Virus record (IMG/VR): IMGVR_UViG_3300032214_000715
Location: 62,001 to 126,000 of that record
Direction: 5' to 3' (one strand)
DNA: 64,000 nucleotides
Numbering within the stretch: position 1 is the first letter of the stretch; each line of letters starts with the position of its first letter. Positions 1 through 64,000 of this stretch are shown here, in pieces. The translations under genes were made by a program, and so were the position numbers. Under the pieces are notes generated by a model, which was given only the letters and a program-made list of their open reading frames with translations, was not told the origin of the DNA and ran no database searches.

Positions 1-339
1 GAAGCACACCATATGAAACAGCCCAAAAATAGACTCAAACATTCTATTCGCCAAAAGTCTTTAGGTAGTAATCATCATTTTAATACTCCAGAGAATCGCG
101 AGCGTATGCGTATCAACAACCCCGGATCATTCCCAGAGAATCGTGCTCGTGCCTCTAAACAACTATTAGAAAACAATCCAATGTATGATCCTGTAGCATT
201 AGCAAAGATAAGCGGTGAAAATCATTGGACAAAAAACAATGCCCACTTAAAAACTTGTGAGCATTGTAGTATTGCCGACATATCCAAATCGAACTACACC
301 CGATGGCACGGTCCCAAATGTAAGTCTATTACATTGTAG
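1..339 (+). CDS. C-terminal part of a probable homing endonuclease (runs off window start)
   Basis: Frame is open from base 1; ends in CxxC...NYTRWHGPKCK, a zinc-finger tail typical of phage homing endonucleases. Confidence 0.55.
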   Translation, partial: EAHHMKQPKNRLKHSIRQKSLGSNHHFNTPENRERMRINNPGSFPENRARASKQLLENNPMYDPVALAKISGENHWTKNNAHLKTCEHCSIADISKSNYTRWHGPKCKSITL

Positions 340-931
340 GACCGTTTCCACTCTTAAAGCCCACAGAGCCACCTTGTTCCGTAATCCTCTTTAAGGCATC
401 CTCAAAAAGGATAGGAGCAAAGTCTGTTTGTTCAACACAGGCACACCAGTATCTTGGATCTATCTCATCGCTGTATAAGATTTCACCAGTTCGGGCATCG
501 ACACCTCTCGCCTTCATAACTCTGTTGGCGTGTAAGTGTCCGTGTATGTTACACGCCATCCTACCAAGGCTTGCTTCGTGGACAGGAATATGACTTAAAA
601 TAAGTCCATTCATCACATGGTAGGCACGTAATTCTCTAAAGTACTGCCTGTACTCGTCATCACGAAAGATGTCGTGATTACCACGAATCAATACCTTGTC
701 GCCGTTTAAGCGGGCTAATGTCTTTAAACTCTTACGATTGATAACCACATCGCCTAGGTGATATACCTTATCACTAGGTTTAACCCGTTCGTTCCAAGCC
801 TTAACCATGTACTCGTCCATTTCTTCAGCGCAACTAAATGGGCGCAGTGAGCTACCATCTTCGCGCTTAAATACGGTACATGTCTTTTCGTGCCCGAAAT
901 GCGTATCACTAATTAACCATACTGCTGGCAT
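329..931 (-). CDS. Calcineurin-like metallophosphoesterase
   Basis: DTHFGH, GD, GNHD and HGHLH motifs. Confidence 0.9.
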   Translation of the reverse strand: MPAVWLISDTHFGHEKTCTVFKREDGSSLRPFSCAEEMDEYMVKAWNERVKPSDKVYHLGDVVINRKSLKTLARLNGDKVLIRGNHDIFRDDEYRQYFRELRAYHVMNGLILSHIPVHEASLGRMACNIHGHLHANRVMKARGVDARTGEILYSDEIDPRYWCACVEQTDFAPILFEDALKRITEQGGSVGFKSGNGPTM

Positions 932-976
932 ATTATTCTCCTAACTTGTTAGAATTCAGTGATATCGGGAATTAAT

Positions 977-1093
977 TTATCGTATAAGAAATTGAAACGA
1001 TAGAATCGCAATCATCATTACCACTAGAATATGACCTACATTCTGCCAGAATGTAAAGTCTTTACTATAAAACCACTCTAAAATAGACTTCAT
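977..1093 (-). CDS. Small membrane protein (38 aa)
   Basis: MKSILEWF...VVMMIAILSFQFLIR, one hydrophobic segment; below ORF-track cutoff. Confidence 0.4.
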   Translation of the reverse strand: MKSILEWFYSKDFTFWQNVGHILVVMMIAILSFQFLIR

Positions 1094-1096
1094 ATT

Positions 1097-1564
1097 TTAC
1101 CTAAAACTCAGTGCTGTAGTACAAATCTTGTGAAAATTTTCTGTATCCTCTTTATACAGATCATGTGCGAATTGAATAAGTTTAAGTTTTTTCTCAATAT
1201 CTTCCTGTTTCTTGTTCTTAGAACGTTCAACGTATGTAGGACTAAGAGTTTCTTTAAAATGCTTCATGTTTCCGGCGTGATTAGTCCACTCTAGATTAGA
1301 AACATCATTATTTGACTTGTTACCATCAATATGATTGACAACATTATATCCTGGCGGGGGCCCCTTCAAAAATGTCATAGCAACGAGACGATGAACTGAA
1401 ATCGTTACTGTTTTGCCGTTTACTGACAGCCCAACTTTGCGATACCCTTGCCAGTAACTGCCATTAATTTCAACTGGTTCGCCTCCTCGTTTAGAGGAAA
1501 ATACTTTTCCACTATTAGTGACAAAGTAACCTGGAAAATTTTTGATTTCTACTGCGTCTTTCAT
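1097..1564 (-). CDS. NUMOD4-HNH homing endonuclease
   Basis: YFVTNSGKV, VHRLVA and VNHIDGNKSNNDVSNLEW motifs. Confidence 0.9.
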   Translation of the reverse strand: MKDAVEIKNFPGYFVTNSGKVFSSKRGGEPVEINGSYWQGYRKVGLSVNGKTVTISVHRLVAMTFLKGPPPGYNVVNHIDGNKSNNDVSNLEWTNHAGNMKHFKETLSPTYVERSKNKKQEDIEKKLKLIQFAHDLYKEDTENFHKICTTALSFR

Positions 1565-1573
1565 TATTGTTCC

Positions 1574-1792
1574 TTAATAAATCCCAAGAATTCGTAGTTC
1601 ATCAGCGGTGAGTAGTGATTGTAGCCTACTTACCAATATCTTACGATTTTCTTTGTATTCTCGCCAATGAGCATCAATTTGAACCCAACGTTTCTTGCTC
1701 ACTGTTTTGTTGTATCGTGCGATCTCCTCATCAATCTCTTGAAGTTTGCGCGTTGCGCCAGACTTTGGAGTGCTTTCGTCATCAGTTGTCAT
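1574..1792 (-). CDS. Hypothetical protein
   Basis: 72-aa ORF in operon context. Confidence 0.6.
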   Translation of the reverse strand: MTTDDESTPKSGATRKLQEIDEEIARYNKTVSKKRWVQIDAHWREYKENRKILVSRLQSLLTADELRILGIY

Positions 1793-1804
1793 GATTTTTC
1801 TTGA

Positions 1805-2233
1805 TTATTTTGTAAGAAGATAGGGCTTGTTCCACTTGCCGACCTTTACATCAACGTAGTAAGCAATGTCAAAGTGATCAACCATAGTATCACTGTTGTC
1901 ATACCAACCAGCCGACTTGAGAGCCCGAAAAGCCTCAGCCAGAAAATTCTTGGCACTGCCAGAAAAATGCTCCTGAAACCAATATGGATTCACATCAATA
2001 TATTGCTTATTACGAACGTAATCAACTTGACTGGCTTCCATCTTGCGACCGCTGTAGCTATCAGCATCGGTCTTGATAAAATTCTCAACAAAATCAATCT
2101 TGCCAGATTTGAGAGTCAGCACGATAGTAGAGTGATTGTCAACAGACAGTGAGCCCTTGATGCCATACTTTTCCATAATGGGCTTGATCTTAGTAGCAAT
2201 TTGCTTCTTCATTTCCTGAGAGACATAAGCCAT
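1805..2233 (-). CDS. Hypothetical early protein
   Basis: 142-aa ORF with AGGAG RBS directly after the promoter at 2269-2297. Confidence 0.75.
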   Translation of the reverse strand: MAYVSQEMKKQIATKIKPIMEKYGIKGSLSVDNHSTIVLTLKSGKIDFVENFIKTDADSYSGRKMEASQVDYVRNKQYIDVNPYWFQEHFSGSAKNFLAEAFRALKSAGWYDNSDTMVDHFDIAYYVDVKVGKWNKPYLLTK

Positions 2234-2268
2234 TTCTTAACTCCTTGTTGCTTTCTGACTATGAATAC

Positions 2269-2297
2269 AGTATATCATCAATCTGATTTATTGTCAA
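2269..2297 (-). promoter_or_regulatory. Sigma70-type early promoter, representative of a family of about 20 copies
   Basis: TTGACA-17-TATACT. Related copies at 3965-3993, 4563-4591, 5668-5696, 5940-5968, 6230-6258, 6562-6590, 7008-7036, 7997-8025, 9301-9329, 15050-15078, 20067-20095, 20711-20739, 21765-21793, 21902-21930, 22098-22126, 22500-22528, 23073-23101, 24625-24653, 25450-25478, 63674-63702. Confidence 0.85.
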
Positions 2298-2328
2298 ATT
2301 TTCTCATTCGACTTAAAAAGACTGTTGA

Positions 2329-3240
2329 TTAGCACTTCCAGATATAAATCTTGTCTTGTTTCTTTTTTCCTGACTGTAGAGAACTTTGTCGTTGACCCAT
2401 TTGCTGTTTCAAATCTTCTTCTTCGTCGCAATCTGGCAATCCAAAGCTTAAAGCATCCTTGTACATTTTTGGAGAAATATTAAAGCAAACGTGACCGCCC
2501 GGCTTAATATTGTCTACGCATTTTTGCCATAGTGGAATAAGAAATTTCTTGTAAAAAATTTCATCAGATTCCCACTTAGACATATGTTCATAGACTTCTA
2601 AGTTTACATATGGCGGACTTGTCAGCACGAAATCATAATCAATTTTAGAAAAGTCAATATCTAAACAACTTGTCCATAGCATTTCTAGTCGCGACTTGTC
2701 ATCATAGTTTTTCAAATATGAGATCATATCGCGATAAGCGGGAATCATTTCTACGTTTGTATCTATTCCGGTGTAGTTTATTCCTAAAGCCCAGGCTCCT
2801 AACATTCTTCCGCCCCACCCAGCAGTGGGATCAAGTACACTGGTAGCTTTGTATTTTTTGTACAAATACTTGGAAGTTGTTGCTTTGAACATAACAACTG
2901 AGCCTAGATTTATACGAAAACACTCAAAGATGTTTCCAGCGGCAGTTCGCCCACCGCGATTTCTGTTTCTAGTATTGCTAATTAATTTAGCACGAGCGAC
3001 CTCATCATTCCATATATCGTAGATTGTTTTATCGCCGCGACGACACTTCAATAAATTTTTCAATTGAAAGTGATACAGAACTGGATTTCCAGCAAAACTA
3101 TTGGAATTAGTCGTAGCTTGAAATTTAATTAAGTTTTCAAGATCACGCACTAACTCCGCGTCGGTAATATTCTTGTGATTTTCTATATCTGTTATAGTAA
3201 CAGACTCTAAATTATTATTGATTGGCTTTATTTTTTTCAT
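2329..3240 (-). CDS. DNA amino-methyltransferase (N4-C/N6-A)
   Basis: Motif I VLDPTAGWGG and catalytic TSPPY. Confidence 0.85.
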   Translation of the reverse strand: MKKIKPINNNLESVTITDIENHKNITDAELVRDLENLIKFQATTNSNSFAGNPVLYHFQLKNLLKCRRGDKTIYDIWNDEVARAKLISNTRNRNRGGRTAAGNIFECFRINLGSVVMFKATTSKYLYKKYKATSVLDPTAGWGGRMLGAWALGINYTGIDTNVEMIPAYRDMISYLKNYDDKSRLEMLWTSCLDIDFSKIDYDFVLTSPPYVNLEVYEHMSKWESDEIFYKKFLIPLWQKCVDNIKPGGHVCFNISPKMYKDALSFGLPDCDEEEDLKQQMGQRQSSLQSGKKKQDKIYIWKC

Positions 3241-3247
3241 TGTTTAT

Positions 3248-3937
3248 TTACTGTAGCAAAGCAAACTTCAATACATTTTGTTCGCATATATTACGATTCT
3301 GATGTGTGAACCAGTTTGTGAGTTCTGAGCCGCCCTGTTGAAAGTTTTGTCTTCTGCTTTTCTGAATCCACCCACGATTATACGTGTCGGCAAGTTTCAT
3401 TCTAGCAGCAAACGTTTTTGCCAGTTCGTTCATTGCTCGTTCTTGTTCTCGTAGAATAAGAATAGCTTCTTTAGAAATAACGTCTTTTCCAAGAAAAACA
3501 GTGGTAGACTGATCATATGTACCGCTACTAAGGACATACACGGCATTTTGTTGCGGAACATTATCATTCCACATCGGAGTTCCGCCTCTTGATACACTTT
3601 TACATTCTAGCGCGATCCAAGAACCAGAAAAATCTCTTACTAGAATATCGGGAAAAGATTGAGTTCCCGCTGGCTGAAGAATGAATGAGCCAGCTGACAT
3701 GTCTTGAAAGGCAACGGAAATCTCACTGCTATTTCCAGTTTCGGCCCATTTCTTCAAAATTTTCTTAGAGCTTTTTACTTTATTCTTCAATGTACATCTG
3801 ACAAATTCAGCTTGCTCAAGTCTAACAGCAACAGCATCTTCGTGTCCGACTTTAAATACACCGGACCTGGCGCTGTCATTCTTGAAATATGGCATCGCAA
3901 GAATGTTCTTAATCGCTTGTTGAAATTGTACAGACAT
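3248..3937 (-). CDS. PD-(D/E)XK restriction-endonuclease-like protein
   Basis: QSFPDIL...LECK motif; directly upstream of the MTase. Confidence 0.55.
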   Translation of the reverse strand: MSVQFQQAIKNILAMPYFKNDSARSGVFKVGHEDAVAVRLEQAEFVRCTLKNKVKSSKKILKKWAETGNSSEISVAFQDMSAGSFILQPAGTQSFPDILVRDFSGSWIALECKSVSRGGTPMWNDNVPQQNAVYVLSSGTYDQSTTVFLGKDVISKEAILILREQERAMNELAKTFAARMKLADTYNRGWIQKSRRQNFQQGGSELTNWFTHQNRNICEQNVLKFALLQ

Positions 3938-3994
3938 TTAAAAGCTTTCTATGTAAGTTTATACAGTATATCACCAACCCGAATTATTTTCAAA

Positions 3995-4126
3995 TTATCG
4001 TGTTCGGAACCATTCACGGATATCGTAGATCAGAGTGTCCAGCAGTGAGATAAGGACAATCAAGAAGGGTGACACAACTACGCCCACGGCAACGATTACC
4101 ACCAGATTTTGAAAGAATTCGTTCAT
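3995..4126 (-). CDS. Small membrane protein (43 aa)
   Basis: MNEFFQNLVVIVAVGVVVSPFLIVLISLL...; AGGAG RBS. Confidence 0.55.
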   Translation of the reverse strand: MNEFFQNLVVIVAVGVVVSPFLIVLISLLDTLIYDIREWFRTR

Positions 4127-4135
4127 TACTACTCC

Positions 4136-4531
4136 TTAGTACTGATGGTAGATAACCATGTGATCCACTCCAGGAACATTTCCTAGAGGACGATAAACAC
4201 ACATCTCACCGTCCCAGCCATCCTGGTCGAACAGACGATCCTCAGGACCAACAGTAACGAAACGCACTTCCTTACCAGTGTGATGACTCTTGACGAAAAA
4301 AGTACGAGGCATACCGAAGTACTCGGACGCCAACTTGAGAACCTTACGGCGCTTGTCGTATTCGCACAGTTGGAGAGAAACGGTGGGAATCTGAGGTTCA
4401 CGATCAGGCACATAGCGACCTTGACGGGCGATTACATTACGGGCATAAGTTCCAAACATTTCATCTTCCTCTTCAAGTGTGGGCAGGGGATAGTGCTGCT
4501 GTTCCCATTCTGCTGACATAAAACCACGCAT
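4136..4531 (-). CDS. Hypothetical early protein
   Basis: ORF after promoter 4563-4591. Confidence 0.7.
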   Translation of the reverse strand: MRGFMSAEWEQQHYPLPTLEEEDEMFGTYARNVIARQGRYVPDREPQIPTVSLQLCEYDKRRKVLKLASEYFGMPRTFFVKSHHTGKEVRFVTVGPEDRLFDQDGWDGEMCVYRPLGNVPGVDHMVIYHQY

Positions 4532-4587
4532 TTCTTGCTCCGTTATCTAACTCAGTGAATACAGTATATCAAGAAATGGATTTATCG

Positions 4588-5127
4588 TCAAATTTTGCGA
4601 TTCAGTGATTTAATGATTATTTGTTTAGGAAGAAAATTCCAGCAAAAATAACTACTACTAAATGTAATCTTGTCGTTAGGACGACCATCCGGAGATATAA
4701 ATCGCATACGCTTATCAAACATCAATAATTGTAATTCGCGATTAGCAAAAAGTTGGGCCGGCGCGGCATCATTCAACCAGGTATTTGACATAATCAGAGC
4801 AAACGGTTTCTGAAAACTCAACGCTCTCTCAAATATCTTTCTTTTGTTAGTAAATGGAGGATTTGAAATCATGACATCCCATCTATCAGGCTCGTATGTG
4901 AAGAAATCTTGACCATTGTCTAGATGAGAATAAATTACTTGATTACTAATGGAGATTTGTTTTACAAACTCGCTTTGTGGCCCATCAAAAGGACACCAAA
5001 CTATTACATCTTTTGGAATGTATTCCAATATTGGCTCCACCCCATAAGATGGCGTATAGCATTCGTCATTGCTTCCAGCACTATACAGTATTTTTCCACT
5101 ATCAATAGATTTTCGTTCCGTATTCAT
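4588..5127 (-). CDS. Small phage DNA adenine methyltransferase-like protein
   Basis: DECYTP, WCPFD, DFF and ISNPPF motifs. Confidence 0.75.
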   Translation of the reverse strand: MNTERKSIDSGKILYSAGSNDECYTPSYGVEPILEYIPKDVIVWCPFDGPQSEFVKQISISNQVIYSHLDNGQDFFTYEPDRWDVMISNPPFTNKRKIFERALSFQKPFALIMSNTWLNDAAPAQLFANRELQLLMFDKRMRFISPDGRPNDKITFSSSYFCWNFLPKQIIIKSLNRKI

Positions 5128-5638
5128 AAATTTCTCCGTGAGTAATGATGGCCGAAAGCCTGGGGTCTTTCTTATTAGAAGAAGAAAGATATGCTTTTTT
5201 AAACTTTGGAATCAAAATCTTGCAAACAGTACTACCCGGGATGCCCCACATTTCAGCAATGCGACCATTCTCATATCTAGCATAGACATGATTATATTTA
5301 CCAAGTTTTTCTTCACGCAAATATTTTTCTTGCTTGTGCCAAGACGATTGAACACTAACTCCTGTGTAGGTGCCTTTGATTTTGTCCGAAATAGTGGACT
5401 TATATTCTTGCTCTTGTCCAGTATTTGGATCTTCGGCATCTTTTCCAGAGTAAGTTTCTCCAACTTTGTGTCCGAGCTTTGCGGCCATATGAATTTCTCT
5501 GGAACGAGCATAGTTGAACGGATCACCCCAACCATTTTCCTCGGAAAGACTATACATAGCTTCAAACAATATTTCGTATTGCTGCTCTGAAGTAAGAAGA
5601 TAAAAACTTGCAGAAAAAAATTGAGAATTAGGGTTCAT
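5102..5638 (-). CDS. Putative PD-(D/E)XK nuclease
   Basis: GKDAED...EYKST; overlaps the MTase start; start moved to MNPN, downstream of the promoter. Confidence 0.45.
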   Translation of the reverse strand: MNPNSQFFSASFYLLTSEQQYEILFEAMYSLSEENGWGDPFNYARSREIHMAAKLGHKVGETYSGKDAEDPNTGQEQEYKSTISDKIKGTYTGVSVQSSWHKQEKYLREEKLGKYNHVYARYENGRIAEMWGIPGSTVCKILIPKFKKAYLSSSNKKDPRLSAIITHGEIYEYGTKIY

Positions 5639-5703
5639 TTCTTGCTTCTGTTTTCTAACTTGAATACAGTATATCACCAAACCGATTTATTGTCAAATTT
5701 TGG

Positions 5704-5913
5704 TTACTCAACACGCTGACGACTGATATGTGCGTCCAAAAACGACATAGCACCTTCGCCAAACTGTTTGATACCAGCCTCGTAGGCATCGTCATAACGC
5801 TCATAGACACCGTAAACTGTGCCACGATAGACAAGAACATTGACCACGCCAGGCTGATCTTCGGGAAGACCCAGTGCCCTACGCAATTCTTCTCGTGTTC
5901 TCTTTGTCATCAT
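5704..5913 (-). CDS. Hypothetical early protein
   Basis: Own promoter and AGGAG RBS. Confidence 0.7.
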   Translation of the reverse strand: MMTKRTREELRRALGLPEDQPGVVNVLVYRGTVYGVYERYDDAYEAGIKQFGEGAMSFLDAHISRQRVE

Positions 5914-5964
5914 CTTCTCCTGTTTTCTAACTTGAATACAGTATAGCAGATACCCGATTTATTG

Positions 5965-6198
5965 TCAAGCGATCACGATCACGCGAGGGAATTCAGGCTT
6001 GTCAAACATATGTTGGCCTTGCTGCGGCGCCGTGAAGAAATCGGTCTTGAACTCGCGATCCTCAACGCCTTCCCAAACACGCTTGATGAACTTTGCGCGA
6101 AAAGTGCCCATTTCATGTACACCGACAACCACACCAACCATGTAGCAGTTGTCAATACCGTTGAAATCCAGACTCTTGACGATATCACCGACTTTCAT
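5965..6198 (-). CDS. Hypothetical early protein (SH3/KOW-like start)
   Basis: MKVGDIV; own promoter and RBS. Confidence 0.7.
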   Translation of the reverse strand: MKVGDIVKSLDFNGIDNCYMVGVVVGVHEMGTFRAKFIKRVWEGVEDREFKTDFFTAPQQGQHMFDKPEFPRVIVIA

Positions 6199-6264
6199 TT
6201 ATTGCTCCGTTGTCTAACTCAGTGAATACAGTATATCAAAAAACGGATTTATTGTCAAATCCGA

Positions 6265-6531
6265 TTACAGGAAATCCTTACGATTGTGACGTTCACGAGC
6301 ACTGCTGGCGAAATCACTGATGTTGCCGCACTTGTCTTCCCAACGAAGCAGACTACGAGCAGTAAACCCAATGTTCAGCTTAGACTCACATGCCGCCTCT
6401 TGATTCACTACACCGTTCAGCAGAACACGAACATGATAACGACCATTGATATTACGAACAGTGACTTCATGCTCACACTCGCCTACTAGACATCGTTGAA
6501 TTTTAACGATTTGAGTATACTTGTCAGTCAC
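6265..6531 (-). CDS. Hypothetical early protein
   Basis: GTG start, AGGAG RBS, own promoter. Confidence 0.65.
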   Translation of the reverse strand: MTDKYTQIVKIQRCLVGECEHEVTVRNINGRYHVRVLLNGVVNQEAACESKLNIGFTARSLLRWEDKCGNISDFASSARERHNRKDFL

Positions 6532-6567
6532 GATTTGCTCCTTGTTTTCTAACTTGAATACAGTATA

Positions 6568-6789
6568 TCAGATACCCAATTTACTGTCAAAAAAGTCTTC
6601 TATGAATTTAGGATCACATCGTTGCTTAAATTCATTCCATAGAGATTGATTCAGTAACGACAGGCGCAAGCTTGTCAATATTCCATTACTTTCACGAAAT
6701 CTCTCAAAATCACTACGCCAACGAACAATATCGCCGTATAGATCAGCAACTTGCTCGGCGATTTCCAATGCTTGACTTAAGCGATTCAC
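6568..6789 (-). CDS. Hypothetical protein
   Basis: 73-aa ORF. Confidence 0.5.
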   Translation of the reverse strand: MNRLSQALEIAEQVADLYGDIVRWRSDFERFRESNGILTSLRLSLLNQSLWNEFKQRCDPKFIEDFFDSKLGI

Positions 6790-6812
6790 TATGAACTCTC
6801 AGTATATTGAAA

Positions 6813-6980
6813 TTACTTTACAATAGAAAGAATGATACGTGCTTGACTAATCAATTCTTCTCTAGTGCTATTTGACAGACTCATTTGAGAGAATTTCCAC
6901 CAATTTTGATTGATAATCTCAACTTGAGCCCCAGTAAAAGTCTCAGAGAAGAATTGAACAAGCCAGAGAGGAATATTCAT
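6813..6980 (-). CDS. Hypothetical protein (55 aa)
   Basis: MNIPLWLV..., after promoter 7008-7036. Confidence 0.5.
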   Translation of the reverse strand: MNIPLWLVQFFSETFTGAQVEIINQNWWKFSQMSLSNSTREELISQARIILSIVK

Positions 6981-7233
6981 AACAAGCCCCTTATCAACAA
7001 CAAATACAGTATATCACCAACTCAATTTATTGTCAAATTTTAGACCCACGTATCTATATTGTATCCAGACACTGAGTTGGAGCGAAATCGCTGATAGCCA
7101 TACAAGTGTATAGCCACAATTTTATATGGAGGGAATATATGAATCGGCTCTATTTCTTTAGGTTTTACATTAAAAATTGGCCAAGTATCACAATGTGGAA
7201 TTGGCCAACCCGTATTTTTAAGTTCTTTTACTA

Positions 7234-7542
7234 TCACGTATGCTCTACAAATTTGATATTGGTGGCATTTATAGCAGACTGACACACATTACAGGGACGA
7301 GCCAGAGCAGGATTACCGTTTCTATCATATCTAACAATTACGAGTTTGTGAGCCCTGCTCAAATCTTTACACTTGGTAATAGCGGAAATTTCCGCGTGTA
7401 AATATACCTTATGTTCTTCTCCCACTTTTATAGCGTGTTTTGCTTGAAGTGGGTGAGTTTTCACATAAGAATTTTGTCCCACAGACAAAACTCTACCGCG
7501 CTTATCATATATGATAGCAGTGATATTTTGCTTCTGCGTCAC
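7234..7542 (-). CDS. Zinc-dependent cytidine/dCMP deaminase-fold protein
   Basis: HAE...PCxxC. Confidence 0.8.
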   Translation of the reverse strand: MTQKQNITAIIYDKRGRVLSVGQNSYVKTHPLQAKHAIKVGEEHKVYLHAEISAITKCKDLSRAHKLVIVRYDRNGNPALARPCNVCQSAINATNIKFVEHT

Positions 7543-7548
7543 TGTATT

Positions 7549-7965
7549 TTAGCCAATTTCGTTTAGTGCGCGACGAAACAAAATTTCTTGCTTGGCAAAG
7601 GCTTGAATTTCCCAGGGACGATTTAGATAATCAGTGTTCTTAGAATATCGCTTACCAGCCCAGCATTGAGCTCCGCGAGTGCTGCCCTTTAGAATTCCCT
7701 TTGTCATCTGAGCTACGTGAACCATTTCGTGTGCCAACGTTATTCCGAGATTTACCGGTGACGCTTTGGAATTCAAGACTACGAAAAACATATTCTTTGC
7801 GCCGGAAATCGGGACCGTGATTCCAGCTTCCGAGCAATCTGCTTTAAGCGTAATCAAAATAGACCCAACATTTCGGTCTATCTTTAGTTGAGACAACAGA
7901 CTTGGCATAATTGCCTCAAGCAACTTGATTTTTTTGCTGGAACGTCCAGAGAATTCGTACTGCAT
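7549..7965 (-). CDS. Zincin-like metallopeptidase
   Basis: AHEMVH...PWEIQA; start taken downstream of the promoter. Confidence 0.65.
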   Translation of the reverse strand: MQYEFSGRSSKKIKLLEAIMPSLLSQLKIDRNVGSILITLKADCSEAGITVPISGAKNMFFVVLNSKASPVNLGITLAHEMVHVAQMTKGILKGSTRGAQCWAGKRYSKNTDYLNRPWEIQAFAKQEILFRRALNEIG

Positions 7966-8021
7966 GTGTATGTTCGCTTTTCTACTCAACAGATACAGTA
8001 TATCATCAATCCTAATTATTG

Positions 8022-8630
8022 TCAAATAATATTGTCATTGTCTAGAATAACTTGCCAGCCCAATCGCAACAAATCAGTGCTAATTTCATCAGTGACTACG
8101 CTCTCGGCCACAAATTTAGCCACTACCATAGCACGGGCGCGTTGCTCTTCCGTCATATCTTCTAATTCGTCGTCTGTGTATTCTCTATTGATACCACTAC
8201 AGTACCAATTAATGTAATCACCTTCCTCACGCATATCAGCAATAATTCCGCCAGCATAGCGCCAGCTACAACTCCAAGTGGTTAGTCCATCTTTCAGAAC
8301 TAGTACAATATTCTCTGGCGTGTCCTCTACTGCGATTTTCTGAAATTCATTGTTACACATAGCCGCATACAAATTCTGTGCGTAGACCTCGCTAGTTCTT
8401 ACTTTTTCTAATACCCAATCAGTGGTTCTTAGATCGTATTCCATATTATTCTGTGTCCAGTCTGGATCTAGTTCTTTGTTATTTTGGTTTATTAACATTT
8501 GATTATAATAATCAACCATAGCTTGAGTTTCCTTATCATTCTCGGGAGTTTTACCATCAGCCGCCTGACGCTCCAAATATTTTTTTTGTTGAAAAGTATA
8601 TCGTTCTGGACTTTTACTAATTTTAGTCAT
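8022..8630 (-). CDS. Hypothetical protein
   Basis: 202-aa ORF, coupled to upstream gene. Confidence 0.75.
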   Translation of the reverse strand: MTKISKSPERYTFQQKKYLERQAADGKTPENDKETQAMVDYYNQMLINQNNKELDPDWTQNNMEYDLRTTDWVLEKVRTSEVYAQNLYAAMCNNEFQKIAVEDTPENIVLVLKDGLTTWSCSWRYAGGIIADMREEGDYINWYCSGINREYTDDELEDMTEEQRARAMVVAKFVAESVVTDEISTDLLRLGWQVILDNDNII

Positions 8631-8815
8631 ATTTCAAATCTTGTTAATTCTACGCCACTAAGAAAATTAGTATTTACCAACTCAGATAAAGCATCAAGTT
8701 TTACTAATATCTGATCGTGGGAAATATAAACCCCGGAAATCATATATTCTTTGTTATTGTAAGTGACTAATTGTCCTGTTTTATATATTGGCAAATAAAA
8801 TACTTTAGTTGGCAT
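8627..8815 (-). CDS. Hypothetical protein
   Basis: MPTKVFY..., overlaps both neighbours. Confidence 0.55.
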   Translation of the reverse strand: MPTKVFYLPIYKTGQLVTYNNKEYMISGVYISHDQILVKLDALSELVNTNFLSGVELTRFEI

Positions 8816-9275
8816 ACCAAATCTCTTTGAAGCCTTCTTCTTCAGTGGGCATTTCAAAATTTTGAATCATAACGCTAACCACATTCCACGGAATAGTTTT
8901 TCCTGGACGATTTGACAATCGTGTCAGTAATTCGCTTTCAGCCGGTGTACGAAACACTACCGCAATCGCATAGTAGTTAGACAGCATGTTGAACTTCTTT
9001 TTTCTGCTAATGACTGACGTAGAAGTTTGATCCCAGATAATATCCTTGCCTTCATCCCGCGCCCGTACTACATCGTCTGCCATTAGTTTTACGGCATACG
9101 GCATGTAGTCTCGAAAGACTTCACTGTAGGTTTGACCCACTGTATTGGCATAGTTTTCTACATGAGCGTCTGTGCTAACAATAGCACAATTTTTAGCCCA
9201 CTCTTGATTTTTGATCCACGTAGATTTACCACTACCTGGAACACCAACTAATACATACAACTTTGGCTGACTCAT
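8805..9275 (-). CDS. P-loop kinase (AAA_33 / polynucleotide kinase-like)
   Basis: GVPGSGKST Walker A; start at MSQPK. Confidence 0.8.
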   Translation of the reverse strand: MSQPKLYVLVGVPGSGKSTWIKNQEWAKNCAIVSTDAHVENYANTVGQTYSEVFRDYMPYAVKLMADDVVRARDEGKDIIWDQTSTSVISRKKKFNMLSNYYAIAVVFRTPAESELLTRLSNRPGKTIPWNVVSVMIQNFEMPTEEEGFKEIWYAN

Positions 9276-9362
9276 TTGTTTTCCATTTAATGATTGATGT
9301 AGTATACTATAGACTGTATTTTTTGTCAAACAAATTCTATGTTATTTATTCACGTGGGAAAT

Positions 9363-9386
9363 AAAAAAGCACCCGAAGGTGCTTTT
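9363..9386 (-). terminator. Intrinsic terminator after tmRNA coding piece
   Basis: AAAAGCACC-TTCG-GGTGCTTTT plus T-run. Confidence 0.85.
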
Positions 9387-9655
9387 AGGTTTTTTCTGTT
9401 GCCCGGTATTTCCTACCGCGATAGCCGGTTTAGGCAGCCATCAGGAATGCTTCATTGTTAGCATTTAAAGGTTTTGCTTCTACAGTCGAGATATCTCAAC
9501 ATTAACGACTTCTGCTTTGCCGATTCTAATCATTTCTTATTAGCTCCGTCGAATCCTTTCATCCCCATAAAAAACATTATATTGCTTTTTATGAAAATGG
9601 TGGAGATGCCGGCATACGATAGCCGGGTCCGCAACTCATCAGATAATGACTTTCA
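9387..9655 (-). ncRNA. ssrA: Two-piece (circularly permuted) tmRNA; tag (A)ANNEAFLMAA
   Basis: Acceptor piece ending CATCTCCACCA (9598) lies upstream of GGGGATGAAAGGATTCGAC (9566); 7-bp acceptor with G3.U; tag frame 9462-9430. Confidence 0.9.
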
Positions 9656-9666
9656 AGGAAAATATC

Positions 9667-10353
9667 CTAGCGAATATTTTTATTTATCTCAATCATTCTG
9701 CCAATTTTTATTAGTTCAGTTTCATATAGCATTCTTCTTTCGTGTGATTTTTTACCTTCGTCAAGATTTACTAAACAACCACTATGAATTATAAGCCCAA
9801 AAATATCAATTAGCTTGGATTCTATCGACAATGCTTCATTTTTTGTCATGTTTTCTTTAAGAATAGATACTGAAATTTCAGAACCAGATTTTTTTATTTT
9901 TTGACGATATTTTCTATGCGAATCATTTCTATCTAAATCGTATGCTCTAGATCCTTGACCCATTCCTATATAAAATGGCTGATGCTGCATTCCAATCGTC
10001 GCCGCAAAAGTAGTGACTCCGTGTTTTCCTATAGCTATTTTTTTAGAAGGATCACAGTGAGCATAAACATAATAAGAATTATCAGTGACGTCTTCGTTAT
10101 ATAAATGAAGAATATCTGTGTTGTAAATGTTGACGCACGACTCAAATACTTCTTTTGAATGCTTATTCTTAGAATAATGACCGTGATTGGATCTCAAATT
10201 ACCTAACATATTTTTTGACCACGTCAGTAATTTTTTTAGTTCTTCTTCTGATTGCGAATCAACTTCTATATTCCATATAGAAGTATTACGTATCTGACCT
10301 TTAGTGTCAGTGACCTGTTTTCTTTTTATTTCCATACTAGTAGTATAAGACAT
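9667..10353 (-). CDS. GIY-YIG (LEM-3-like) homing endonuclease
   Basis: YYVYAHCDP...PFYIGMG...R, plus EALSIESKLI and LVN. Confidence 0.8.
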   Translation of the reverse strand: MSYTTSMEIKRKQVTDTKGQIRNTSIWNIEVDSQSEEELKKLLTWSKNMLGNLRSNHGHYSKNKHSKEVFESCVNIYNTDILHLYNEDVTDNSYYVYAHCDPSKKIAIGKHGVTTFAATIGMQHQPFYIGMGQGSRAYDLDRNDSHRKYRQKIKKSGSEISVSILKENMTKNEALSIESKLIDIFGLIIHSGCLVNLDEGKKSHERRMLYETELIKIGRMIEINKNIR

Positions 10354-10375
10354 TTGAATGATAAGTCAAGTAATT

Positions 10376-10440
10376 TGGCGCAATGCTAGCCGTCCGGAAC
10401 ACTTTTCTCTTTGCTTCTTTCCTTACGGTCTTTACAGCAA
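10376..10440 (-). pseudogene. Possible truncated first copy of the tmRNA acceptor piece
   Basis: Follows TATAAATA (10444-10451); GTTCC-GGAC can pair with GGAGC of the coding piece, but no T-loop or CCA follows. Confidence 0.45.
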
Positions 10441-10466
10441 TAACTTACAATACTATTTATATAGTA

Positions 10467-10658
10467 TTACCAATTCTCCACGCTAGAAATTACAACTTCA
10501 AAGGTGCCTTCAATATCACCAATCTTAGTTTGAACTTTCATAGTAACAGTAGCGCCAATACCGCTGCTATTGTCACTTTCTACTTCAAAAAATTCCACAT
10601 CAGGAAATTTCTTTGACAGTTCAACCATCTTTTCTAAGTCATCACGATGTAGCAACAT
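10467..10658 (-). CDS. Hypothetical protein
   Basis: MLLHRDD..., overlaps upstream gene. Confidence 0.6.
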   Translation of the reverse strand: MLLHRDDLEKMVELSKKFPDVEFFEVESDNSSGIGATVTMKVQTKIGDIEGTFEVVISSVENW

Positions 10659-11130
10659 TTTGCTTACTCTTAACATATTCACGATATTCACGCTGCCAAT
10701 TATGTTCTTCGGGAACATCGTATGGCAATCCTAATTCACCCATCATAAGACGCATTACACGTGTATTTGGACTACGAAATCCTTCTACTAGCATAAAGCC
10801 CATATGTTCACCTACTTGTGCCACTGCGCCACTACGAGCTACTCCTGCGTAACAGTGTACTACAACATTCATATTCTTGTCAAGTGCGTGACGCAATAAA
10901 CCAACCAATTCTTTTGCTTGTGACTCACTGATAAACATTTCAGGATCATCAGCTTCATCGTTGTCATCAATATCAAGAAATTCAAAACGATAAATTTCTT
11001 TGAATTCATGCTTTGGTGTAGGGAACCAGCCTGCTGGATCCATAATTTGAATTAGCATAGAGTTTGATCCAGCTTTGTGATGGTGTCCTATAGGCACATC
11101 GGCAGCGGCTACATTTTCAATCCAGGGCAT
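10642..11130 (-). CDS. Protein tyrosine/dual-specificity phosphatase-like
   Basis: VHCYAGVARS (CX5R). Confidence 0.85.
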   Translation of the reverse strand: MPWIENVAAADVPIGHHHKAGSNSMLIQIMDPAGWFPTPKHEFKEIYRFEFLDIDDNDEADDPEMFISESQAKELVGLLRHALDKNMNVVVHCYAGVARSGAVAQVGEHMGFMLVEGFRSPNTRVMRLMMGELGLPYDVPEEHNWQREYREYVKSKQNVATS

Positions 11131-11141
11131 TATGTTTCAAA

Positions 11142-11423
11142 TTACTGAAGTCTAACTATGATGTGCCAACCAAATTGTGTTTGTACTGGGTTGCTTACTT
11201 GCCCAACAGTCATTGAAAGCACGGCGTCTTCAAACGGTTTTACCATTTGTCCTGGACCGAACATACCCAAGTTGCCTCCATTTTGTCCACTAGGACACTT
11301 TGAATGTTGTTTTGCTAATTCCACGAATGTTTCCATCGTGGAGCTTTCTGTTAGTTTCTGTAGAAGAGATTGTGCCGTGGTTTGATCTTCAACTAAGATA
11401 TGACTTGCTGCTACTTGTGACAT
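11142..11423 (-). CDS. ppiC: Parvulin-type peptidyl-prolyl isomerase
   Basis: ASHILV, SKCPSGQNGGNLG, MVKPFE and TQFGWHII motifs. Confidence 0.92.
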   Translation of the reverse strand: MSQVAASHILVEDQTTAQSLLQKLTESSTMETFVELAKQHSKCPSGQNGGNLGMFGPGQMVKPFEDAVLSMTVGQVSNPVQTQFGWHIIVRLQ

Positions 11424-11439
11424 ATTTTTCCTATATAAA

Positions 11440-11640
11440 ATGTCGTTGCCACCGCTACCACGCGGCCCACCGACTGAGTTGCTTGCCCTGTCACGACAGT
11501 ATTTAGTATGGAAGGTTACTGTTGCCCCCTAAGATATCTCAAGTCGCCCATGTTAGCGGGCCTTGCGGTATGATCCTAAGCACCGTGTAGATATGGTAAC
11601 TACAATACCCACTTTTGTAAAGTCAAAGTGTAAAACTGGT
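11440..11640 (-). ncRNA. Candidate structured ncRNA
   Basis: GC-rich, no credible ORF, several helices, directly 3' of tRNA-Gly. Confidence 0.4.
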
Positions 11641-11643
11641 TTT

Positions 11644-11719
11644 TGGAGCGTCCGCCCGGAAATCGAACCGGGTACTGGAACTTGGAAGGATCCTGTGTTT
11701 CCGCTTACACCACGAACGC
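11644..11719 (-). tRNA. tRNA-Gly(TCC)
   Basis: Cloverleaf with CCA. Confidence 0.9.
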
Positions 11720-11727
11720 ATTTATTT

Positions 11728-11802
11728 TGGAGCAGGATATCGGGTTTGAACCGATGACATTCTCGTTGGCAACGAGACATTCTACCACTGAATTAATCCT
11801 GC
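11728..11802 (-). tRNA. tRNA-Gly(GCC)
   Basis: Cloverleaf with CCA. Confidence 0.93.
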
Positions 11803-12066
11803 GCATTAATCTATTTGTTACTATACTTCCAATCAACTACTTGCCAATACCCTTCACGATATTCTTCAATCTGTCCCATATTATTTATTCGCAACGTTTC
11901 TTGCTGATTAACTTTTCTATCGTCAATTATAGCGTTCTCGTCAAGTTTGTCAAGTACAACATTTTCCATAATACTATTTACACACCGTCTTATCGTGTGA
12001 AAAAATATACTTAAGTACATAACACTGATCAACAGTACTACTTAAATAAGTCATAAGGAGTCTAGC

Positions 12067-12351
12067 ATGAGCAAAGATCGCGAATTATTACAACGATACC
12101 TTCAAGTTATTAACGAAGCCACTACAGTAATCGCAGAGAAGTGGGGCGTAAGCGGAGCAGTAAATCCACGCGAACAGGGTAAATACGCTGGCAAAACAAA
12201 AGAAGAGTTACTGAAATCATATAACGCTCTTAAACGTAGCGGACCACATCCACGTAACAGTCCCGAATACGGTCGCATGCGTGAATTAGCATTTGCTATA
12301 CGTGCCAAGAGTGGATGGGGCAAAGTTGGAGAAGACTATAGCGAAGAGTAA
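12067..12351 (+). CDS. Hypothetical protein (possibly late/virion)
   Basis: TAAATA element and AAGGAG RBS. Confidence 0.75.
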   Translation: MSKDRELLQRYLQVINEATTVIAEKWGVSGAVNPREQGKYAGKTKEELLKSYNALKRSGPHPRNSPEYGRMRELAFAIRAKSGWGKVGEDYSEE

Positions 12352-12354
12352 TAT

Positions 12355-12558
12355 ATGCCGCCGTGCGACTTCATCACTCTGTATGAAATAGGAGTTGGAT
12401 CATTAGCGGTACGACACAGTGAAATTACAACGATTGAACTTACCGCAGAATGCGCTAGTCGCATTACATTAAGCAATGGGTATAGCAAAGTAGTACAAGA
12501 AAATCCAACTAGAATATTGTTCTTAATCAACGCAGCACAAGAATTGTGTAAAGATTAA
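12355..12558 (+). CDS. Hypothetical protein
   Basis: 67-aa ORF following the previous gene. Confidence 0.5.
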   Translation: MPPCDFITLYEIGVGSLAVRHSEITTIELTAECASRITLSNGYSKVVQENPTRILFLINAAQELCKD

Positions 12559-13049
12559 GAATCCCAACTCAATCTAGATGTTTTCATTGCCGGAGCGCCC
12601 GCGTATTTCTTAACAATTTCTTCTCCAGCATCTATAAATCTAAGCGCTCGTAGTCCAACTACATTATTGGTAGTGTCAATGACTTCCTCAGCATTGGGTC
12701 TTTCGCTGTGATTGGATAATAAGAATGAGCTGATATGTATCACTCCAGTACTCTCACTGTATCTCCATCTTTTTGTCTTAGCAAACACAGCAGCATCTTC
12801 TGGTGATAATTTATATTCTATTCTACCAATTGGTATGACATGCTGATTATTGATCCAACGAAGACCCATCATTTTTACGAACCTAGTGTTCTTAATTATC
12901 TGCCAGTCTTCATCATCTATTTTTACAACTGGATCTAGAACAATTAATTCTCCATTCTGAATTGGAACAGAAGCAAATAATCCATTGCCCGCACTCTTAA
13001 TTCGTGACTTGGCCATATAACTCTTTGATGTTACTTCATTAATACGCAT
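12555..13049 (-). CDS. SET-domain protein
   Basis: GNGLFA, NHSERPN and ALRFIDAGEEI...Y motifs. Confidence 0.8.
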   Translation of the reverse strand: MRINEVTSKSYMAKSRIKSAGNGLFASVPIQNGELIVLDPVVKIDDEDWQIIKNTRFVKMMGLRWINNQHVIPIGRIEYKLSPEDAAVFAKTKRWRYSESTGVIHISSFLLSNHSERPNAEEVIDTTNNVVGLRALRFIDAGEEIVKKYAGAPAMKTSRLSWDS

Positions 13050-13075
13050 ATATGTATTTATGTTAGAAATAAACT

Positions 13076-13149
13076 TGGTGCTCCTAGCAAGAATCGAACT
13101 TGCGATTCGGCTTTACCAAAGCCGTAGTATGCCATTTACTTATAGGAGC
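13076..13149 (-). tRNA. tRNA-Thr(GGT)
   Basis: Cloverleaf with CCA. Confidence 0.93.
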
Positions 13150-13151
13150 AG

Positions 13152-13241
13152 TGGCGGGCAAGGTGGGATTCGAACCCACGGAAGAGTTTCCCCTTCGCCA
13201 GTTTTCAAGACTGGAGCCATAATCCACTCGGCCACCTGCCC
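13152..13241 (-). tRNA. tRNA-Ser(TGA)
   Basis: Type II cloverleaf with CCA. Confidence 0.93.
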
Positions 13242-13295
13242 ATATTCTTTAACACACTATTTATCACATTGTACACCGTGTGTTATGGTGAAGTT

Positions 13296-13369
13296 TGGCG
13301 TCCCTCCAGGGAGTCAAACCCCGGCCCTCAGTTTTGGAGACTGATGTGCTATCGTAACACTTGAGAGAC
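13296..13369 (-). tRNA. tRNA-Trp(CCA)
   Basis: Cloverleaf with CCA. Confidence 0.9.
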
Positions 13370-13376
13370 AATAATT

Positions 13377-13466
13377 TGGCGGAGTGACTGGGACTTGAAC
13401 CCAGAAGCCTGCTTTCGCAAACCGACGGATTAGCAATCCGCTCCAATACCATTATGGGACCACTCC
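13377..13466 (-). tRNA. tRNA-Ser(GCT)
   Basis: Type II cloverleaf with CCA. Confidence 0.93.
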
Positions 13467-13471
13467 AATTT

Positions 13472-13556
13472 TGGTGCCCCAGGTCGGACTCGAACCGACA
13501 CGCCTTTCGGCAATGGCTTCTAAGACCATCGTGGCTACCAGTTACACCACCGGGGC
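13472..13556 (-). tRNA. tRNA-Leu(TAG)
   Basis: Type II cloverleaf with CCA. Confidence 0.93.
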
Positions 13557-13567
13557 AATTTAAATTT

Positions 13568-13645
13568 TGGCAGGGGATCCAGGATTTGAACCTGGGAATG
13601 TCGGAATCAAAATCCGATGCCTTAGACCAACTTGGCTAATCCCCT
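13568..13645 (-). tRNA. tRNA-Gln(TTG)
   Basis: Cloverleaf with CCA; 5' end overlapped by the HNH ORF. Confidence 0.92.
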
Positions 13646-14086
13646 TTTGTTGTATTTTCCTCTTTTTTTACCGGATAAAGATGTTGAAATATTCTTTTTG
13701 TGTTCTTCTGATTTTGGTTTTGTGGATCCTTTATTCTTTTTCCCATTTTCAGATAACATATTTTTAGTCTGTTCTTCTCCGTATTTAAGAACAGATCGCT
13801 CGTATGGAGAAAGATGTGTTCCACGGTCTACTTGATCTAAGTGATTATCTTTATATGATCCCCAATAGATATGATTTGGATTTGAACATTTAGGATTATT
13901 ACAGGCATGACACACGATAGCATTGTCTCCCTTTTTAGGGATAGATGTATTAAGAGTGAATGCCAAAAGCCCAGTTAAATGATAAGAATATTTCAATCCT
14001 CTTTCGTCACATTTTTCATATAGTTTAATATGCGTCATTCTTTCATCTTTTGAACTAAACATATATTCTTTAATATCAATTGGCAT
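13622..14086 (-). CDS. HNH-type (zinc-binding loop) homing endonuclease with NUMOD3-like tail
   Basis: VCHACNNPKCSNPNH...N and KSEEHKKNIS; start at MPID after AAGGA RBS. Confidence 0.8.
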   Translation of the reverse strand: MPIDIKEYMFSSKDERMTHIKLYEKCDERGLKYSYHLTGLLAFTLNTSIPKKGDNAIVCHACNNPKCSNPNHIYWGSYKDNHLDQVDRGTHLSPYERSVLKYGEEQTKNMLSENGKKNKGSTKPKSEEHKKNISTSLSGKKRGKYNKRGLAKLV

Positions 14087-14125
14087 AATAATTCCTTTGT
14101 TTTTATTATTTAGTAAAACAACATA

Positions 14126-14158
14126 AATTCTATGCTCTCCCAATTGAGCTAACCCCCA
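14126..14158 (-). pseudogene. Orphan tRNA 5' half
   Basis: TGGGGGTTAGCTCAATTGGGAGAGCA gives acceptor strand plus D-arm, then breaks off before the HNH gene. Confidence 0.65.
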
Positions 14159-14168
14159 TCTGAATAAA

Positions 14169-14230
14169 ACAGGATGCTTTTTACGTTTCAAATTAAAAGT
14201 TTGATGTATAAAGTTTGCTGTACGCATCCT
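14169..14230 (-). ncRNA. Mini-RNA carrying a Lys(TTT)-like anticodon stem-loop
   Basis: AGGATGC/GCATCCT closing stem, TACAGCAAA, TCAAA-CTTTTAA-TTTGA. Confidence 0.55.
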
Positions 14231-14236
14231 AAAATC

Positions 14237-14331
14237 TGGACCGTCGGACAGGATTCGAACCTGCATCAGTATACAGTGATACCACTCCAGTTACCTTTGT
14301 CCGCGTTCGTAGCGCGAGGGGATACCGACGG
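14237..14331 (-). tRNA. Non-canonical tRNA-Arg(ACG) with rewired D-arm
   Basis: 7-bp acceptor, anticodon arm, T-arm and CCA present; only 7 nt where the D-arm belongs. Confidence 0.7.
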
Positions 14332-14341
14332 ATTGTATTCT

Positions 14342-14417
14342 TGGTGCCGCCTCTAGGGATTGAACCTAGTTCTCTGGTGCTTCAAACCAGCGTGAGGACC
14401 ACCTTCACCAAAGCGGC
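14342..14417 (-). tRNA. tRNA-Phe(GAA)
   Basis: Cloverleaf with CCA. Confidence 0.92.
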
Positions 14418-14429
14418 TAAAACTTCTTA

Positions 14430-14504
14430 GGGGTGACCAACGGAATTCGAATCCGTACTATCACGGTCACAGCATGAGGTGCTAACCATTACACTATGGT
14501 CACT
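14430..14504 (-). tRNA. tRNA-His(GTG)
   Basis: Cloverleaf with C discriminator; CCA not fully encoded; -1 base is A. Confidence 0.88.
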
Positions 14505-14519
14505 CCTAAGCAGTCTTTT

Positions 14520-14594
14520 TGGTGGAGGATACCGGGGTCGAACCGGTGACTATGCCTTGCAAGGGCATCGTGTTCCCAACTATACCAATCCCCC
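14520..14594 (-). tRNA. tRNA-Ala(TGC)
   Basis: Cloverleaf, G3.U70, CCA. Confidence 0.94.
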
Positions 14595-14603
14595 AATAAA
14601 ACA

Positions 14604-14661
14604 ACAGGATCCTTATTTTTTCAATTACAAGTTGAATTTTAAAATTTGCTGTAAGGATCCT
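14604..14661 (-). ncRNA. Mini-RNA carrying a Thr(TGT)-like anticodon stem-loop
   Basis: AGGATCCTTA/TAAGGATCCT stem, CAGCAAA, TTCAA-CTTGTAA-TTGAA. Confidence 0.55.
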
Positions 14662-14668
14662 AAAACTT

Positions 14669-14745
14669 TGGCGCACCGTAGGGGACTTGAACCCCTGGCC
14701 TCGGCAGTGACAGTGCCGCGATCTAACCAACTGATCTAACGGTGC
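14669..14745 (-). tRNA. tRNA-Asp(GTC)
   Basis: Cloverleaf with CCA. Confidence 0.94.
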
Positions 14746-14752
14746 GGAAATT

Positions 14753-15029
14753 TGGTGGGACCAGGGGGGTTCGAACCCCCGACCAACGGATTAACCTACC
14801 ACTATAGTTTTCACTACCAGTTTCCTGTTTGTGGTCTGGACTATACCTTCATCGTATCATTTCTGACTTAGATGCCCGCCGTCTAGTCTCTACACGTTCC
14901 CATTACTGGGCTTCGCTCGGTATCGCCATTTTACAGGGTTCACCGAATTTGACGGGTTCTACTTACAAAATTTCTTTTGTAGCACTCCTATTTTAAAGTC
15001 CGCTGCTCTACCGACTGAGCTATAGTCCC
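14753..15029 (-). tRNA. tRNA-Lys(TTT), intron-containing
   Basis: Exons 15029-14996 and 14794-14753 rebuild GCGGA-CTTTTAA-TCCGT. Confidence 0.88.
14795..14995 (-). mobile_element. Group I intron (about 201 nt, no ORF) in the tRNA-Lys anticodon
   Basis: AAATTCGGTGAA, GTAGAGACTAGACGG and AAGGTATAGTCC core elements; terminal G. Confidence 0.88.
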
Positions 15030-15088
15030 TTTATCAATCAACAGAACACAGTGTACTCGTTAGGGTAATTACTGTCAACAACTATCGG

Positions 15089-15164
15089 TGGTCTCCGTGC
15101 CCGGATTTGAACCGGGACCGCTCCGCCCCAAACGGAGTATGCAACCAGGTAACACTTCACAGAG
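15089..15164 (-). tRNA. tRNA-Pro(TGG)
   Basis: Cloverleaf with CCA. Confidence 0.92.
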
Positions 15165-15300
15165 ATAAAATTTCTTTTATTTTACACATTATGTATAAAT
15201 AAACGGTGAATCATAAGATTGTTTGATTAGGGCCAAACAATCAACCACACGAGGAGTGATGGCTGTCTGATTCGCAAGTATTTATAACGAGGAGAATCAA

Positions 15301-16182
15301 ATGAAATATAAATCACCACTGTGTTCATGCATAGTATGTCATGAAACAAAATCAGCAAAAGGCATATTTACCCATTATATAGTAAGTCACACTGAAGAAG
15401 GGTCAAACAGATTACAGCGTGGACAAAAAAATGGCGTCGAAAATGCAAAAAAATCAAACAATAAAAATTTCACTGAGAGAATTAAAAAATATGATCAGTC
15501 TCCAAAACAATGTATAAATTGCAACAAAAAATTAGATTATGACAAAAAATTTAGTAAATTTTGCAATCACTCTTGCTCCGCGTCTTACAACAATAATTTG
15601 CGCAGTGCCGATACAATTAGAAAACAAGGTAATTCTCTGAAAGAAACTCTTAAAAATATTTTTGAGTCAATCTCTAAAATAAAATTTAAAACTTGTACTT
15701 ATTGTTATAAAAATTACACATGGCACAAAGGAATGTCATTTAAATTTTGCTGTATAATCTGCAAAGAAAAGGAACAATTCCATAGATTATCTACTCTTGC
15801 AAAAGATCGTGGTCTTGGAGGGGTCAGACCGTCTAAACGAATACTGTACAAAGGAGTATTGCTTGGGTCCACATATGAAGTTAAATTGGCAGAATCACTT
15901 GATGATAATTGCATCAAATGGATAAAGCCAGCACGATTGAACTACGTGGATCCATTCGGAAAAGAGCGCACCTATGAAGCAGATTTTTATCTGCCAGAAT
16001 ATAATGTTTATCTTGACCCTAAAAATGACTTTTTAATTAATAATATTAATCCAAGATTAGGTTTTAAAGATTCAGAAAAAATTCATTTAGTATGTAAACA
16101 AAATGATGTTCAAATTTTCATACTTGATAAAACGCAATTAACATGGCAGCATGTTAAAAACATTATTGATGGTTCCTCGTGA
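15301..16182 (+). CDS. Zn-finger plus PD-(D/E)XK putative homing endonuclease
   Basis: Several CxxC pairs; STYE...YEADFYLPEYNVYLDPK; TATAAATA at about 15195. Confidence 0.7.
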   Translation: MKYKSPLCSCIVCHETKSAKGIFTHYIVSHTEEGSNRLQRGQKNGVENAKKSNNKNFTERIKKYDQSPKQCINCNKKLDYDKKFSKFCNHSCSASYNNNLRSADTIRKQGNSLKETLKNIFESISKIKFKTCTYCYKNYTWHKGMSFKFCCIICKEKEQFHRLSTLAKDRGLGGVRPSKRILYKGVLLGSTYEVKLAESLDDNCIKWIKPARLNYVDPFGKERTYEADFYLPEYNVYLDPKNDFLINNINPRLGFKDSEKIHLVCKQNDVQIFILDKTQLTWQHVKNIIDGSS

Positions 16183-16243
16183 AGGAATCGAACCTCCGTC
16201 TGTAGAATGTAAATCTACGGCCCTACCATTAGACGAACGAGGA
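16170..16243 (-). tRNA. tRNA-Val(TAC)
   Basis: Cloverleaf with CCA. Confidence 0.88.
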
Positions 16244-16266
16244 AAATTAAAAAAATAAGTATAACA

Positions 16267-16354
16267 GGGTTGCGGAACCTGGATTCGAACCAGAACTTGC
16301 ATTAGATGTCTCAGGGTTATGAGCCCCGCGTTTTGCCAATTAAACTATTCCGCT
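16267..16354 (-). tRNA. tRNA-Met(CAT), initiator-like, with long variable region
   Basis: 1:72 mismatch and GGG/CCC anticodon stem; about 17-nt variable loop. Confidence 0.8.
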
Positions 16355-16363
16355 GTATTCTAT

Positions 16364-16723
16364 TTATAAACCTAACGTCTTGTAACCATATTTCTTTGCT
16401 ACTTTGACAGAAACGCCAAGCGCAGCAGCACATGGAAACCGAACATGTTTCTTGAACCGATATCCATTTAAGGTGAATGGTTTCAACACTGTGTCACAAT
16501 TCCAACAATTTCGTTGACAACTGATGTAACCAAGTTCTTCTAACTGATTACGCAACTTAGCGAACTCATCGTGATCTTTATTGCTATGTGTAATCATTTT
16601 ATGGTGACCACTGAGAATTTTAATCAAATCATCTGGTGTAGGGTTCTCACGATCAGACAACAATGTATATTCTGTCGTGACATGTACATCAGTTAGGTAT
16701 TGTTCATCAATAGTGAAATCCAT
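16364..16723 (-). CDS. Hypothetical protein
   Basis: GAGGT RBS before MDFT. Confidence 0.7.
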   Translation of the reverse strand: MDFTIDEQYLTDVHVTTEYTLLSDRENPTPDDLIKILSGHHKMITHSNKDHDEFAKLRNQLEELGYISCQRNCWNCDTVLKPFTLNGYRFKKHVRFPCAAALGVSVKVAKKYGYKTLGL

Positions 16724-16846
16724 AATTACCTCTAAAAATATTTCTGTATACACCTGCTGACATGGGCACTAAGGTTAATAGTTTGTGCCTAGATTTTTTA
16801 CAGCCGATGAATCATTGTCACGACATAGCTAATAGCGACAACTTTA

Positions 16847-16886
16847 CCTGACGATTTTATAAATATCCTGACGATTTTATAAATAT
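16847..16886. repeat. 20-bp perfect tandem duplication
   Basis: cctgacgattttataaatat x2. Confidence 0.9.
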
Positions 16887-16971
16887 AAAATCAGCATCTA
16901 ACTCATGTGTCTTACCACACTATATATTAAATAATATTTTAACACATCAGCATGTGTATACAGAAACAAAA

Positions 16972-17058
16972 TGGAGTGCCGAGAGGGATTTGAACCCCCG
17001 ATGTCCTTTCGGATAGGGATTTGCAATCCCTCACATTCGACCGCTCTGTCATCGGCAC
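16972..17058 (-). tRNA. tRNA-Cys(GCA) with long variable arm
   Basis: Cloverleaf, U73, TCC-GAAA-GGA extra arm. Confidence 0.88.
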
Positions 17059-17134
17059 ATCGTATTCTTAAGGGGCACAGTGTCTGTCGTTTAAGAGTAG
17101 GCATCCTTCAGCCACTCCCCCAGATAAATCTATT

Positions 17135-17212
17135 TGGTGGTGATGGTTGGAATTGAACCAACCCCATTCTTCCTTATGAGGGAAGCGTACAGACCATCTA
17201 TACTACATCACC
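17135..17212 (-). tRNA. tRNA-Met(CAT)
   Basis: Cloverleaf with CCA. Confidence 0.88.
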
Positions 17213-17219
17213 TATTATT

Positions 17220-17296
17220 TGGTACCCACGGTTGGATTTGAACCAACGACTTTCGCCTTATCAAGACGCTACTCTGACCAACTGAGTTACGCGGGT
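17220..17296 (-). tRNA. tRNA-Ile(GAT)
   Basis: Cloverleaf with CCA. Confidence 0.9.
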
Positions 17297-17370
17297 ATAT
17301 AACCATATTTGAACACACTCAGGAGGTCAAATTCCTTTTACCAACCAGTTATGGTGAATGTGTTCAAATA

Positions 17371-17469
17371 TAGCGACCCTTTGTGGGCAGGATTCGAACC
17401 TGCAAGTGGCTTCTATTTCCACTGGCCCTATTAGAGGCCTATGTTTACCATATTCCATCACCACGGGTC
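17371..17469 (-). ncRNA. tRNA-like RNA (type II body, bulged 9-bp acceptor, abnormal anticodon loop)
   Basis: D-arm, long variable arm and perfect GCAGG-TTCGAAT-CCTGC T-arm. Confidence 0.6.
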
Positions 17470-17812
17470 ATCGGAGTCATGACTTCCGATTATGATCGAG
17501 GTTAATTACTCCTCTCTGTTAGACGCAATTTGAGTACAACTCAAGCGGCTCTTTCTAACATTTACCATAGTTCAGCACACTCAAACGGGTCTTTTCGCCA
17601 TTTCTCTTCCATGCCGTTCCACGTGAGAATGGGTAGAATGCGCTGAACTATGGTTAGTACGAGACACGATGAGCAATCCCAACTCCTCATGACCAATCGG
17701 TCACTTAGGTTAAACCTCATGCCACTTATGTACTACCATATTTGAACACACTCGCTCCCGCAATTAGACGGTTGCATTAACATCAAAAGGATGTGACGAA
17801 TGTGCTCAAATA

Positions 17813-17891
17813 TGGTACCCAGTATGGAATCGAACCGATTTCTCCAGCCGCACTTAAGAGGGTGGCGTCTTAACCAATAGACGAACTGAGT
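17813..17891 (-). ncRNA. tRNA-like RNA with distorted anticodon arm (CTCTTAA loop)
   Basis: Acceptor, D-arm, T-loop and CCA present; anticodon and T stems are bulged. Confidence 0.55.
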
Positions 17892-17981
17892 ATAACCATA
17901 TTTGAACACACTACCCAGCGTATCTAGAAAACTGTTTGTACATTAGCAATGTGCTCAAATATGGTGAAACTACGTTTTCAA

Positions 17982-18191
17982 TTACATCAACCAAATGCCG
18001 TCATAATAATATTGCCAGTGATAAGAAACACTACCAGTATCCCATTTAACCATAATTTCGTTATCATCACGGCGGCTGGCTTGTTCTATTGGAATAAGTT
18101 TATATATCATTCCCTCATTACCAGTATAAGAAGATTTTACTCTATCTCCGATTCTGAGAGACTGAAATGGAACATTCGATAGTTTTTGCAT
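17982..18191 (-). CDS. Hypothetical protein
   Basis: AGGAGG RBS. Confidence 0.7.
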   Translation of the reverse strand: MQKLSNVPFQSLRIGDRVKSSYTGNEGMIYKLIPIEQASRRDDNEIMVKWDTGSVSYHWQYYYDGIWLM

Positions 18192-18833
18192 TATGGCCTC
18201 CTATGCCATATTAAGATCCATTAAAAAATCCAAACAGTAAAATCTTTTGTGATTACTCTCCTACTATATTTGAAGATACTAGTAGACTTGCGGTCGCTTC
18301 ATCGGTGTCGTTGTGCGTCCCACTCGCATCCATTTTGTCGCTCTTTCGAGAACACCAAAACTAATACCTTCAAATATAGGCCCCACCGTTAACTGGTCAT
18401 ATCCCTAGAGTTACTTTTAGAAGGATTGTAGCACGGTGGGCACACCTGTCCTTCTCTACACTGTGTTTACTACTATTGCCTGCCCTAGGGATTAGGTACC
18501 TACCCTAGCGACTCATAGTGGATTTGTAGATAATCCGCTGCTCTTGCTAGTTTACACCATATTTTAGCAGACACGGGCCGATTCCTTATCCGTGTTTATT
18601 CTTCCCTGTGCTGGCCAGTCGGGTCGAGGCAAACTGCTAAAATATGGTGACCTGTGTTCGTATGCGGTATTGATTGACATACGGGAAAGGTCAGCGTTCC
18701 CTCTATCGGCCCTGATTTTACAGCTAGCGCGAAATTGGCGTCGGTGGTCCTAGACCTGAAGTGGTGCGGGGTCATTTCGCACGATTGCCACAAGGCTTTC
18801 GCCATCTTTCACTTACCGACATTGAATTATCAC

Positions 18834-19232
18834 TTATGATAGAAGTAATTTTTTTGATCCTTGCAGGAAATTCTGCAATTCTTTGTTTGTGCAAGCAATA
18901 GGCAAAGGAACTTTTCTCTTAACCTGCTGAACATATTTACTATCTTTGTTATTGGCATACCAATCTAGATTATCTTCCTGCATAGCAAACAAGACTGAAA
19001 TAAAACGATCTTCTTCGCCAGAATTGCTACCCACTAGTTTATATCCAACACCTAAGTTTTTTGGATGAAATTTATCCACCCATGATAAAAATTCGTTTGT
19101 TGTTATTCCTTGTGGGAAGAGATCCAAATTAGCCACACATCGCATGACATAATTTCCATACTGATCGGATTTAATCAGTTTTTTAGTTCCAACTGGAATG
19201 AGATGATCTTTTGATAAATTGAATTGTGTCAT
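18834..19232 (-). CDS. Hypothetical protein
   Basis: AAAGGT RBS before MTQF. Confidence 0.7.
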   Translation of the reverse strand: MTQFNLSKDHLIPVGTKKLIKSDQYGNYVMRCVANLDLFPQGITTNEFLSWVDKFHPKNLGVGYKLVGSNSGEEDRFISVLFAMQEDNLDWYANNKDSKYVQQVKRKVPLPIACTNKELQNFLQGSKKLLLS

Positions 19233-19257
19233 ATTGACCTTTTTAAGATAACTTGTT

Positions 19258-19332
19258 TGGTAGACCACCACGGTATCGAACCATGTTCTGTAGAGTAAGA
19301 GTCTACTGCATCACCATTAATGCTTGTGATCT
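19258..19332 (-). tRNA. tRNA-Lys(CTT)
   Basis: Cloverleaf with CCA. Confidence 0.88.
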
Positions 19333-19338
19333 ATTGAT

Positions 19339-19423
19339 TGGTGGAGTGTACTGGGATCGAACCAGTCGTGCCCGAAGGCGGCGGATTTACAGTCCACTGC
19401 ATCACCATTGATGCTTCCACTCC
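19339..19423 (-). tRNA. tRNA-Tyr(GTA)
   Basis: Type II cloverleaf with CCA. Confidence 0.93.
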
Positions 19424-19935
19424 ATTATTCTTTACCATAGTTCAACACACTACCAGTCCCGGGGACTTGAACCCCTTTGCTCTAGATAGTTTCCTGACAT
19501 TTCGGTCTGGCAAGTAATATGCTGAACTATGGTGCCAATCATTTACATTGGCTTAGGGAATTTCGGTCCTCACGGGTGCTCCGCTACATACCACCCATCT
19601 ACCATACAAATTATCCGGTCTTTGTATGTAGACTTTTTACTCTCATTTACCATATTGAAACACACTACCGCAAACTTTCAATGCACGATGCAGTCTATGG
19701 CATCCGTAATGTGCTTCAATATGGCGGCAAGTTTCGTGATAGTTTGATGACGTTGTAGAGGTTCACTATGGCGTGAACTTACAGAGCGCAATAACTTCTC
19801 CCTATCAAAAACCCACTTGCCTATTACCATAGTTCAACACACTGATGAGAATCACACTCCCCTATTTCTCACAATAGGTTACGCCTAGGAGTCACACACA
19901 GATTCGGCTGTGCTGCGATACAATACGCTGAACTA

Positions 19936-20010
19936 TGGTACCCCTGAACGGTTACGATCCGTCTTCTCAGCCTTGAAAGGGCCGTGTTCTAGCCACTAAA
20001 CTACAGGGGC
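19936..20010 (-). tRNA. tRNA-Glu(TTC)
   Basis: Cloverleaf; CCA overlaps the start of a conserved hairpin. Confidence 0.9.
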
Positions 20011-20026
20011 AAATACTCTATGCTGA

Positions 20027-20057
20027 TTCTTAAAGAACTGTTGCTGAACTCTCAGCG
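20027..20057 (-). promoter_or_regulatory. boxB-like hairpin plus boxA-like antitermination motif
   Basis: GCTGA-GAGT-TCAGC then GTTCTTTAAGAA; also at 21727-21756 and 22060-22087, boxA alone at 22874-22885. Confidence 0.65.
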
Positions 20058-20118
20058 TATGAACATATTATATGCTAACGCTGATTTATTGTCAACAGTC
20101 TTTTGTCAATTTGTTGTT

Positions 20119-20439
20119 TGGTGCCCGGAGCCGGAATCGAACCGGCACGGCCGAAGCCGAGGGATTTTAAGCGTGTTGTCTCAAAGTTTCCAATGAGCAC
20201 GGACTATCTCTTTACCTTCAACATTACTTGTTAAGGCAGTGGGCGTTCTATGCTGGTTATTAAGAGGGCTTTACCTCTCCAGTAGTCTCTACACCTTCAC
20301 TGAATGTATTCAGTGCTTGGCTCGCGATTGCCATTTTACAGGCTCTCCCGAATTAACCCACAGTTTACTCACACATTTCTGTGTGAGGGGGACGGGCTTT
20401 CTGGTCCTCCCTTGTGTCTACCTATTTCACCATCCGGGC
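20119..20439 (-). tRNA. tRNA-Leu(TAA), intron-containing
   Basis: Exons 20439-20408 and 20171-20119 rebuild AGGGA-CTTAAAA-TCCCT. Confidence 0.88.
20172..20407 (-). mobile_element. Group I intron (about 236 nt) at tRNA position 31/32
   Basis: TTAATTCGGGAGA, GTAGAGACTA and AAGAGATAGTCC core elements; terminal G. Confidence 0.85.
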
Positions 20440-20520
20440 GTTTTGTTAACTTTCCATTAATTATGTTTGTAATTTTATAGACAATATAATACATTTTAAT
20501 AACATGGTTAATGAAGTTTG

Positions 20521-20594
20521 CTGGCCTGATTGGGATCGAACCAATGACCTAACGATTAACAGTCGTTTGCTACTACCGTCTGAGCTACAGGCCA
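20521..20594 (-). tRNA. tRNA-Asn(GTT), no encoded CCA
   Basis: Cloverleaf. Confidence 0.9.
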
Positions 20595-20611
20595 GCAAAC
20601 TTCACTAATTT

Positions 20612-20689
20612 TGGTGGGAGCGGTCGGACTCGAACCGACATCTGCGCGATTATGAGTCGCGAGTCATTAACCAATTAGACGACACTCCC
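20612..20689 (-). tRNA. tRNA(CAT), probably Ile2 (lysidine type)
   Basis: Cloverleaf with CCA; third CAT tRNA, identity inferred. Confidence 0.85.
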
Positions 20690-20735
20690 AATCTTTTATC
20701 TAACAAACAAAGTATAACTGTATTATTTACAGTTG

Positions 20736-21521
20736 TCAACTAGTTCTTAGAATTTTTTCTAGTTCATCAACAATCTTATTCAGATCATTTTCTACATTAT
20801 CGCTCCAAATGTATCTTATTTTAAATCCACACATTTGAGCAAGTTGTTCTTTCTTTCTATCCTTCTGCCAGATTTCTTCTCTAGTTCCCATAGATTTATA
20901 TGGTACCTTGAATTCTTCTGTTAAAGTCTTAGGATGATACGCTATTCCTTGATATTCAACAATGTATTTTATATCTAGAAACACCAAATCATAAAAAAAT
21001 ATTTGAGAATCATCCCTTAAAAAGTATTCTCTTCCATTTTTATGAAAGAAAACATTAGTGACTTTTGGAATCTGTTCTAGAAGACGCTCAATTACAACTT
21101 GACTTTCAACCGAGGCATATGAAGTCCTCGGATTTCTCAGATTTCCCTCGCGTATCAATTGTCGAGTGTGCGCGGAAACTTCTGGTTTGTCTAAGCCCAA
21201 TTCTGCTGCCTTTGAGAACTTATTACGCCCGATCCCTAATCCTTTTTTACCCTTCATTCCATAAGAAGGGTTCTTAGTCTTTTTTTCGGGATTTTTCTTA
21301 CATAATGATTCGTGCTGAGAAATGCTATTTGAATTTTTTCCTACGAAATCACAAAACTTACATTTGTATTCAGCAAGCTTAAACTGGTCTGCTTTTTCTC
21401 TAACTAGAGAAGAGAACAATTTTCCAGTTTTACATTGCTTGGATCCATAATGGATCTTTAGATTATTAGACGTTATCTCATTTTTACATGAGATACAAGA
21501 ACATAAATATTTTGCTACCAT
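20736..21521 (-). CDS. Vsr/EDxHD-like putative homing endonuclease with Zn fingers
   Basis: YDLVF...VEYQGIAYH...KDRKK...GFKIRYIW. Confidence 0.7.
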   Translation of the reverse strand: MVAKYLCSCISCKNEITSNNLKIHYGSKQCKTGKLFSSLVREKADQFKLAEYKCKFCDFVGKNSNSISQHESLCKKNPEKKTKNPSYGMKGKKGLGIGRNKFSKAAELGLDKPEVSAHTRQLIREGNLRNPRTSYASVESQVVIERLLEQIPKVTNVFFHKNGREYFLRDDSQIFFYDLVFLDIKYIVEYQGIAYHPKTLTEEFKVPYKSMGTREEIWQKDRKKEQLAQMCGFKIRYIWSDNVENDLNKIVDELEKILRTS

Positions 21522-22137
21522 ACATCTATTTATGCTTTGACCTATTGTTCTATGTTTTTACTATATTTGAACACACTGCCAGTCCCGGGGACTTGAACCC
21601 CTTTGCTCTTGATAGTTTCCCGACATTTCGGTCCGGCAAGCAATGCGCTCAAATATAGTATCACGCTACGTCAACAGTGCTAGTATTTAGCACCTCAGTT
21701 GGCGTGATACAAAAACTCTATGCTAATTTTTAAAGATCATCGCTGATTTCTCAGCGTTGAAGACAGTATATCAGAGTTCTGATTTATTGTCAAGAAACTG
21801 CCAGGTAGCTTAATGTGTGATTTCCACTACCCTGTTACTCTGTATCAGTCTAGATTGCTCTAGCATCAACCTGCGTCACACTGTGTGCAGACAGTATCAT
21901 AACTATATCAGGACTCCCATTTATTGTCAACAACTCTCAATGATTAGATCGAAATGCACTCGCATCTGCTTTTTGAGCCGCGTGTTCTACACCCTTGATT
22001 CCTAGACTAGTACTAGAGGCGTGTGCCCATTTACACTAGCACTTCGATCTAATCACTGATTGTTAAAGAACTTGTTGATTTCTCAACTGTTAGAGACAGT
22101 ATATCAGGGTTCTGATTTATTGTCAAATTTTTGGTTA

Positions 22138-22470
22138 TCACTCCGTAGGCACAATACCAACTGCGCCACCGTGCGCCTCAATGTATGCCTCTACCAGTTC
22201 AACTGGAACATATGCAAACACGGTTTGGCTATCATCAATCGAGTCGCCACCCTCTTTGTACTCGGCCGCCTCAGGCCAAGGTGCAGACGGAAAGCCAACC
22301 TCTACAGCAGTGTAGGGACCCTCACTATCGCGTGGAGTGCAATAATGCCCCGCACTCGCCTGTACCGACAGTGTAGTACCGTCAGTGCACACAATGCCTG
22401 GGCGAACTCTTACCATGAGTCCTTCATGCGCTTCATGCGTAACCGTAGGCAGTACCAATTTGTAGCTCAT
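22138..22470 (-). CDS. Hypothetical early protein
   Basis: Own promoter 22500-22528 and RBS. Confidence 0.75.
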   Translation of the reverse strand: MSYKLVLPTVTHEAHEGLMVRVRPGIVCTDGTTLSVQASAGHYCTPRDSEGPYTAVEVGFPSAPWPEAAEYKEGGDSIDDSQTVFAYVPVELVEAYIEAHGGAVGIVPTE

Positions 22471-22710
22471 TTCTTGTTCCTTTTTTCTAACTTGAATACA
22501 GTATATCAGTTACCTGATTTATTGTCAACTGTTATCTGTAGTGTGCTTATCAGCCCATCCTGTTAATTCAAGCTATACACCCTTACCAGATGTTCACACC
22601 GTTACATGCGGGGGTTATTTCCCCTATCGTATGCCCCCGTAACGAGAGGCATATGGGCTGATAAACACACTATAGATATCTGTAATGCGTTTTAGGCTGA
22701 AGACTTCATA

Positions 22711-22780
22711 AACTCTAGAGGGATTCGAACCCTCGTCACCGACCGATGGGCCAGTGTCTTATCCGCTAGACGATAGAGAC
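22711..22780 (-). pseudogene. tRNA-like element with short anticodon loop and no CCA
   Basis: D-arm and GAGGG-TTCGAAT-CCCTC T-arm, inside long hairpin 22678-22874. Confidence 0.6.
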
Positions 22781-23108
22781 TCCCTCCTTTTTCGCTCGGC
22801 AAAGCTACTCTGATCGGGGTGAAGTAACAGACCTTCTGACGATTGCCGCCATCAGCCTAAAACACACTACAGATTGTTAAAGAACTGGACAGTTTACGCT
22901 ACTGTCAAACGAAGACCTGTAGGCTATCAGGCTGCCACGCTGATGTTAACACCGATCAACGGGATTGTGCTTCCCGAAACTTCTAGACAGTGACGGTGGG
23001 AGTTTGTTGTCCCGCTTATGTCAACAGTCTCAGAGACCCTGTTTTTTGATCAGTTCTTCAGCGTATGAATACATTATAGTTGAAGACACATTTATTGTCA
23101 AATTTTGG

Positions 23109-23339
23109 TCAATCAACTCCGAAATGTTGCTTGATTTTATCTGCATTAGTGCCACCGATCTGAAGTTGGTATTCAGCATAGTCGGCACATTTCCGAACAG
23201 TGTCTTCTATAAGCAACTCGGCGAACTTTTTTCGGTCAAATACTGTCCGGATAGTGCTCAATCCACCAGCATTCATATCAAAGTCGCAAGGCACCTTTAC
23301 CCAGCATTGATCTTCAAGTTCAAGAATTCGTTCGTTCAT
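23109..23339 (-). CDS. MNERI-family small protein, copy 3
   Basis: MNERI...KFAELL...HFGVD. Confidence 0.75.
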   Translation of the reverse strand: MNERILELEDQCWVKVPCDFDMNAGGLSTIRTVFDRKKFAELLIEDTVRKCADYAEYQLQIGGTNADKIKQHFGVD

Positions 23340-23644
23340 TTTTGTGTATCTAGATAAAAAGTGGCCACACGCAACATCGCCATTGCCTGTTCACGGTTTG
23401 TGGGGAGAGGAACCTGATCTTGTTCGATAGTTTGTTCTTCAACTCCGAAATGTTGTTCGATCCGCATAGCAATGATTAGACCAGGACCGCCAAGTTTAGA
23501 ACCATCATATTCTTGGGCAATGGACATACATTCCGCCACAATCAACTCGGCGAACTTTTCTAAATCTTGCTCAATACCAAATCGTACCATTGATACCGCA
23601 TCAAAACCAGCCTGTAGAGCAAGGTCTTTAATTCGTTCGTTCAT
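23336..23644 (-). CDS. MNERI-family small protein, copy 2
   Basis: MNERI...KFAELIVAEC...HFGVEE. Confidence 0.75.
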   Translation of the reverse strand: MNERIKDLALQAGFDAVSMVRFGIEQDLEKFAELIVAECMSIAQEYDGSKLGGPGLIIAMRIEQHFGVEEQTIEQDQVPLPTNREQAMAMLRVATFYLDTQK

Positions 23645-23895
23645 TCTTCAACTCCGTTTTTCATAAAGTCGTGTGCCCAGTCTTGAGTGTAGTCGCAGAA
23701 TGGACAGATCCATCCACGAACAGTGGGAACCAATACGCCACGATCACCAGCGACAACGGGATGATCACTACGGTTAGCACGACAAGTAAAAGGGTGCATT
23801 CTGTGTGGTAATGTAGAGTCAGTGTCGCCAAATTTTCGCCACGGTCCAAACTGATGCTGCCATAGTTTCTCTACTTCTTGTGGAGTAAAAGTCAT
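23641..23895 (-). CDS. Hypothetical Zn-binding protein
   Basis: HPFTC...WICPFC; ends GVEE. Confidence 0.7.
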   Translation of the reverse strand: MTFTPQEVEKLWQHQFGPWRKFGDTDSTLPHRMHPFTCRANRSDHPVVAGDRGVLVPTVRGWICPFCDYTQDWAHDFMKNGVEE

Positions 23896-24149
23896 TCTTC
23901 AACTCCGAAATGTCGTTTGATCTTATTTCCAACATATATCAATGCCTCGTTGAAGCCTTCATAATACTCACTTTTGGTATTGGCATATCGGCTATTCACA
24001 GATAACTCCGCACACTCTTCCACAATGAGTTCGGCAAACTTTTTTACAAACTTTTCACTATTGACTGACAATGCGATATTTGACACTGGATGCCGTGTAG
24101 TAGCATATTCATTAGCCTGTTGGGCAAGTTCAAAGATTCGTTCGTTCAT
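23892..24149 (-). CDS. MNERI-family small protein, copy 1
   Basis: MNERI...KFAELIVEEC...HFGVEE. Confidence 0.75.
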   Translation of the reverse strand: MNERIFELAQQANEYATTRHPVSNIALSVNSEKFVKKFAELIVEECAELSVNSRYANTKSEYYEGFNEALIYVGNKIKRHFGVEE

Positions 24150-24186
24150 TTTGATAGTCCTTCCGCCACACCTTGCTCATCTAGTT

Positions 24187-24402
24187 TCAAAGTTTCAAGT
24201 TTAATTGTTTCTGTGCTTTCTTTAGCGTTGATGCAGGAACATCGGTACCTACCTCATTCCAGTGTGTTGAAACATGATAAGTTCCATCGGAATTCTTTCT
24301 GTCTACTTTAACCGTTTTATTATGAAAAATATGACGAGGATTAGGATGCGTCACTACTACCCTATCACCTGGGCGATACTGGACACGAAAATCATCCATC
24401 AT
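24187..24402 (-). CDS. Hypothetical SH3/KOW-like protein
   Basis: YRPGDRVVV; ATGA-coupled start. Confidence 0.6.
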   Translation of the reverse strand: MMDDFRVQYRPGDRVVVTHPNPRHIFHNKTVKVDRKNSDGTYHVSTHWNEVGTDVPASTLKKAQKQLNLKL

Positions 24403-24593
24403 TCTTCTGACTCCCAAACAATTTCATCAGTCTCACCAAGCGGCTCGACACGAACAATCTTGGCACCGTAAATCAGGTTCTTGTTCCAGTAATTGGTCAC
24501 AGACTTCTTGACGCCGGAAACAGAATCATGACCGTAAGTGGTCCAAGACTCTACCTTACCTTCAAAGAGTGCAGTGACATGGTATGCTTTCAT
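24399..24593 (-). CDS. Hypothetical early protein
   Basis: Own promoter and AGGAG RBS. Confidence 0.7.
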   Translation of the reverse strand: MKAYHVTALFEGKVESWTTYGHDSVSGVKKSVTNYWNKNLIYGAKIVRVEPLGETDEIVWESEE

Positions 24594-24658
24594 TTCGCTT
24601 GCTCCTGTTTTCTAACTTGAATACAGTATAACAGATACCCGATTTATTGTCAAATTTG

Positions 24659-24687
24659 TGGCACCCCGGAGAGGATTCGAACCTCCA
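24659..24687 (-). pseudogene. 3' half of a split non-canonical tRNA-Arg(TCT)
   Basis: GGAGG-TTCGAAT-CCTCT-CCGGGGT-G-CCA. Confidence 0.75.
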
Positions 24688-24721
24688 TTGAGATAAATAA
24701 AATATCACGGAGAATAAATCA

Positions 24722-25318
24722 ATGTTTCACTATGTCTATAGAATTACTAATATAAAAAACAATAAACACTATTATGGCAAAAGATCATCTAAAGTTACTC
24801 CATTTGAAGATTTAGGCAAAAAATATTTCAGTTCCTGTAAAGATAAGTTATTTATTAATGAGCAAAAAAAATTTCCCCAAAATTTCAAATATAAAGTAAT
24901 AAGATGCTTCAATAGCTCAACTAGTGCTATAAATTTTGAAATAAAATTACACAATAAATTTCAAGTAGATATCTCACCTCATTTTTATAATAGGGCAAAA
25001 CAAACATCTAATAAATTTCAGACATCTTACGTTTCTATCGATACTAGAAAAAAATTATCAGATGCGACCAGAAAGACTAATATAGGTGCTATAACGTCTA
25101 AAAAAAGAGCGGAATCTAATAGAAAAAATGGAGACGTTAAATGGCAAAAATATATAGAAATAGTAAACGCTTCCACTATTGATTTTACCAAATATGGGTG
25201 GGCTAAATTATTGGCCGACCTACTAGGAATATCTCATCAACAATCGTCCAAATGGCTCAAAAGGCATTGCCCTGAAATTTATTCAACGTGTTTCAAACGA
25301 AAAAATGGTCCCGCGTAG
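24722..25318 (+). CDS. GIY-YIG homing endonuclease (Seg-like)
   Basis: HYVYRITNIKNNKHYYGKR...YFSS...E...FYN. Confidence 0.88.
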   Translation: MFHYVYRITNIKNNKHYYGKRSSKVTPFEDLGKKYFSSCKDKLFINEQKKFPQNFKYKVIRCFNSSTSAINFEIKLHNKFQVDISPHFYNRAKQTSNKFQTSYVSIDTRKKLSDATRKTNIGAITSKKRAESNRKNGDVKWQKYIEIVNASTIDFTKYGWAKLLADLLGISHQQSSKWLKRHCPEIYSTCFKRKNGPA

Positions 25319-25380
25319 TTGAATCGAACAACTATTCCAAATTTAGAAGATTTGTATATTTTCCATTATATGAACGCGAG
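25306..25380 (-). tRNA. tRNA-Arg(TCT), canonical, nested
   Basis: Cloverleaf with CCA. Confidence 0.88.
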
Positions 25381-25388
25381 AAATTCTT

Positions 25389-25439
25389 ATCACTCCAATT
25401 ACACTGCTACGCTTTAGAAGAGCGTTGTGGTACCGAGGT
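25389..25439 (-). pseudogene. 5' half of a split non-canonical tRNA-Arg(TCT)
   Basis: ACCTCGG-TACCACA-ACGCT-CTTCTAA-AGCGT-AGCAGTGTAATTGGAG. Confidence 0.75.
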
Positions 25440-25492
25440 ATAGATTCAAAGTATATCTGGTGTTTGATTATTTGTCAAGTGTTTGTGTTGAT

Positions 25493-25575
25493 TGGTGCTG
25501 AAGGTGAGACTCGAACTCACGTAGGTTTCCCGACGGCTTACAAAACCGTTGCAATTGCCGCTATGCGACTCCAGC
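25493..25575 (-). tRNA. tRNA-Thr(TGT) with long variable arm
   Basis: Cloverleaf, GG-GAAA-CC extra arm, CCA. Confidence 0.88.
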
Positions 25576-25799
25576 GTTACTATCTTTATTTAGTCTCTAT
25601 TATAGGCGCAATAATTTTTTTGTCAAACACTGTGTTGTCCGAAACTGCTTTAGTGTCATGATCGTCAATAAAGACGGCTCCGATATTGTTGACACAATTT
25701 GTTCCATTCATTAATTACGCGTTCGTTTATCGTACATGAGATTTCCCAATTACTCATTTTTAATCCTTTCAGTTGATAAATATATTTAAGGAGAATAGT

Positions 25800-25913
25800 A
25801 TGTTAGAAACATTATTATATCTATTGATTGGCGCATTCATTGGTTGGAATATTCCTCAACCAGAATTTGCTAAAAATTTACAAGCAAAAGTTATAGCATT
25901 ATTCAAAAAATAA
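25800..25913 (+). CDS. Small membrane protein (37 aa)
   Basis: MLETLLYLLIGAFIGWNIPQP...; ATAAATA and AAGGAG RBS. Confidence 0.65.
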   Translation: MLETLLYLLIGAFIGWNIPQPEFAKNLQAKVIALFKK

Positions 25914-26104
25914 CACACTCAACATTAAGTGTGTATATTAAAGAGCACTAGTTAATGCTCTTTAATATAGTATGCCCGTCGCATACATGTCTATTGAACT
26001 GCGTAGTTATAAATAACCAACACGGTTCTCCAGAACCCCCCGTTTTAATTAAGCAGATTAAGGCTGCCGACGCCCGGGTACGCCACACACTTTACTACAT
26101 AAAC

Positions 26105-26135
26105 AAAAAACCCTAGAATTTTTGGTTCTAGGGTT
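26105..26135 (-). terminator. Intrinsic terminator of putative attenuator
   Basis: AACCCTAGAA-CCAAAAA-TTCTAGGGTT-TTTT. Confidence 0.8.
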
Positions 26136-26176
26136 CAAGTATTTGTGTAGTATTATCTAGTTCTATACTTGAACCC
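26131..26176 (-). promoter_or_regulatory. Antiterminator helix (12 bp), mutually exclusive with the terminator
   Basis: GGGTTCAAGTAT (26176-26165) pairs with ATACTTGAACCC (26142-26131). Confidence 0.7.
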
Positions 26177-26270
26177 CTGTTAGACCATCATTATAGGCAC
26201 GGCTAAAGCAGGGCATTGACCATAATGTCTGCTCTGCTTTATGTACAATAATGACTCTGAGTGAATTCAT
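26163..26270 (-). CDS. Putative leader peptide containing all 20 amino acids (35 aa)
   Basis: MNSLRVIIVHKAEQTLWSMPCFSRAYNDGLTGVQV; AAGAG RBS; ATAAATA at about 26291-26297. Confidence 0.7.
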   Translation of the reverse strand: MNSLRVIIVHKAEQTLWSMPCFSRAYNDGLTGVQV

Positions 26271-26403
26271 AGTATTTCTCTTTTGTAGTATATTTATCAG
26301 AACTTATTAAACTCGCTAGAAAATCGCAAAATTTTGATGTTTTTGTTTTTTGCTAGTGTTGTTGATTAACAGTTCACTAACTTTATTTAGTGTTAATAAA
26401 AAA

Positions 26404-26988
26404 TTACTGCTTATTATCGCGTTTTTTTGAATAAAAAGTGTGATTGCCTACTGTCATAACTGGATCGTAATTCCATTTTGGTTTTACGGTATGATTATGA
26501 AAGAACAATACATTTGTTGGCACAATATCACTCCAGGCGTTTTCTGTTAATACTTTACGCGCTATATCTTCTGCTTGACTATATTTGACATTTTTAACGG
26601 GAGTTTCTTTTCCTTCGCATACCCAACTAAATTGACAAGTTACTCGTTCTTGTTCATCAATGATTACTGAGTTTTTAGCGTAAATTACAGCACATGGATT
26701 TTTTTCGAATCCGTGTTTAATACGATTCATTACTACACGAGCAACCAGTACTTGACCCATAAATGGTTCAGAACCAGCTTCGTGATATATATTAGTTGCC
26801 ATACATCTTAGATATTCTTTATTTAACACCGTTATATTATGCTTGCCGCTGGGTGAAGTAGCATAATGCTGTTCGTGTATTAGCTTATTGTTGTATTTAA
26901 TTCCAATATTGAATGCCACTAGTGCCACCATCACTAGCAAAATTAAATAAAAAAGATAAGTCACTATCTTAGAGATAGAATTTTTCAT
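26404..26988 (-). CDS. SleB/CwlJ-like cell wall hydrolase with N-terminal TM segment
   Basis: CMATNIYHEA, VVMNR, CQFSW and GNHTFY motifs. Confidence 0.9.
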   Translation of the reverse strand: MKNSISKIVTYLFYLILLVMVALVAFNIGIKYNNKLIHEQHYATSPSGKHNITVLNKEYLRCMATNIYHEAGSEPFMGQVLVARVVMNRIKHGFEKNPCAVIYAKNSVIIDEQERVTCQFSWVCEGKETPVKNVKYSQAEDIARKVLTENAWSDIVPTNVLFFHNHTVKPKWNYDPVMTVGNHTFYSKKRDNKQ

Positions 26989-26999
26989 AGTAAAACTCC

Positions 27000-29918
27000 T
27001 TAGTTATTCCAGCAGTCGCAATTACATTGCGTAACGTTTTCTATTGCTTCTTCTACAGTGTAACTACTGTCGTCAGTGGTGACTAAGTGATCGGGAACTG
27101 GATCGTTTCCAGTCCACGGCGACCCGGCAAAACTTCCAGGAACTGTGGTGTCTCCTAATCTAGCTGATACAGGGGGTGGATCAATAATAACTGGAATACA
27201 TCCATTAGCAGTACTGTAACCACCTCCACCGTTAACTACGTTAATCTTAGTTACTCTGCTCCCTTCAACCACTGCCTCTGCTATTGCCCCACTTCCAGCG
27301 CCACCAAAAACTCCACCATATGGTCCTATTCTTACTGCGGGTGGTTGTTGATCACTATACCCACTACCGGCTGAAGTTACTGTAATTGATGATATTCCAC
27401 CTGATTCATTAAGTTGACAGGCCTCGGCAGTAGCATTATTTAAGTTTAGACTATCTGGTATATCATTATCTAACTCTCCGCCCACATTTAGTATGCGATT
27501 TGCGTTGCGAGTTTCTCGCATCATAGCTACTAATGACTGACCGCCAAGCGTTGAGGTATCTGCTATTGCTTCCAGTACACTGACCGCTTCTCCGTATTCT
27601 GTTTGAGTTGCGTAATCATACACTGACTTGACAAAAGTTTCAAACTCAGTACCATCTATAGTTCCAAATACTTCATCATTATTAGGTATAGCGATTGCTA
27701 GTGCTCTCTGCTCAGCAGATAGTTGTTCACCTATTTTATTCCAGTAGTAATTTAACTTATCAATTGTATCAACGTTTAACGTGCTTATTTTTAGAATTTC
27801 TAAATTGGCAGCATCTATTAAATTCTGTACACTAATTTCGTATTCTGTTTCTTCTACGTAGACTAAGGAAGAATTGTTTATTTTTTCAGTGAGTTGAGTT
27901 GTAAGTGTAACTACGGTATTCAGCCCATCAAAATTGGTATTCAATACAGTATATGCGTTGTACCCATTAAAATTGAATGAAATTTTTGTTCCGTTGGGCA
28001 AAATTTGTCTAAGATCGTGTTTCAATAGAATTGAATTTTCACCTGCTTCGTGTGTGTTTACTGTAGAAAATAGAGTGTACGTATATTTTGAGTCCCACTG
28101 AGTGGATGGATTAATTACTGTGTCCAAGTATCCGCGACCACGACTAATGAGAGCCCAACCATTATTCAATGATTTTTGATAAATTTTCTCGTATACATTC
28201 TTTAACGATTCTGTACTAACTGCTTTCAACGACTCTATTATTTTTTGATAGTAATCTTCATATGGAACTGCGCTAACAGCTCCAAAAAAATCAGTTTGCT
28301 TGTATGTTCCATTACTTCCGCTACCAAGAGCTATTTTTGACAAATTTTCATTGACGTCACTGATGTTAACAGTACTTCCGTCCGCGCTGTTTATTAATGG
28401 CAAAGCTTTGTCTACTACTTCTAGATTTGCTATTGTTTGTGCCAGCTTTTCTGTATTCATTAGCCGAATGTTTTTTATTTGATTCATAGTCATCATAAAT
28501 GCTCCACAAGCTAATGACAAATCGTCGGCTACTATTCCAGATAGATATTCTCCCCAATTTTGTATTCTAGTGTTTACACTATCTTCTATGTAAATAAAAT
28601 CATAAATCTTACTTGTTCCCGGATTATTGATGTCATATTTTGGTATAGTAAGAGTTTTATAGCTAGTGGGGAACATTTTTTTAGGATTCATTAAATCAAC
28701 TAGCGAAGTTAAATTTTCGGTAGTACAATTTAAAATTAGCTTCACGGCGTTCAAATCGTTGCCGCGTATTAAATCCAACGCAGTCCATATTTTCTTTTCT
28801 TGATCCACAGTTGGAGTGTATGACGCTCCAAATATTTTATCAAGTTCTATTGTTGTTAGATCCGTGTATAGCAATGCCAACTTGATACTGTCTGTTATGG
28901 CTTTGTTTGATTGAAGATTTAACAAAAACTTACTTGGAAGACCAAATTTGTGAATGTTTGACATATCCAGAGATTTGCCTAGTCTTATCATGTCGTTTCC
29001 AAACAACTTGAACGACAGTGTAACTCCTGCTATATCACTGGTAGTCAAGTCATTCATATTGCTATAGTTGCCTCTTAAAAAACTCTTGCTGTTCACGAGC
29101 GAGGAAATGCTACTATTTTTAGACTGTTTCCATATATGAGTTTGCTGAAAGCTTTTTACTATTTCAGCATATTGATTAATTCTTCTAGCAGTATGATCCG
29201 ACCACAGTTCGTAGTAGGCTTGTCTAGCTATCGTGGCTATAAACCCATTCTTAAAATATTCATCGTACTCTATTAAATTTTGATCACGCTGTCTTATGTC
29301 CGGGCGTGGGAAATAAGCAATGCTATAACTATCTAGCTCTTTTTGAAACGTATTTCTAGCAGGCCATCCAGTTATCCATCCATATGGATGATTCCATTGA
29401 TGTTCATGTTGATATGATCCTGCCTCCGTAGAGCCCCACAAATTGTAGACGTAGCTATGTTTGCCGCTTGATGGATATCCAACTGGAGGATACGTATCAT
29501 TTACAATATTTAATGTGTTGGATACTACTGTAGTATTTCCAAATTCATCCACGACTTTGTAATCCCAAGTTCCATATCCAGCATAGGTTGTCTTGAACGA
29601 GTCGGGTCTACAGTTTCCAAGAGCGGGACAATTTATTCTATCGTCGGATTGAATGTTAATTGGTCTACCAATTTTAATAAGATTTCTGTATAAATTTACA
29701 CTTGTGATTTGATTGCTGGCTAACTCATAGAAATTTTTTATTGCTAGAGTTATCTTATTAAGTACAGTCTGAGTTACTATCTCGCCCTGTATATATGATG
29801 ATGGAGCCCAAGTGCCCTGAAATTTTTTAGCAGACAGTGCTAGTGAAAATACACTATTTTTTTCTAATTGTGTAAGTACATTTATACCAAGAGGGGTTAG
29901 TTTTCCGCTATAACTCAT
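27000..29918 (-). CDS. Large hypothetical, probably structural protein
   Basis: 972 aa; GSGY/GGGY beta repeats near the C-terminus; follows PAAR gene. Confidence 0.7.
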   Translation of the reverse strand: MSYSGKLTPLGINVLTQLEKNSVFSLALSAKKFQGTWAPSSYIQGEIVTQTVLNKITLAIKNFYELASNQITSVNLYRNLIKIGRPINIQSDDRINCPALGNCRPDSFKTTYAGYGTWDYKVVDEFGNTTVVSNTLNIVNDTYPPVGYPSSGKHSYVYNLWGSTEAGSYQHEHQWNHPYGWITGWPARNTFQKELDSYSIAYFPRPDIRQRDQNLIEYDEYFKNGFIATIARQAYYELWSDHTARRINQYAEIVKSFQQTHIWKQSKNSSISSLVNSKSFLRGNYSNMNDLTTSDIAGVTLSFKLFGNDMIRLGKSLDMSNIHKFGLPSKFLLNLQSNKAITDSIKLALLYTDLTTIELDKIFGASYTPTVDQEKKIWTALDLIRGNDLNAVKLILNCTTENLTSLVDLMNPKKMFPTSYKTLTIPKYDINNPGTSKIYDFIYIEDSVNTRIQNWGEYLSGIVADDLSLACGAFMMTMNQIKNIRLMNTEKLAQTIANLEVVDKALPLINSADGSTVNISDVNENLSKIALGSGSNGTYKQTDFFGAVSAVPYEDYYQKIIESLKAVSTESLKNVYEKIYQKSLNNGWALISRGRGYLDTVINPSTQWDSKYTYTLFSTVNTHEAGENSILLKHDLRQILPNGTKISFNFNGYNAYTVLNTNFDGLNTVVTLTTQLTEKINNSSLVYVEETEYEISVQNLIDAANLEILKISTLNVDTIDKLNYYWNKIGEQLSAEQRALAIAIPNNDEVFGTIDGTEFETFVKSVYDYATQTEYGEAVSVLEAIADTSTLGGQSLVAMMRETRNANRILNVGGELDNDIPDSLNLNNATAEACQLNESGGISSITVTSAGSGYSDQQPPAVRIGPYGGVFGGAGSGAIAEAVVEGSRVTKINVVNGGGGYSTANGCIPVIIDPPPVSARLGDTTVPGSFAGSPWTGNDPVPDHLVTTDDSSYTVEEAIENVTQCNCDCWNN

Positions 29919-30193
29919 GATACTATTACGTCTTCGCTACCTTCTACTATACTGTGTCCGCAACTATTACCACTGGTAACACGAAGAACTTTCGCGCCCT
30001 CGCAAATAACGTCTTCACTGGCGCTAGTAGTAACCGCTCTTTTATGTTTACTTTTTCTAGAGGGTCTATGAGCAGATATAGGACTAACGTGTAAACCCAC
30101 TGGCTTTCCGTTGCAGACTACTTCGCTAGCGCCTCGCTCTATAGCGCCGCCCTCTTGATTTTTATCGCCCTTTCTGCTCAGTTTATTACCCAT
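29915..30193 (-). CDS. PAAR-like spike tip protein
   Basis: RKGD, H...H, SCGHSIVEGSEDV. Confidence 0.75.
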   Translation of the reverse strand: MGNKLSRKGDKNQEGGAIERGASEVVCNGKPVGLHVSPISAHRPSRKSKHKRAVTTSASEDVICEGAKVLRVTSGNSCGHSIVEGSEDVIVS

Positions 30194-30194
30194 C

Positions 30195-30497
30195 TTATCC
30201 CATAATAATTTTTTTACTAGTTGTTGCTATACCAGTGGTAGCCTCAATATACTTCATACGTACTTGATCAGCAGTAACACAATACATAGTGACACTATTA
30301 GTATTTAGCACTACGTTTTTGTCTTGTTCGGCCGTAAACATACTGGGAATTAATCCCATACCTTGATGATTAGGTGCTACGCTTAGTGGCTCAGCAAGCT
30401 CAATATAATGATCATCTATTGCCACTACTTTGCCAATGACTTCTTCGCCAGAATTTAGCTTGAAGGTCACAACCTCGTTTAATTCAACGTTCTTCAT
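30195..30497 (-). CDS. Hypothetical Sm-like protein
   Basis: KLNSGEEVIG. Confidence 0.7.
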   Translation of the reverse strand: MKNVELNEVVTFKLNSGEEVIGKVVAIDDHYIELAEPLSVAPNHQGMGLIPSMFTAEQDKNVVLNTNSVTMYCVTADQVRMKYIEATTGIATTSKKIIMG

Positions 30498-30715
30498 TGT
30501 AATCTTTCTTTTAATTCATTAAACCCACCGATACAAGTCTCACCAAAAAATATCTGTGGCACTGATCTTGCTGTTGGTGCTGATTCTAATAATTGTTCTT
30601 TAGTCCATCCATCGCCGATCTTGCGCTCTTCAAACTCTACTCCCTTAAGTTTGAGTAAATTTTTTGCTGATTCACAATTTGGACAGTTATCTTTGCTCCA
30701 TACTATTACATTCAT
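30494..30715 (-). CDS. Glutaredoxin
   Basis: CPNC, SVPQIF and IGGF motifs. Confidence 0.92.
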   Translation of the reverse strand: MNVIVWSKDNCPNCESAKNLLKLKGVEFEERKIGDGWTKEQLLESAPTARSVPQIFFGETCIGGFNELKERLQ

Positions 30716-30717
30716 AA

Positions 30718-31065
30718 TTACTCCTTTACTGGAAATTTCATTAGTTTCTTCTCTACCCTAAATCCGCTGAGTGCTTGTAAGTCTTCTTCAGTTGTCTTAG
30801 TACTAATTGCTATCTGACCATATGGATCCGCTGCCCAGTCCATTTCTTCTGTTGTCATCAGTGGTTGGTCGTTCTCTTTCAACATAGCATTGATGTTGTT
30901 TATGATAGTGCGTTGTGCCTCGGTATATTTACTCAAAGGATCTGACTCAACGGTCAGAGTCTTTTTATATACTATTTTAGTACCATCTTCATTCTTCACT
31001 ACTATTGATAACGTTGGCTCAAAAGTATCTGGCTTAAGTGCATGTTGTAATAGTATCTTTCTCAT
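30718..31065 (-). CDS. Hypothetical protein
   Basis: AGGAG RBS. Confidence 0.7.
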   Translation of the reverse strand: MRKILLQHALKPDTFEPTLSIVVKNEDGTKIVYKKTLTVESDPLSKYTEAQRTIINNINAMLKENDQPLMTTEEMDWAADPYGQIAISTKTTEEDLQALSGFRVEKKLMKFPVKE

Positions 31066-31091
31066 TCTGCTCTCCTTGTATGTACTTATGA

Positions 31092-32192
31092 TTATAAGTC
31101 AGGTAGCAAAACTTTATCAACAGTATCGGACATTACACCTATAATATAATTTGTGGATTCTGTTTCTTGTAGTGCTGCTTGCTTCTTGTTGATGTTGATA
31201 TGCTTTGTAAACCAAGGTATCGGAGTACTCTTGGGATGAGAGCCTTGATACTTGATACCAATATCCTTCAAGCGATTGAAGGCCGTCCAATCTACAAAGT
31301 CTTTAAGAATCTCAGCATTTAGACCAATAACTGGGCCCTTCTTGAACAGATAATCAGCCCACGCCTTTTCTTCTGCAATTACTTCTTCGTATAGTTGATA
31401 TACTTCTTGCTCACAAACAAGTGCCACTCTAGCAAAACGTGGATCATCTTTTACTACTTGATTGATGATCCAAGCAGTCCATTCTGTGTGTAATAGTTCA
31501 TCTTGTAGAATTAGACTAATGATGTTGCCATTGCCGATGTAGATTTTGTTTTCTACCATAGCAAGACTGGTGGCAAAACTTACCATGAAGCGAAATGCTT
31601 CTAGTGCGTAGCTGGCATGTAATGCCATCCATATTGCCATAATGTGCTTGTCTTCGTTCACCTCATATCCCAATTCTTTATTACAATTGAGTTGATGTAA
31701 TTGCTCGTAGTATCTACCAACACTACTAGCCATGTCAATGATTTCTTGCGTGTCATGAATGGTATTGAAAACATCTTTTGGTACACCATAAATGTTACGA
31801 ATGATGTGACTATAACTCTTACTGTGAATATTGGTTTCAAAAAATGACCAGTTATTAACCAGTGCCTCTAACTCTGGAATGCTAATTACTGGATTGAATA
31901 CTTGCGCTGGAGCGCGACCTTGAATACTGTCTAGTGCTGTTTGACGTAGTAAGTTACTAGTAAAAATATGTTTGATAGCTTCACTAGAGTCTTTATGATC
32001 AATTTTGTCTTTAGTCAGTGATACTTCTTCTGGGACCCAAAAAAATCCCCTTGCCGTATCTTCAAATTTTTGAATTTTTGGATACTTAACCTCTTCAAAT
32101 CTTTGAACGGTTACTGGCCCAGCTGGATCCAGAAACATTGTACGATTTAGATAGTTTGTTTTTGTTGATAGATTATATTGTAAGTTACTCAT
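31092..32192 (-). CDS. nrdB: Ribonucleotide reductase class Ia beta subunit
   Basis: FFWVPEE, ETNIHSKSY, LEAFRF and DELLH motifs. Confidence 0.95.
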   Translation of the reverse strand: MSNLQYNLSTKTNYLNRTMFLDPAGPVTVQRFEEVKYPKIQKFEDTARGFFWVPEEVSLTKDKIDHKDSSEAIKHIFTSNLLRQTALDSIQGRAPAQVFNPVISIPELEALVNNWSFFETNIHSKSYSHIIRNIYGVPKDVFNTIHDTQEIIDMASSVGRYYEQLHQLNCNKELGYEVNEDKHIMAIWMALHASYALEAFRFMVSFATSLAMVENKIYIGNGNIISLILQDELLHTEWTAWIINQVVKDDPRFARVALVCEQEVYQLYEEVIAEEKAWADYLFKKGPVIGLNAEILKDFVDWTAFNRLKDIGIKYQGSHPKSTPIPWFTKHININKKQAALQETESTNYIIGVMSDTVDKVLLPDL

Positions 32193-32201
32193 ATGTTTCC
32201 C

Positions 32202-32807
32202 TCATAATTTCTTACTTGCTAACACGATCTGACAAATATGTTCCAAACGTTCCACATGTTCAAAAGCACGCCACGGACTAGTATCAACCGCAACCACTCC
32301 ATGACGATCAATCCCTACAATATGATTGTCTACAAACCCATTACTCTTCAAGCCCAACGCAGGTATAGTAGCATCTGCTAATTTCTGACTGATGGGCGGA
32401 ACGTCTGTAACATTTGAGCCTACCCTTGTATATCTGCCCAATTCTGGGAATTCTTTAACCAATTCATTTAACTTTATACCAGCGTACATAGCAGCCACTG
32501 TGTAGGTGGGATGTAGATGTAATACTATTCTGACCTCTGTGTCAGTGTGCTTTTGAAGCCCGTAATGTAATGGAATTTCTCCTGACGGTTTTAACGCACT
32601 ACTTAGATCAGTGTAGGGTAGTGCTCTATTTTCGGATATACTCCATTTTATAAACATTTCTGGCTGTAGCGTTTGCTTTCTAATACCACTTGGCGTGATG
32701 TACATATGATCACGATCATGCCAACGAATGCTGGCATTGCCATCTCTGGCAGTAATCCAGTTTCGCTTATATGCTTCTACAAATATTTCGCTAATAGTTT
32801 CTAACAT
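32202..32807 (-). CDS. Class II aldolase/adducin family protein
   Basis: DGNAS, ITPSG, PSGEIPLH, HLH and HG motifs. Confidence 0.88.
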   Translation of the reverse strand: MLETISEIFVEAYKRNWITARDGNASIRWHDRDHMYITPSGIRKQTLQPEMFIKWSISENRALPYTDLSSALKPSGEIPLHYGLQKHTDTEVRIVLHLHPTYTVAAMYAGIKLNELVKEFPELGRYTRVGSNVTDVPPISQKLADATIPALGLKSNGFVDNHIVGIDRHGVVAVDTSPWRAFEHVERLEHICQIVLASKKL

Positions 32808-32816
32808 AATTCTTTC

Positions 32817-34652
32817 TTAAAGTTTGCATGCGATGCAATCCGCATCTTCCTCTTCAACCGGAGGAGTAAATTGTATGACATTCTCTGTCTTGTCTGCCAG
32901 AGCGGCTTTTGCGCCCATCTTGTTGATCAAGCTGTAGTACAGACTCTTACCGCCCCAATGATTGTACAACATTAAGTTCTTAGCAATCAAGGTAGCTGGT
33001 ATCTTGCCGCCTTCAAAATGAGCCGGATTATAGAATGTGTTTGTACTGATACTTTGATCCACGTATGCTGCCAATACTGCTGCTGTTTTTAGATAGTCTA
33101 CACAATCGGTTTGGTCCCACATTAGTTGATAGCGATTCTTTAGACGCTTATAGTCAGGCACTACTTGAACAAATGACCCCGCTTTACTTTCTTTGACACT
33201 GATCAATTCCATTGGCAACTCAATCCCGTTAGTACTGTTCAACACTACTGAACTACTTTCTACCGGAGCGATAGCCATTAATGTGGCGTTACGAATGCCA
33301 CTCTTGAGTAGTCGTGCGCGTAGTGATTCCCAATCTAGCGATGGTGTGAAGTCTGTCAACTCATTGACACCCACTGCGCGGCGCTCCCATGGGAATACAC
33401 CCTTACCATACCACGTATGTTCACTGCGACCACAACTGCCACGTTCCTCCGCCAGTTCAATGCTGGCCTCAGTGAGATAATATGCTTGATGCTCCATCCA
33501 ACGCTTGACTTCAGCAAGTGCTTCTGGTGAACCATACTTCAGACCCCGCTTGGCATGCCAGTATGCTAGATTAGTAATTCCTATGCCTAGCGGTTCAAAA
33601 TCACTGTTAGCTAGTTTACTCTGTACACTCAGGAAATCTTGATAACTCAGTAGACTGCTCAGACTACGAACCAGTGTGCGACAACTCTTACGCATGTCTT
33701 GTGGATTACGGAACGCGCCCCAGTTCTGGCTGCCCAGTGTACATAACGAGATACGCCCATTTTCATCTTCTAGTCTCTGAAATGGTTTTGTTGGAAGAAG
33801 AATCTCAGCACATAGATTTGACATATAAATTGGATCAACCTCTGTGTCAAATGATCCTTGATTGATAACATTGTCAATGTTGACCATATAGATACGACCA
33901 GTGTCTGTGCGCTCTTTTAGTATTCCGTTCTTGAAGATTTCTTCTGCTGATAACACTTTACGTTTCTTTGTAGCATCAGCCTCATACTTAACATAGAGTT
34001 CTTCAAATCGCTGTGTGTTACGATAGTATGCTTCGTACAGGTCTGGCACCTCATGCGGATCAAATAGGGTAATGTTTTCACTGTTCTTATATCTGCGCCA
34101 GAATAACTTGCTAACTACAACACCATAGTCTAACTGTCGGACACGCGTTTCTTCTGTGCCTTGGTTGTTCTTGAGTACAATAAAGTCTTCGAACTGGTAG
34201 TGCCAAATAGGTAGATACACAGTGCAGCTAGCATTCCGAATGCCGCCCTGGCTATTGTGCGTCAATACCATAGGACCATTTTCACAATCGGATGCGAAAA
34301 AAGTATGCTCATCTTCTACTGTTATATCTATATAATTAGTAGAATTTTTTTGGCCCACATCACATGCAAGCAATCTTGTAAAACCATGCTCAGTCAAAAT
34401 TCTATCATTAATAGTCAACTCTTTTGGCTTCTTTTGAGAAAAACCATTTTCCCATACCATAAAAGGATGATTTGTCGAACAATTAATTACCGTACCATTT
34501 TCCAATTCAACCCTCACCTGGTCATGTTCTGGAACAATAGTATTCCATTTATCAGTTACTGTTTTAAAAACGATGTTTCTATTTTCGTCCAGTGTTTTGA
34601 TTTTCATGCCTACTTGGAGGTCTTTTATTTGAATTTTTTTAGTAATCGCCAT
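32817..34652 (-). CDS. nrdA: NrdA C-terminal fragment fused to the C-part of a split intein
   Basis: 133-aa IntC ending THN, then SQGGIR; SNLCAE, LCTL and C-terminal CIAC. Confidence 0.92.
   Translation of the reverse strand: MAITKKIQIKDLQVGMKIKTLDENRNIVFKTVTDKWNTIVPEHDQVRVELENGTVINCSTNHPFMVWENGFSQKKPKELTINDRILTEHGFTRLLACDVGQKNSTNYIDITVEDEHTFFASDCENGPMVLTHNSQGGIRNASCTVYLPIWHYQFEDFIVLKNNQGTEETRVRQLDYGVVVSKLFWRRYKNSENITLFDPHEVPDLYEAYYRNTQRFEELYVKYEADATKKRKVLSAEEIFKNGILKERTDTGRIYMVNIDNVINQGSFDTEVDPIYMSNLCAEILLPTKPFQRLEDENGRISLCTLGSQNWGAFRNPQDMRKSCRTLVRSLSSLLSYQDFLSVQSKLANSDFEPLGIGITNLAYWHAKRGLKYGSPEALAEVKRWMEHQAYYLTEASIELAEERGSCGRSEHTWYGKGVFPWERRAVGVNELTDFTPSLDWESLRARLLKSGIRNATLMAIAPVESSSVVLNSTNGIELPMELISVKESKAGSFVQVVPDYKRLKNRYQLMWDQTDCVDYLKTAAVLAAYVDQSISTNTFYNPAHFEGGKIPATLIAKNLMLYNHWGGKSLYYSLINKMGAKAALADKTENVIQFTPPVEEEDADCIACKL
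34254..34652 (-). mobile_element. Split intein C-fragment (133 aa)
   Basis: IKDLQVG, CSTNHPF, YIDITV...HTFF and THN/S. Confidence 0.9.
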
Positions 34653-35739
34653 TTTGATGTTGTTCCTTTGTTATCACTTTAATGTCTGGAAATTTTTTTG
34701 ACATATCATGTTGCTTTGCTTTTAATACTGTTTTGCCATTTCTGGTTTTTCTATAATAGATATCCAATAAGTTCTTTGATTTAAAGAATAAATCATCAAC
34801 TATGTAGAAACACTTGGTGGATAAGTTTGCGTAACTTTCGCTATTGGCATAATACTCTTCTGATGAAATTTGCATATTTTTTCTGTGTAGTAATGAATAT
34901 ACCGCAATTCGCTCTTCATTGGGATGTTTGTAAATCGTTGAATCATACTCATCTTTGGATATCATCCGCTTTTCGCCTGTTCTTCTATCAATGGCTTTAA
35001 ATTCACCATGTGTTACTCCCACGTACTCGCTGTCCTCTTTGTAAAATTCTGAAGCATCAACTATAGAAATTTCGCCAGTCTTTTTATTCTTGGCCGAAAC
35101 TTTGCCCGTAGTAATACCAATATATCTCTCGTTTGAATAGAACTCGTCTTTTGGTATTCTTTTGGATTTCCCGGTTATGCTATCAATGCACATCACATAA
35201 TCTTTGAATTCAGTGGTGTGAAGCATGGGATCATAGTCAACGACTTTAATTTTTTTAATTTCTCCTGACTCGGTTCTTATGTTCATCATACCGCTTGATA
35301 TATGTTTGTGATTTCCAGTTGAATATTCTTCAACCGAAACTCTATAAATTGTACCATCATCCGATCTACATAAAGTAGAACCAGCTCCGCAGTTAGTACC
35401 GCCAGCATTTATCACATTGTAAAATAATGGGTTTTTGCCAACATTAAATTTTTCGTGATACGCCTTTTCTGCATCAAAAGCGTCTGCTCTCGTAGAGAAG
35501 TATTCTACATAAATTTTAAATAATTCTGGATTGGTTTTCATTCGATCAACAAAATCAACAACAGTTGAACTAGAAAAATATCTAGAAAGTAAATCATGGG
35601 CATTAGTGCCCTCAACGCCCCTAGATCCAGAATAATATTTACCGTGTATTGTATCATACACTGTATAACAATAATAAATCGAATTTAGCAACATGTTTGT
35701 TTTTTGTCCGCCGTATGTTTCATATAGATATTTTGTCAT
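34639..35739 (-). CDS. Free-standing GIY-YIG-like homing endonuclease between the nrdA halves
   Basis: YCYTV...YYSGSR, YFSSS, E, FYN and repeated C-terminal modules; start at MTKY after the GAGGGAG RBS. Confidence 0.75.
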   Translation of the reverse strand: MTKYLYETYGGQKTNMLLNSIYYCYTVYDTIHGKYYSGSRGVEGTNAHDLLSRYFSSSTVVDFVDRMKTNPELFKIYVEYFSTRADAFDAEKAYHEKFNVGKNPLFYNVINAGGTNCGAGSTLCRSDDGTIYRVSVEEYSTGNHKHISSGMMNIRTESGEIKKIKVVDYDPMLHTTEFKDYVMCIDSITGKSKRIPKDEFYSNERYIGITTGKVSAKNKKTGEISIVDASEFYKEDSEYVGVTHGEFKAIDRRTGEKRMISKDEYDSTIYKHPNEERIAVYSLLHRKNMQISSEEYYANSESYANLSTKCFYIVDDLFFKSKNLLDIYYRKTRNGKTVLKAKQHDMSKKFPDIKVITKEQHQNGDY

Positions 35740-35778
35740 TTCGTACTCCCTCATAGTTATTTATGAAGGGGTACGAAA
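35739..35778 (-). promoter_or_regulatory. RBS-sequestering hairpin containing a late-promoter-like ATAAATA
   Basis: TTTCGTACCCCTTCATA-AATAAC-TATGAGGGAGTACGAAA. Confidence 0.7.
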
Positions 35779-35783
35779 AACAC

Positions 35784-36737
35784 TCAGATATCGTTGTTTT
35801 TTTTATCTTCTTCGACTAAAACTTCGACCCACGTATCTGGAGTAACACAACAACTACGTAGATCGCCGTACCACTTCTTTAGGAACGGAATCAATCCAGT
35901 GTGCTTTATTTCACCGTTACGAATTGGTGCGCCGACTGGACGAATTCGTCCAATTTCCAATCCGATGCCAGCACGTTTACTAGCATACTTTGCCATCATT
36001 TCACCAGCCGCGAAAATGCTGTCGAGAGTATCGTCTGCGCTAATAAGTACACAACTACTAAACTGCTTAGTAGTAGTGCCAAGACCAGCCAACACAGGTG
36101 TAGCCAGTGTAAAGTGCCCTTCACTAGCACATTCATAATATTCTTTAACATATTTCAATCTTTTTTCTTTTGGTTCCGAGTGAAATGCGGTTGCGGCGGC
36201 GATAGCGTATCGTACTTGCGGAGTTTCGTAGATTTGACCCGTGCTACGATTTTGAACAAGATATTTTTCGCATAGTTGAGCAATTGCCGCATATGTATAC
36301 TTTTCATCTTTACTATGATCAATGAATAGATCAATGATATTCCATTCATCTTGAGTGTACCAATCAAGCAATTCAGGAGTGTATAGTCCCGCTTCTACAT
36401 TTCGTTTAACTATATCATATAGTTTTGGAGGATCATAGTCGTTATACACTTCTTTACGCAACATGCTTACACGCTGTCTGCCGGCCACATATTGATAATT
36501 TACGTTGTTGATTTCTGGATTTTCAGTCTCGTCAATCAAATCCACCATTGCGTTTAATAGCAATTGATCAATTGTTGATGTTTTGATCCCGTCGTGAAAT
36601 TGAATCTGCGCACGTATTTCAATCATACTGGCACTTACACCATCTACCCCGCGACAGGCATGCGCTACTTGTCGTTGAATTTTGGAAATGTCCAACGGAA
36701 CTCTAGCTCCGTCTCGCTTGATAACGTGTATAGTCAT
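35784..36737 (-). CDS. nrdA: NrdA N-terminal fragment (ATP cone) fused to a 21-aa split intein N-part
   Basis: VIKRDG, ATPVLAG, FSSCVL; ...LRSC followed by CVTPDTWVEV. Confidence 0.92.
   Translation of the reverse strand: MTIHVIKRDGARVPLDISKIQRQVAHACRGVDGVSASMIEIRAQIQFHDGIKTSTIDQLLLNAMVDLIDETENPEINNVNYQYVAGRQRVSMLRKEVYNDYDPPKLYDIVKRNVEAGLYTPELLDWYTQDEWNIIDLFIDHSKDEKYTYAAIAQLCEKYLVQNRSTGQIYETPQVRYAIAAATAFHSEPKEKRLKYVKEYYECASEGHFTLATPVLAGLGTTTKQFSSCVLISADDTLDSIFAAGEMMAKYASKRAGIGLEIGRIRPVGAPIRNGEIKHTGLIPFLKKWYGDLRSCCVTPDTWVEVLVEEDKKNNDI
35787..35849 (-). mobile_element. Split intein N-fragment (21 aa)
   Basis: Block A CVTPDTWVEV followed by a short charged tail and stop. Confidence 0.85.
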
Positions 36738-36866
36738 ATTATTTTATCCTAATAATTATGTAACATTTTATACTTATAAAAGTGCTATGTCAATTTATTT
36801 GAGTAAACATTGTGCTCCGAAACTGAACGTACAATTTCGTATTACAGTGCGAATGTTATAGCTTAT

Positions 36867-38477
36867 TTATGTAACTCTAATGCTCAGACTAGTTTTAGTT
36901 TTAACGCTAGCAAAACACGTATTGGTATTGTTATAGGGAGTAACCCCTACAGCGTAAAATCCAGTTTTAGTGGGGGTTCCAGTAATAGTTACTCTTATAG
37001 ATGGTGGTAAATTTGAAGAAGTCGGAATAGCAGTTACTGTAGCAGTGAGTCCACTAGAGATTAAACGTGTTGTGTCTAAATCAGCCGTGGTTGCGTTTCT
37101 TATATTTACTATTGTATTAAGCGGTACATTGACTCGCGCTTGTATAAGCGTGGCGGACGTATATTGGGGGGCGGGGCAATCGGGTGGAGCTACAACTCCG
37201 CTTCCGGCACTTACATTTGTAACGTTGGCTACTGCTCCTCCGTTTCCTAGATTATTAGTAGCATTGACTAGCACATTCCAAGCCTGATTCGTAGTAGTTG
37301 GAGTTCCAGTTATTGTTAGCACATAATCAGTTGCTTTAATCTTGCTTTTTGCGCCACTAAACGTCATAGTAGAGGGCAGACCAGACGCTATAGTAGCGCT
37401 AGTGGCATTTTGTATAGTGATAGTTCCGGTATAGGGATAGTTTCTTTGAAACACCGAGTTTGTATCACTTTGAGTTTTGCTGTTCTTTGATATTTGTCCT
37501 ACCACTGGGTTTGGAGCCGGAGCGGGCAATACAGTGCCAGCACCCGCTGATTTAGTAGTACTAACAGAGGTACAAGTGGTTAGCGCATTAGTGGCTACAA
37601 TGTTAACATTGTAGCTATTAGAACTTGACAGTCGTGGCATTCCACTAATCGTAAGCAAATAATTAAACCCACTTTTTACTCCAGAATGCGTTATTCCTGA
37701 TGGCCAAGTTGTAGTTCCGGATGAACTTAATACTGGAGTGGCGTTAGTGGCATTTTCAATAATTAAAGTTTCCGAGTACGGAACTCCAACAGTAAAACTG
37801 TTGGTCTGTAAGTTTGGAATAACAGGGGCGATACAACTAACGGGAGTAACCTTACCAGTGTTGATAGATACGTCATCTGTGGCAAAGCCCCCTAGATACT
37901 GCTCCAAACAGCCTGTTCCAGTATTAGTGGCCCTTACTTTGATATTGTAGGATTGATTTCCAGTAGTTGGAACTCCAGCTATTAAAAACGTATAATTTCC
38001 AGAGATGGCAGATTGTGACTGAACCTCAATGCCAGTTGGAAGTCCACTTATAGCTGCGCTAGTAGCATTATTAATTGTAATGCTACTACTAAATTGAGTT
38101 CCAACTGTAAAGACCAGAGTTTTTGTAATAGTTCCAATAGTTGGTCTAGTACATGATGGATAATTAACTGATATACTTCCTGTCCTAGTTGAGCTACATA
38201 AACTAACACTACTTATCGTACAGCCTCGTGGGAAATTACAAGCACTTCCCGTCCAAGTGAAACTACTAGGATTTGCCGGGGCAACTCCAGTGAGCATGTA
38301 CCCCGTTTGCGCGGTCCATTCGAATTTAGCACCAGGAAGAGTAGTATTAAACTGAATTTGAGTTGAAGGGTTAGCTACTACAGGTATACTATATGGCTGA
38401 CCCGGAGTTAGCGGGCCGACTAGTCTAAGACTAACTTGGCCGGCACGAATACAAGGATTATTATTAGAGATAATCAT
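36867..38477 (-). CDS. Ig-like (He_PIG-type) repeat protein, about 5 domains
   Basis: LPxG...GTPT repeats. Confidence 0.75.
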   Translation of the reverse strand: MIISNNNPCIRAGQVSLRLVGPLTPGQPYSIPVVANPSTQIQFNTTLPGAKFEWTAQTGYMLTGVAPANPSSFTWTGSACNFPRGCTISSVSLCSSTRTGSISVNYPSCTRPTIGTITKTLVFTVGTQFSSSITINNATSAAISGLPTGIEVQSQSAISGNYTFLIAGVPTTGNQSYNIKVRATNTGTGCLEQYLGGFATDDVSINTGKVTPVSCIAPVIPNLQTNSFTVGVPYSETLIIENATNATPVLSSSGTTTWPSGITHSGVKSGFNYLLTISGMPRLSSSNSYNVNIVATNALTTCTSVSTTKSAGAGTVLPAPAPNPVVGQISKNSKTQSDTNSVFQRNYPYTGTITIQNATSATIASGLPSTMTFSGAKSKIKATDYVLTITGTPTTTNQAWNVLVNATNNLGNGGAVANVTNVSAGSGVVAPPDCPAPQYTSATLIQARVNVPLNTIVNIRNATTADLDTTRLISSGLTATVTAIPTSSNLPPSIRVTITGTPTKTGFYAVGVTPYNNTNTCFASVKTKTSLSIRVT

Positions 38478-38497
38478 TAGTTTCCTATAAATGTTAT

Positions 38498-41400
38498 TTA
38501 TGCGCCACCAACTTTACCACTTCCGGCTGGAGCTTCTTCCACAATTGCTGTAGTACAAGTGCTACTAAAGTTACTTGCTTTTACTATTAACGAATATGAC
38601 TGTCCGCTGACGGTGGGAGTTCCAGTTAAGGTGATAACATAATTATTGCCTGATTTTGCGCCTGTAGCTTTTATTCCACTAGGGAGTCTATTCTTTAAAA
38701 ATACAAATGACGCTAAGGTGGCATTTGTTACCGTTATACTTCCGTTATATGGAACTCCTTTTACAAACACGTTCGGCGCGACAGTTCCTACTACGGGCGT
38801 AGTACACGCAGGCTGTTTTGCTACAACTCCTGCTCCTACACTGAATTCTGTTATTTGTGCTGCGGCTTTTCCTCCGCCACAAGCATTGGTAGCATTCACA
38901 GTTGCGCCCCACGGTTGATCCTCTGTTGTAGGAGTTCCGCTGAGAGTTAGAACATAATTAGCTCCACTTGGAGCCCCAGTTACTGTTATTCCAGTTGGCA
39001 GTCCGCTTATGGTAGCCACTGTTGCTTTGCTTACGGTTATAGTTACGGGACCGTAAGCCACATTTCGCTGAAAAGCTGACTGCGTTGTAGTCATTTTTGA
39101 CACAGACGGAGTATCACATACTGGGGCAGAGGCAACGATACCGTTTCCTATCTTAACGTCTTTTATTTCTGTGGTGGTTTTTCCACTGCCACAGGCGTTA
39201 GTAGCACTAACTGTAGCACTCCATACTTCAGCAGCATCGGTAGGTGTGCCGCTGATTGTAATTACATAATTACCAGCATTAACAGCTCCAGTCTGCGTGA
39301 TTCCTTTAGGAAGACCAGTGATTGTAGCTGCGGTCGCTTTGCTTACTGTTAGCGTTGCGGGGCCGTATGCTACATTCTTTTGAAACTGAGTGGATGTTAA
39401 CTGGGCAGCAATCGGAGTATCACATTCTGGTGCCGCCGCAACTGTTCCACTTCCAATTTGTATGTCTGATACTTCAGCATCGTCATTTCCGCCTTCACAA
39501 ACATTGGCGGCGCTAGCTTTAATTGTCCAAGAACCAGCAGTAGTTGGAGTGCCACTGATTGTGAGTACATAATTAGAACCGCTAATTGCCCCAGTGGCAG
39601 TAATTCCAGCCGGCATTCCACTTAGTGTGGCAATGGTTGCGTTAGCTATAGTTAGCGTTGTTGTTGTATATGCTACGTTTCTTTGAAATACTGTGTTAGA
39701 CAGTAACGGAATATCTGGAGCAGCGCAGCGCGGTGCCCCGAGTACAGTTCCACTAGCGATTTGTTTATTCAAAAGTTGACCAACAATTCCTCCGCACTCA
39801 TTCTTGGCGCTGATTATAATTGAGTATGTACCCACTGTTGTAGGAGTACCACTCAACGTGTAAGTAACACTTGAAGAAGTAGACGTGACGGTTCCATTAA
39901 TCCCCGGCAATCCATTTATTGTTATTGAAGCGTCCCCGTCCGTTACCGGAGAAATTAATATAGTTACTGGACCGTATGGCACGTTCTTTTGAAATTGTGT
40001 TTGAGCCAGAGTGGTTGTTACTGTTGGAGTGTCACATTGTGGCGCTGCTGCCACTGTTCCATTTCCAATTGATATGTCTTTTACTTCAGCGGTTGTTTTT
40101 CCTTCGCCGCAAGCGTTGGCCGCACTAACCTTTGCCGCCCAAGTACCAGCAGTAGTTGGAGTGCCACTGATTGTGAATACATAATTAGCTCCACTGATTG
40201 CTCCCTCGGCAGTAATGCCAGCTGGTAATCCGGTAACTGTAGCAGTGGTGGCGTTAGTGATGGTTAGAGTTGTTGGTCCATAAGCAGTGCTAACTTGTAG
40301 TGCGGTAGACTGTAGTGTTGGCACCGTTGGAGCAACGCAGAGAGGGGCATCCAAAACTACTCCACTGGAAACCTCAAAATTGTTGATAACCGTTTTTAAT
40401 TTACCAGAGCCGCAATCATTTGTAGCAGTGACTAATATCTTCCAACTTTGCGCTGCGTCAGTTGGCGTGCCGCTGACAGTGAATACATAATTGAGTCCAC
40501 TAACAGCACCCACAGCAGTAACTCCACTGGGTAGCCCACTTAAAGTAGCAGTGGTGGCGTTGTTTATAGTTAGAGTTGTCGGACCATACGCTACATTCTT
40601 TTGAAAAATTGGAGTAGCAAACGCGCTTATTGTTGGGGTAGTACATAGTGGGGCTGGATCTACTTTTCCGCTGCCGGCATTCAAATTACTGACGACGGAA
40701 GTAGTTTTTCCTCCACCACAAGCATTTTCTGCTGCTATCACCATAGCGTATACTTGTCCACTAGTAGTGGGAGTTCCACTTAAGTTAATAACATAGTCAG
40801 CTCCATCAACCGCTCCAGTTTGATTTATACCAGTCGGAATAGTTCCTGTTAATGTTGCTTTTGTGGCATTTTTAACTGTGATTTTTCCCGTATACGCTAT
40901 TTGTTCCACGAACGTATTTGGATCTACTAATATAACTAGTGGGCTAGTACAAATTGGAGCTGCGGTTACAGTTCCAGTTCCCACACTTGACCCTATTATT
41001 GAAGACTTGGTTTTTCCACCGCCGCAATCATTATCGGCACTTACTAATACTTCCCATTTTTGATCGGCAGTTGTAGGGGTACCGCTAACGGTAAATTTGT
41101 AATTGACTCCATCTTGTTGTCCAGTGGCTGCTACTCCAGTTGGAAGTCCACTAATAGTGGCGCCCGTGGCATTAGTGATCGTAATTGTGCCACTATACGC
41201 TACATTTCTTTGAAATGCGGTTGCTCCAAAAGTTAGTGATACACTTGGAACAACACAAAGTGGAGCCGCAGATACCGTACCAGTAAGAACAGTTCTTCTT
41301 GAGGTATTAGTACTACAAGTAGAACCACTATTGGTGGCATCCACTAGTATAGTATATGACTCTATGCTAATAGTAGGTGTACCCGATAACGTTAGTATGT

Positions 41401-44400
41401 AATTAGCTCCGTTAGCAGCACCCGTACTGGTAATACCAGTTGGGAGCCCAGTTATAGTAGCGCTAGTAGCATTAGTTATCGTAACAGACCCACTATAAGC
41501 AACGCTTTTTTGAAATTGAGTTGAACTCAGTGTTCCTATAGATGGAGCGGCACATGGTGGGGCTGCTGCCACTGTTCCTTTACCAATGGGAATATTAGTT
41601 ATCTCACTAGTAGTTTTTCCTCCACCACACGCATTAGTACCGCTTATTGTAGCAGCCCAGGTCTGTGATGCGACCGTAGGAGTTCCACTTAGTGTAAGAA
41701 CGTAACCATTGTCACTGGCCGCACCGGTTACGGTAATGCCAGTTGGAAGTCCGCTGATGGTGGCGATAGTTGCGTTAGGTATCGTTAACGTCGCAGAGTA
41801 TGCTACCGCTGCTTGAAAATTTGTAGAAGAAAGTTGTGAAACAGTTGGTTTAGTACATAGCGGAGCTGGTCGTACTGTTCCGGAACCAGCCGCTAATGTA
41901 GCCGTGGAAGTAGTTTTCCCACCACCACAAGCATTAGTAGCACTTACAGATGCTGTCCACGCCTCTTCTGTTGTAGGAGTTCCGCTGAGTGTTAGTACAT
42001 AATTAGCTCCGCTGACTGCGCCTGTACTAGTAACTCCAGTTGGAAGTCCAGTTATAGTAGCGCTAGTTGCGTTTGATACAGTGATTGTCTCACCAGTCGC
42101 TACATTTTTTTGAAACACTGCTGTCCCTAAACTTGTAGTAGTAGGGGTTGTACAAGCTGGTGGAGGAGCTACTGTCCCAGATCCCAAATAATTATTAGGG
42201 AAAGACAGACTGCTTGACGAATCAACGCAGTTTTTCCCCGAATTTATTGCTTGAATTTTTATGTCGTATGCTTGACCGCTTACCGTAGGAGTTCCACTAA
42301 TAGTGAATACATAGCTGGTTCCACTAGCTGCGCCAGTAGCTGTTATTCCAGTTGGTAGTCCAGTTATAGTAGCTGTAGTTGTGTTTTGTAAACCAATGTA
42401 ACTTGTAAACGCAACGTTGGCTTGAAACTTAAAGACGGTGTAAGTAGATAATGCTGAACTGGAGCAACCAAATCCTGGGGCGGTTCTAGAAACACCTGTT
42501 GATATCGCTTGATCGTTCAGGAAAATAGCATTATCTGGAAAACTGTAGACTTCTACACCGGTGTAGGTCTCCGCAGCGCGACATATCCCAAATTTAGCTG
42601 GAGCGTTGATAGTCATCAATATAGGACCAAATTTTTGATAGGGTAACGTTGGGGTTCCTTGAATACTGAATGCTATATGTTCAGGATAACTAGAATTAGC
42701 TGGCGCCGGACTGATGGTTATTCCCGTTGGTAGCATAGGTATTCCGGCTGCGACACTTGCGGAGCTAGTACTAAATATAGCAGACTCGCCATTAATGTAA
42801 AAAGTATGATTGTACTCAAATTTTTCTCTAAACATTGGCAGCGGGGTGGGCTGAGATTTAATGGGGACACAGGGCGATAAATTAGTCACAGTTCCGCTAC
42901 CAGCACTGATATTGGCAACCGATGATGAAAATTCTTTATCAGCGAGATTATTTTCAGCACTCACCGCTATATTATAGGGTTGACTAGTGGAGGTAGGAGT
43001 TCCACTAAGTGTAAAAATATAATCGCTGCCACTTGCCGCACCTACAGCAGTTATTCCAGCAGGAAGCCCGCTTATAGTAGCACTAGTAGCATTGGTGACT
43101 TTAACAGTTCCTGTATATTTGGTCTCAATTTTAAAAGAATTAGAAGAAATGAAGCCGACCGATGGTTTGGGACTAGTTCGTTCCGCTAACGATTTAGTAA
43201 CAGTACCAGTTCCCGCACTTACGTTAACCAGATTTCTAGGCGGTTCCTGAGTACAAAACTGAGAGGAAGCATTAACTTTAATATCGTATACTTGACCCCC
43301 TTTATTCGGTGTACCAGATAACGTTAGAAGATAATCACGCCCAAATGCCTGACCAGTTACAGTAATTCCACTAGGTAAATTGGCTAAATTTTCTTTTGCT
43401 ATGCCTGCCGTTTGAGCCTGTTTAACAGTAATGCTTCCAGTATACGCAACACCAGAGGCAAAAGCATTTGGACTTACTGTTTGTACATCTGGATCTATAC
43501 ATTTAATATATCCAGTGGCAATTTGAATGGCAGTCGCAGTATTAGTAAAACAAGTGCTACCAGTATTAGTTGCGTCAAATCTAATGTTATACGTGGCTCC
43601 AGGGGGTCCAGAAGCAGTTCCACTAATTGTTATGCGATATCCAGTTCCGAACGGTGTTGAACTTGTTGCTGTAATTCCAATTGGAAGACCATATATTTTT
43701 GGAGCAGAGGTACAGTTGAATACGTCTATCGTGCCTGTATAAGCATCAAATATTCTAAAGTTATTTTCACTTGTAAGAGTCGCAGTTGGTAGTACGCACG
43801 AATCGTACTGAACTGTACCGCTACCCGCTGAGCCACTAATAGTATTAGTTTCAACCCCAGAAACTTCGTTAGTAGCAGTGACTGTAGCTGCCCACGACTC
43901 TCCACCGACTGTGGGTTTTCCAGTAATAGTGAATATGTAACTTGTGCCGCTTCTAACTCCGGTAGCAGTTATTCCAGCTGGGAGTCCAGTTATAGTAGCG
44001 CTAGTAGCATTAGATATCGTCAATGTACTATTGTAGTTAAAATTTGCCTGAAATATAGAGTTGATTTTATCTGGTTGTGATAGTGAGTTAGTCGCTATTT
44101 TTCTTATAGTGGGCGCGGTTGCTTTTTCTTTATTCACAGTCCCAGTTGCCACAGATGTTAATCCGGTACTTGCTTGACCGCATCCACCAGGATTATTAAT
44201 GGCGTTTATTTTAAAATCAAATATTTGTCCACTAGTAGTTGGAGTTCCAAGAAATCTAGCTGTAAAAGTAGTGCCAACTTTTGAGTTGGAACTGTATACA
44301 ACACCAGTTGGTAGTCCAGTAACTGTAATGCCAGTGGCATTTTCTATAGTAACATTTCCAGTGTAATACACACCTTTTTGAAATGTAGTATTATCAAGTG

Positions 44401-45034
44401 TTCCAATTGTTGGAGTGGTACATGGAGTTAGTCCTACCTTGCCCGACACCACTAACGTTGGAGACATACCAGAGGCAGCACATCCGCCTGGGCTATTCCC
44501 GCCAGTTACTGAAATATTGTATGACTGATTAACAGTTGGAGTTCCAGATAGAGTCCAAACATAATTACTTCCGCTTGTCGCTCCAGTTCTATTAATACCA
44601 GTAGGCAGCCCTGAAATTCCACTACTAGTGGCGTTATTTATGGTGATTGTTCCATTAAATGCTTGTCCTAGTATAAAATTTAGCGGAGGACTAACTGTTC
44701 CAATTGATGGAGTCGCGCATGCTGGCGCTCCTACCGTGCCCGAAACTGTTGTTCCTATTTTTCTGTTACACCCAACAGCATCAGCGTTGGTGGCTTCAAA
44801 ATACATTTTGTATTTTTCACCAGAGGTAGTGGGAGTTCCAGCTAATGATATACTTGATCCACTAGTTTGTCTAGTGACTCCAGATACACTTATTCCCGAT
44901 GGCAGCCCTGTCACTGTTATACTAGTCGCGTTACTGAAATAATATGAGCCGGACATATATACGCCCTGTCGCATATTGGTAAATACTCCAGGAACAGTAG
45001 TAGCTGGTGCTGGGTTAACGCATGGAAATGGCAT
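38498..45034 (-). CDS. Giant Ig-like repeat protein, about 21 domains
   Basis: About 100-aa repeats GLPTGI...LSGTPT...N-C. Confidence 0.8.
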   Translation of the reverse strand: MPFPCVNPAPATTVPGVFTNMRQGVYMSGSYYFSNATSITVTGLPSGISVSGVTRQTSGSSISLAGTPTTSGEKYKMYFEATNADAVGCNRKIGTTVSGTVGAPACATPSIGTVSPPLNFILGQAFNGTITINNATSSGISGLPTGINRTGATSGSNYVWTLSGTPTVNQSYNISVTGGNSPGGCAASGMSPTLVVSGKVGLTPCTTPTIGTLDNTTFQKGVYYTGNVTIENATGITVTGLPTGVVYSSNSKVGTTFTARFLGTPTTSGQIFDFKINAINNPGGCGQASTGLTSVATGTVNKEKATAPTIRKIATNSLSQPDKINSIFQANFNYNSTLTISNATSATITGLPAGITATGVRSGTSYIFTITGKPTVGGESWAATVTATNEVSGVETNTISGSAGSGTVQYDSCVLPTATLTSENNFRIFDAYTGTIDVFNCTSAPKIYGLPIGITATSSTPFGTGYRITISGTASGPPGATYNIRFDATNTGSTCFTNTATAIQIATGYIKCIDPDVQTVSPNAFASGVAYTGSITVKQAQTAGIAKENLANLPSGITVTGQAFGRDYLLTLSGTPNKGGQVYDIKVNASSQFCTQEPPRNLVNVSAGTGTVTKSLAERTSPKPSVGFISSNSFKIETKYTGTVKVTNATSATISGLPAGITAVGAASGSDYIFTLSGTPTSTSQPYNIAVSAENNLADKEFSSSVANISAGSGTVTNLSPCVPIKSQPTPLPMFREKFEYNHTFYINGESAIFSTSSASVAAGIPMLPTGITISPAPANSSYPEHIAFSIQGTPTLPYQKFGPILMTINAPAKFGICRAAETYTGVEVYSFPDNAIFLNDQAISTGVSRTAPGFGCSSSALSTYTVFKFQANVAFTSYIGLQNTTTATITGLPTGITATGAASGTSYVFTISGTPTVSGQAYDIKIQAINSGKNCVDSSSSLSFPNNYLGSGTVAPPPACTTPTTTSLGTAVFQKNVATGETITVSNATSATITGLPTGVTSTGAVSGANYVLTLSGTPTTEEAWTASVSATNACGGGKTTSTATLAAGSGTVRPAPLCTKPTVSQLSSTNFQAAVAYSATLTIPNATIATISGLPTGITVTGAASDNGYVLTLSGTPTVASQTWAATISGTNACGGGKTTSEITNIPIGKGTVAAAPPCAAPSIGTLSSTQFQKSVAYSGSVTITNATSATITGLPTGITSTGAANGANYILTLSGTPTISIESYTILVDATNSGSTCSTNTSRRTVLTGTVSAAPLCVVPSVSLTFGATAFQRNVAYSGTITITNATGATISGLPTGVAATGQQDGVNYKFTVSGTPTTADQKWEVLVSADNDCGGGKTKSSIIGSSVGTGTVTAAPICTSPLVILVDPNTFVEQIAYTGKITVKNATKATLTGTIPTGINQTGAVDGADYVINLSGTPTTSGQVYAMVIAAENACGGGKTTSVVSNLNAGSGKVDPAPLCTTPTISAFATPIFQKNVAYGPTTLTINNATTATLSGLPSGVTAVGAVSGLNYVFTVSGTPTDAAQSWKILVTATNDCGSGKLKTVINNFEVSSGVVLDAPLCVAPTVPTLQSTALQVSTAYGPTTLTITNATTATVTGLPAGITAEGAISGANYVFTISGTPTTAGTWAAKVSAANACGEGKTTAEVKDISIGNGTVAAAPQCDTPTVTTTLAQTQFQKNVPYGPVTILISPVTDGDASITINGLPGINGTVTSTSSSVTYTLSGTPTTVGTYSIIISAKNECGGIVGQLLNKQIASGTVLGAPRCAAPDIPLLSNTVFQRNVAYTTTTLTIANATIATLSGMPAGITATGAISGSNYVLTISGTPTTAGSWTIKASAANVCEGGNDDAEVSDIQIGSGTVAAAPECDTPIAAQLTSTQFQKNVAYGPATLTVSKATAATITGLPKGITQTGAVNAGNYVITISGTPTDAAEVWSATVSATNACGSGKTTTEIKDVKIGNGIVASAPVCDTPSVSKMTTTQSAFQRNVAYGPVTITVSKATVATISGLPTGITVTGAPSGANYVLTLSGTPTTEDQPWGATVNATNACGGGKAAAQITEFSVGAGVVAKQPACTTPVVGTVAPNVFVKGVPYNGSITVTNATLASFVFLKNRLPSGIKATGAKSGNNYVITLTGTPTVSGQSYSLIVKASNFSSTCTTAIVEEAPAGSGKVGGA

Positions 45035-45036
45035 AA

Positions 45037-45474
45037 TTATTTAATGTTGTTCTTTAAAGTATCTAAGTTCATTTGTCTTAGTATGGTAAAATCGTTTATA
45101 CTAGTATTTAGCACAGATTTTGGATAATAGTTCAACACATACTTAGCGTGACCCACAATTACTAAATAATGTTCTTCGGCCTGAGTATCGTTTGCTGCTA
45201 CTAAATTTACTTCAGTAATATCACTGAGCATAAGCGTATAGCAAATGCCCATAGCTCTAGTTAGAGTACAATAAGTATTGTCCGATAACATAGTCCAGGG
45301 ATCAGGCCACGATTCACTATCAGCCCAGTGTAAATGATGATTTATTAATGGGGCTCTTTGCCACCAATCATCAACCGCTACACAAACTTTATCCAAAGAC
45401 ATACCACGAATTTCAATACGAAGACTTTTCCACTCTCTTATTCTATAGTTATAGTCTGCCTGAAAAACGTTCAT
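45037..45474 (-). CDS. Hypothetical protein
   Basis: 145-aa ORF in the structural operon. Confidence 0.75.
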   Translation of the reverse strand: MNVFQADYNYRIREWKSLRIEIRGMSLDKVCVAVDDWWQRAPLINHHLHWADSESWPDPWTMLSDNTYCTLTRAMGICYTLMLSDITEVNLVAANDTQAEEHYLVIVGHAKYVLNYYPKSVLNTSINDFTILRQMNLDTLKNNIK

Positions 45475-45475
45475 A

Positions 45476-47539
45476 TTAGCTGAGTATTGTTTTCTTTAAG
45501 GATACAGTGCTATCGTTAACATCAGAAGATGATACTGCTGATGGACGAATACTCCACGTATCAGTAGTAGGATCAAACTGATAGGTAAAACTTCTATCAA
45601 CTATAAATCTATCAACGGCAAAATGTATATCGTGTAATTTATATTGCCACATTGTGTTTATATTATTTTTAATAGTTTCGCTGCGCCCTGGGTTTGTATA
45701 GCAAATAACAAATGCCGAAACAAATCCCAAAGTATTACCATCAGGCTGTACACTTCTCATCCATAATGGTAAAATTTCGTTTTTATTAATGCTTCCAAGC
45801 TGAGCAACTATCTGTTTTCTCATATTCACCAGACTAGCGGGATATACCACTGTAACAGTGTTATTTATTTTTTCTGGCCACAATAATTCTTTGCTTACAG
45901 ATGTATTATTGTCGTTTATTAAGTCATCAATTACTTTACTATATACCACTTCATAAATTACTTTACCAGTAGAATCTTTTGCTACTGCGGTTTTTAATTC
46001 GCCCAAAACAACATTGCGCTTGTAGTGATTTCTATTGGCGGCTGTTACATAGTCATTGGTAACAGAAGACGGTACTCCAAATAAATGATGAAATAGTATT
46101 TTTGACGCTTTTCCGTAGTACGGATCCGAAAGTCTGTAAATGTACTCATCAGGAAATATTTGATCGTTAGTAATCAAATCATCATACAATTCTCTTTGTT
46201 TTTCAGTGACGAATGCCTGTATGTACAAATTATCATAGGGAGTACTATATGTATAGTTTACTGTTAAGTTAAAAGTTTTAGTTGAGGAAATAAAAGAGTA
46301 ATCAGCATTCTGCGCTCTAACAGTAAACGTATAAACAGTTTTATTATTAATATTCTGTGTAGTTGATAGAGTTTCAAAGGCAACTCGCCCAGAAATTTCT
46401 CCAGTTGAAAGCAAAGATAATCCGGGCGGTAAAGTTCCCGAGATTAAAGTATAAGTTAATGGTTCATTTGCTGTTGATTTTGCCAACACACTTGCCCTGC
46501 TTATCTCGGTGTTGCTAATTATTTCAAGATTTGATTCAGTGCTCCATATTACTTCTGGATTTATATTGCCCTGAATTTTAAAATTCAATGACAGCGGAGC
46601 GCTTATTAAAGAACCTTTACTAACAGATACACTAATAACTACAGTAGTTAAGTTATCTCCAATAGTTGGAAGTAATAGAGTAATCCATCCTGAATCAGCA
46701 TCGCATAGTATAGTGGCTACACCACTCATAATAGTAGCACTATATATTAGCGGAGTTGTTGACACCGTATCAAAGTCGTGTCCTAAAATTTTAAACTTAA
46801 ACTGTGTTCCTTGAGCAAATGTTCCCATTGAGTCACTGCTTAAGTAATAAGAATAATATTCGTCTGTTTTTGAGATAGTAGCAGTAGGATGATTTACATT
46901 AAATATTGCCGGTGTTCTACCAACAAATCCAGCAATTGTTTCCTGATTAATTATTGTGATGGAAAACGCGGCAGTTGAAAACTGTTCACCATTTGAAATT
47001 TTCAAAACAAACTCATATGTCTTAGACGTAGGACTTCCATTCGCGGTGTATTGAGCGCTTGGATAACCCTTTAACGCAGAATCTATTAATTCAAGTCCGT
47101 CTGGAAGTTCACCGTCTATAAATTCAATAGTTACTGTAGTATTTTCTAGTGGGTTTATATATGGCAAGTCAATTACGGTCCATACACTATCATTGTAACT
47201 ACCTAAATTTGAATTAGTTGATGTAAATCTAGGAACTGATTCACTACTAATAGTGAGGGAAAATGTTCTGTCTTTAATGGCAATTACAGTAGCAGATGAT
47301 AACTCAGTTACTCTAACAGTAAATGATGTGGTATATGTAGTGTTTGTCGTGATTGGAGTTCCTGATAATACTCCAGATTGACTTAATGTTAATCCAGCAG
47401 GTAATACTCCATTTAGTAATACATATTTTAGTGTATTTGATGAGTTACCTTTAGTAGCACTAAAAGAAAACGACATAGCTTTATTTTCTATGTACGCTCC
47501 TATATTTCCAGCCGAAGTATTCCAAGTTAATTGTGACAT
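45476..47539 (-). CDS. Structural protein with Ig-like domains (possibly baseplate)
   Basis: GxLPxGL...G(V/E)(L/I)SG repeats. Confidence 0.65.
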   Translation of the reverse strand: MSQLTWNTSAGNIGAYIENKAMSFSFSATKGNSSNTLKYVLLNGVLPAGLTLSQSGVLSGTPITTNTTYTTSFTVRVTELSSATVIAIKDRTFSLTISSESVPRFTSTNSNLGSYNDSVWTVIDLPYINPLENTTVTIEFIDGELPDGLELIDSALKGYPSAQYTANGSPTSKTYEFVLKISNGEQFSTAAFSITIINQETIAGFVGRTPAIFNVNHPTATISKTDEYYSYYLSSDSMGTFAQGTQFKFKILGHDFDTVSTTPLIYSATIMSGVATILCDADSGWITLLLPTIGDNLTTVVISVSVSKGSLISAPLSLNFKIQGNINPEVIWSTESNLEIISNTEISRASVLAKSTANEPLTYTLISGTLPPGLSLLSTGEISGRVAFETLSTTQNINNKTVYTFTVRAQNADYSFISSTKTFNLTVNYTYSTPYDNLYIQAFVTEKQRELYDDLITNDQIFPDEYIYRLSDPYYGKASKILFHHLFGVPSSVTNDYVTAANRNHYKRNVVLGELKTAVAKDSTGKVIYEVVYSKVIDDLINDNNTSVSKELLWPEKINNTVTVVYPASLVNMRKQIVAQLGSINKNEILPLWMRSVQPDGNTLGFVSAFVICYTNPGRSETIKNNINTMWQYKLHDIHFAVDRFIVDRSFTYQFDPTTDTWSIRPSAVSSSDVNDSTVSLKKTILS

Positions 47540-47540
47540 T

Positions 47541-48155
47541 TTATAATAATTTCATTGCCAATTCATAATGATGTATACGATCTTCCAGTCCGTTTGTGCC
47601 ACCATTAATTCGTTTTGTTAATCCAACAAAGTCTTTTCTATCACAGTAGCCGTTCAAATCATTATTGTCCCAGAACCAACCACTACTACTTACAGCACCC
47701 TCTGGAGTTTCCATATATGTCACGCACTCATCCACTGATATACCTAAACCATCGGCAAACTTAGTATAATTATCTCTGCCCGTAAGTTGTATTAAACCAC
47801 GACCGCGAAACTTCCAACCATCACCGCTATTTTCTGATCCATTTTTCATTCTATTAGCATATACACGATTAGCTATCTTTTCTGGCTTACGCTCATATTG
47901 TTTTGCCAACTCTTCTGTTGGGAAGTATTTTTTGAATACAGTCATTAAACCCTGAGCACTGTAATTTAAATTTTCTTTTACAAAATTAAATCCACCGCTT
48001 TCGTGAATGATTTGAGCAAGATAACAAGCCAATCTTTCATTTGTATTTGATATCTCATAGTAATCAACTACATCATTTAACGCATCTACGTATGATTCTA
48101 ATATTGCTGGTTTTGTTTTTGGGCATAATTTTTTAAGTAGCGCTGCGGTAATCAT
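47541..48155 (-). CDS. Glycoside hydrolase family 19 endolysin
   Basis: AQIIHESG, ENLNY, FRGRGLIQLTG and INGG motifs. Confidence 0.92.
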   Translation of the reverse strand: MITAALLKKLCPKTKPAILESYVDALNDVVDYYEISNTNERLACYLAQIIHESGGFNFVKENLNYSAQGLMTVFKKYFPTEELAKQYERKPEKIANRVYANRMKNGSENSGDGWKFRGRGLIQLTGRDNYTKFADGLGISVDECVTYMETPEGAVSSSGWFWDNNDLNGYCDRKDFVGLTKRINGGTNGLEDRIHHYELAMKLL

Positions 48156-48192
48156 ATTACATCCTCGTTGTATGTATTTATGACTAGTAAAT

Positions 48193-48223
48193 AAAAAATC
48201 CCAGTCAAAAAATTGACTGGGAT
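48193..48223 (-). terminator. Intrinsic terminator
   Basis: ATCCCAGTCAA-TTTT-TTGACTGGGAT plus T-run. Confidence 0.8.
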
Positions 48224-48246
48224 GTTAAGAGCATCTTGTAAGCAGA

Positions 48247-51200
48247 TTACTTGATGCCGGCTAATTTTTTCATCGTTTTGGAAATATTTTCAGAAAGATT
48301 TTCCTTAACAATTTCTGCTTTCACCTTTGTGTGTGGTAGTGTTGTCTGGTCACGATTCTGACGATTCAAACCACCACTTATTAAATGAGTCATGTAATTT
48401 AATTCAGTTTGGAACTGTTCATCTTTACTGAGTTCGCCGCGACTGTTAGCCCACTCGTTCAACTGCTCATCGCAACCGCACTTACCTTCGTAAACGCCTT
48501 GTCCGCATTCGTTACATGATTCTGTTGATTCGTCAGTCTTTTCTTTGTCTTCGGACTCATCAGAATCTTCGTCTTCGTCTTCGTCTTCCTCTTCGTCGTC
48601 ATCAGAAGAATCTTCTTTGCCTGACTTGACTGGGTATTCTTTTCCATCTACTTTCATTGTTTCGCCCGGCTGAACTCCATCAGCGCGATGTTTTTCTAAT
48701 TCACCGGTGAATTTATTTCCCTCTTTAACATCGTCATCCTCTTCTTCATGATCCGCGTGATCAGGCTCTTCAGAAGCTTCGGGTTCTTCACGAGAGCCAA
48801 GCATGCGCTTTAAGAAATCAAATTCTTGATCACCGTTATCACCATCTTGTGGTTCTAATGTTCCCATTATCTCATCATGCGCTAGTGGCTCTACTTCAAT
48901 AGCAGTGCCGCTGGTGTCGTCTGCGTGACTCATTCCTGCTCCACCGCCCATGCCAGCACCCATGCCGATTCCAGCTTGTGATAGTATCTTCATCAGTGCT
49001 TGTGCGTCTTCGTCAGTGGCACTAACACTTACGCTGTCGCCCATGCCGTTTTGTCCAGTAGAAGTAGTTACAGTCATACCCTCATTTAGTAATGCGTGTA
49101 ATTGACGATCCCATGCTTCCATTTGTGCGTCTTTAACTTTTTTCATTTCTAATTTTTCCTTTTTATTCTTGCCTTCCGCCACATCTTTCTTTTTATGATC
49201 TTTGTCCGGATATCTTTCTCCGGGGAACGGACCCTCCCTATCAGGGTGTCTCTCACCAGGCCACTTACTCTTACGATTCGGATACTTGTCACCTTCCGCC
49301 ACACCTTGCTTAGCGTTGATTGACTTTTCCAATTCTTCCGGACTCGGAACTCCTTTAAGTTGCCTCACGGTTTGATTTAGTCTAGCAAGTGACACCTTGC
49401 CGTCTTTTCTTACTGGCAATATGCGCGGCAGTCCAATTCTACCACTAAAACTAAATCCTATTATGTATGGATTCGCCTCTGATCGAAAGACTTTCTCAGC
49501 ACCTGCTTTTTTCAGTGCCTCAATTGCTCTCTCTACACTAACACCAGCATCAGATAATATGTTGCCTTCCGCCACACCTTGCTCGCTTTCGTACATAGCT
49601 TCGTTGGGAAATGGAAACTCAGCGTCATCTGACATTTCATCTTCAGTAGCGAACATGTCATCTACTCGTGATCCCAAATTTCTATCAATACTTCCCTCGG
49701 CAGCGTCTTCTATGTCGGCTCCTAATCCTTCGTCTGTCATGCTAGAAGTAGGACCAGCACCCAGTGCGCCGCCGATAAAGGTTTCGTCTAAATCTTCTTC
49801 TCCTAGCAGTGGCTTGGAATCTTTCATATAGCAGTCAAGTACATGTTCGCGACATTCTTCTTTGTCTCCGTACATAATTTTGTTTGGAATGAATCCGTTT
49901 TCAAAATAGTAATGTCTTAGTGCTTCGTATAGACCTTCATCTAACACCCAACCTTCTTCGCACATTTTGATTTCGTGAGGGAATCGTTGCTTAATTTCTT
50001 CTAGAGAATATCCCTCTGAAATTGACTTCTTAGATTCACCCATAGCTTGCTTGCGTATAGTTGAGAAATAAACATCTTCGCCCTTTTCTGGACCGTACTG
50101 ATCTATCATAGATGCTTTCATCTCGGATTTATCGTACTTGCTCTTTAGACGCGCTTCTTTTGCCTTGTGAGCGGCGGACATAGATACTTCGTCAACTTCT
50201 TCTTCTGACATTGGTTGACTCTGCTGTTGTTGTCCTTGAGTCATTGCCTGAACTGCGCCCTGTGCTGGCTTTGTTTGTTGTCCAGATTGTGCTGTGCTAG
50301 TCTGTGCTGGAAGAGTTGCTCCAGGCACTGCTGTTATTTTTCCACTCTCTATGCCCTGTTGTATTGTTTTCTGTAGAGTAGCGTCAGTGGTACTCAGCGC
50401 AGAAATTGGCTGGCCAGGACGAGGTTGTGGCTGTCCTGCTTTTGGAGGCACAACCATAGTTCCCGGAGGTAATTGCGTTGCCTCAGCTAACATAGTCGCT
50501 TCAACATGCTCCATCCAGTCTTTTAGTTTGTGTTTTACACTTGCTTTGCCTGGTAGTGTCTTTGGTTTGCTTCCCACGATCCAGCGTGATAGTTCATCAG
50601 TGTCCCATTTTTTAACTTCGCCGGTATCGCTATCACTATCCTTCTTTGGACGACCGCGTCCTTTTTTCACTGCTGGCTTGACCTTCTTTCCATCCTCGTC
50701 ATCGTCATTTTTACGACCATAACCACCGGGTTCTGCTTTATGAATTTTACCAGTTTTGGTTTCTTTTGTGCCTTCCGCCACACCTTGCGGTGCAGGTATT
50801 ATAGACCAACCGCGCATATTTGCTGACTTACTGATTTCACCTTTGCTCTTGAATACCGTTGCTTTTGCTTTGTCTGTTACCCAAGTCATTTGGCCGCCAC
50901 CTGCAGGATGTCCTCTTAGATACTTTGATCCATTTTTAACGATATAACCCTCATTCAAGGAGCCTTCCGCCACACCTTGATTTTTTGTAGAACTTTCGTC
51001 TTTTAGTTTATGCTTAACACTTGCTTTACCAGGTAGAGTCTTTGGCTTGCTTCCAACAATCCAACGAGCCAACTCATCTGTGTCCCACTTCTTTACTTCA
51101 CCAGTATCGCTATCACTGTCTTTCTTAGGGCGTCCGCGACCCTTTTTTACAGCAGGCTTTACTTTCTTGCCGTCTTCGTCGTCATCGTTCTTGCGACCGT

Positions 51201-51399
51201 ATCCGCCTGGTTCTGCTTTATGAATTTTACCAGTCTTGGTTTCTTTAGTGCCTTCATTTACACTCAATCTAGCATCTTCGTTTAAAGTTTTGCGGCCGTC
51301 GGCATACTGACTAGCAACTTTTTTAGCAGCATCATCTACTTTATTAGATGTTACTTCGCTAAGACTATCCATTTTAGAAATTAATGATTTGAAATCCAT
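48247..51399 (-). CDS. Large acidic modular protein (probable internal head/scaffold-type)
   Basis: Low complexity, duplicated AT-hook module, five VAEG motifs. Confidence 0.7.
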   Translation of the reverse strand: MDFKSLISKMDSLSEVTSNKVDDAAKKVASQYADGRKTLNEDARLSVNEGTKETKTGKIHKAEPGGYGRKNDDDEDGKKVKPAVKKGRGRPKKDSDSDTGEVKKWDTDELARWIVGSKPKTLPGKASVKHKLKDESSTKNQGVAEGSLNEGYIVKNGSKYLRGHPAGGGQMTWVTDKAKATVFKSKGEISKSANMRGWSIIPAPQGVAEGTKETKTGKIHKAEPGGYGRKNDDDEDGKKVKPAVKKGRGRPKKDSDSDTGEVKKWDTDELSRWIVGSKPKTLPGKASVKHKLKDWMEHVEATMLAEATQLPPGTMVVPPKAGQPQPRPGQPISALSTTDATLQKTIQQGIESGKITAVPGATLPAQTSTAQSGQQTKPAQGAVQAMTQGQQQQSQPMSEEEVDEVSMSAAHKAKEARLKSKYDKSEMKASMIDQYGPEKGEDVYFSTIRKQAMGESKKSISEGYSLEEIKQRFPHEIKMCEEGWVLDEGLYEALRHYYFENGFIPNKIMYGDKEECREHVLDCYMKDSKPLLGEEDLDETFIGGALGAGPTSSMTDEGLGADIEDAAEGSIDRNLGSRVDDMFATEDEMSDDAEFPFPNEAMYESEQGVAEGNILSDAGVSVERAIEALKKAGAEKVFRSEANPYIIGFSFSGRIGLPRILPVRKDGKVSLARLNQTVRQLKGVPSPEELEKSINAKQGVAEGDKYPNRKSKWPGERHPDREGPFPGERYPDKDHKKKDVAEGKNKKEKLEMKKVKDAQMEAWDRQLHALLNEGMTVTTSTGQNGMGDSVSVSATDEDAQALMKILSQAGIGMGAGMGGGAGMSHADDTSGTAIEVEPLAHDEIMGTLEPQDGDNGDQEFDFLKRMLGSREEPEASEEPDHADHEEEDDDVKEGNKFTGELEKHRADGVQPGETMKVDGKEYPVKSGKEDSSDDDEEEDEDEDEDSDESEDKEKTDESTESCNECGQGVYEGKCGCDEQLNEWANSRGELSKDEQFQTELNYMTHLISGGLNRQNRDQTTLPHTKVKAEIVKENLSENISKTMKKLAGIK
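49172..50979 (-). repeat. 17-bp repeat CAAGGTGTGGCGGAAGG (QGVAEG)
   Basis: Exact at 50963-50979, 50771-50787, 49565-49581 and 49292-49308; variant at 49172-49188; exact orphan at 24159-24175. Confidence 0.9.
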
Positions 51400-51403
51400 T
51401 TTA

Positions 51404-52021
51404 TTAACCCTTAGATTTTGATGCGCCAGTTTCTGGACGAGGCATACGAGTCACTTTCGTCATTGGACTATTGTTGTTGCCCTCTAATTTACGCATATCT
51501 TCTGCCGCTTTTGTTTTTGGAGCAGCAAATGACATATCCATTTTGTCTTTTTCGTGAGCAGCACGAATTCTACTCATATACTGCTCTCCGTATTCTTTGT
51601 TAGCCTTCTCAGCATTTTTTTCGCTTTCTAACTCTGCTGTAAGAATTGGACTAGCTTGATTGGCATATTGTTCTTCTTCTTGCTCAACGCCATCAACATA
51701 ATCTGCTTGATACATACGAACAAGATTCTCGTCATAGTTTAATAAACGAGCAATTTGCTTTACCATTGGTTCTGTACAAGGATACTTAAACTCAACGTCA
51801 ATTATTATTAATGGTTGATTTTCGGCGCCAGACACATTCTTAAAACCCATATGTTGTTTTTGAATAGGCTTAGTAACTGGAGTTCCTATTTTTACTGGAT
51901 CAAATTTTTGAAGATTCATAGCAAACATATCCATCCAATTTTTTGGAGGCTCGCCACAAATATAAATTTTGTGCTTGTACGATCTAACCGATTCCATTAA
52001 AAAATGCTTAAACGTCTTCAT
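51404..52021 (-). CDS. Hypothetical protein
   Basis: 205-aa ORF. Confidence 0.75.
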   Translation of the reverse strand: MKTFKHFLMESVRSYKHKIYICGEPPKNWMDMFAMNLQKFDPVKIGTPVTKPIQKQHMGFKNVSGAENQPLIIIDVEFKYPCTEPMVKQIARLLNYDENLVRMYQADYVDGVEQEEEQYANQASPILTAELESEKNAEKANKEYGEQYMSRIRAAHEKDKMDMSFAAPKTKAAEDMRKLEGNNNSPMTKVTRMPRPETGASKSKG

Positions 52022-52045
52022 TATAGTATTCCTATACTTTATATA

Positions 52046-52555
52046 TTATTTATCTTTTTGAGTCTTTTTGGCAGCTTCGGCAAGAAATGATTTTATCAAT
52101 TCATTTCTATCAACTACTTTACCAGTGCCCTCGGTTGAAGCCGGCAATTCATCCTTTTTAGCGTTGTCCAGTTTTCTTTCAAGCTCTGCCTTCTTAAGTT
52201 GTAGATCAATCATCTTTAACTTTTTGTTTATCTTGGCAGTTTTCGCTGTGATGGCGTGGCCTAACATGCTACTGGCACTATTGAATATTTCAGCACTGAA
52301 TCTGGAATCCACCTGCATGCCAAGATCCATCAGATTATTAAAAGCATCTTTAGCTAATGATGCCATCTCATCCATCTCGGAATCGCTAGCCTCTAAGTCT
52401 TTTACCGCTGGTAGCGCTGATTCTATTTTATCTATAGTGTTCAGAGTTTCAGTTGAGACAAATGTCTGCGGAAGAGTAGCAATCGCAGTATCTACAACAT
52501 CAGCGTCAATCTCATCTGATTCTATGTTAAAAAGTGATTCCAATTTTTTGGTCAT
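52046..52555 (-). CDS. Hypothetical coiled-coil protein (possible small terminase-like)
   Basis: Helical and acidic, ends DRNELIK; functional guess is weak. Confidence 0.5.
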   Translation of the reverse strand: MTKKLESLFNIESDEIDADVVDTAIATLPQTFVSTETLNTIDKIESALPAVKDLEASDSEMDEMASLAKDAFNNLMDLGMQVDSRFSAEIFNSASSMLGHAITAKTAKINKKLKMIDLQLKKAELERKLDNAKKDELPASTEGTGKVVDRNELIKSFLAEAAKKTQKDK

Positions 52556-52569
52556 AATATATGTATTTA

Positions 52570-53004
52570 TTACTTGCGACCGTTATGAAAAATTTGGTCT
52601 TCATTTATGACCCGAAAGCCGATACCATTTTGCTTACACCAAGCAGAGGCTGCCGCCCACTTTGCGTGATTAAGAACTACTGCTGCTCTATCTCGTGCGT
52701 TGGTTACTTTTTCTTCTATGATAGATTGTTTTTTTGGTTTTATCTCTATCATCTCTGCTAGCTTACGTCCGTTTTTGTCTTGATACACTATAAAAAAATC
52801 AGGGACATAGATTGTTTGTTTTCCAGTTAATGGATTACGATATGGTACGTGTATTGATTCGCTGGCCCACTGTAGTATTTTGTCGTTGTTATCGCAAAAA
52901 TTCATAAACGTCAATTCCCATCCAGAACGATATCGTATCTTTCCCTTTCCTATATATTTCTGAGGGTTTTTAGGTGTATAAAATCCTTGAGCCCAACGTG
53001 CCAT
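52570..53004 (-). CDS. gp4: Head completion nuclease (T4 gp4-like)
   Basis: PKNPQKY, YRSGWE, WASE, YVPDF, EIKP and KWAAA motifs. Confidence 0.88.
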   Translation of the reverse strand: MARWAQGFYTPKNPQKYIGKGKIRYRSGWELTFMNFCDNNDKILQWASESIHVPYRNPLTGKQTIYVPDFFIVYQDKNGRKLAEMIEIKPKKQSIIEEKVTNARDRAAVVLNHAKWAAASAWCKQNGIGFRVINEDQIFHNGRK

Positions 53005-53010
53005 AATTTA

Positions 53011-53367
53011 TCATCCCGCAACTGGATTATCTTGTATAATATTGCGTTGAACTTTTTCGTTAGGCACGATTACATTGTTTACTCCATACAGAACGGTTTT
53101 GTTTTCGCTCAAGGTGTTCAAGTAATATGCTAATGTAAGTGCTATTTTCATACTGTCGGTCCCACGAAACTGATCTAAAAGTTGAAGAACATTGGTATCG
53201 GTTTCGGAACTTACTCTAAACAGTATTTCTGTAAATGTTTTCGCAATATTTGTATTTTTAGTGTATTCAGCGAAGAATGAATACACCAGGTCATACTCGT
53301 TTGCTGAAACTACTAAATTTACATTGTAGAAATTATTAAATATAGCTACGGTGTTATCTAAATTCAT
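53011..53367 (-). CDS. Hypothetical protein
   Basis: 118-aa ORF. Confidence 0.7.
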   Translation of the reverse strand: MNLDNTVAIFNNFYNVNLVVSANEYDLVYSFFAEYTKNTNIAKTFTEILFRVSSETDTNVLQLLDQFRGTDSMKIALTLAYYLNTLSENKTVLYGVNNVIVPNEKVQRNIIQDNPVAG

Positions 53368-53368
53368 A

Positions 53369-54574
53369 TCAAGGCTTAGGTTCTGATCGTCCAGTTATTG
53401 GATTGATATCTTTATTTATTACCGGAACTGATTCAATAGTTCTTGCGTTTTTAGCAAGTGAGTCCTGAGAACCAGTCCTTGTAGTGGCACCAGCGGCAGG
53501 AAAGTTGAAGAGACCACGCGCTGCGCCAGACGCCACAGAATTGATCACTCCGCCTACTACCTCAGACTTTGCCGCTTGAAGAATTTGAGAAGAATTCTTC
53601 CAAGTTTTACCTAGACGACCAGCAGTTTGAACTGCTCTCAGCGCTCGTATTGGGTCTCCACTGGACAAATCTTCTAGTATACCTAGTCCGCCATCTACAA
53701 GTCCACCCTTACCAAGTATACTTCTATTAGTTCCCTGTAGATTTAGTGGACTCAATTCAGTGTCGTATGTTTCCTTTTCTCCAAATCTATCCACTACACT
53801 ATTGGGAGTCTCTCCATTAAGAGCTCCTTCTAAGTACTTTACAGTTTCATAGCGAATGGTCATAGTGTTTTCCATTATGCCCTTTGTATCATAGTAGTTA
53901 TAGGTGTCATGATTGAAGTTTTCAATCATTGGATTAATTAATTCATACAGAGCAAAACTATGCTGATTGAAACCATAAATTTTTATTGATCTAAAAAACT
54001 TAGCTTTATTGCGTATTGATATCTCATCACTGGAAGTAATATTTCCTTTAAGTCCCCAATCTTGATTCTTAGAAATATCAGGATCGTATGTATTGATTCT
54101 GTTTAATTCCGGCGCTGCTACCCCAGACTTGCTGTTGGCAGTACTAACATAGTTAGGCTGACTTGGATCACTATAATAGTAATTAAAGTAAGCATGCCAC
54201 ATATGTCGCACTTGATTGGCGTTATCATCGTGAAATGTTACTCTTAGTGGGTCATAAGAAATCTTAGATTGAACCAGCTTTTTACGATTATATTGATTCA
54301 TTTCACTAAGTTGAATGCTGAATTTTGGTAACTCAATACTCTTTACTAATAACCCTAGATTAGTATCTTTTGGAAATATCTTTTCATACAGGTCTCCAGC
54401 AACGGCAGTTTTATTGATTTCAAAATAAACGTGAAACAGCCATTTAAGTTTTGGAGAATTAGAGTATTGCGCCTGTACAAATGTTTTGCTGGCGTGTTTA
54501 TAATCTCTTAAGTAAGGAGAGCCGAAGAATCCATCCCCGGCCCCTTTTAAGAACTGCTGGAAAAAACCAGCCAT
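53369..54574 (-). CDS. Tail tube-like / baseplate tube initiator protein
   Basis: VKSIELPKF...YDPLRVTFHDD tube-fold pattern; follows the tube gene. Confidence 0.65.
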   Translation of the reverse strand: MAGFFQQFLKGAGDGFFGSPYLRDYKHASKTFVQAQYSNSPKLKWLFHVYFEINKTAVAGDLYEKIFPKDTNLGLLVKSIELPKFSIQLSEMNQYNRKKLVQSKISYDPLRVTFHDDNANQVRHMWHAYFNYYYSDPSQPNYVSTANSKSGVAAPELNRINTYDPDISKNQDWGLKGNITSSDEISIRNKAKFFRSIKIYGFNQHSFALYELINPMIENFNHDTYNYYDTKGIMENTMTIRYETVKYLEGALNGETPNSVVDRFGEKETYDTELSPLNLQGTNRSILGKGGLVDGGLGILEDLSSGDPIRALRAVQTAGRLGKTWKNSSQILQAAKSEVVGGVINSVASGAARGLFNFPAAGATTRTGSQDSLAKNARTIESVPVINKDINPITGRSEPKP

Positions 54575-54577
54575 AAA

Positions 54578-55219
54578 TTAACTACCTATTCCGCTTACGT
54601 TTGTGCCAATGGTTCGTCCAACCGCGGCACCAATGCCATAAGCAGGACCATCGCCATCCAATGGAGTTTGTGTCGCGTTATCAAAACGAATACTTAGTGT
54701 AATAGTTACAGGCTCGTTTGTACCGTAATTTAAGCTATTGTAATTAGCACTGGAAATATAGCATCCATAAAGTTCCCAACTCTCTAGAATATTAGGGGTT
54801 GCTACACCGCGAGCACCATCAAGTACTTGGCACACCAATTTGAATTTATAATCGCTGCCACTTGCCGCACTAGCTTGTTCCTGGAAGTCAAATTGCTTTT
54901 GAATTTGTTCTCCAACTCGTTTTGCCACTTCACCAGTAGCGTCATCACGTAGATTAACAGTAACTGCTTGCCAGGTTGGTTTACCAGCTAGATAAACTCT
55001 GCTGTTGTAGAGTTCAATTGGAATTTCTCCAAATTCTACGTTAGGACGAGTAAAGTCAATTACTTGCTTAGTTAATTCAGTCGTGGGCTTGCTAACTCCA
55101 AAATTTTCAAACAATATACGAAATCTATATTGTAATTTTGGCATCAATAAACCTTGAGCATCTCCAGTTCCATCACTGCTTACTGGTACCGTCATTCTTG
55201 CTATTGAGCTAAAAGCCAT
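54578..55219 (-). CDS. gp19: Tail tube protein
   Basis: YLAGKPTWQAVTVNLRDD, WELYGC and IRFDNA; follows the sheath gene. Confidence 0.85.
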   Translation of the reverse strand: MAFSSIARMTVPVSSDGTGDAQGLLMPKLQYRFRILFENFGVSKPTTELTKQVIDFTRPNVEFGEIPIELYNSRVYLAGKPTWQAVTVNLRDDATGEVAKRVGEQIQKQFDFQEQASAASGSDYKFKLVCQVLDGARGVATPNILESWELYGCYISSANYNSLNYGTNEPVTITLSIRFDNATQTPLDGDGPAYGIGAAVGRTIGTNVSGIGS

Positions 55220-55277
55220 AGTTTGTATCTCCTTAATGTTATTTATCTTGGTCAGGAATTGCTTCCTGACCAATTAA

Positions 55278-58200
55278 TTATGCTCCGCCTATCTCTCCAG
55301 TGTTGAGCAGACGAACCGGAACGTAGATGAATTCAACTGCCTTAGCTGGCTCAATTGCTATATCAATCCACAATTCATTTCTATCTATGCGTGCGGGAGT
55401 ATTATTACTCTCATCACATACCACTACGTAGTCATAGATTCCTCGTTTAGACAATATGTCGGCCATTAATGTCTGTACTACGCCGCGTGCTTCGTTACGA
55501 GTGATAGTATCATTCGGCTCAAATATAAACGGACGTAATGCTCGCTGTAACTGATAACGAATATAGCACACTAATCTAGCCACGTTTGTTCTATCAAGTG
55601 AACTTTGACTATCAAAGCTGTTTTTATTACCGTAGTTTAATATTCCTAGATTGGTGAAATAAGAAATTGGGTTGATAAAGTTTGTATATTCAATATCACG
55701 TAGAGCAACACGATTCTTTGTTACCGTAAACTCACCTGTAGCGGCATCAATATAACCGATGTTACTTGCGTTATCAACTATACCACGACGCTGACCAGCG
55801 GGCGCAAACCAAGGATAAGCAACATTATCGCTGTAAATCATAGTACGTAGTATCATATGACTAGCAGGAACAGTTACTTCAGCCCCAGTTAAGTCGGTTG
55901 TGATTCCACTTGGGTAGTATAGACCCATATAAGTGTTACGAGTTACTAGACCGTCTTCGCCTGTGCCACTAGCGTTAGAGGCGTTTGTAGCCCAGTTGAC
56001 TATTGCGTTGGCATCAGCGGGTAATCTTAATGGAGTGTCGCCTATTACATAAGCAGTTTGTCCACGATCATTATTTAATGTTACCATATCTGGCTGTAGC
56101 TCAGGGTATCCGCAAGCAGCTATTAGATTAATAAATGTGTCTTCTTCACGTATTTGTGTGTTAACATTTATTGCGTTCTTTAGCGCTTGTACTACCATAT
56201 GTCTTTGCGCCTTACGACCCATATATGGAGATCCATTATTTTTCAATCCACTTACCGACACCCAAGTATTTCGTTGAGCTGGAATTGTTCCAGAAAAATC
56301 AGCACTATTAAAGTAGTTAGTGCGATATTCCTTTACATTGTATCCACTACGACGAGTGTTAAACAGTAGTGTTCCACGTGGGTATAGTGTTGGATCTGGA
56401 GCGTCCAAGTCTACGTAGTCACTTAATAATAGACCAGCGATTGACGGGAAGGCACTAGTAACTGGATCTGTGCTTCCGTTAGAAGCCCAACGTGCGTCCG
56501 CGAATACTACACCGTTTTCGCTTGTTTGATCGGTGTTATCAATACGAACCCATTGATTTACTTGACCAACTGCTTGCCAGCGATTTATTACAGGATAATT
56601 TTCCAAATCACTAGTATCAATCCATAAATCTCCAAATTGTAATGGCAGACCAGCGGAATTTGTGGTCGGAGCAATCGGAGAAATAAGCGGACCGCTAGTA
56701 TCAGTTTGTGGAGTGCCAGTTGATTTTGGAAGTCCGTTAGCTGCGTAAGCAACGTTACGATATCCGCGCCACTGTCCGCCAACGTTAGTCATGATATCAA
56801 CTTGATTTACGCTACTGTAATACCACTGAGTTCCATTTAGTGGGTATTGAGTAGGAACTATTTCGTTAGGGATATAAGCTACTATTCTCCAATCACTTAG
56901 TTGTACCGTATACTGTGGAGTTGCGAATCCGCTTAGCCATCTTACTTGTTCAATACCACCGTCATCATCAACCGCAGTAACTTCTATTTGATATGAACCG
57001 TTTAGTGGGGAGGCTTCAGTAATAGTAAGAGCGGCACCGACTACGTATCCGTCTCCAGGGGCTGTTACTGTAAAAGAGGGTATATATCCAGTAGTTTGTA
57101 CTTGAAATAGTGCCTCGCCTGAATTTACCTCTATGTCGGAGTATGTAACAGTCTTATAAGGACCCCATTTTGCGCCCGGAGTAACTTCGCTTACAAAACC
57201 AAGCTGAGTTAGTAAAGAGCTTTGCCCGTCAAGTATAATAACTCCACCCTCGGTATGCTCTAGCACAATTGCTCCAGCAGTAGATACAGATGCCTTTGTG
57301 TAATCAATATTGGCAGCAGTCCAAGCGGCCACAAAAGCACTAGCATCTTGTGTTGCTGGACTACTTGGCATAACTATTTCGTATTCATCACTTAGTGCGT
57401 TGCTACTTGGAAAGCTAACTCTAACCTTAAGAGTTGCACCCGCTGATATTGCGGGACTAGCTACTGTGCCGACAAACAGTGATGAGCCGCTTGAGAATCT
57501 GCGATACACTTGAAGTGGTCCTACAAAGTTGGTAGGATTAGTGTTGTACTGAGCGTAAAGTGAACCCTCTGTAATATTTCTTCCACCAGAACTGTCTAAT
57601 GTACTGTTAATAGTCCAATCGTTAGTACTCATCGGAGCGGATACTGATACGAATGACCCTAATGCCGCACTGTATTGATTGAATACTAGATTTGTTCCGG
57701 CATTGGCTGAGTTGGTTTTAATCCAAACACTGCCTGTTGGGCGAGGCTGACTGTCCGAACTTCTCCATAGTGGTTGTTGAGCGTTAGTTCCAAATAGCAC
57801 CTGTGGTGAATTGTAAGTGCCGCTTCCAATTCCTATTTCTGTAAGAACAGTATTTGAACCAACAGGAGCAATTATTATGGCTTGATCCACTTCACTGTAA
57901 ATCTCCAATCTTCCACCAACAGCAGCAGCAGAAACAAATGGAACGTTTGCCTCTTCAATCAAGTCAACAAGTTCACCTAGTGTGTTAGCTGGAGCAGCTG
58001 GAATAGTAATGGTGGTACCATTTATAGAGAACGCAGCTCCAGCTGTTAATGAAGTCACTACCTGTGATCCTTGAATGGTAGGCCAATTATTTCTCCACTC
58101 GGAACCACCTACGGAAACCCACTGATTATTTTTTGCTTTATACCAGTATGTGTGATATGTGTCTGGATTATCAGCTAGTGTAAGATTAGCTGTATTGGTC

Positions 58201-58778
58201 TTCATAGAAATAGCGTAGTCACCAATATTTCCAATAGCAGAAGATGGGCGACCAGATGGGGCATCAGCCATATCACTAGTTTCCATTACAATTAGTGGAG
58301 TCTTGTTAATGAAGTTTCCAGTTACCTGATCAAATTCAAAAATTCCCCAAGTAGTATTTGTTGTATCTAGCCAGTATGTTCCGTCGCTTACGTCAGCCGC
58401 GGGTCTGGTAGTTCTACCCACTAATGATGCCAAATCAATATCGGCACGTAGCACATAGCATAAATTGGTAAGACCCAATACGCTATAGGCGGCCATTAAA
58501 CCGTATTCATTTAACTCATAACCTTGAATGGGTGTACCATTTGTGGTCTTGTAAAAGAATGGATTTCCAAATAGAGTAGTCAAGTCTCGCTGACTAGTTA
58601 CTCTGTATAACTTGTTGGCATTAGCAGCAATAGTGCCAGTCGCTACTCCCGTTCCCGCCGCATTTGATTTATTTTGAGCAGTTGCTAAAACAATAAGAGG
58701 AACTGATGCCGGTGCTGCCGGTAAATATTGACTCTCGTCAACTATGCTTACTTGTACGCCTGGACTGTTTAGTGCCAT
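55278..58778 (-). CDS. gp18: Contractile tail sheath protein
   Basis: SPGV N-terminus; PWFAPAG, RG, INPI, FEPND and CDESNNT motifs. Confidence 0.93.
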   Translation of the reverse strand: MALNSPGVQVSIVDESQYLPAAPASVPLIVLATAQNKSNAAGTGVATGTIAANANKLYRVTSQRDLTTLFGNPFFYKTTNGTPIQGYELNEYGLMAAYSVLGLTNLCYVLRADIDLASLVGRTTRPAADVSDGTYWLDTTNTTWGIFEFDQVTGNFINKTPLIVMETSDMADAPSGRPSSAIGNIGDYAISMKTNTANLTLADNPDTYHTYWYKAKNNQWVSVGGSEWRNNWPTIQGSQVVTSLTAGAAFSINGTTITIPAAPANTLGELVDLIEEANVPFVSAAAVGGRLEIYSEVDQAIIIAPVGSNTVLTEIGIGSGTYNSPQVLFGTNAQQPLWRSSDSQPRPTGSVWIKTNSANAGTNLVFNQYSAALGSFVSVSAPMSTNDWTINSTLDSSGGRNITEGSLYAQYNTNPTNFVGPLQVYRRFSSGSSLFVGTVASPAISAGATLKVRVSFPSSNALSDEYEIVMPSSPATQDASAFVAAWTAANIDYTKASVSTAGAIVLEHTEGGVIILDGQSSLLTQLGFVSEVTPGAKWGPYKTVTYSDIEVNSGEALFQVQTTGYIPSFTVTAPGDGYVVGAALTITEASPLNGSYQIEVTAVDDDGGIEQVRWLSGFATPQYTVQLSDWRIVAYIPNEIVPTQYPLNGTQWYYSSVNQVDIMTNVGGQWRGYRNVAYAANGLPKSTGTPQTDTSGPLISPIAPTTNSAGLPLQFGDLWIDTSDLENYPVINRWQAVGQVNQWVRIDNTDQTSENGVVFADARWASNGSTDPVTSAFPSIAGLLLSDYVDLDAPDPTLYPRGTLLFNTRRSGYNVKEYRTNYFNSADFSGTIPAQRNTWVSVSGLKNNGSPYMGRKAQRHMVVQALKNAINVNTQIREEDTFINLIAACGYPELQPDMVTLNNDRGQTAYVIGDTPLRLPADANAIVNWATNASNASGTGEDGLVTRNTYMGLYYPSGITTDLTGAEVTVPASHMILRTMIYSDNVAYPWFAPAGQRRGIVDNASNIGYIDAATGEFTVTKNRVALRDIEYTNFINPISYFTNLGILNYGNKNSFDSQSSLDRTNVARLVCYIRYQLQRALRPFIFEPNDTITRNEARGVVQTLMADILSKRGIYDYVVVCDESNNTPARIDRNELWIDIAIEPAKAVEFIYVPVRLLNTGEIGGA

Positions 58779-58907
58779 ATTATTTTCCTTTATCTAAATA
58801 ATTACTGTGATTATAGAATTTCTTTTATCACTAAATTTATTTATGATAAATTTCAAAAAAACGCTACTTAAAAACTCTTCGCAAAGAGTTGATATCTAAA
58901 TATAGAT

Positions 58908-59255
58908 ATGAGTAGACCAATATGCCCGGCATGTGGCAAGCACTATGTAGCCCCAAACTACTACAAGAACGAAGTAAGACACTATCGCAGTCGCTGTAGT
59001 ACTTGTATTAAAGGTAACAAAAGAATAAAAGAACCAGAGCCGCGATGGAAAATAAGCGGGTACAAGAAAAAAGCCACATGTGACTTATGTGGCTTCAAAG
59101 CAAGTTATAGTAGTCAAATTACTGTGTTTCACATAGATGGAAATCTCAATAATTCTGCGTTATCAAATCTACGTAGCGTGTGTTTATGCTGCGTAGAAGT
59201 TGTAAAACGTAAAAACGTTAACTGGATTCGTGGAGATTTAGAAGTAGATTTTTAA
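58908..59255 (+). CDS. Zn-finger/HNH-like protein
   Basis: CxxC pairs; HIDGNLNN...NL. Confidence 0.7.
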   Translation: MSRPICPACGKHYVAPNYYKNEVRHYRSRCSTCIKGNKRIKEPEPRWKISGYKKKATCDLCGFKASYSSQITVFHIDGNLNNSALSNLRSVCLCCVEVVKRKNVNWIRGDLEVDF

Positions 59256-59841
59256 CCGACTCATAAGTGAGCGCTAATGGTCCATTATTATCTATTACAC
59301 AATCATAATCCCATTCAATGCTGCTGTATTCACTAGCGTGTATGTTTTTGTACTTCTTAGCAAACTGAAGTGTACGACCAGTACGTTTGTACTCATCTAG
59401 CCACTCGGGATCATCACCGCGAACTACACGTGCGGTAATTCCACCAAGTCTCTTGACGCACTGTAGCTCATTGATAAACCGACAATCAGTGATTACAATA
59501 TTTTCGCTGGCAGATAGCAACTTACGTTCTAGACTGGCAATCCATATTTCACTGTGAAAGTTGTCTCGCATAATCTCAGTAGCATACTCCTGTAATACAA
59601 GACGAGGAGTTAAATTTGATATACTCAATCTCTCTGCCCACCAGATATCTACAGTTTCTCGCCAGGCACGAGATTTTAGTGTGCGACCTTCCAGTAGCTC
59701 GCGATCCCAACCAAAAATAACAGACACAGAATCTTTTACAGAATCGGCCCAACTAGCGCGAACAAAATTATGCTCGTTTACCAAATAGTCAGCAACTGAG
59801 TCCTTGCCCGAATTTATAAAACCACTAATACTAATTATCAT
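59218..59841 (-). CDS. Deoxynucleoside monophosphate kinase
   Basis: GFINSGKD, TPRLVLQ, ITDCRFINE and HASE motifs (T4 gp1-like). Confidence 0.88.
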   Translation of the reverse strand: MIISISGFINSGKDSVADYLVNEHNFVRASWADSVKDSVSVIFGWDRELLEGRTLKSRAWRETVDIWWAERLSISNLTPRLVLQEYATEIMRDNFHSEIWIASLERKLLSASENIVITDCRFINELQCVKRLGGITARVVRGDDPEWLDEYKRTGRTLQFAKKYKNIHASEYSSIEWDYDCVIDNNGPLALTYESVKNLLLNLHESS

Positions 59842-59883
59842 CGTAGCAGTATAACTGCTAACTCACGAATAGTCAAACGTGAG

Positions 59884-60639
59884 TTATCCAATCACCCATG
59901 TAAGAGGGGCGCTGCCGTCAATGTATCGCTTCAAGTCTTCTAGCAAGTCTTCCTGCATCTTGGTGCCCTCGGCCTTCATAGCAGAACCGTTTAGACTAGT
60001 TCCACCACCAGGACCAACGATAGTACCAAATTTCTCACGTGCTTCGCCCATTATGATTTTACACTGCGCTACTGTCCAACTAGTAATCCAGTTGCCAGTT
60101 TGATAGTTTTGTAATAGAGTAATCTCGGGTTTAAGATTATCAGTCCATAGCAATAATTGCTCGCCGCTGCCCTTGAAAGTTCTAACAAAGTGTATTACTT
60201 TAGTAACTGGATTGAATGTGAAAATTACGTAGCCACCAAACATACGCGCTGCCAATTCAATGTACCCAGCATAGAAATCATAAGTAGCCAATCCACCAGC
60301 ATAGTTGTAGTTCAACAAGTATGTGTTTAATATGGCACTGCTGAATGGGTCAAAACTGCTAGAACTGGGACCAGTTTCTAAACCCACTGTTCTACGAAAT
60401 ACTTGTCTCACATTGATAACTTCATGTGGCAACGTGTAAGTATTTTGATCCTTCTCTATAGTTAACAGACTATAGGACTCTTCATAAGCATTTTGCGCTC
60501 GTTGTCTGTACGTAGCTATGGCATACTGATAAGCAGCCTCATAGTGTTCTGGGTCTAATTCCAAATCAATAATGTTTTTTCCTAAACGAAAGCCAACATT
60601 ATCAAATATCTTTTGTTTCATTTCTGCTAGATCGGCCAT
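59884..60639 (-). CDS. gp13: Neck protein (T4 gp13-like)
   Basis: RLG...IDLEL; KF...GPGGGTSLNG. Confidence 0.8.
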   Translation of the reverse strand: MADLAEMKQKIFDNVGFRLGKNIIDLELDPEHYEAAYQYAIATYRQRAQNAYEESYSLLTIEKDQNTYTLPHEVINVRQVFRRTVGLETGPSSSSFDPFSSAILNTYLLNYNYAGGLATYDFYAGYIELAARMFGGYVIFTFNPVTKVIHFVRTFKGSGEQLLLWTDNLKPEITLLQNYQTGNWITSWTVAQCKIIMGEAREKFGTIVGPGGGTSLNGSAMKAEGTKMQEDLLEDLKRYIDGSAPLTWVIG

Positions 60640-60661
60640 ATATTCACCTCTGTGAATATAT

Positions 60662-61147
60662 TTATGTTTTTGGCTCTATCGTAATAGAAATGGACGGAGA
60701 TTTGCCACTGTAAGTAGTAGGCTCTCCTACAATGTATTTGTTTTCATTACCACGTATCAATCTGTTTATTATTCTTTGATAGACGGGCAACATGCCGCTC
60801 TTATCAGTGACAATCAATCTGATTTTTTCACCGCGATCTAATTTGTCTTTATACAACTGAATAGCAGTAGTAAGATACTTGGTTGCTTTTGATGTGCTTG
60901 GTTGTGTGCCTACATCTTTTACTCTTGAACCGCTATAGTGTTTTCCTTTAACTACAGTAGTGTGATGTACTTCCCAATACCCATCTGGTTGTTTTAGTTC
61001 TACGAATATCTGTGATGAATCAGTACTACTTACATAAACATGTAGTTCTTCATCTATATTTTTATCAGCTAGCCATTTTTCTAGTCTTCGTGTGTACTCA
61101 TTAGATATTAATTCGTGTTGAGTATCAAATATTTCCAATATACGCAT
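60662..61147 (-). CDS. Hypothetical protein
   Basis: ATAAATA upstream. Confidence 0.7.
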   Translation of the reverse strand: MRILEIFDTQHELISNEYTRRLEKWLADKNIDEELHVYVSSTDSSQIFVELKQPDGYWEVHHTTVVKGKHYSGSRVKDVGTQPSTSKATKYLTTAIQLYKDKLDRGEKIRLIVTDKSGMLPVYQRIINRLIRGNENKYIVGEPTTYSGKSPSISITIEPKT

Positions 61148-61163
61148 GCGTATATTTATCAGT

Positions 61164-61605
61164 AATCAATAATTGTTTTGATTGAAACTTATTGTATGCA
61201 GCAGAATATGCGAGTAGATACATGCTACCCGCAAAATCGTATGCTCGTCACACGCGACGATGAATTATACAATTACGGTGGGGGATTGTCTATGTCTCAC
61301 CAATCTACTAGAGTAGAAAGTATCTATATTCGCTGTTATCGCCGGAACATTATTCATCGAGTAGTCCCAACCAGCCCACGCCCTCTATCGCTATTACTAT
61401 GACGCGGCACACTTTAAGGCGCATTACTGCGCTCACAACCATTACGACACAGAAAACGCTGCTGCCAGAGGGCAGCCGTTTGTGGCATCCTATTAGGGTA
61501 GTTCTGTGAAGCTGTCTGACCGGACAACTACCGTCCAATAAAAATTAACGGATTTTCGGCATACTTCCGGGTGATGCTAACCCATGCGGTCAATAATTAT
61601 TGATT
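61164..61605. ncRNA. Candidate large structured ncRNA (about 440 nt)
   Basis: 11-bp terminal inverted repeat, many internal hairpins, no credible ORF. Confidence 0.45.
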
Positions 61606-61622
61606 GCTTGTTACGCTAATCA

Positions 61623-62060
61623 TTAGTTAGCTACAATACGATTTACTCTTACGTAAGTAGCATCAAAAATATCGGTCTTAACCACGCCGTAATCGTTCGC
61701 TTCATGACGAACGATATAATCGTTAGCGGTGGTGTAGTAGAGATTCTGTGGACCACTGCCCCAGTTAACTACTACATGCCCGTCGTGATCGGCTAGTTTA
61801 GCTAGCTTGACGATCTTTACTGGACGACATTCTCCATTACCCAAGTCTTCTTTTGTATTCTTAAAAGTTTCTGGGCTCACGATCCAACGTTCGTTCTTAA
61901 CTCCAGTAAGAATATAATCACCTACACCATACGGCACTGGATTTGGATTTTCAAGCGATACTAATGTTCCAGCTTCAGTTGCGATTTCATATCGCTCAAC
62001 ACGATCTTGCCTTTTATAACACTCAAAAGAATTTGAGTCAAACCACGATTCATCAATCAT
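61623..62060 (-). CDS. Hypothetical protein (PGDYG-like)
   Basis: SLE...GDYILTG...ERW...F; two-repeat layout. Confidence 0.7.
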   Translation of the reverse strand: MIDESWFDSNSFECYKRQDRVERYEIATEAGTLVSLENPNPVPYGVGDYILTGVKNERWIVSPETFKNTKEDLGNGECRPVKIVKLAKLADHDGHVVVNWGSGPQNLYYTTANDYIVRHEANDYGVVKTDIFDATYVRVNRIVAN

Positions 62061-62066
62061 TTTACT

Positions 62067-62432
62067 TTACTCCTTAACAAATAATTTAAGATTGGGTGGA
62101 GTCCAACCTTCGGGCTTTAATACTTTGCCGTCATCACGCTTACGAACTTTTCCGGTGACGCTATCAATCTTGGCAAAGTTTGTACGCATTACTTCATTCC
62201 ACGCACCATCTCCGTCTGCTCCAAGACTGTGAATAGCACCAGCAGTTACCACCATGATATCAATCAGTGCGTCTAAACACTCAACGCGATCACCGGCAGA
62301 ATTTGCTTCCCACAATTCATCTACTTCTTCAGCAATCAACTTTGTATAAAGATTGAATTGACTCTCATTAAACGTGCCCACTGATTGGTCACACGCCGAC
62401 ATAAATTTTTCTTGGTCTTTAAATACACTCAT
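62067..62432 (-). CDS. MazG-like NTP pyrophosphohydrolase
   Basis: EEVDEL, DALID and DGKVLKPEGW motifs. Confidence 0.88.
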   Translation of the reverse strand: MSVFKDQEKFMSACDQSVGTFNESQFNLYTKLIAEEVDELWEANSAGDRVECLDALIDIMVVTAGAIHSLGADGDGAWNEVMRTNFAKIDSVTGKVRKRDDGKVLKPEGWTPPNLKLFVKE

Positions 62433-62466
62433 TTGGGTTCTTTCTTTGACTTAGTGTAGTACACTA

Positions 62467-63648
62467 TTAATTCGCTCGCAAGATGATTAGGTCATCATTG
62501 GTCCGACCCTTAACTTGTGCCTGCACTGCGTTGATTTCCTTGAACAGCTTACGAGCAGCCGGCTTACCTACACCAAGCAACTTCTTAAGTTGGTCCCCAG
62601 GCTTCCGAAGTGTCTTCATTCCACTTTGAGTAGAATCAAAGCCCACAATCGTAGTGCCCTTAACAGACAGAGTTCCAACATGCGAGTCGGCAATGTAGTA
62701 GTGAAGCTTACGCTTGGCACTATCGTATGCCCACACTTCAGTGGCACCAACAATCTTGCTAGGATGAATGCTAACCAAATCAATCTTGGCAGCGTCATCC
62801 TTAAATTGGCGCATGTACTTGATTTTGGAAACTTGCTTCTCAACGGGGACAGGCTTACGCTTGCGAACCGTTTTGGTTTGCTTCTTTACGCTTACATAGG
62901 ATCCAACTGCGGCCAACACCGAATCGCAAAACTTAATCATATTGCGAATGGCAATTTTTCCGTACTGAGCATGGCCTTCCTTAAGATCGGCGTCACTGCC
63001 CTGTTGTACTTCTTCCAGTTCAGCGCGACGACGCTTCCACACTTCAACAATAATGCTGGTGTGTTGAGGAAGAATGTTGCGCTCGGAAAGAATACCAACC
63101 ACGTTTACATCGGCGGGTTGAGGTTCGCCATTCAACAGATATGAGTCAAAAAGACCCTCAATGTCGCCAGCAGCTTCACGTGCCTTGTCGCGCATAATCT
63201 CCTGAACGTTTGGGCGAGTAGAAATCTTTTCTACTTCAGGCTCAACTTCTTCTTGCTTAGCGGTTTTAGTCAACAGAGCCTTGAGATGATCGCCGATGCG
63301 AGCCAATTCTTGTTCGGTTAGAACAAGACCGCGCATTCCCATACGAGCAATCCATCCAAGAGAAATGTTATATTCACGCTCGTGTACACCGCGCAGACGC
63401 TTGATATCAGCAGCAGTGACTCCGCGATGAGCAGCAAATTCCAGAATCAATTCTTTGCTCATCTTACGATCAAAAAAGCGAGAGTACCAGTTCAGTGATT
63501 GAACCAGAATTCCCTTGCGAGACTCAGTGTCAGGCTGCTCAAAAAATACTGGTTCGGAACCAGCAAACTTTGTATCAGCGTCACGAGGATTCAATTCGGG
63601 TGCGATAACAACGTCACCGACCACTGTATTGCGAGATTTGCGAGCCAT
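62467..63648 (-). CDS. Hypothetical early protein
   Basis: 393 aa, promoter 63674-63702. Confidence 0.8.
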   Translation of the reverse strand: MARKSRNTVVGDVVIAPELNPRDADTKFAGSEPVFFEQPDTESRKGILVQSLNWYSRFFDRKMSKELILEFAAHRGVTAADIKRLRGVHEREYNISLGWIARMGMRGLVLTEQELARIGDHLKALLTKTAKQEEVEPEVEKISTRPNVQEIMRDKAREAAGDIEGLFDSYLLNGEPQPADVNVVGILSERNILPQHTSIIVEVWKRRRAELEEVQQGSDADLKEGHAQYGKIAIRNMIKFCDSVLAAVGSYVSVKKQTKTVRKRKPVPVEKQVSKIKYMRQFKDDAAKIDLVSIHPSKIVGATEVWAYDSAKRKLHYYIADSHVGTLSVKGTTIVGFDSTQSGMKTLRKPGDQLKKLLGVGKPAARKLFKEINAVQAQVKGRTNDDLIILRAN

Positions 63649-63781
63649 GTGTATTTCCTACTGAACAGACTATAGTATAGCACTGTATTGATTTATTGTC
63701 AAATTTTTGGTTAATCAAAAATATCGTTTATTGGTGCTAACACAGACTCTATTTATTGTCAAGTTTTTTGATAAATACAAT

Positions 63782-64000
63782 ATGCCACGTTTATCGCTAT
63801 ATCGCTCGGAAAAATCCAAAGACTATAAATTCTTTGACAGAATAATCAGTCAAATGTTTACTGCTGGGGCAACTGATTTGTATATTCACAAGTATATTGG
63901 AGTTAACAATAGCTCGACAAGTAAGGACTTAACTCAACCTCATTATGATAAGACAGACGTAACTAATATACAAGATTTGGTGTTTATGGAAAATCGGGAT
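63782..64000 (+). CDS. Neck protein (T4 gp14-like), N-terminal part
   Basis: MPRLSLYRSEKSKDYKFFD...IQDLVFMENRD, open to window end; ATAAATA upstream. Confidence 0.65.
   Translation, partial: MPRLSLYRSEKSKDYKFFDRIISQMFTAGATDLYIHKYIGVNNSSTSKDLTQPHYDKTDVTNIQDLVFMENRD

Follow-up and report, generated by a model that had tools for sequence, protein, structure and literature searches.

How does a phage come to carry a nuclease gene between what look like two versions of one half of its tmRNA gene? This question is raised by a locus in a 239-kb viral record (IMG/VR IMGVR_UViG_3300032214_000715), of which we analysed a stretch of 64,000 nucleotides, positions 62,001 to 126,000, here called the window. 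The tail sheath is about 42-48% identical to those of jumbo phages such as Atu_ph07, Phosso and PA5oct, and the window carries 26 tRNA genes, two group I introns and one permuted (two-piece) tmRNA. An earlier note on the bare sequence had described a tmRNA-like segment that stops where the T arm should be, a GIY-YIG gene behind it, and then an acceptor piece with an 8-base T loop, without a group I core. It inferred a break-and-replace invasion of ssrA. Each of these elements is present, all on the minus strand (Table 1), and the comparison with related contigs supports the inference. A GIY-YIG nuclease gene, together with a complete two-piece tmRNA gene of its own, stands in place of most of an earlier tmRNA gene, of which a 55-base stub is left. 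We consider it likely, although no cleavage data exist, that this gene is a free-standing homing endonuclease gene.

Structure of the locus

Table 1. Features of the tmRNA locus, listed in the direction of the minus strand (positions are those of the window)
Feature	Position	Strand	Description
TATAAATA motif	10454..10461	-	Upstream of the stub; may belong to the old tmRNA promoter region
Stub	10390..10444	-	5' half of the earlier (type A) acceptor piece, with GTGTTCC-GGAC-GG at 10403-10390; ends in GTGTTCCGGACGG, at GGACG(G), one to two bases into the T stem; no T arm, acceptor strand or CCA
Left end of the insert	10336..10389	-	Sigma-70-like promoter: TTGACT (10369-10364), 16 bases, TATACT (10347-10342), ending 6 bases before the ATG
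GIY-YIG nuclease gene	9667..10335	-	222 aa from the most likely start, the ATG at 10335; the open reading frame runs up to 10353
Acceptor piece, incoming (type B) tmRNA	9598..9661	-	P2 strand; GGAC 9630-9627; T stem CCGGC/GCCGG 9626-9622 and 9613-9609; 8-base loop UAUCGUAU 9621-9614; acceptor strand CAUCUCC 9608-9602; ACCA 9601-9598
Intervening sequence	9567..9597	-	31 bases; removed by processing in known two-piece tmRNAs
Coding piece, type B tmRNA	9396..9566	-	Acceptor 5' strand GGGGAUG, giving G3-U70; tag frame 9462-9430 (ANNEAFLMAA, then stop)
Intrinsic terminator	9365..9386	-	Belongs to the old locus

The TATAAATA motif is kept at the same place in two nuclease-free relatives (contigs L115 and L118, see below), but it is not over-represented in the window (7 found, 6.35 expected) and is therefore no evidence of a T4-type late promoter. 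The promoter ahead of the nuclease gene matches at 10 of 12 positions, and the same close spacing between the -10 element and the ATG is seen in two other contigs, L104 and L024. The tmRNA begins six bases after the end of the nuclease gene. Rfam model RF04321 aligns it over 9661-9430 with 82.7 bits against a cut-off of 47, whereas it stays below the beta_tmRNA cut-off (66 against 84 bits) and was missed by ARAGORN. The predicted fold shows the 5-bp T stem and the 8-base loop. No group I intron (RF00028) was detected in 9300-10600 at E up to 1, although the same model does find the two introns elsewhere in the window.

The nuclease scores below the curated Pfam cut-off (PF22945, 19 bits against 27, E 1.5e-3), and a sequence search of the PDB gave nothing useful. 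A word search, however, found 298 relatives of 200-230 aa, and in an alignment of 25 of them the residues Y89 and Y91 (YVY), Y122 (FYIG), R130, E172 and N190 are invariant, so that all GIY-YIG catalytic motifs are present. The AlphaFold model is confident (pLDDT 90.4), and in it residues 84-197 align to GIY-YIG nucleases: PD-T4-3 with Z 7.3 and rmsd 2.7 over 83 residues, the UvrC N-domain with Z 4.5, and R.Eco29kI with Z 2.8. The protein thus belongs to a divergent branch of the GIY-YIG superfamily. Its N-terminal domain of about 85 residues has no recognised family match in Pfam. Full-length relatives are absent from 50,697 deposited phage records, which yielded only distant GIY-YIG cores, and megablast and blastn of 9300-10800 against deposited phages found no match.

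The upstream segment is the remnant of a resident tmRNA gene

Evidence from the window itself spoke against a tmRNA origin of the upstream segment. Local alignment to the phage's own downstream acceptor piece is not significant (p about 0.16-0.19), and a truncated-match Rfam search of 10384-10470 found nothing. The proof came from other genomes, all compared as metagenomic contigs. The last 20 bases before the break occur exactly in five viral and five metagenome contigs (L105-L114), where they run straight on into a canonical T arm (for example GGCGG, UUCGAUU, CCGCC; the loop is UUCGAUU or UUCGAAU), an acceptor strand, ACCA, an intervening sequence and a coding piece. Up to the break 28 of 28 bases match, and local alignment to the type A 5' half gives z = 18. 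The segment has no structure of its own. Rfam scores these alleles at 121-139 bits as tmRNA_permuted and up to 167 bits as beta_tmRNA. A scan of bacterial genomes for the 20-mer gave one short MAG contig with another nuclease-free allele and one chance hit, but no host.

Three relatives, contigs L118, L119 and L115, share both flanks with the window at 88-95% identity, in the gene order phosphatase, 63-aa ORF, tmRNA, AAA_33 kinase, and lack the nuclease gene. Window 11138-10391 corresponds to L118 1481-2209 at 88.5% and window 9395-8805 to L118 2482-3074 at 89.4%; between them L118 has 272 bases of intact tmRNA and the window 995 bases. L119, a contig of 1178 bases, matches 9088-9392 and 10391-11000, with 275 other letters in place of 998. 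The terminator hairpin is shared with L118, L119, L115 and L114. The window has therefore lost the type A gene from the first bases of the T stem to just before the terminator.

The incoming type B tmRNA differs from type A throughout, and blastn finds no similarity between them, but it is not a wreck. The same acceptor piece and loop occur in G001, a related phage (proteins 40-75% identical), and in contigs L103 and L104, and nearly the same loop, UAUCGUAG, with a different last base, in L037. The T stem has changed on both strands in G001 (ACGAC/GTCGT) and in L037 (CCGGT/ACCGG). The 8-base loop is therefore a selected variant rather than damage. The tag changed from ANDAYFGEERLAA in the relatives, as in L118, to ANNEAFLMAA in the window. 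Searches with patterns from the type B coding piece found only G001 and a duplicate of the window, and no nuclease-free allele.

The nuclease family is linked to tmRNA genes in several phage lineages

Of 17 full-length relatives of the nuclease in viral contigs, 11 abut a permuted tmRNA, as do G001, L018, L021, L103 and L104. Of these 11, six have the nuclease upstream on the same strand, two downstream (L037, L039) and two divergent (L031, L032), while in one (L028) the ORF fills the intervening sequence, starting 6 bases after ACCA and ending 2 bases before the coding piece. The junctions fall in the 5' half of the acceptor piece, just after the acceptor piece, or inside the intervening sequence. 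L038 keeps a whole old acceptor piece, followed about 36 bases later by the nuclease gene and then by a second complete tmRNA. L017 and L036 lie by tRNA-like or tRNA genes instead. In G001 the nuclease (62% identical) lies directly 5' of a type B tmRNA in a different neighbourhood; the tag and 3' end of this tmRNA are type A-like, which indicates a shorter conversion tract.

T4-like freshwater phages (neighbours PhoH, PDDEXK, gp59, gp32) provide an independent replicate. According to a script of our own, not a covariance model, about 49 of 80 relatives have the tmRNA directly after the PDDEXK gene. Only one of the 80 (L021, also retrieved as L120) carries the nuclease. Nuclease-free loci such as L193 read promoter, 5' half, GGAC and T arm, whereas L021 reads the same promoter and 5' half up to AAAAGUGUU, then the nuclease gene, then a complete different tmRNA. 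L018 has a shorter stub.

Discussion

We propose with good confidence that a free-standing GIY-YIG homing endonuclease gene, travelling together with its own tmRNA gene, invaded the tmRNA locus of this jumbo phage. The gain of the nuclease gene with a linked tmRNA, the truncation of the resident gene, the variable conversion tracts and the patchy distribution follow from the comparisons, while the mechanism is inferred. The nuclease probably cuts nuclease-free tmRNA alleles of co-infecting relatives in or near the GGAC/T-arm region, and repair from the invaded genome then copies in the nuclease gene together with the linked tmRNA, the stub with its upstream flank serving as one homology arm and the 3' end of the tmRNA with the terminator as the other. 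Nuclease gene and tmRNA are probably transcribed together, from the promoter in the insert to the old terminator. However, the target site is inferred only from the junctions, which spread from about 20 bases before GGAC (L018) to about 36 bases after ACCA (L038) and do not pin down one cut site. Moreover, the closest type B relatives (G001, L103, L104 and the contig of P0002, the closest nuclease relative with 81% identity, whose DNA could not be retrieved) have no stub upstream, and the first insertion may have been an illegitimate join rather than homing. The middle of the stub differs from L118 and from the first copy in L115 and resembles other alleles instead, including a 14-base stretch (10430-10417) shared with the second 5' half of L115. 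The stub may therefore itself have come in with the donor and served as the left homology arm.

The earlier note had also suggested that the altered T loop confers immunity to the nuclease. This remains an inference. The linked tmRNA is presumably not cut because it differs from the overwritten allele across the whole P2a/GGAC/T-arm region, not only in the loop. An odd loop is also not exclusive to nuclease-bearing loci: nuclease-free T4-like alleles have UGCGAAU, UGCAAAU and GGCGGUA loops, and the GUGACUG allele of L021 occurs without the nuclease in L150 and L151.

Among the alternatives, a working partner of the phage tmRNA, for example a processing or protecting factor kept next to it by selection, survives best, but we consider it unlikely. 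The protein sits right next to tmRNA in many unrelated phages and in several orientations, it is unusually well conserved for a selfish nuclease (mean column identity 55%), and its 3' end overlaps the tmRNA 5' end in T4-like phages. On the other hand, close relatives with the same flanks have a complete tmRNA and no such gene, only one of the 80 T4-like loci has it, its arrival destroyed a resident tmRNA gene, L017 and L036 sit by tRNA or tRNA-like genes, and the predicted fold is that of DNA-cutting GIY-YIG enzymes. Still less probable is that two tandem tmRNA genes once existed, with a nuclease gene landing between them and the first copy decaying. L115 does carry a first acceptor-piece copy, a short ORF (45 aa, without a Pfam match) and then a full tmRNA, and L038 keeps a whole old acceptor piece ahead of the nuclease gene. 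But L118 and L119 have a single gene between the same flanks, whose 272 bases after the break are unlike the window's tmRNA, and the window's terminator matches the type A locus, not those of type B relatives. An intron-like insert, with stub and downstream T arm joined at the RNA level, is very improbable: although group I introns are known in the tmRNA T loop (PMC11915505), the window holds two elsewhere and the break lies at the T arm, no intron core is found in 9300-10600 at E up to 1, the downstream gene has its own 5' half that Rfam aligns end to end, so that no splicing is needed, and G001, L103 and L104 have the same downstream gene and no stub. A chance resemblance of the stub to tmRNA, suggested by the insignificant internal alignment and the negative Rfam search, is refuted by the intact alleles and the collinear relatives.

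More speculatively, and rather doubtfully, this GIY-YIG family could be a dedicated parasite of tRNA-like genes that recognises the conserved GGAC/T-arm region of two-piece tmRNA genes and drives whole tmRNA alleles, and so new degradation tags, through phage populations. The member in L028 would then use the intervening sequence as an intron-like safe site, removed by ordinary tRNA processing. Because the overwritten phage alleles are close to host betaproteobacterial ssrA, the nuclease might also cut the host ssrA gene during infection while the phage supplies a resistant tmRNA.

The locus offers both states of the invasion of an RNA gene, namely intact alleles, nuclease-free relatives with the same flanks, and the invaded locus. 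The element neither splices out nor sits between genes, but brings a spare, divergent copy of the whole gene and leaves a stub that can later serve as a homology arm. It has thereby altered what the phage tmRNA writes onto stalled proteins, and such natural allele swaps offer material to test why phages carry tmRNA. Such stubs and divergent alleles are missed by ARAGORN and score low in Rfam. We found no report that links a GIY-YIG endonuclease with phage tmRNA genes in full-text searches, which left out most subscription journals.

Several known systems are comparable. Two-piece tmRNA genes are known from aquatic T4-like phages such as Melnitz and pelagimyophages (PMC9004378), and in the T4-like loci studied here the permuted ssrA likewise lies in large aquatic phages, upstream of the transcription coactivator gene; where that paper mentions tmRNA, no linked nuclease gene and no gene stubs are reported. 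Group I introns in the tmRNA T loop, some with LAGLIDADG endonuclease genes (PMC11915505), are also mobile elements aimed at the T-arm region. Here, no intron was detected, function is kept by bringing a second gene and not by splicing, the nuclease family is GIY-YIG, and the gene is a permuted phage gene, not a standard bacterial one. Genomic islands and prophages that integrate into the 3' end of ssrA or tRNA genes (mentioned in PMC11915505 and PMC9004378) similarly disrupt a tRNA-like gene, restore function with a copy that they carry and leave a displaced fragment. They appear to use a site-specific integrase and short identical attachment sites, while a nuclease and homology-directed repair are the likely route here, the displaced fragment is the 5' half, and the replacement is a whole divergent gene. 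Phage T4 SegB, one of the Seg/Mob free-standing GIY-YIG or HNH homing endonucleases, seems to lie in the T4 tRNA gene cluster and to cut the tRNA region of related phages. It would share with our gene the position next to a conserved RNA gene of a large lytic phage, the presence in only some relatives, and the spread by break repair with conversion of neighbouring markers. In the window, however, the target is the tmRNA gene, the nuclease gene has cut the target gene itself rather than sitting between genes, it carries a full replacement copy, and its catalytic domain is in the C-terminal two thirds. Finally, an endonuclease gene probably also lies inside a functional gene of a T4-like phage in the case of nrdA, split by mobE in Aeromonas phage Aeh1. 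There the two halves presumably still work together, whereas here the upstream half is dead and a full spare gene does the work.

Insertions and conserved elements at related tmRNA loci

Relatives of the nuclease and of the window phage show further arrangements around the tmRNA gene (see table). In L028, a viral contig, a relative of the nuclease fills the intervening sequence of a permuted tmRNA gene. The acceptor piece ends in ACCA and the ATG follows 6 bases later, while the coding piece GUGGGCG, with the tag ANDNSVLAQDFALAA, starts 2 bases after the stop codon. This is an intron-like position that ordinary tRNA-type processing would remove. In L115, a nuclease-free relative of the window phage, a first acceptor-piece copy with the acceptor strand changed to CTGGTCA is followed by about 190 bases with a 45-aa ORF that has no Pfam match, and then by a second 5' half and a full tmRNA. 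This arrangement may be the trace of another invasion of the same locus.

In the T4-like relative L150, a secreted DRGH-motif nuclease gene and a 44-aa ORF lie between the PDDEXK gene and the tmRNA, where L021, the T4-like contig with the nuclease, has the GIY-YIG gene. The gap between the PDDEXK gene and the tmRNA ranges from about 75 to about 2000 bases among the 80 relatives, so it is an insertion hotspot. The nuclease relative with 65% identity, in L017, sits next to the terminase gene and is directly preceded by a tRNA-like element of about 110 bases, with acceptor strands TCTCACC and GGTGAGA, T loop TTCAAGT and no CCA, that Rfam does not call.

A short motif, ATTCGYTAGRR, is conserved just 5' of the tmRNA. 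It is coding in the window and in the related phage G001, where it forms the last codons of the nuclease, but non-coding in the relatives L103 and L104. The motif probably belongs to the tmRNA precursor or its promoter rather than to the protein.

Coordinates of the additional features in the window and in related sequences
Sequence	Position	Strand	Feature
L028	1300-2150		Relative of the nuclease in the intervening sequence of a permuted tmRNA gene
L115	3175-3780		First acceptor-piece copy, 45-aa ORF, second 5' half and full tmRNA
L150	3154-3950		Secreted DRGH-motif nuclease gene and 44-aa ORF
L017	2880-3000		tRNA-like element preceding the nuclease relative
Window	9664-9680		ATTCGYTAGRR motif
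L003	about 9345-9365		ATTCGYTAGRR motif
L104	about 1000-1020		ATTCGYTAGRR motif
Window	14814-15005 and 20180-20414	minus	Two group I introns (69 and 56 bits)
Window	17379-17467 and 22709-22781	minus	Two tRNA-like genes reported by ARAGORN
Window	32817-35754	minus	Ribonucleotide reductase large subunit, apparently split over two ORFs
L011 (Sinorhizobium phage Phosso, PV764938.1 349596-350198)	1501-2103		Alpha-type permuted tmRNA (113 bits)

Other features of the window and a deposited jumbo phage

The two group I introns of the window lie inside the tRNA gene cluster, between tRNA-Asp and tRNA-Pro and between tRNA-Glu and tRNA-Asn. The two tRNA-like genes reported by ARAGORN have unreadable two-base anticodons. 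Intein or HINT matches were found at the start of the second of the two ORFs over which the ribonucleotide reductase large subunit appears split, suggesting an intein or a split gene. Sinorhizobium phage Phosso, a deposited jumbo phage in whose record no feature is annotated at this position, has an alpha-type permuted tmRNA with an intervening sequence of about 400 bases.

Follow-up and report, generated by a model that had tools for sequence, protein, structure and literature searches.

Two elements within a phage tRNA cluster

The locus studied here raises the question of what two short elements, E1 and E2, represent in the midst of a jumbo-phage cluster of 26 tRNAs, where they lie on the minus strand in the same orientation as the tRNAs. 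The window, the whole stretch of DNA that was analysed, comprises 64,000 nucleotides (positions 62,001 to 126,000 of IMG/VR record IMGVR_UViG_3300032214_000715). The initial annotation had described two elements that share AGGAT, at 14169–14230 and 14604–14661, each presenting an exact 5-bp stem and a 7-nt CT-NNN-AA loop with no D or T arm. The sequence places both there, on the minus strand, and bears out the stem and the loop; neither ARAGORN nor the Rfam tRNA model RF00005 called a tRNA on E1 or E2. In each case the hairpin is enclosed by a longer frame, made up as follows.

14168..14235, minus strand: E1, the complete frame RNA, with UUUU, a 7-bp stem, GUACAGCAAA, a Lys(UUU)-like anticodon-arm mimic, the closing strand and GUU (sequence)
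14230-14224, minus strand: E1 5' terminal-stem strand AGGAUGC, partner 14171-14177, with family-wide covariation
14223-14214, minus strand: E1 conserved single-stranded motif GUACAGCAAA, core CAGCAA at 14215-14220 (sequence, family conservation)
14204-14188, minus strand: E1 anticodon-arm mimic UCAAA-CUUUUAA-UUUGA, triplet UUU at 14195-14197 (fold)
14177-14171, minus strand: E1 3' stem strand GCAUCCU (sequence)
14170-14168, minus strand: E1 tail GUU (sequence, family conservation)
14598..14666, minus strand: E2, the complete frame RNA, with a Thr(UGU)-like anticodon-arm mimic and an exact CCUUACAGCAA inside (covariance models)
14661-14655, minus strand: E2 5' terminal-stem strand AGGAUCC, partner 14606-14612
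14654-14645, minus strand: E2 motif UUACAGCAAA, core CAGCAA at 14646-14651 (sequence, family conservation)
14636-14620, minus strand: E2 anticodon-arm mimic UUCAA-CUUGUAA-UUGAA, triplet UGU at 14627-14629 (sequence)
14612-14606, minus strand: E2 3' stem strand GGAUCCU (sequence)
14605-14603, minus strand: E2 tail GUU (sequence, family conservation)

The terminal stem is of 7 bp in both elements, and the length from stem to stem is 60 nt in E1 and 56 nt in E2. A tRNA 3' end immediately precedes each element, and the next feature is a tRNA fragment in the case of E1 and tRNA-Ala in that of E2. Besides having no D or T arm, the two elements have no CCA, which the neighbouring tRNAs encode. A 17-mer common to E1 and E2 provides weak evidence taken from the window alone: 0.64 chance matches are expected in the window at three mismatches, and both real matches are free of mismatches. 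It is the family to which the two elements belong that provides the decisive evidence.

A large phage RNA family with a constant frame

The frame runs in the order UUUU, a 7-bp stem (AGGAUnn), single-stranded n-U-W-CAGCAA, a variable insert, the closing strand and GUU. Searches with a covariance model recovered ~200 copies in ~100 uncultured phage loci, and 4–5 copies in each of three cultured phages, counts that are phylogenetically non-independent. E1 and E2 scored 76.1 and 72.8 bits, respectively, with the R1 covariance model. Among 143 distinct copies, 99.7% of the stem cells are paired and compensatory changes occur at all seven pairs, a result matched by none of 500 shuffles; CAGCAA is invariant or nearly so in the same set, 80 members of which did not fit the first search pattern and gave an unbiased consensus. 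After the stem, all copies (100%) have G and 97% have U. Frame copies and tRNAs always have the same orientation.

The family appears to be confined to phages. The strict pattern matched only three times in 596 Gb of prokaryote genomes, in every case on a tiny MAG contig, while more than 120 IMG/VR loci carry it among the matches listed. A comparison with the stable RNAs rnaC and rnaD of T4 did not find the frame in them, and megablast against cultured phages returned tRNA matches only. The family-level covariance matches, the covariation of the stem and the excess of anticodon mimics described below are decisive: E1 and E2 genuinely belong to a large family of small RNAs restricted to phages. 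This family, which has no entry in Rfam, occupies stretches of phage tRNA clusters that annotation had left blank.

Several familiar classes of element were considered for the frame and rejected from the sequence alone. Its loops, of 40–370 nt, are too large for an intrinsic terminator. An integron attC-like site, or a MITE with target duplication, is incompatible with a stem that covaries and with flanks that are conserved between copies and not duplicated within them. A tmRNA-like resume codon (GCA AAC) would call for a conserved short reading frame ending in a stop, and none is present; the long linkers and the absence of CCA dismiss an armless tRNA; and searches for known small ribozymes gave neither Rfam matches nor core motifs.

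Among public runs, parts of the region turned up in DNA runs and in two metatranscriptomes, mostly as conserved tRNA pieces from other organisms, and the metatranscriptome contigs were uninformative for E1 and E2. In Listeria phage CKA15, a highly transcribed unannotated region has been reported at 26,236–26,727 (PMC12282133); the three frames of that genome are at 25,216–25,586, with no overlap, and because the positions differ this report does not constitute evidence for expression of the frames.

Anticodon-arm mimicry in the variable insert

An anticodon-arm mimic (5-bp stem, 7-nt loop, U33 and R37) forms the insert in 55 of 110 short copies, where shuffled sequences would yield 1.5. The initial annotation had proposed a motif search among relatives as a check on whether the loop always has anticodon form. 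It does so in these 55 copies. The remaining short copies carry modules other than an anticodon arm, as does every long copy, and this speaks against the decoy reading. Because half of the short copies are without an anticodon-shaped loop, anticodon display is not what defines the family.

Within the mimics the choice of triplet is biased, with UUU in 15 copies and UGU in 13, then UCU (6), GUA (4) and GUU (4). Together UUU and UGU account for 51% of the mimics as compared with 6% of real tRNAs at the same loci (2.5% and 3.7%, respectively, of 1257 tRNAs). UUU is carried on similar AU-rich stems in 15 family members, and a hairpin identical to that of E2 is found in at least nine other phage loci. 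The same stems carry different triplets, on near-constant AU-rich scaffolds that are unlike real tRNA arms.

The nuclease AriB has Lys(UUU) and Thr(UGU) as its prime targets and Asn(GUU) as a secondary one (PMC12409363), and these three are among the anticodons that the phage frame RNAs display. Copies of the AriB-target type all keep U36-A37-A38-U39, and several have the exact UAAUCA site. Like the T5 tRNA variants that are set against PARIS AriB (PMC11464382, PMC12409363), the frame RNAs sit in a phage tRNA cluster; unlike the T5 replacement tRNAs, they are not tRNAs and do not decode, so that any action against a nuclease would be that of a decoy or bait. Judged from their sequences, a role for the frame RNAs as anticodon-nuclease decoys is plausible, and the bias towards Lys(UUU) and Thr(UGU) points to a way in which phages could lure anticodon nucleases, distinct from the use of resistant replacement tRNAs. 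The preference for UUU, UGU and UCU could, however, reflect a U36-A37 determinant, for example that of the t6A machinery, rather than nucleases.

A Ro60-like protein is encoded beside the frame

When the genes neighbouring the frame were clustered, one encoding DUF2828 and DUF7788 was the commonest, at 61 of 216 loci. All four of the genomes with the frame that were tested carry PF11443, which was missing from each of the 14 controls. In a search that began from the protein, all 128 covariance-model matches (128/128) were on the strand of the gene. Over 71 loci, 171 frames are upstream of the DUF2828+DUF7788 gene, three are downstream and two are on the opposite strand; at least one frame is upstream in 67 of the 71, and in 45 a frame ends 19–60 nt before the start codon. 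The linkage extends to Listeria phage LMSP-25 and to mycobacteriophage BobsGarage, in which the frames are downstream of the gene. In XaC1, the RNAs and the DUF2828-type gene are 200 kb apart.

In the genome from which the window is taken (G000), the partner is P0001, encoded at 57295–58719 on the minus strand, ~3.3 kb outside the start of the window; it is on the same strand as E1 and E2 and ~17 kb away from them. A frame lies directly upstream of P0001, outside the window, so that the family arrangement is present in the window's own genome.

Pfam assigns DUF2828 and DUF7788 to P0001. The TROVE Pfam model PF05731 has no match in G000, P0001 included, and a profile search of P0001 against the PDB reached TROVE only at an E-value of 2.1; the Ro60-like protein was detected only through the clustering of frame neighbours and not by the TROVE HMM. 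An AlphaFold model of P0001 built on a 109-sequence alignment, which replaced a single-sequence model of pLDDT 40, attained a pLDDT of 91 and a pTM of 0.89. Its top 13 matches in the PDB are all Ro60/TROVE, over the full length (E 4e-10 to 6e-6), with TM scores of 0.54–0.60 against Ro60 structures over ~500–550 columns. Matches to Swiss-Prot models, namely Ro60, telomerase p80 and TEP1, agree with this. Taken together, the model and the alignment give P0001 the Ro60/TROVE architecture, a ring of helical repeats and then a vWA domain that bears a MIDAS motif, of which residues D278, S280 and S282 are invariant. The RtcB HMM PF01139 has no match in the same genome.

As an alternative to anticodon decoys, the initial annotation had raised the possibility that the two RNAs bind a Ro/TROVE-type or other RNA-binding protein whose gene lies outside the window. 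The Ro/TROVE possibility is now supported by the match of the P0001 model to Ro60 and by the upstream frames in most loci. A concrete candidate partner is thereby available for an RNA family that is not in Rfam. This protein is present in 709 cultured phage records, including those of Felix O1-like phages, P100/A511-like phages and mycobacteriophages, and a bench test is therefore feasible at once.

Comparison with Y RNAs

YrlA-type Y RNAs have a Ro-binding motif, GNCGAAN0-1G, near the 5' end, which in animals is GGUCCGA (PMC4201824). As in the YrlA/Ro60-Rsr system (Chen et al., 2014, PMC4201824), the ends of the frame RNAs pair and the terminal stem adjoins a conserved 5' motif; the long copies have the same V-T-AS-D order, with a tRNA-mimic module (PMC4201824); and the RNAs are encoded beside, and on the same strand as, a protein of Ro60 fold with a vWA domain. 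YrlA-type Y RNAs are also known in mycobacteriophages, where the partner protein is annotated 'Ro-like'. The long frame copies match the YrlA model RF02553, with scores that are all below its gathering score of 69 bits: 30.8 bits over the full length for the copy at locus L008, and 34.8 bits for the G000 copy upstream of P0001.

The handle motif of the phage frames is U-W-CAGCAA with a 3' GUU, as against GNCGAA or GGUCCGA in known Y RNAs. E1 and E2, to which RF02553 gave no match, are without the YrlA tRNA-like domain (T, acceptor-like and D arms) and have an isolated anticodon arm only. Unlike YrlA, the frame RNAs occur in many copies per genome, spread through tRNA clusters; and unlike known Ro60 proteins, the DUF2828/DUF7788 candidate partner goes undetected by the TROVE Pfam model. 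The phage family extends Ro60/Y-RNA biology by a divergent branch of the protein, a new handle motif and miniature Y RNAs with a bare anticodon arm as their effector module.

Interpretation of E1 and E2

We believe it likely, with a probability of about 0.68, that E1 and E2 are copies of a multi-copy, phage-restricted, Y-RNA-like family whose members are partners of a phage Ro60-like protein and carry tRNA-mimic modules, by which they may act as decoys or tethers. The constant handle (7-bp stem, U-W-CAGCAA and 3' GUU) would be the docking site for the phage DUF2828 + DUF7788/vWA ring protein, while tRNA mimicry is provided by the variable module, as an isolated anticodon arm in short copies such as E1 and E2 and as a YrlA-type tRNA-like domain in long ones. 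The frame RNAs would be transcribed with the tRNA cluster and excised at the U-rich flanks, and the resulting RNP would present mimics of anticodon arms or tRNAs to factors directed at tRNA. Of these, host anticodon nucleases are the most plausible target, and would be sequestered or diverted by the RNP; alternatively, the RNP may serve as a tether for enzymes that repair or degrade tRNA, in the manner of Y RNA, which links PNPase to Rsr.

The frames that end shortly before the start codon, in 45 of 71 loci, stand just ahead of the Shine-Dalgarno sequence, and RNA-binding proteins commonly autoregulate through a mimic of their natural RNA ligand. The chief role of the frame might accordingly lie in cis, as leader or operator of the Ro60-like gene, in autoregulation, translation or stability; E1, E2 and the other copies scattered over tRNA clusters would be duplicated by-products. 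We regard this as unlikely: most copies are away from the gene, with 171 upstream frames to 71 genes and multiple copies in tRNA clusters, BobsGarage has its frames downstream of the gene, and what follows E1 and E2 is a tRNA fragment and tRNA-Ala. Moreover, the variable modules, whether anticodon arms or YrlA-like domains, show conservation and patterning of their own. There is still less to recommend the idea that the frames are processing or punctuation signals of a polycistronic tRNA transcript, or attenuators, with neither a trans role nor a protein partner of their own. It would account for frames that lie between tRNAs, always in one orientation, and for U-rich flanks (U at -1 and G-U-U after the 7-bp stem) that resemble the cleavage contexts preferred by RNase P, RNase Z and RNase E. 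Ordinary tRNA spacers of the same cluster, however, are without the frame; such signals need neither an invariant single-stranded CAGCAA nor a patterned display module; and the tight linkage to one protein family would be left unexplained.

The inserts do include tRNA pieces (T arms and permuted tRNA-like bodies), a DNA contig of a relative fuses E1 to E2, which suggests recombination between copies, and homing-endonuclease-like ORFs are nearby. One might thus see in the frames decayed fragments of tRNA genes, or a miniature mobile element that has inverted ends of 7 bp and carries random pieces of tRNA genes. Nevertheless, we consider such an origin highly improbable. The ends of a transposon would be conserved in sequence, whereas the stem covaries; the flanks are conserved across copies and not duplicated within each copy; and the anticodon triplets, which are swapped on constant AU-rich stems unlike real tRNA arms, are far from a random draw on the tRNAs.

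Likeness to dictyostelid Class I RNAs

Class I RNAs are 42–65 nt in length, with a 6–7-bp terminal stem and an 11-nt motif, CCUUACAGCAA, after the 5' stem strand (PMC7919456); they start with AAG and end with CUGU, and have a DUSE promoter ~60 nt upstream (Kjellin et al., 2021, PMC7919456). E1 and E2 are within this range of length and likewise have a short stem that joins the 5' and 3' ends. The variable middle and the multi-copy occurrence are also shared, and the ends may be of a common form, A(A/G)G...CUGU, the phage DNA reading UAGG...CCUGUU as against AAG...CUGU in Class I RNAs. The motif CCUUACAGCAA is exact in E2 and has GCGUACAGCAA as its counterpart in E1, and the invariant C, A, G, C, A and A of the frame cover the positions of the dictyostelid invariant C, C, A and A. 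Felix O1-like copies have a 4-nt offset in common with Class I RNAs, while the spacer in most phage copies is 1 nt shorter. The Rfam model Dicty_Class_I_RNA (RF01414) aligned with E2 from position 1 to 56 of 56, at 35.4 bits (E 5e-6 to 7e-6), and with E1 over the full length at 19.2 bits; other phage copies scored 13–30 bits, and all of these scores are below the gathering score of 41.5 bits.

The phage frames differ from Class I RNAs in that they occur in a bacteriophage tRNA cluster, not in an amoeba, and have no DUSE promoter. The known Class I partner in Dictyostelium is the RRM protein Rnp1A, whereas the candidate in phages is the DUF2828/DUF7788 protein. It is conceivable, although we offer this only tentatively, that the handle of stem, CAGCAA and (C)UGU is what a second branch of the Ro60 family, of DUF2828 type and present in phages and eukaryotes, recognises. 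Class I RNAs, which are regarded as unique to social amoebae, would then be the Y RNAs of this branch; in phages, the RNP would be a programmable display of anticodons and would neutralise immune nucleases that cleave tRNA, for example PARIS AriB or PrrC. For the Dictyostelium Class I RNAs, the function of which has been a question since 2004, the exact match of the handle in E2 provides a first mechanistic lead.

Two anticodon-arm-like elements belong to a structured phage RNA family

The window derives from a 239-kb IMG/VR virus record (∼68% complete, 40% G+C), whose size makes its source a jumbo phage. The initial annotation had described two short elements there, here called E1 and E2 (whole frames at window 14168–14235 and 14598–14666), displaying Lys(UUU)- and Thr(UGU)-like anticodon arms on a shared frame; re-reading of sequence, stem and loop on the minus strand showed this description to be exact. 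Both elements read 5' to 3' on that strand, as do the tRNA genes. Each opens with UUUU and a stem strand of 7 nt, AGGAUGC (E1) or AGGAUCC (E2). Next come the motif (G/U)UACAGCAAA and, after an AU-rich spacer, a 5-bp hairpin whose 7-nt loop is CUUUUAA in E1 and CUUGUAA in E2; an A-rich spacer then leads to the complementary stem strand and GUU. Neither ARAGORN nor the Rfam tRNA model called a tRNA at E1 or E2.

The observation is confirmed and extends beyond the window. Outside the window there is a third copy, whose insert measures 130 nt. When the 5' half alone was used to scan IMG/VR, more than 119 loci were recovered; in 76 distinct instances among these, the closing strand was perfectly complementary and GU came after it. 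A covariance model, R1, seeded with 28 short copies, some of them from cultured phages, found ∼200 copies in 98 loci, often several per locus, these counts not being phylogenetically independent. An unbiased consensus, drawn from 80 copies outside the first search pattern, reads (G/A)UUUU-AGGAUnn-nU(U/A)CAGCAA ... nnAUCCU-GUU(n)U(w)U, with CAGCAA and the G directly 3' of the stem invariant or nearly so. Because the seed had been picked for pairing, an earlier covariation count on its alignment was biased; in a set of 143 distinct copies, pairing holds for 99.7% of stem cells, compensatory changes occur at all seven pairs, and none of 500 shuffles reached this level. The frame shared by E1 and E2 is therefore real.

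In the 12 family loci tested, frames and tRNAs are co-oriented, and Rfam matches at gathering score were tRNAs only; at that score, no Rfam family matched any of the frames tested. A search of 596 Gb of prokaryote genomes with a strict pattern requiring both halves gave three matches, each on a MAG contig of 0.6–2.3 kb, as against more than 120 loci among the IMG/VR matches listed. The complete cultured genomes of Xanthomonas XaC1, Ralstonia RSP15 and Stenotrophomonas DLP_6 carry 4–5 copies each, all in tRNA regions. Frame RNAs are thus a structured, phage-restricted family that combines a constant handle with a variable tRNA-mimic module.

The variable insert is a swappable module

The insert ranges from ∼25 to ∼370 nt. 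An anticodon-arm mimic, defined by a 5-bp stem, a 7-nt loop, U33 and a purine at 37, is present in 55 of 110 distinct short copies (which are not phylogenetically independent) compared with 1.5 predicted from shuffles. The loop thus does not always take anticodon form: the rest of the short copies carry other hairpins, such as a recurrent ...GCUAAACUUUWUGGUUGUCUAGC... class. The 55 mimics display UUU (15), UGU (13), UCU (6), GUA (4) and GUU (4), the rest being scattered; among ordinary tRNAs of the same loci (n = 1257), Lys(UUU) accounts for 2.5% and Thr(UGU) for 3.7%. Differing triplets occur on the same AU-rich stems (UUUGA/UCAAA, UUAGA/UCUAA, UUUCA/UGAAA), and a short second helix (UAC/GUA or UGC/GCA) covaries. 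Together these features indicate that the anticodon arm is a designed, swappable module rather than a decayed tRNA.

Long copies contain tRNA-like bodies in permuted order (hairpin, T arm, capped acceptor stem, D arm), the same architecture as that of bacterial Y RNAs (PMC4201824). One long copy gave a full-length alignment with the Rfam model of YrlA, a bacterial Y RNA type, at 30.8 bits, under the gathering score of 69.

Frame RNAs are linked to a protein with a Ro60 fold

Clustering of all ORFs from 216 frame-bearing loci identified a ∼475-aa protein with Pfam DUF2828 and DUF7788 as the commonest neighbour (61 of 216 loci). PF11443 was present in 4/4 frame-bearing genomes tested, as compared with 0/14 control genomes. 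The window's own genome, G000, encodes one such protein, P0001.

Frames and Ro60-like gene of G000
57295–58719, minus strand: P0001, DUF2828/DUF7788 protein, ∼3.3 kb beyond the window start
58734–59348, minus strand: array of four tandem frames immediately 5' of the Ro60-like gene, outside the window (loci L003, L231)

This array leads straight into the gene, its last frame ending 18 nt before the ATG, and one of its frames has a YrlA-like tRNA domain (34.8 bits). One frame carries the variant motif UUUCGGCAA; a second TCATCCT-GUU 3' of it could close a longer alternative stem using the same 5' strand.

A reciprocal test starting from the protein covered 75 of the best 80 loci among 589 IMG/VR relatives, those already in the frame set being left out; all 128 R1 matches lay on the strand of the gene. 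An independent pattern search of 71 loci found at least one frame upstream of the gene in 67, and a frame ending 19–60 nt ahead of the start codon in 45; overall, 171 frames were upstream, as against 3 that were downstream and 2 on the opposite strand. By tblastn, the protein occurs in 709 cultured phage records under varied labels ('RNA-binding protein', 'Ro-like RNA binding protein', 'vWFA protein', 'DUF2828'), and the literature searched mentions DUF2828 only incidentally. The gene has frames beside it in distant phages as well: Listeria phage LMSP-25 has three tandem frames just upstream of the gene and an RtcB ligase three genes further, mycobacteriophage BobsGarage has three frames just downstream, and the Felix O1-like phage Si3, which has the gene, carries two frames.

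The TROVE HMM does not recognise the DUF2828/DUF7788 protein. An AlphaFold model of P0001, built with 109 homologues (pLDDT 91.3, pTM 0.89), nevertheless returned full-length Ro60/TROVE proteins as its best 13 PDB matches (E 4e-10 to 6e-6, TM 0.54–0.60), from Thermus phage phiLo, Xenopus, human and Deinococcus (Rsr), with only isolated vWA domains ranked below. Matches among Swiss-Prot models were Ro60, telomerase p80 and TEP1, and the MIDAS residues are invariant in P0001 homologues. The frame family is therefore tightly linked to a protein with a Ro60 fold. Synteny, co-occurrence and fold all lend good support to the alternative reading offered at the outset, in which a Ro/TROVE-type protein with its gene outside the window has these RNAs as its ligands.

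CKA15_055, a Ro60-like homologue, was detected by mass spectrometry of purified Listeria phage CKA15 virions with 57% coverage (PMC12282133), so the protein may be packaged and delivered with the genome. A highly transcribed region near the homologous CKA15 gene does not coincide with frames. In LMSP-25, an unannotated stretch of ∼650 nt (L311 2380–3060), with a strong sigma-A-like promoter that precedes the three frames, matches the position of CKA15's most highly transcribed reported region; it is not a frame and may be another structured RNA.

Possible roles of the two parts

By analogy with Ro60 and Y RNA (PMC4201824; jumbo-phage survey, PMC7824862), the handle would dock the ring protein and the variable module would engage a tRNA-directed factor. 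The bias of the mimics towards Lys(UUU) and Thr(UGU), then Arg(UCU), Tyr(GUA) and Asn(GUU), overlaps known anticodon-nuclease targets. AriB, the anticodon nuclease of PARIS defence, recognises U36-A-A-U-C|A41 (PMC12409363); UAAU is kept in all Lys-, Thr- and Asn-type mimics, and UAAUCA in several. Judged from these sequences, an anticodon-decoy role is plausible. Since AriB cleavage also requires D-loop contacts (PMC12409363), and the mimics have no D loop, it is conceivable, as speculation, that the mimic would bind an AriB-like nuclease as bait without being consumed. Alternatively, the module could serve as a tether for repair or decay enzymes or as a sponge for t6A/U34 modification enzymes. 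The flanks of the frame are U-rich, with U at −1 and G-U-U after the 7-bp stem, and might allow frame RNAs to be cut out by the tRNA-processing machinery. Three things are new relative to the known Ro60/Y RNA kind: the handle, the divergent branch of the protein and the miniature members that display an anticodon.

Unexpected resemblance of the frame to Class I RNAs of Dictyostelium

At permissive thresholds, Dicty_Class_I_RNA was the sole non-tRNA Rfam family to match both E1 and E2, with full-length alignments (35.4 bits for E2 and 19.2 for E1 against a gathering score of 41.5); other phage copies scored 13–30 bits. Class I RNAs, reported as unique to Dictyostelia, are 42–65 nt long, with a 6-bp terminal stem, a variable middle, an 11-nt motif, CCUUACAGCAA, adjoining the 5' strand of the stem, and conserved ends AAG...CUGU (PMC7919456). 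The phage frame agrees in length, terminal stem, motif and variable middle, its ends read UAGG...CCUGUU at the DNA level, and the exact 11-mer CCUUACAGCAA occurs in E2; the spacer is 1 nt shorter in most phage copies, whereas Felix O1-like copies have the Dictyostelium spacing. We do not claim membership, because the phage frames fall short of the class in gathering score, promoter and taxon; the likeness may reflect homology or convergence. No literature link between Class I RNAs and phages was found.

Other features of the tRNA region

In all, 26 tRNA genes lie on the minus strand of the window, along with two group I introns and a tmRNA in permuted form.

Features of the tRNA region (window coordinates)
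9385–9708, minus strand: permuted (two-piece) tmRNA gene
13625–14089, minus strand: 155-aa ORF without Pfam match, after the tRNA 5' part
∼14120–14155, minus strand: tRNA 5' part (acceptor strand and D arm) without 3' half, directly after E1
14231–14340, minus strand: tRNA-like gene between E1 and tRNA-Phe, missed by ARAGORN
14746–15040, minus strand: tRNA-Lys(UUU) with a group I intron inside the anticodon loop (Rfam Intron_gpI at 14814–15005)
20180–20414, minus strand: second group I intron

One metatranscriptome contig joins 14794 to 14997, which could be spliced tRNA-Lys(UUU) or an intronless tRNA from another organism. In the tRNA-like gene, a 7-bp acceptor stem is accompanied by a T arm and an encoded CCA, and a hairpin shows the Arg ACG-like loop CUACGAA; the gene lacks a clear D arm and has ∼37 extra nt, and its sole match is a weak tRNA-Sec (19 bits). 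The tRNA 5' part and the ORF may represent a tRNA gene broken by the inserted ORF. One DNA contig of a different aquatic metagenome runs from E1 straight into E2 (14183 to 14623), skipping the 439 bases between, so that a relative has one hybrid element without the intervening tRNAs; this junction suggests recombination between frame copies. Further minus-strand neighbours of frame RNAs (L231:8979–9578 and L231:7606–8091; window 8808–9329, 10642–11130 and 12558–13049) include a PP-loop ATPase of the TilS/TtcA-like tRNA-modification type, an RNaseH-like DUF458 protein, an AAA_33/zeta-toxin-like kinase, a dual-specificity-phosphatase-like protein and a SET-domain protein.

What the first reader, a model, noticed from the sequence alone, without database searches (positions are those of the whole stretch)
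17303..21660. Array of conserved long-stem hairpins, each starting at a CCA-like end and holding a different insert
Seen: ten units with an approximately 17-bp closing stem (CCATAtttgagCRCATT / AGTGTGttcaaaTATGG) around 35-80 nt of variable sequence. Stem interiors covary (TTTGA/TCAAA, GTTCA/TGAAC, TTGAA/TTCAA), and most mismatches read as G.U only on the minus strand, indicating RNA-level selection. The first bases of each stem are the CCA (or CTA) of the preceding RNA, e.g. tRNA-Glu. A minimal copy is at about 25935-25970 and a divergent one at 21941-22055. Inference: a repeated processing or protein-binding signal that releases many small RNAs from one transcript.
Basis: partly seen in the sequence, partly recalled or inferred. 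Interest (0 to 1): 0.8.

Follow-up and report, generated by a model that had tools for sequence, protein, structure and literature searches.

The report
Handle-plus-cargo small RNAs in phage tRNA array
A giant freshwater phage carries, inside its tRNA gene array, ten genes for small RNAs that all share one 20-base-pair "handle" hairpin starting at the CCA end of the preceding tRNA but hold different, swappable inserts; relatives place the same handle right behind a Ro60-like RNA-binding protein gene, so they may be a new, multi-copy kind of phage Y-RNA-like adaptor.

Summary
Ten minus-strand hairpins lie at 17303-21658, with 16-23 bp closing stems and 29-76 nt inserts. Each starts at the CCA (or CUA) of the preceding tRNA or tRNA-like RNA. 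All fold far better than shuffles. The arm word occurs 14 times against 0.32 expected.

The same architecture recurs in about 30 uncultured phage contigs: 74 unique hairpins with 51 different stems. Non-Watson-Crick pairs are 93 G.U against 10 A.C on the tRNA strand, which indicates RNA-level selection. Helix length is held near 20 bp. Inserts fall into about 60 unrelated families. Some are conserved and covarying. At one orthologous site the insert was replaced between identical flanks.

No Rfam family or paper describes it, and the one arm word scanned found none in bacterial genomes.

The units sit in an rRNA-operon-like stable-RNA operon. About 13 kb outside the window the phage encodes a Ro60/TROVE-like protein. 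In relatives, 14 of 45 family hairpins start within 80 nt of that gene's stop codon.

Best reading: processed handle-plus-cargo RNAs whose handle marks processing boundaries and probably docks the Ro60-like protein. Cleavage, binding and cargo function are all untested.

The parts
19827..19938 (-). Handle-plus-cargo hairpin 9. Begins at the CCA of tRNA-Glu (19936-20010). 18-20 bp stem, 76-nt cargo.
   Evidence: z -4.2
19650..19724 (-). Hairpin 8. 19-bp stem (UUGAAGCAC variant), 37-nt cargo. Follows a tRNA-like RNA ending in a 7-bp acceptor-like stem + G + CCA. Its arm is 15/18 identical to the hairpin behind the Ro60-like gene in locus L023.
19435..19532 (-). Hairpin 7. 20-bp stem, 58-nt cargo with a tRNA T-arm-like hairpin. 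95% identical in cargo to hairpin 10.
18557..18647 (-). Hairpin 6. 14-16 bp stem (UUUUAGCAG variant), about 60-nt cargo.
   Evidence: z -3.4
18264..18379 (-). Hairpin 5. 20-bp stem (UUUGAAGGUAU variant, starts CUA), 76-nt cargo.
17896..17964 (-). Hairpin 4. 20-bp stem, 29-nt cargo.
17736..17815 (-). Hairpin 3. 20-bp stem, 40-nt cargo. Begins at the CCA of the tRNA at 17816-17891.
17565..17653 (-). Hairpin 2. 18-bp stem (GUUCAGCGC variant), 53-nt cargo. The cargo is conserved, with compensatory changes, in locus L045.
17303..17373 (-). Hairpin 1. 19-bp stem (starts CUA after the odd tRNA-like gene 17379-17467), 33-nt cargo. Followed after 6 nt by tRNA-Ile.
21561..21658 (-). Hairpin 10. 20-bp stem (starts CUA). 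Cargo is a paralogue of hairpin 7. Lies in its own transcription unit behind promoter 21793.
21937..22059 (-). Long-stem unit of the same architecture but different stem sequence (21 bp, 81-nt cargo). Starts directly after a boxA leader.
22533..22874 (-). Two abutting long-stem units: 22678-22874 (27-bp stem enclosing the tRNA-like gene 22709-22781) and 22533-22678 (26-bp stem, 94-nt cargo). They carry an AGUGUG motif but are not CCA-anchored.
   Evidence: z -8.5
25934..25969 (-). Probable cargo-less handle (17-bp stem, 2-nt loop, U.G wobble on the minus strand).
   Evidence: cargo-less handles in other phages
20060..20095 (-). Consensus sigma-70-type promoter (12/12) predicted to drive tRNA-Glu, hairpins 9-1, several tRNAs and two ORFs.
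20023..20056 (-). rRNA-operon-like leader: small hairpin (boxB-like, 20043-20056) followed by a boxA-like word GUUCUUUAAGAAU (20023-20038). Sister leaders lie at 22056-22087, 22870-22906 and 21723-21756.
19534..19826 (-). Two non-tRNA RNAs between hairpins (19726-19826 and 19534-19649). Each ends in helix + N + CCA, which supplies the first three bases of the next handle. Similar units lie at 18648-18833, 18380-18557, 17655-17736 and 17468-17565.

Best explanation
The ten units are genes for one family of small structured RNAs, each built as a handle plus a cargo.

Handle and cargo:
- The handle is a roughly two-turn helix, median 20 bp. It is A/U-rich in its lower half and formed by the RNA's own 5' and 3' ends.
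- The cargo is a 29-190 nt insert that differs from unit to unit.

Transcription and processing:
- The units are transcribed on the minus strand as part of the phage's tRNA and stable-RNA operon. That operon is built like an rRNA operon: strong promoter, boxB/boxA anti-termination leader, no internal terminators.
- Each handle begins in the encoded CCA of the preceding tRNA or tRNA-like RNA and ends 3-12 nt before the next RNA.
- The ordinary tRNA-end machinery, possibly helped by a double-strand-specific nuclease, would therefore release every unit as a stable hairpin with a short 3' tail. That machinery is a cut behind CCA and RNase P at the next 5' end.

Function:
- The handle is the functional constant. 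It sets the boundaries, clamps and protects the cargo, and most likely is the docking helix for the phage's Ro60/TROVE-like protein. The units would then be Y-RNA-like adaptors.
- The cargo is the variable, exchangeable effector part. Some cargos are tRNA-like. New cargos are swapped in by recombination within the conserved arms.

Shown:
- The hairpins, the strand, the covariation, the CCA anchoring and the constant helix length.
- The operon features.
- Cargo conservation and cargo replacement.
- The positional link of the family to the Ro60-like gene in relatives.

Inferred: that the units are cut out, which nuclease does it, that the Ro60-like protein binds the handle, and what any cargo does.
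For: RNA gene family:
- The hairpins are real and non-random.
- 74 unique members have 51 stem variants. Positions 6-16 are 99% paired against 67.5% when the 3' arms are shuffled among members.
- G.U outnumbers A.C 93 to 10 with orientation fixed by the tRNAs.
- An unbiased scan shows about 60 of 88 perfect stems of 15 bp or more in the arrays start at CCAUA.

Boundary role:
- 28 of 74 start exactly at a tRNA CCA, and the rest follow helix + N + CCA ends.
- Trailers of tRNAs without a hairpin start AAU or AAA, not UAU.
- The helix is 19-22 bp whatever the cargo size, and positions 3-10 are 69-100% A/U.

Operon:
- Promoters lie at 20095 and further upstream, with no terminators.
- boxA-like GUUCUUUAACAAU leaders match the rrn boxA-spacer ugcucuuuaacaauuua (PMC2724277).

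Cargo:
- 90 hairpins give 61 cargo clusters.
- One 145-nt cargo family has 19 of 38 pairs with compensatory changes.
- Behind the same tRNA-Lys (91-100% identical) the cargo is unrelated between phages.
- L002 and L011 have about 115 nt of identical flank on each side and a replaced cargo, with breakpoints at the stem top.

Ro60 link:
- The 475-aa DUF2828+DUF7788 protein lies about 13 kb beyond the window start.
- Its model (pLDDT 75) has as its four best PDB matches Ro60/TROVE proteins only. They align over the full length with E from 7e-8 to 6e-5.
- Depositors call homologues 'Ro-like RNA binding protein'.
- In 80 loci fetched by this protein, 73 hold co-oriented tRNA arrays.
- 14 of 45 family hairpins start within 80 nt downstream of its stop codon, against about 0.24 expected if placed evenly.
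- The L023 copy is 15/18 identical to the arm of window hairpin 8.
- Cargo-less handles persist at that position, so the handle has a role of its own.
- Known precedent: Ro60 of Thermus phage phiLo binds two Y-RNA-like RNAs encoded beside its gene (PMC12135203). Bacterial Y RNAs are a long 5'/3' stem plus a tRNA-like module encoded next to Ro60 (PMC4201824).
Against: - There are no expression or end-mapping data. Only assembled contigs of relatives were available.
- The handles are perfect helices. They lack the bulged helix and CGAA motif that known Ro60 proteins recognise.
- No Rfam family matches at E up to 10 in the regions searched that way (16.9-26.2 kb of the window, L023, L274), and the Y-RNA models are among those with no match.
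- In the window phage the Ro60-like gene is about 31 kb from the hairpins. It is followed by a plain terminator-like hairpin, not by a handle.
- In the L003/L009-type phage, no DUF2828 gene was found in the 33 kb examined around a hairpin-rich array.
- The Ro60-like gene sits inside tRNA arrays generally, so part of the co-occurrence could be shared neighbourhood. The 14 adjacent cases represent only about 8 independent sequences.
- About 40% of family stems lack the CACAUU/AGUGUG motif.
Confidence: 0.42

Rival explanations
1. Pure processing stalks. The handles work like the RNase III stems that flank 16S and 23S rRNA. A double-strand nuclease (host RNase III, or a phage enzyme such as the array-linked PF04308 RNase H-like protein) cuts the two-turn helix. 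The A/U-rich lower half then melts and frees the neighbouring tRNA ends. The cargo RNAs are unrelated small RNAs with no common protein partner, and the Ro60 linkage is just shared neighbourhood.
For: - rRNA-operon-like leaders sit directly in front of long stems.
- Helix length is held at about 20 bp, with an A/U-rich lower and a G/C-richer upper half.
- Long stems also enclose true tRNAs (window 22678-22874; L274).
- The PF04308 gene co-occurs with arrays.
- The CCA is sequestered in the helix, so some cut must free it.
Against: - RNase III has little sequence preference, yet the arm sequence and a U.G wobble at position 16 (41 of 74) are conserved between phages whose inserts are unrelated.
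- Cargo-less handles are kept behind the Ro60-like gene.
- No RNase III gene appeared in the parts of the phage genome that were annotated, but only part of the genome was checked.
- Most tRNAs in the same arrays do without any stalk.
Confidence: 0.27
2. Passive clamps or insulators. The stems are never cut or bound specifically. They only make each small RNA fold on its own and resist exonucleases. Their ends are defined solely by the processing of the neighbouring tRNAs.
For: - The helices are very stable.
- They sit between RNase P and 3'-end sites.
- Adjacent units often use different stem variants, which would limit mispairing.
Against: This does not explain several observations:
- near-identical arm sequences across diverged phages;
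- the fixed 20-bp length;
- the conserved wobble;
- cargo-less copies;
- the position right behind the Ro60-like gene.
Confidence: 0.13
3. A DNA-level mobile or recombination element. This could be a miniature inverted-repeat element or an integron-attC-like cassette site whose inverted arms are recognised on DNA. Under this reading the RNA hairpin is a by-product.
For: - There are many copies with inverted-repeat ends.
- Cargo is replaced between identical flanks.
- Contigs of relatives join different arms (joints 17798>19708, 17947>19708, 17964>19433).
- Homing endonuclease genes lie in the array.
Against: - The excess of G.U over A.C is strand-specific.
- 51 different arm sequences all stay complementary.
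- The units always lie in the tRNA orientation and start exactly at CCA. There is no target-site duplication, and no transposase or integrase in the loci examined.
- The scanned arm word matched 26 places in 185,579 bacterial and archaeal genomes, and none of them forms a family hairpin.
- Cargo exchange is explained equally well by ordinary recombination within 17-20 bp of shared arm.
Confidence: 0.06
4. Guide or antisense array. The handle is a processing and loading signal, and each cargo base-pairs with a host or phage target, in the manner of CRISPR RNAs, microRNA precursors or bacterial regulatory RNAs.
For: The layout is a constant repeat with variable inserts, and one cargo (17322-17354) contains an anti-Shine-Dalgarno-like CCUCC.
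Against: - No cargo has a significant complementary site in the 64-kb window.
- Cargos are internally structured and covary as folded RNAs.
- Cargo lengths range from 29 to 190 nt.
Confidence: 0.04

Closest known systems
Y RNAs / YrlA with Ro60 (Rsr), including the Y-RNA-like RNAs Yrl1 and Yrl2 of Thermus phage phiLo
   Same: - A small RNA whose 5' and 3' ends form a long stem carrying a variable module.
- In bacteria the module is tRNA-like, and two window cargos and some relatives have T-arm-like hairpins.
- The RNA is encoded beside a Ro60-type (TROVE + vWA) protein gene.
- It lies in RNA-repair and tRNA neighbourhoods (PMC4201824, PMC12135203, PMC7824862).
   Different: - The handles are perfect helices without the bulged helix or CGAA motif.
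- No covariance-model match.
- Ten or more copies per genome, against one to four.
- Anchored on the CCA of the preceding tRNA and embedded in a polycistronic tRNA operon.
- Hypervariable, exchangeable cargos.
- The protein is the divergent DUF2828 branch, not Pfam TROVE.
- In the window phage the gene is 31 kb away.
RNase III processing stalks of rRNA operons
   Same: Flanking sequences of a stable RNA pair into a helix of about 20 bp or more, inside an untranslated operon that starts with a boxB/boxA anti-termination leader. The helix marks where the RNA is cut out.
   Different: - The cargos are 30-190 nt small RNAs, not rRNA.
- The arm sequence is conserved between genomes.
- The stem overlaps the CCA of a tRNA.
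- Cleavage is not shown.
tRNA-linked pre-microRNA hairpins (TMERs) of murine gammaherpesvirus 68 (from my own knowledge, not checked here)
   Same: A viral tRNA-like unit is followed directly by hairpins that are set free by the tRNA 3'-end machinery.
   Different: - A eukaryotic virus using RNase Z and Dicer.
- Products of about 22 nt.
- No shared handle sequence.
- No variable internal cargo.
Stable RNAs C and D (species 1 and 2) in the phage T4 tRNA cluster (from my own knowledge, not checked here)
   Same: Non-tRNA stable RNAs of unknown function encoded among phage tRNA genes and matured with them.
   Different: Two single genes with no shared handle, no array and no known protein partner. 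There is no sequence similarity: the phage collection search found only tRNA matches.

Membership tests
Any Rfam 15 family | Covariance-model match at or near the gathering score | tested here: not met
   Window at gathering score. 16.9-26.2 kb at E up to 10. 14 related loci at gathering score. L023 and L274 flanks at E up to 10. Only tRNA, tmRNA, group I introns and chance-level noise were found.
Y RNA / YrlA | Long stem formed by the RNA's 5' and 3' ends, carrying a large loop or module | tested here: met
   16-23 bp closing stems with 29-190 nt modules.
Y RNA / YrlA | Conserved bulged helix (Ro60 site; CGAA-type motif) in the stem | tested here: not met
   The stems are continuous helices. 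A CCGAAAU loop occurs in only three window RNAs, inside the cargo.
Y RNA / YrlA | Encoded next to a Ro60 (TROVE + vWA) gene | tested here: inconclusive
   Met in relatives: 14 of 45 family hairpins lie within 80 nt of the stop codon, plus L023. In the window phage the gene is about 31 kb from the hairpins. Not found in 33 kb of the L003/L009-type phage.
Y RNA / YrlA | Bound by Ro60 in vivo or in vitro | not testable with these tools
   Needs RIP/CLIP or gel-shift assays.
Ro60 / TROVE protein family (the neighbouring protein) | HEAT-repeat ring plus vWA domain fold | tested here: met
   AlphaFold2 model with pLDDT 75 and pTM 0.65. The top four Foldseek PDB matches are 9kop, 2nvo, 9nfa_A and 9l5y_B, all Ro60/TROVE, with 504-555 aligned columns. 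Pfam gives DUF2828 + DUF7788 with a weak VWA_2 hit, not PF05731. phmmer against PDB sequences finds nothing.
RNase III processing stalk | Helix of about two turns made by sequences flanking a stable RNA in a polycistronic stable-RNA operon | tested here: met
   Median 20 bp. Operon context with boxA leaders and no terminators.
RNase III processing stalk | Staggered double-strand cleavage by RNase III | not testable with these tools
Intrinsic terminator | G+C-rich stem followed by a U run | tested here: not met
   The terminator scan lists none at the hairpins. The 3' flanks are UA..., not U runs.
Miniature inverted-repeat mobile element | Terminal inverted repeats with target-site duplication, either orientation, dispersed sites | tested here: not met
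   No duplication. The units always lie in the tRNA orientation and at CCA. Mismatches are strand-asymmetric.

The most novel reading that the evidence does not exclude
The array is a cassette-exchangeable library of adaptor RNAs for a phage Ro60-like ribonucleoprotein. One standard handle docks the protein. Each interchangeable cargo recruits, decoys or marks a different RNA or host factor, for example tRNA-targeting defence nucleases or exonucleases. Phages reshuffle the cargos by recombination within the handle arms. This would be an RNA-level counterpart of an integron inside the anti-defence tRNA island.
Probability: 0.2. Interest if true: 0.9.

Novelty: new variant of a known kind. Interest (0 to 1): 0.72.

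Why it matters
- Phage tRNA arrays are now viewed as counter-defence and translation-support islands, but their non-tRNA content is almost unexplored.
- This family shows that a whole lineage of freshwater phages, probably of Betaproteobacteria, packs its arrays with ten or more small RNAs built on one standard scaffold. The inserts turn over faster than the flanking tRNA genes.
- If the handle docks the Ro60-like protein, which is found in more than 700 cultured phages including Felixounaviruses, mycobacteriophages and Listeria phage A511, the family would open the long-standing question of what phage Ro60 proteins and Y-like RNAs do to direct test.
- It would also reveal a natural, modular RNA-display platform.
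- Even under the plainer reading, it gives a defined, sequence-conserved RNA punctuation signal for processing studies and for annotating phage arrays.

Tried and rejected
- Known RNA families: Rfam at gathering and permissive thresholds gave nothing for handles or cargos.
- Terminator or attenuator: no U tracts.
- Antisense targets of the window cargos within the window: none.
- Host origin: the exact arm word in 185,579 bacterial and archaeal genomes gave 26 chance matches and no hairpin. Limnohabitans phage DC31, the nearest cultured tRNA match, has no such hairpins.
- Cultured-phage DNA similarity: only tRNAs match.
- Transcript evidence: the RNA-labelled runs are served only as assembled contigs of relatives. 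They show presence and module shuffling, not ends.
- tmRNA idea: I first took the L002 hairpin for the intervening segment of the two-piece tmRNA gene. Reading the sequence showed that it precedes the tmRNA. Only the window's own tmRNA has a CCA-anchored intervening hairpin.
- ORFs inside the array (18834-19238 and 17982-18191): no Pfam, PHROG or Atlas lead.
- Genome walk for an RNase III gene: none among the called genes of record positions 33-73 kb and 114-145 kb. The rest of the 239-kb genome was not seen.
- Literature searches for a description of such hairpins found none.

Full report
**What the window is.** The window is positions 62,001-126,000 of a 239,163-bp uncultured phage contig (IMG/VR 3300032214_000715). 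The phage is a jumbo myovirus. Its tail sheath is 42-48% identical to those of Agrobacterium phage Atu_ph07 and Pseudomonas phage PA5oct. Between 9 and 26 kb, nearly everything lies on the minus strand. This region holds 26 ARAGORN tRNA genes, a two-piece (permuted) tmRNA, two group I introns, homing endonuclease genes and many near-identical sigma-70-type promoters. Runs that hold the sequence are freshwater, sediment and wastewater metagenomes. Related loci carry betaproteobacterial-type tmRNAs.

**Checking the observation.** All ten hairpins are present at the stated places.
- On the minus strand each reads 5'-CCAUAU...GCACAUU [insert] AGUGUGY...AUAUGG-3'.
- Stems are 16-23 bp and inserts 29-76 nt.
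- The arm word with up to three mismatches occurs 14 times in the window against 0.32 expected.
- Each unit folds with z from -3.4 to -6.8, and none of 200 shuffles folds as well.
- The interior of the stem varies between copies (UUUGA, GUUCA, UUGAA, UUUUAGCAG, UUUGAAGG) while staying paired.
- In the window, 23 of the 24 non-Watson-Crick pairs in the first 16 bp are G.U on the minus strand and none is A.C.
- Each stem starts with the CCA, or CUA in three units, that ends the preceding RNA.

**A family, not a local oddity.** The exact arm word, followed by my own hairpin scanner, found the same architecture in about 25 IMG/VR contigs and 7 metagenome contigs. All sit inside co-oriented tRNA arrays. 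The same word matched 26 places in one genome from each of 185,579 bacterial and archaeal species, and none of those is a hairpin. I fixed orientation by tRNA direction alone and used a selection rule that treats G.U and A.C alike. Under that rule:
- 74 unique hairpins hold 93 G.U against 10 A.C (p = 5e-18).
- They use 51 different sequences at stem positions 6-16.
- 99% of those positions pair, against 67.5% when the 3' arms are dealt out among the hairpins.

The pairing percentage is partly forced by the selection rule. The number of distinct, still-complementary stems is the real evidence. An unbiased scan for any perfect stem of 15 bp or more in the arrays shows about 60 of 88 begin at CCAUA. 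The total helix is 19-22 bp (median 20) whatever the insert length (29-173 nt). Positions 3-10 are 69-100% A/U, while positions 11-16 carry most of the G-C pairs. A U.G wobble is kept at position 16 in 41 of 74.

**Grammar of the array.**
- 264 of 273 tRNA genes in these loci encode CCA.
- Trailers without a hairpin start AAU or AAA, whereas hairpins supply UAU.
- 28 of 74 hairpins start exactly at an ARAGORN tRNA end.
- The other 46 follow either unrecognised tRNA-like ends with T-arms or small hairpins plus one base plus CCA.
- In the window, the segments between hairpins are such RNAs, for example a 7-bp acceptor-like stem + G + CCA at 19726-19826.
- The 3' arm is followed by U(A) and, where a tRNA comes next, 3-12 nt of spacer.

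In every case, therefore, a handle sits between a tRNA-type 3' end and the next RNA's 5' end.

**Operon context.** Strong promoters lie on the minus strand at 23101, 22528, 22126, 21930, 21793, 20739 and 20095. There is none between 20067 and 16800, and no terminator. Hairpins 9 to 1 are therefore predicted to share one transcript with tRNA-Glu, several other tRNAs and two ORFs. Hairpin 10 has its own promoter. Behind several promoters lies a small hairpin followed by GUUCUUUAACAAU or a close variant. That word matches the E. coli rrn boxA-spacer ugcucuuuaacaauuua (PMC2724277). At 22870 and 22056 this leader runs straight into the 5' arm of a long stem. The array is thus laid out like an rRNA operon, where flanking helices mark what is to be cut out.

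**The inserts are genes in their own right.**
- Ninety hairpins give 61 cargo clusters, and several clusters recur in different phages.
- The cargo of window hairpin 2 recurs in L045 with compensatory changes.
- A 35-nt cargo recurs in four phages with a U-A to C-G swap.
- A 145-nt cargo aligned from eight loci has 19 of 38 predicted pairs with double changes, both in the handle and inside the cargo.
- The cargos of window hairpins 7 and 10 are 95% identical. They carry a T-arm-like hairpin whose 16 bases equal the T-arm of the phage tRNA-Asp.
- No cargo matches Rfam, and no cargo has a complementary target in the window.

**Cassette behaviour.** Behind the same tRNA-Lys (91-100% identical in eight contigs), the arms are 69-100% identical but the cargos are unrelated, apart from one three-member family. 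L002 and L011 are colinear over 3 kb at 92% identity. They are 100% identical for about 115 nt on either side of this hairpin, yet the insert is replaced, with breakpoints at the top of the stem. Contigs of relatives in public runs join arms of different window hairpins. The conserved arms therefore act, at the least, as homology for exchanging cargos.

**The protein lead.** I walked along the contig using the gene-context tool. Just beyond the window start lie a TilS-like PP-loop ATPase, a PF04308 RNase H-like protein and a 475-aa DUF2828 + DUF7788 protein.
- Sequence search against PDB finds nothing for the 475-aa protein.
- A model built on 34 homologues (pLDDT 75, pTM 0.65) has as its four best PDB matches the TROVE domain and Ro60 dimer of Thermus phage phiLo, Deinococcus Rsr and vertebrate Ro60. 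These align over the whole length with E from 7e-8 to 6e-5. Next come isolated vWA domains.
- TM scores are only 0.38-0.46, so the fold assignment is good but the details are not.
- 711 cultured phage records carry the protein. Depositors name it 'Ro-like RNA binding protein', 'RNA-binding protein' or 'vWFA protein'.

**Positional link to the hairpin family.** I fetched 80 viral loci by this protein.
- 73 contain tRNAs, often 15-33, all co-oriented with the gene.
- With a strict handle motif there are 45 hairpins on the gene's strand. Fourteen begin within 80 nt downstream of the stop codon and none within 80 nt upstream. Even spacing predicts about 0.24.
- The 14 are about 8 independent sequences.
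- Hairpin locus L023 shows the same arrangement.
- These copies are preceded by a small tetraloop hairpin plus YCA, which is the same grammar as in the array. The L023 arm is 15/18 identical to that of window hairpin 8.
- Several copies have only a 3-4 nt loop, so they are handles without cargo.
- In three loci a 16-bp stem at that place encloses a true tRNA.

In Felixounavirus Si3 the gene heads a 17-tRNA array that also contains long-stem units.

Published work shows that Ro60 of phage phiLo binds two Y-RNA-like RNAs encoded beside it (PMC12135203). Bacterial Y RNAs are a long terminal stem plus a tRNA-like module next to Ro60 (PMC4201824). Some jumbo phages carry a TROVE protein as part of RNA-repair gene sets (PMC7824862). 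The window also encodes a metallophosphoesterase, a P-loop kinase and a dual-specificity phosphatase, which recur together in related loci.

**Weighing the readings.**
- The RNA-gene status of the units is well supported.
- That they are released from a polycistronic precursor is a strong inference from their position and the operon layout.
- Two features are not expected for a mere RNase III site or a passive clamp: the arm sequence and wobble conserved between phages with unrelated cargos, and the survival of cargo-less handles. Together with the position behind the Ro60-like gene, they point to a specific protein partner.
- Against the Ro60 reading, the stems lack the bulged helix that known Ro60 proteins read, and no model matches.
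- In this phage the gene is 31 kb away and is followed by a plain hairpin.
- A hairpin-rich T5-like relative showed no such gene in the 33 kb examined.
- The PF04308 RNase H-like gene also tracks the arrays (odds ratio 4.4, not corrected for phylogeny). It is an alternative partner.

I therefore give the combined 'processed handle-plus-cargo RNA, handle probably docks the Ro60-like protein' reading 0.42 and the 'processing stalk only' reading 0.27. The remaining weight goes to passive clamps, DNA-level elements and guide RNAs.

**Novelty.** Processing helices, Y RNAs and phage Ro60 proteins are known. New here are:
- a sequence-conserved handle anchored on the tRNA CCA;
- ten or more copies per genome inside a tRNA operon;
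- hypervariable, exchangeable, structured cargos;
- the link to the DUF2828 branch of Ro60-like proteins.

I found no description of this in Rfam 15 or in the searchable literature.

Noticed in passing
window 20023-20056, 21723-21756, 22056-22087, 22870-22906 (minus strand): rRNA-operon-like anti-termination leaders lie behind phage promoters: a small hairpin followed by GUUCUUUAACAAU, GUUCUUUAAGAAU or GAUCUUUAAAAAU. This suggests the phage recruits the host Nus-factor system for its untranslated RNA operons. A similar leader occurs in L065.
   Followed up: partly
window, 21 sites on the minus strand (e.g. 2297, 5696, 5968, 6258, 6590, 7036, 8025, 22126, 22528, 24653): A family of near-identical promoters, TTGACAATAAATC...TGATATACTGTATTCA, spaced every few hundred bases. 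It looks like a dense early-gene region with one promoter per small gene.
   Followed up: partly
record positions about 47.3-50.7 kb, outside the window (L229:11355-15640): A Ro60/TROVE-like protein (DUF2828 + vWA), a PF04308 RNase H-like protein and a TilS-like PP-loop ATPase sit together about 11-15 kb beyond the window start. The RNase H-like gene recurs inside hairpin-bearing arrays (L002, L003, L009, L023, L056).
   Followed up: partly
window 329-931, 8805-9329, 10642-11130 (minus strand): A metallophosphoesterase, an AAA_33/zeta-toxin-like P-loop kinase and a dual-specificity phosphatase. Together they look like an RNA end-healing set. They lie adjacent to each other in L107 and recur in L007, L033, L045 and L216.
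   Followed up: partly
window 9385-9708 (minus strand), hairpin 9560-9599: A two-piece (permuted) tmRNA gene. The segment between the acceptor piece's CCA and the coding piece forms a 17-bp hairpin that starts at the CA of that CCA (CAUUUUCAUAAAAAGCA...). It resembles the handle family.
   Followed up: partly
window 14814-15005 and 20180-20414 (minus strand): Two group I introns. The second splits a tRNA whose 3' half (about 20122-20175) matches trnL(TAA) of EBPR podovirus 3. Contigs of relatives lack the intron.
   Followed up: partly
window 17379-17467, 19342-19424, 22709-22781 (minus strand): Odd tRNA-like genes. Two have aberrant anticodon loops (ARAGORN 'tRNA-???'). One scores best as tRNA-Sec (36.6 bits, below threshold) and matches a 'tRNA-Tyr' of Limnohabitans phage DC31 at 85%.
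   Followed up: no
window 16739-16968 (minus strand), repeats 16844-16901: A 26-bp stem closes 178 nt right after tRNA-Cys. The enclosed stretch holds a tandem direct repeat (UAUUUAUAAAAUCGUCAGG twice), upstream of ORF 16364-16753.
   Followed up: no
window 1097-1564, 9667-10353, 13622-14266, 20736-21521, 24722-25318: Five homing-endonuclease-like ORFs (HNH, GIY-YIG, His-Me, zinc-finger type) are scattered through the RNA gene region. They might drive the module exchange seen between relatives.
   Followed up: no
window 32817-36737 (minus strand): The ribonucleotide reductase large subunit is in pieces. An intein/Hint domain lies at the start of the 611-aa ORF, and an unassigned 371-aa ORF sits between the two RNR parts.
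   Followed up: no
window 12555-13049 (minus strand): A SET-domain (protein lysine methyltransferase-like) ORF lies inside the tRNA array.
   Followed up: no
window 25773-25913 (+) and L007 155-302: A small hydrophobic ORF (about 40 aa) is conserved between the window and L007. In L007 it is enclosed by inverted repeats starting CCAUAAGGAG, and in the window it is followed by the cargo-less handle-like hairpin.
   Followed up: no
window 23109-24149 (minus strand): Four tandem small ORFs (76-102 aa) have near-identical junction sequences (CUUCAACUCCGAAAUGU...). They are probably a paralogous early-gene family.
   Followed up: no
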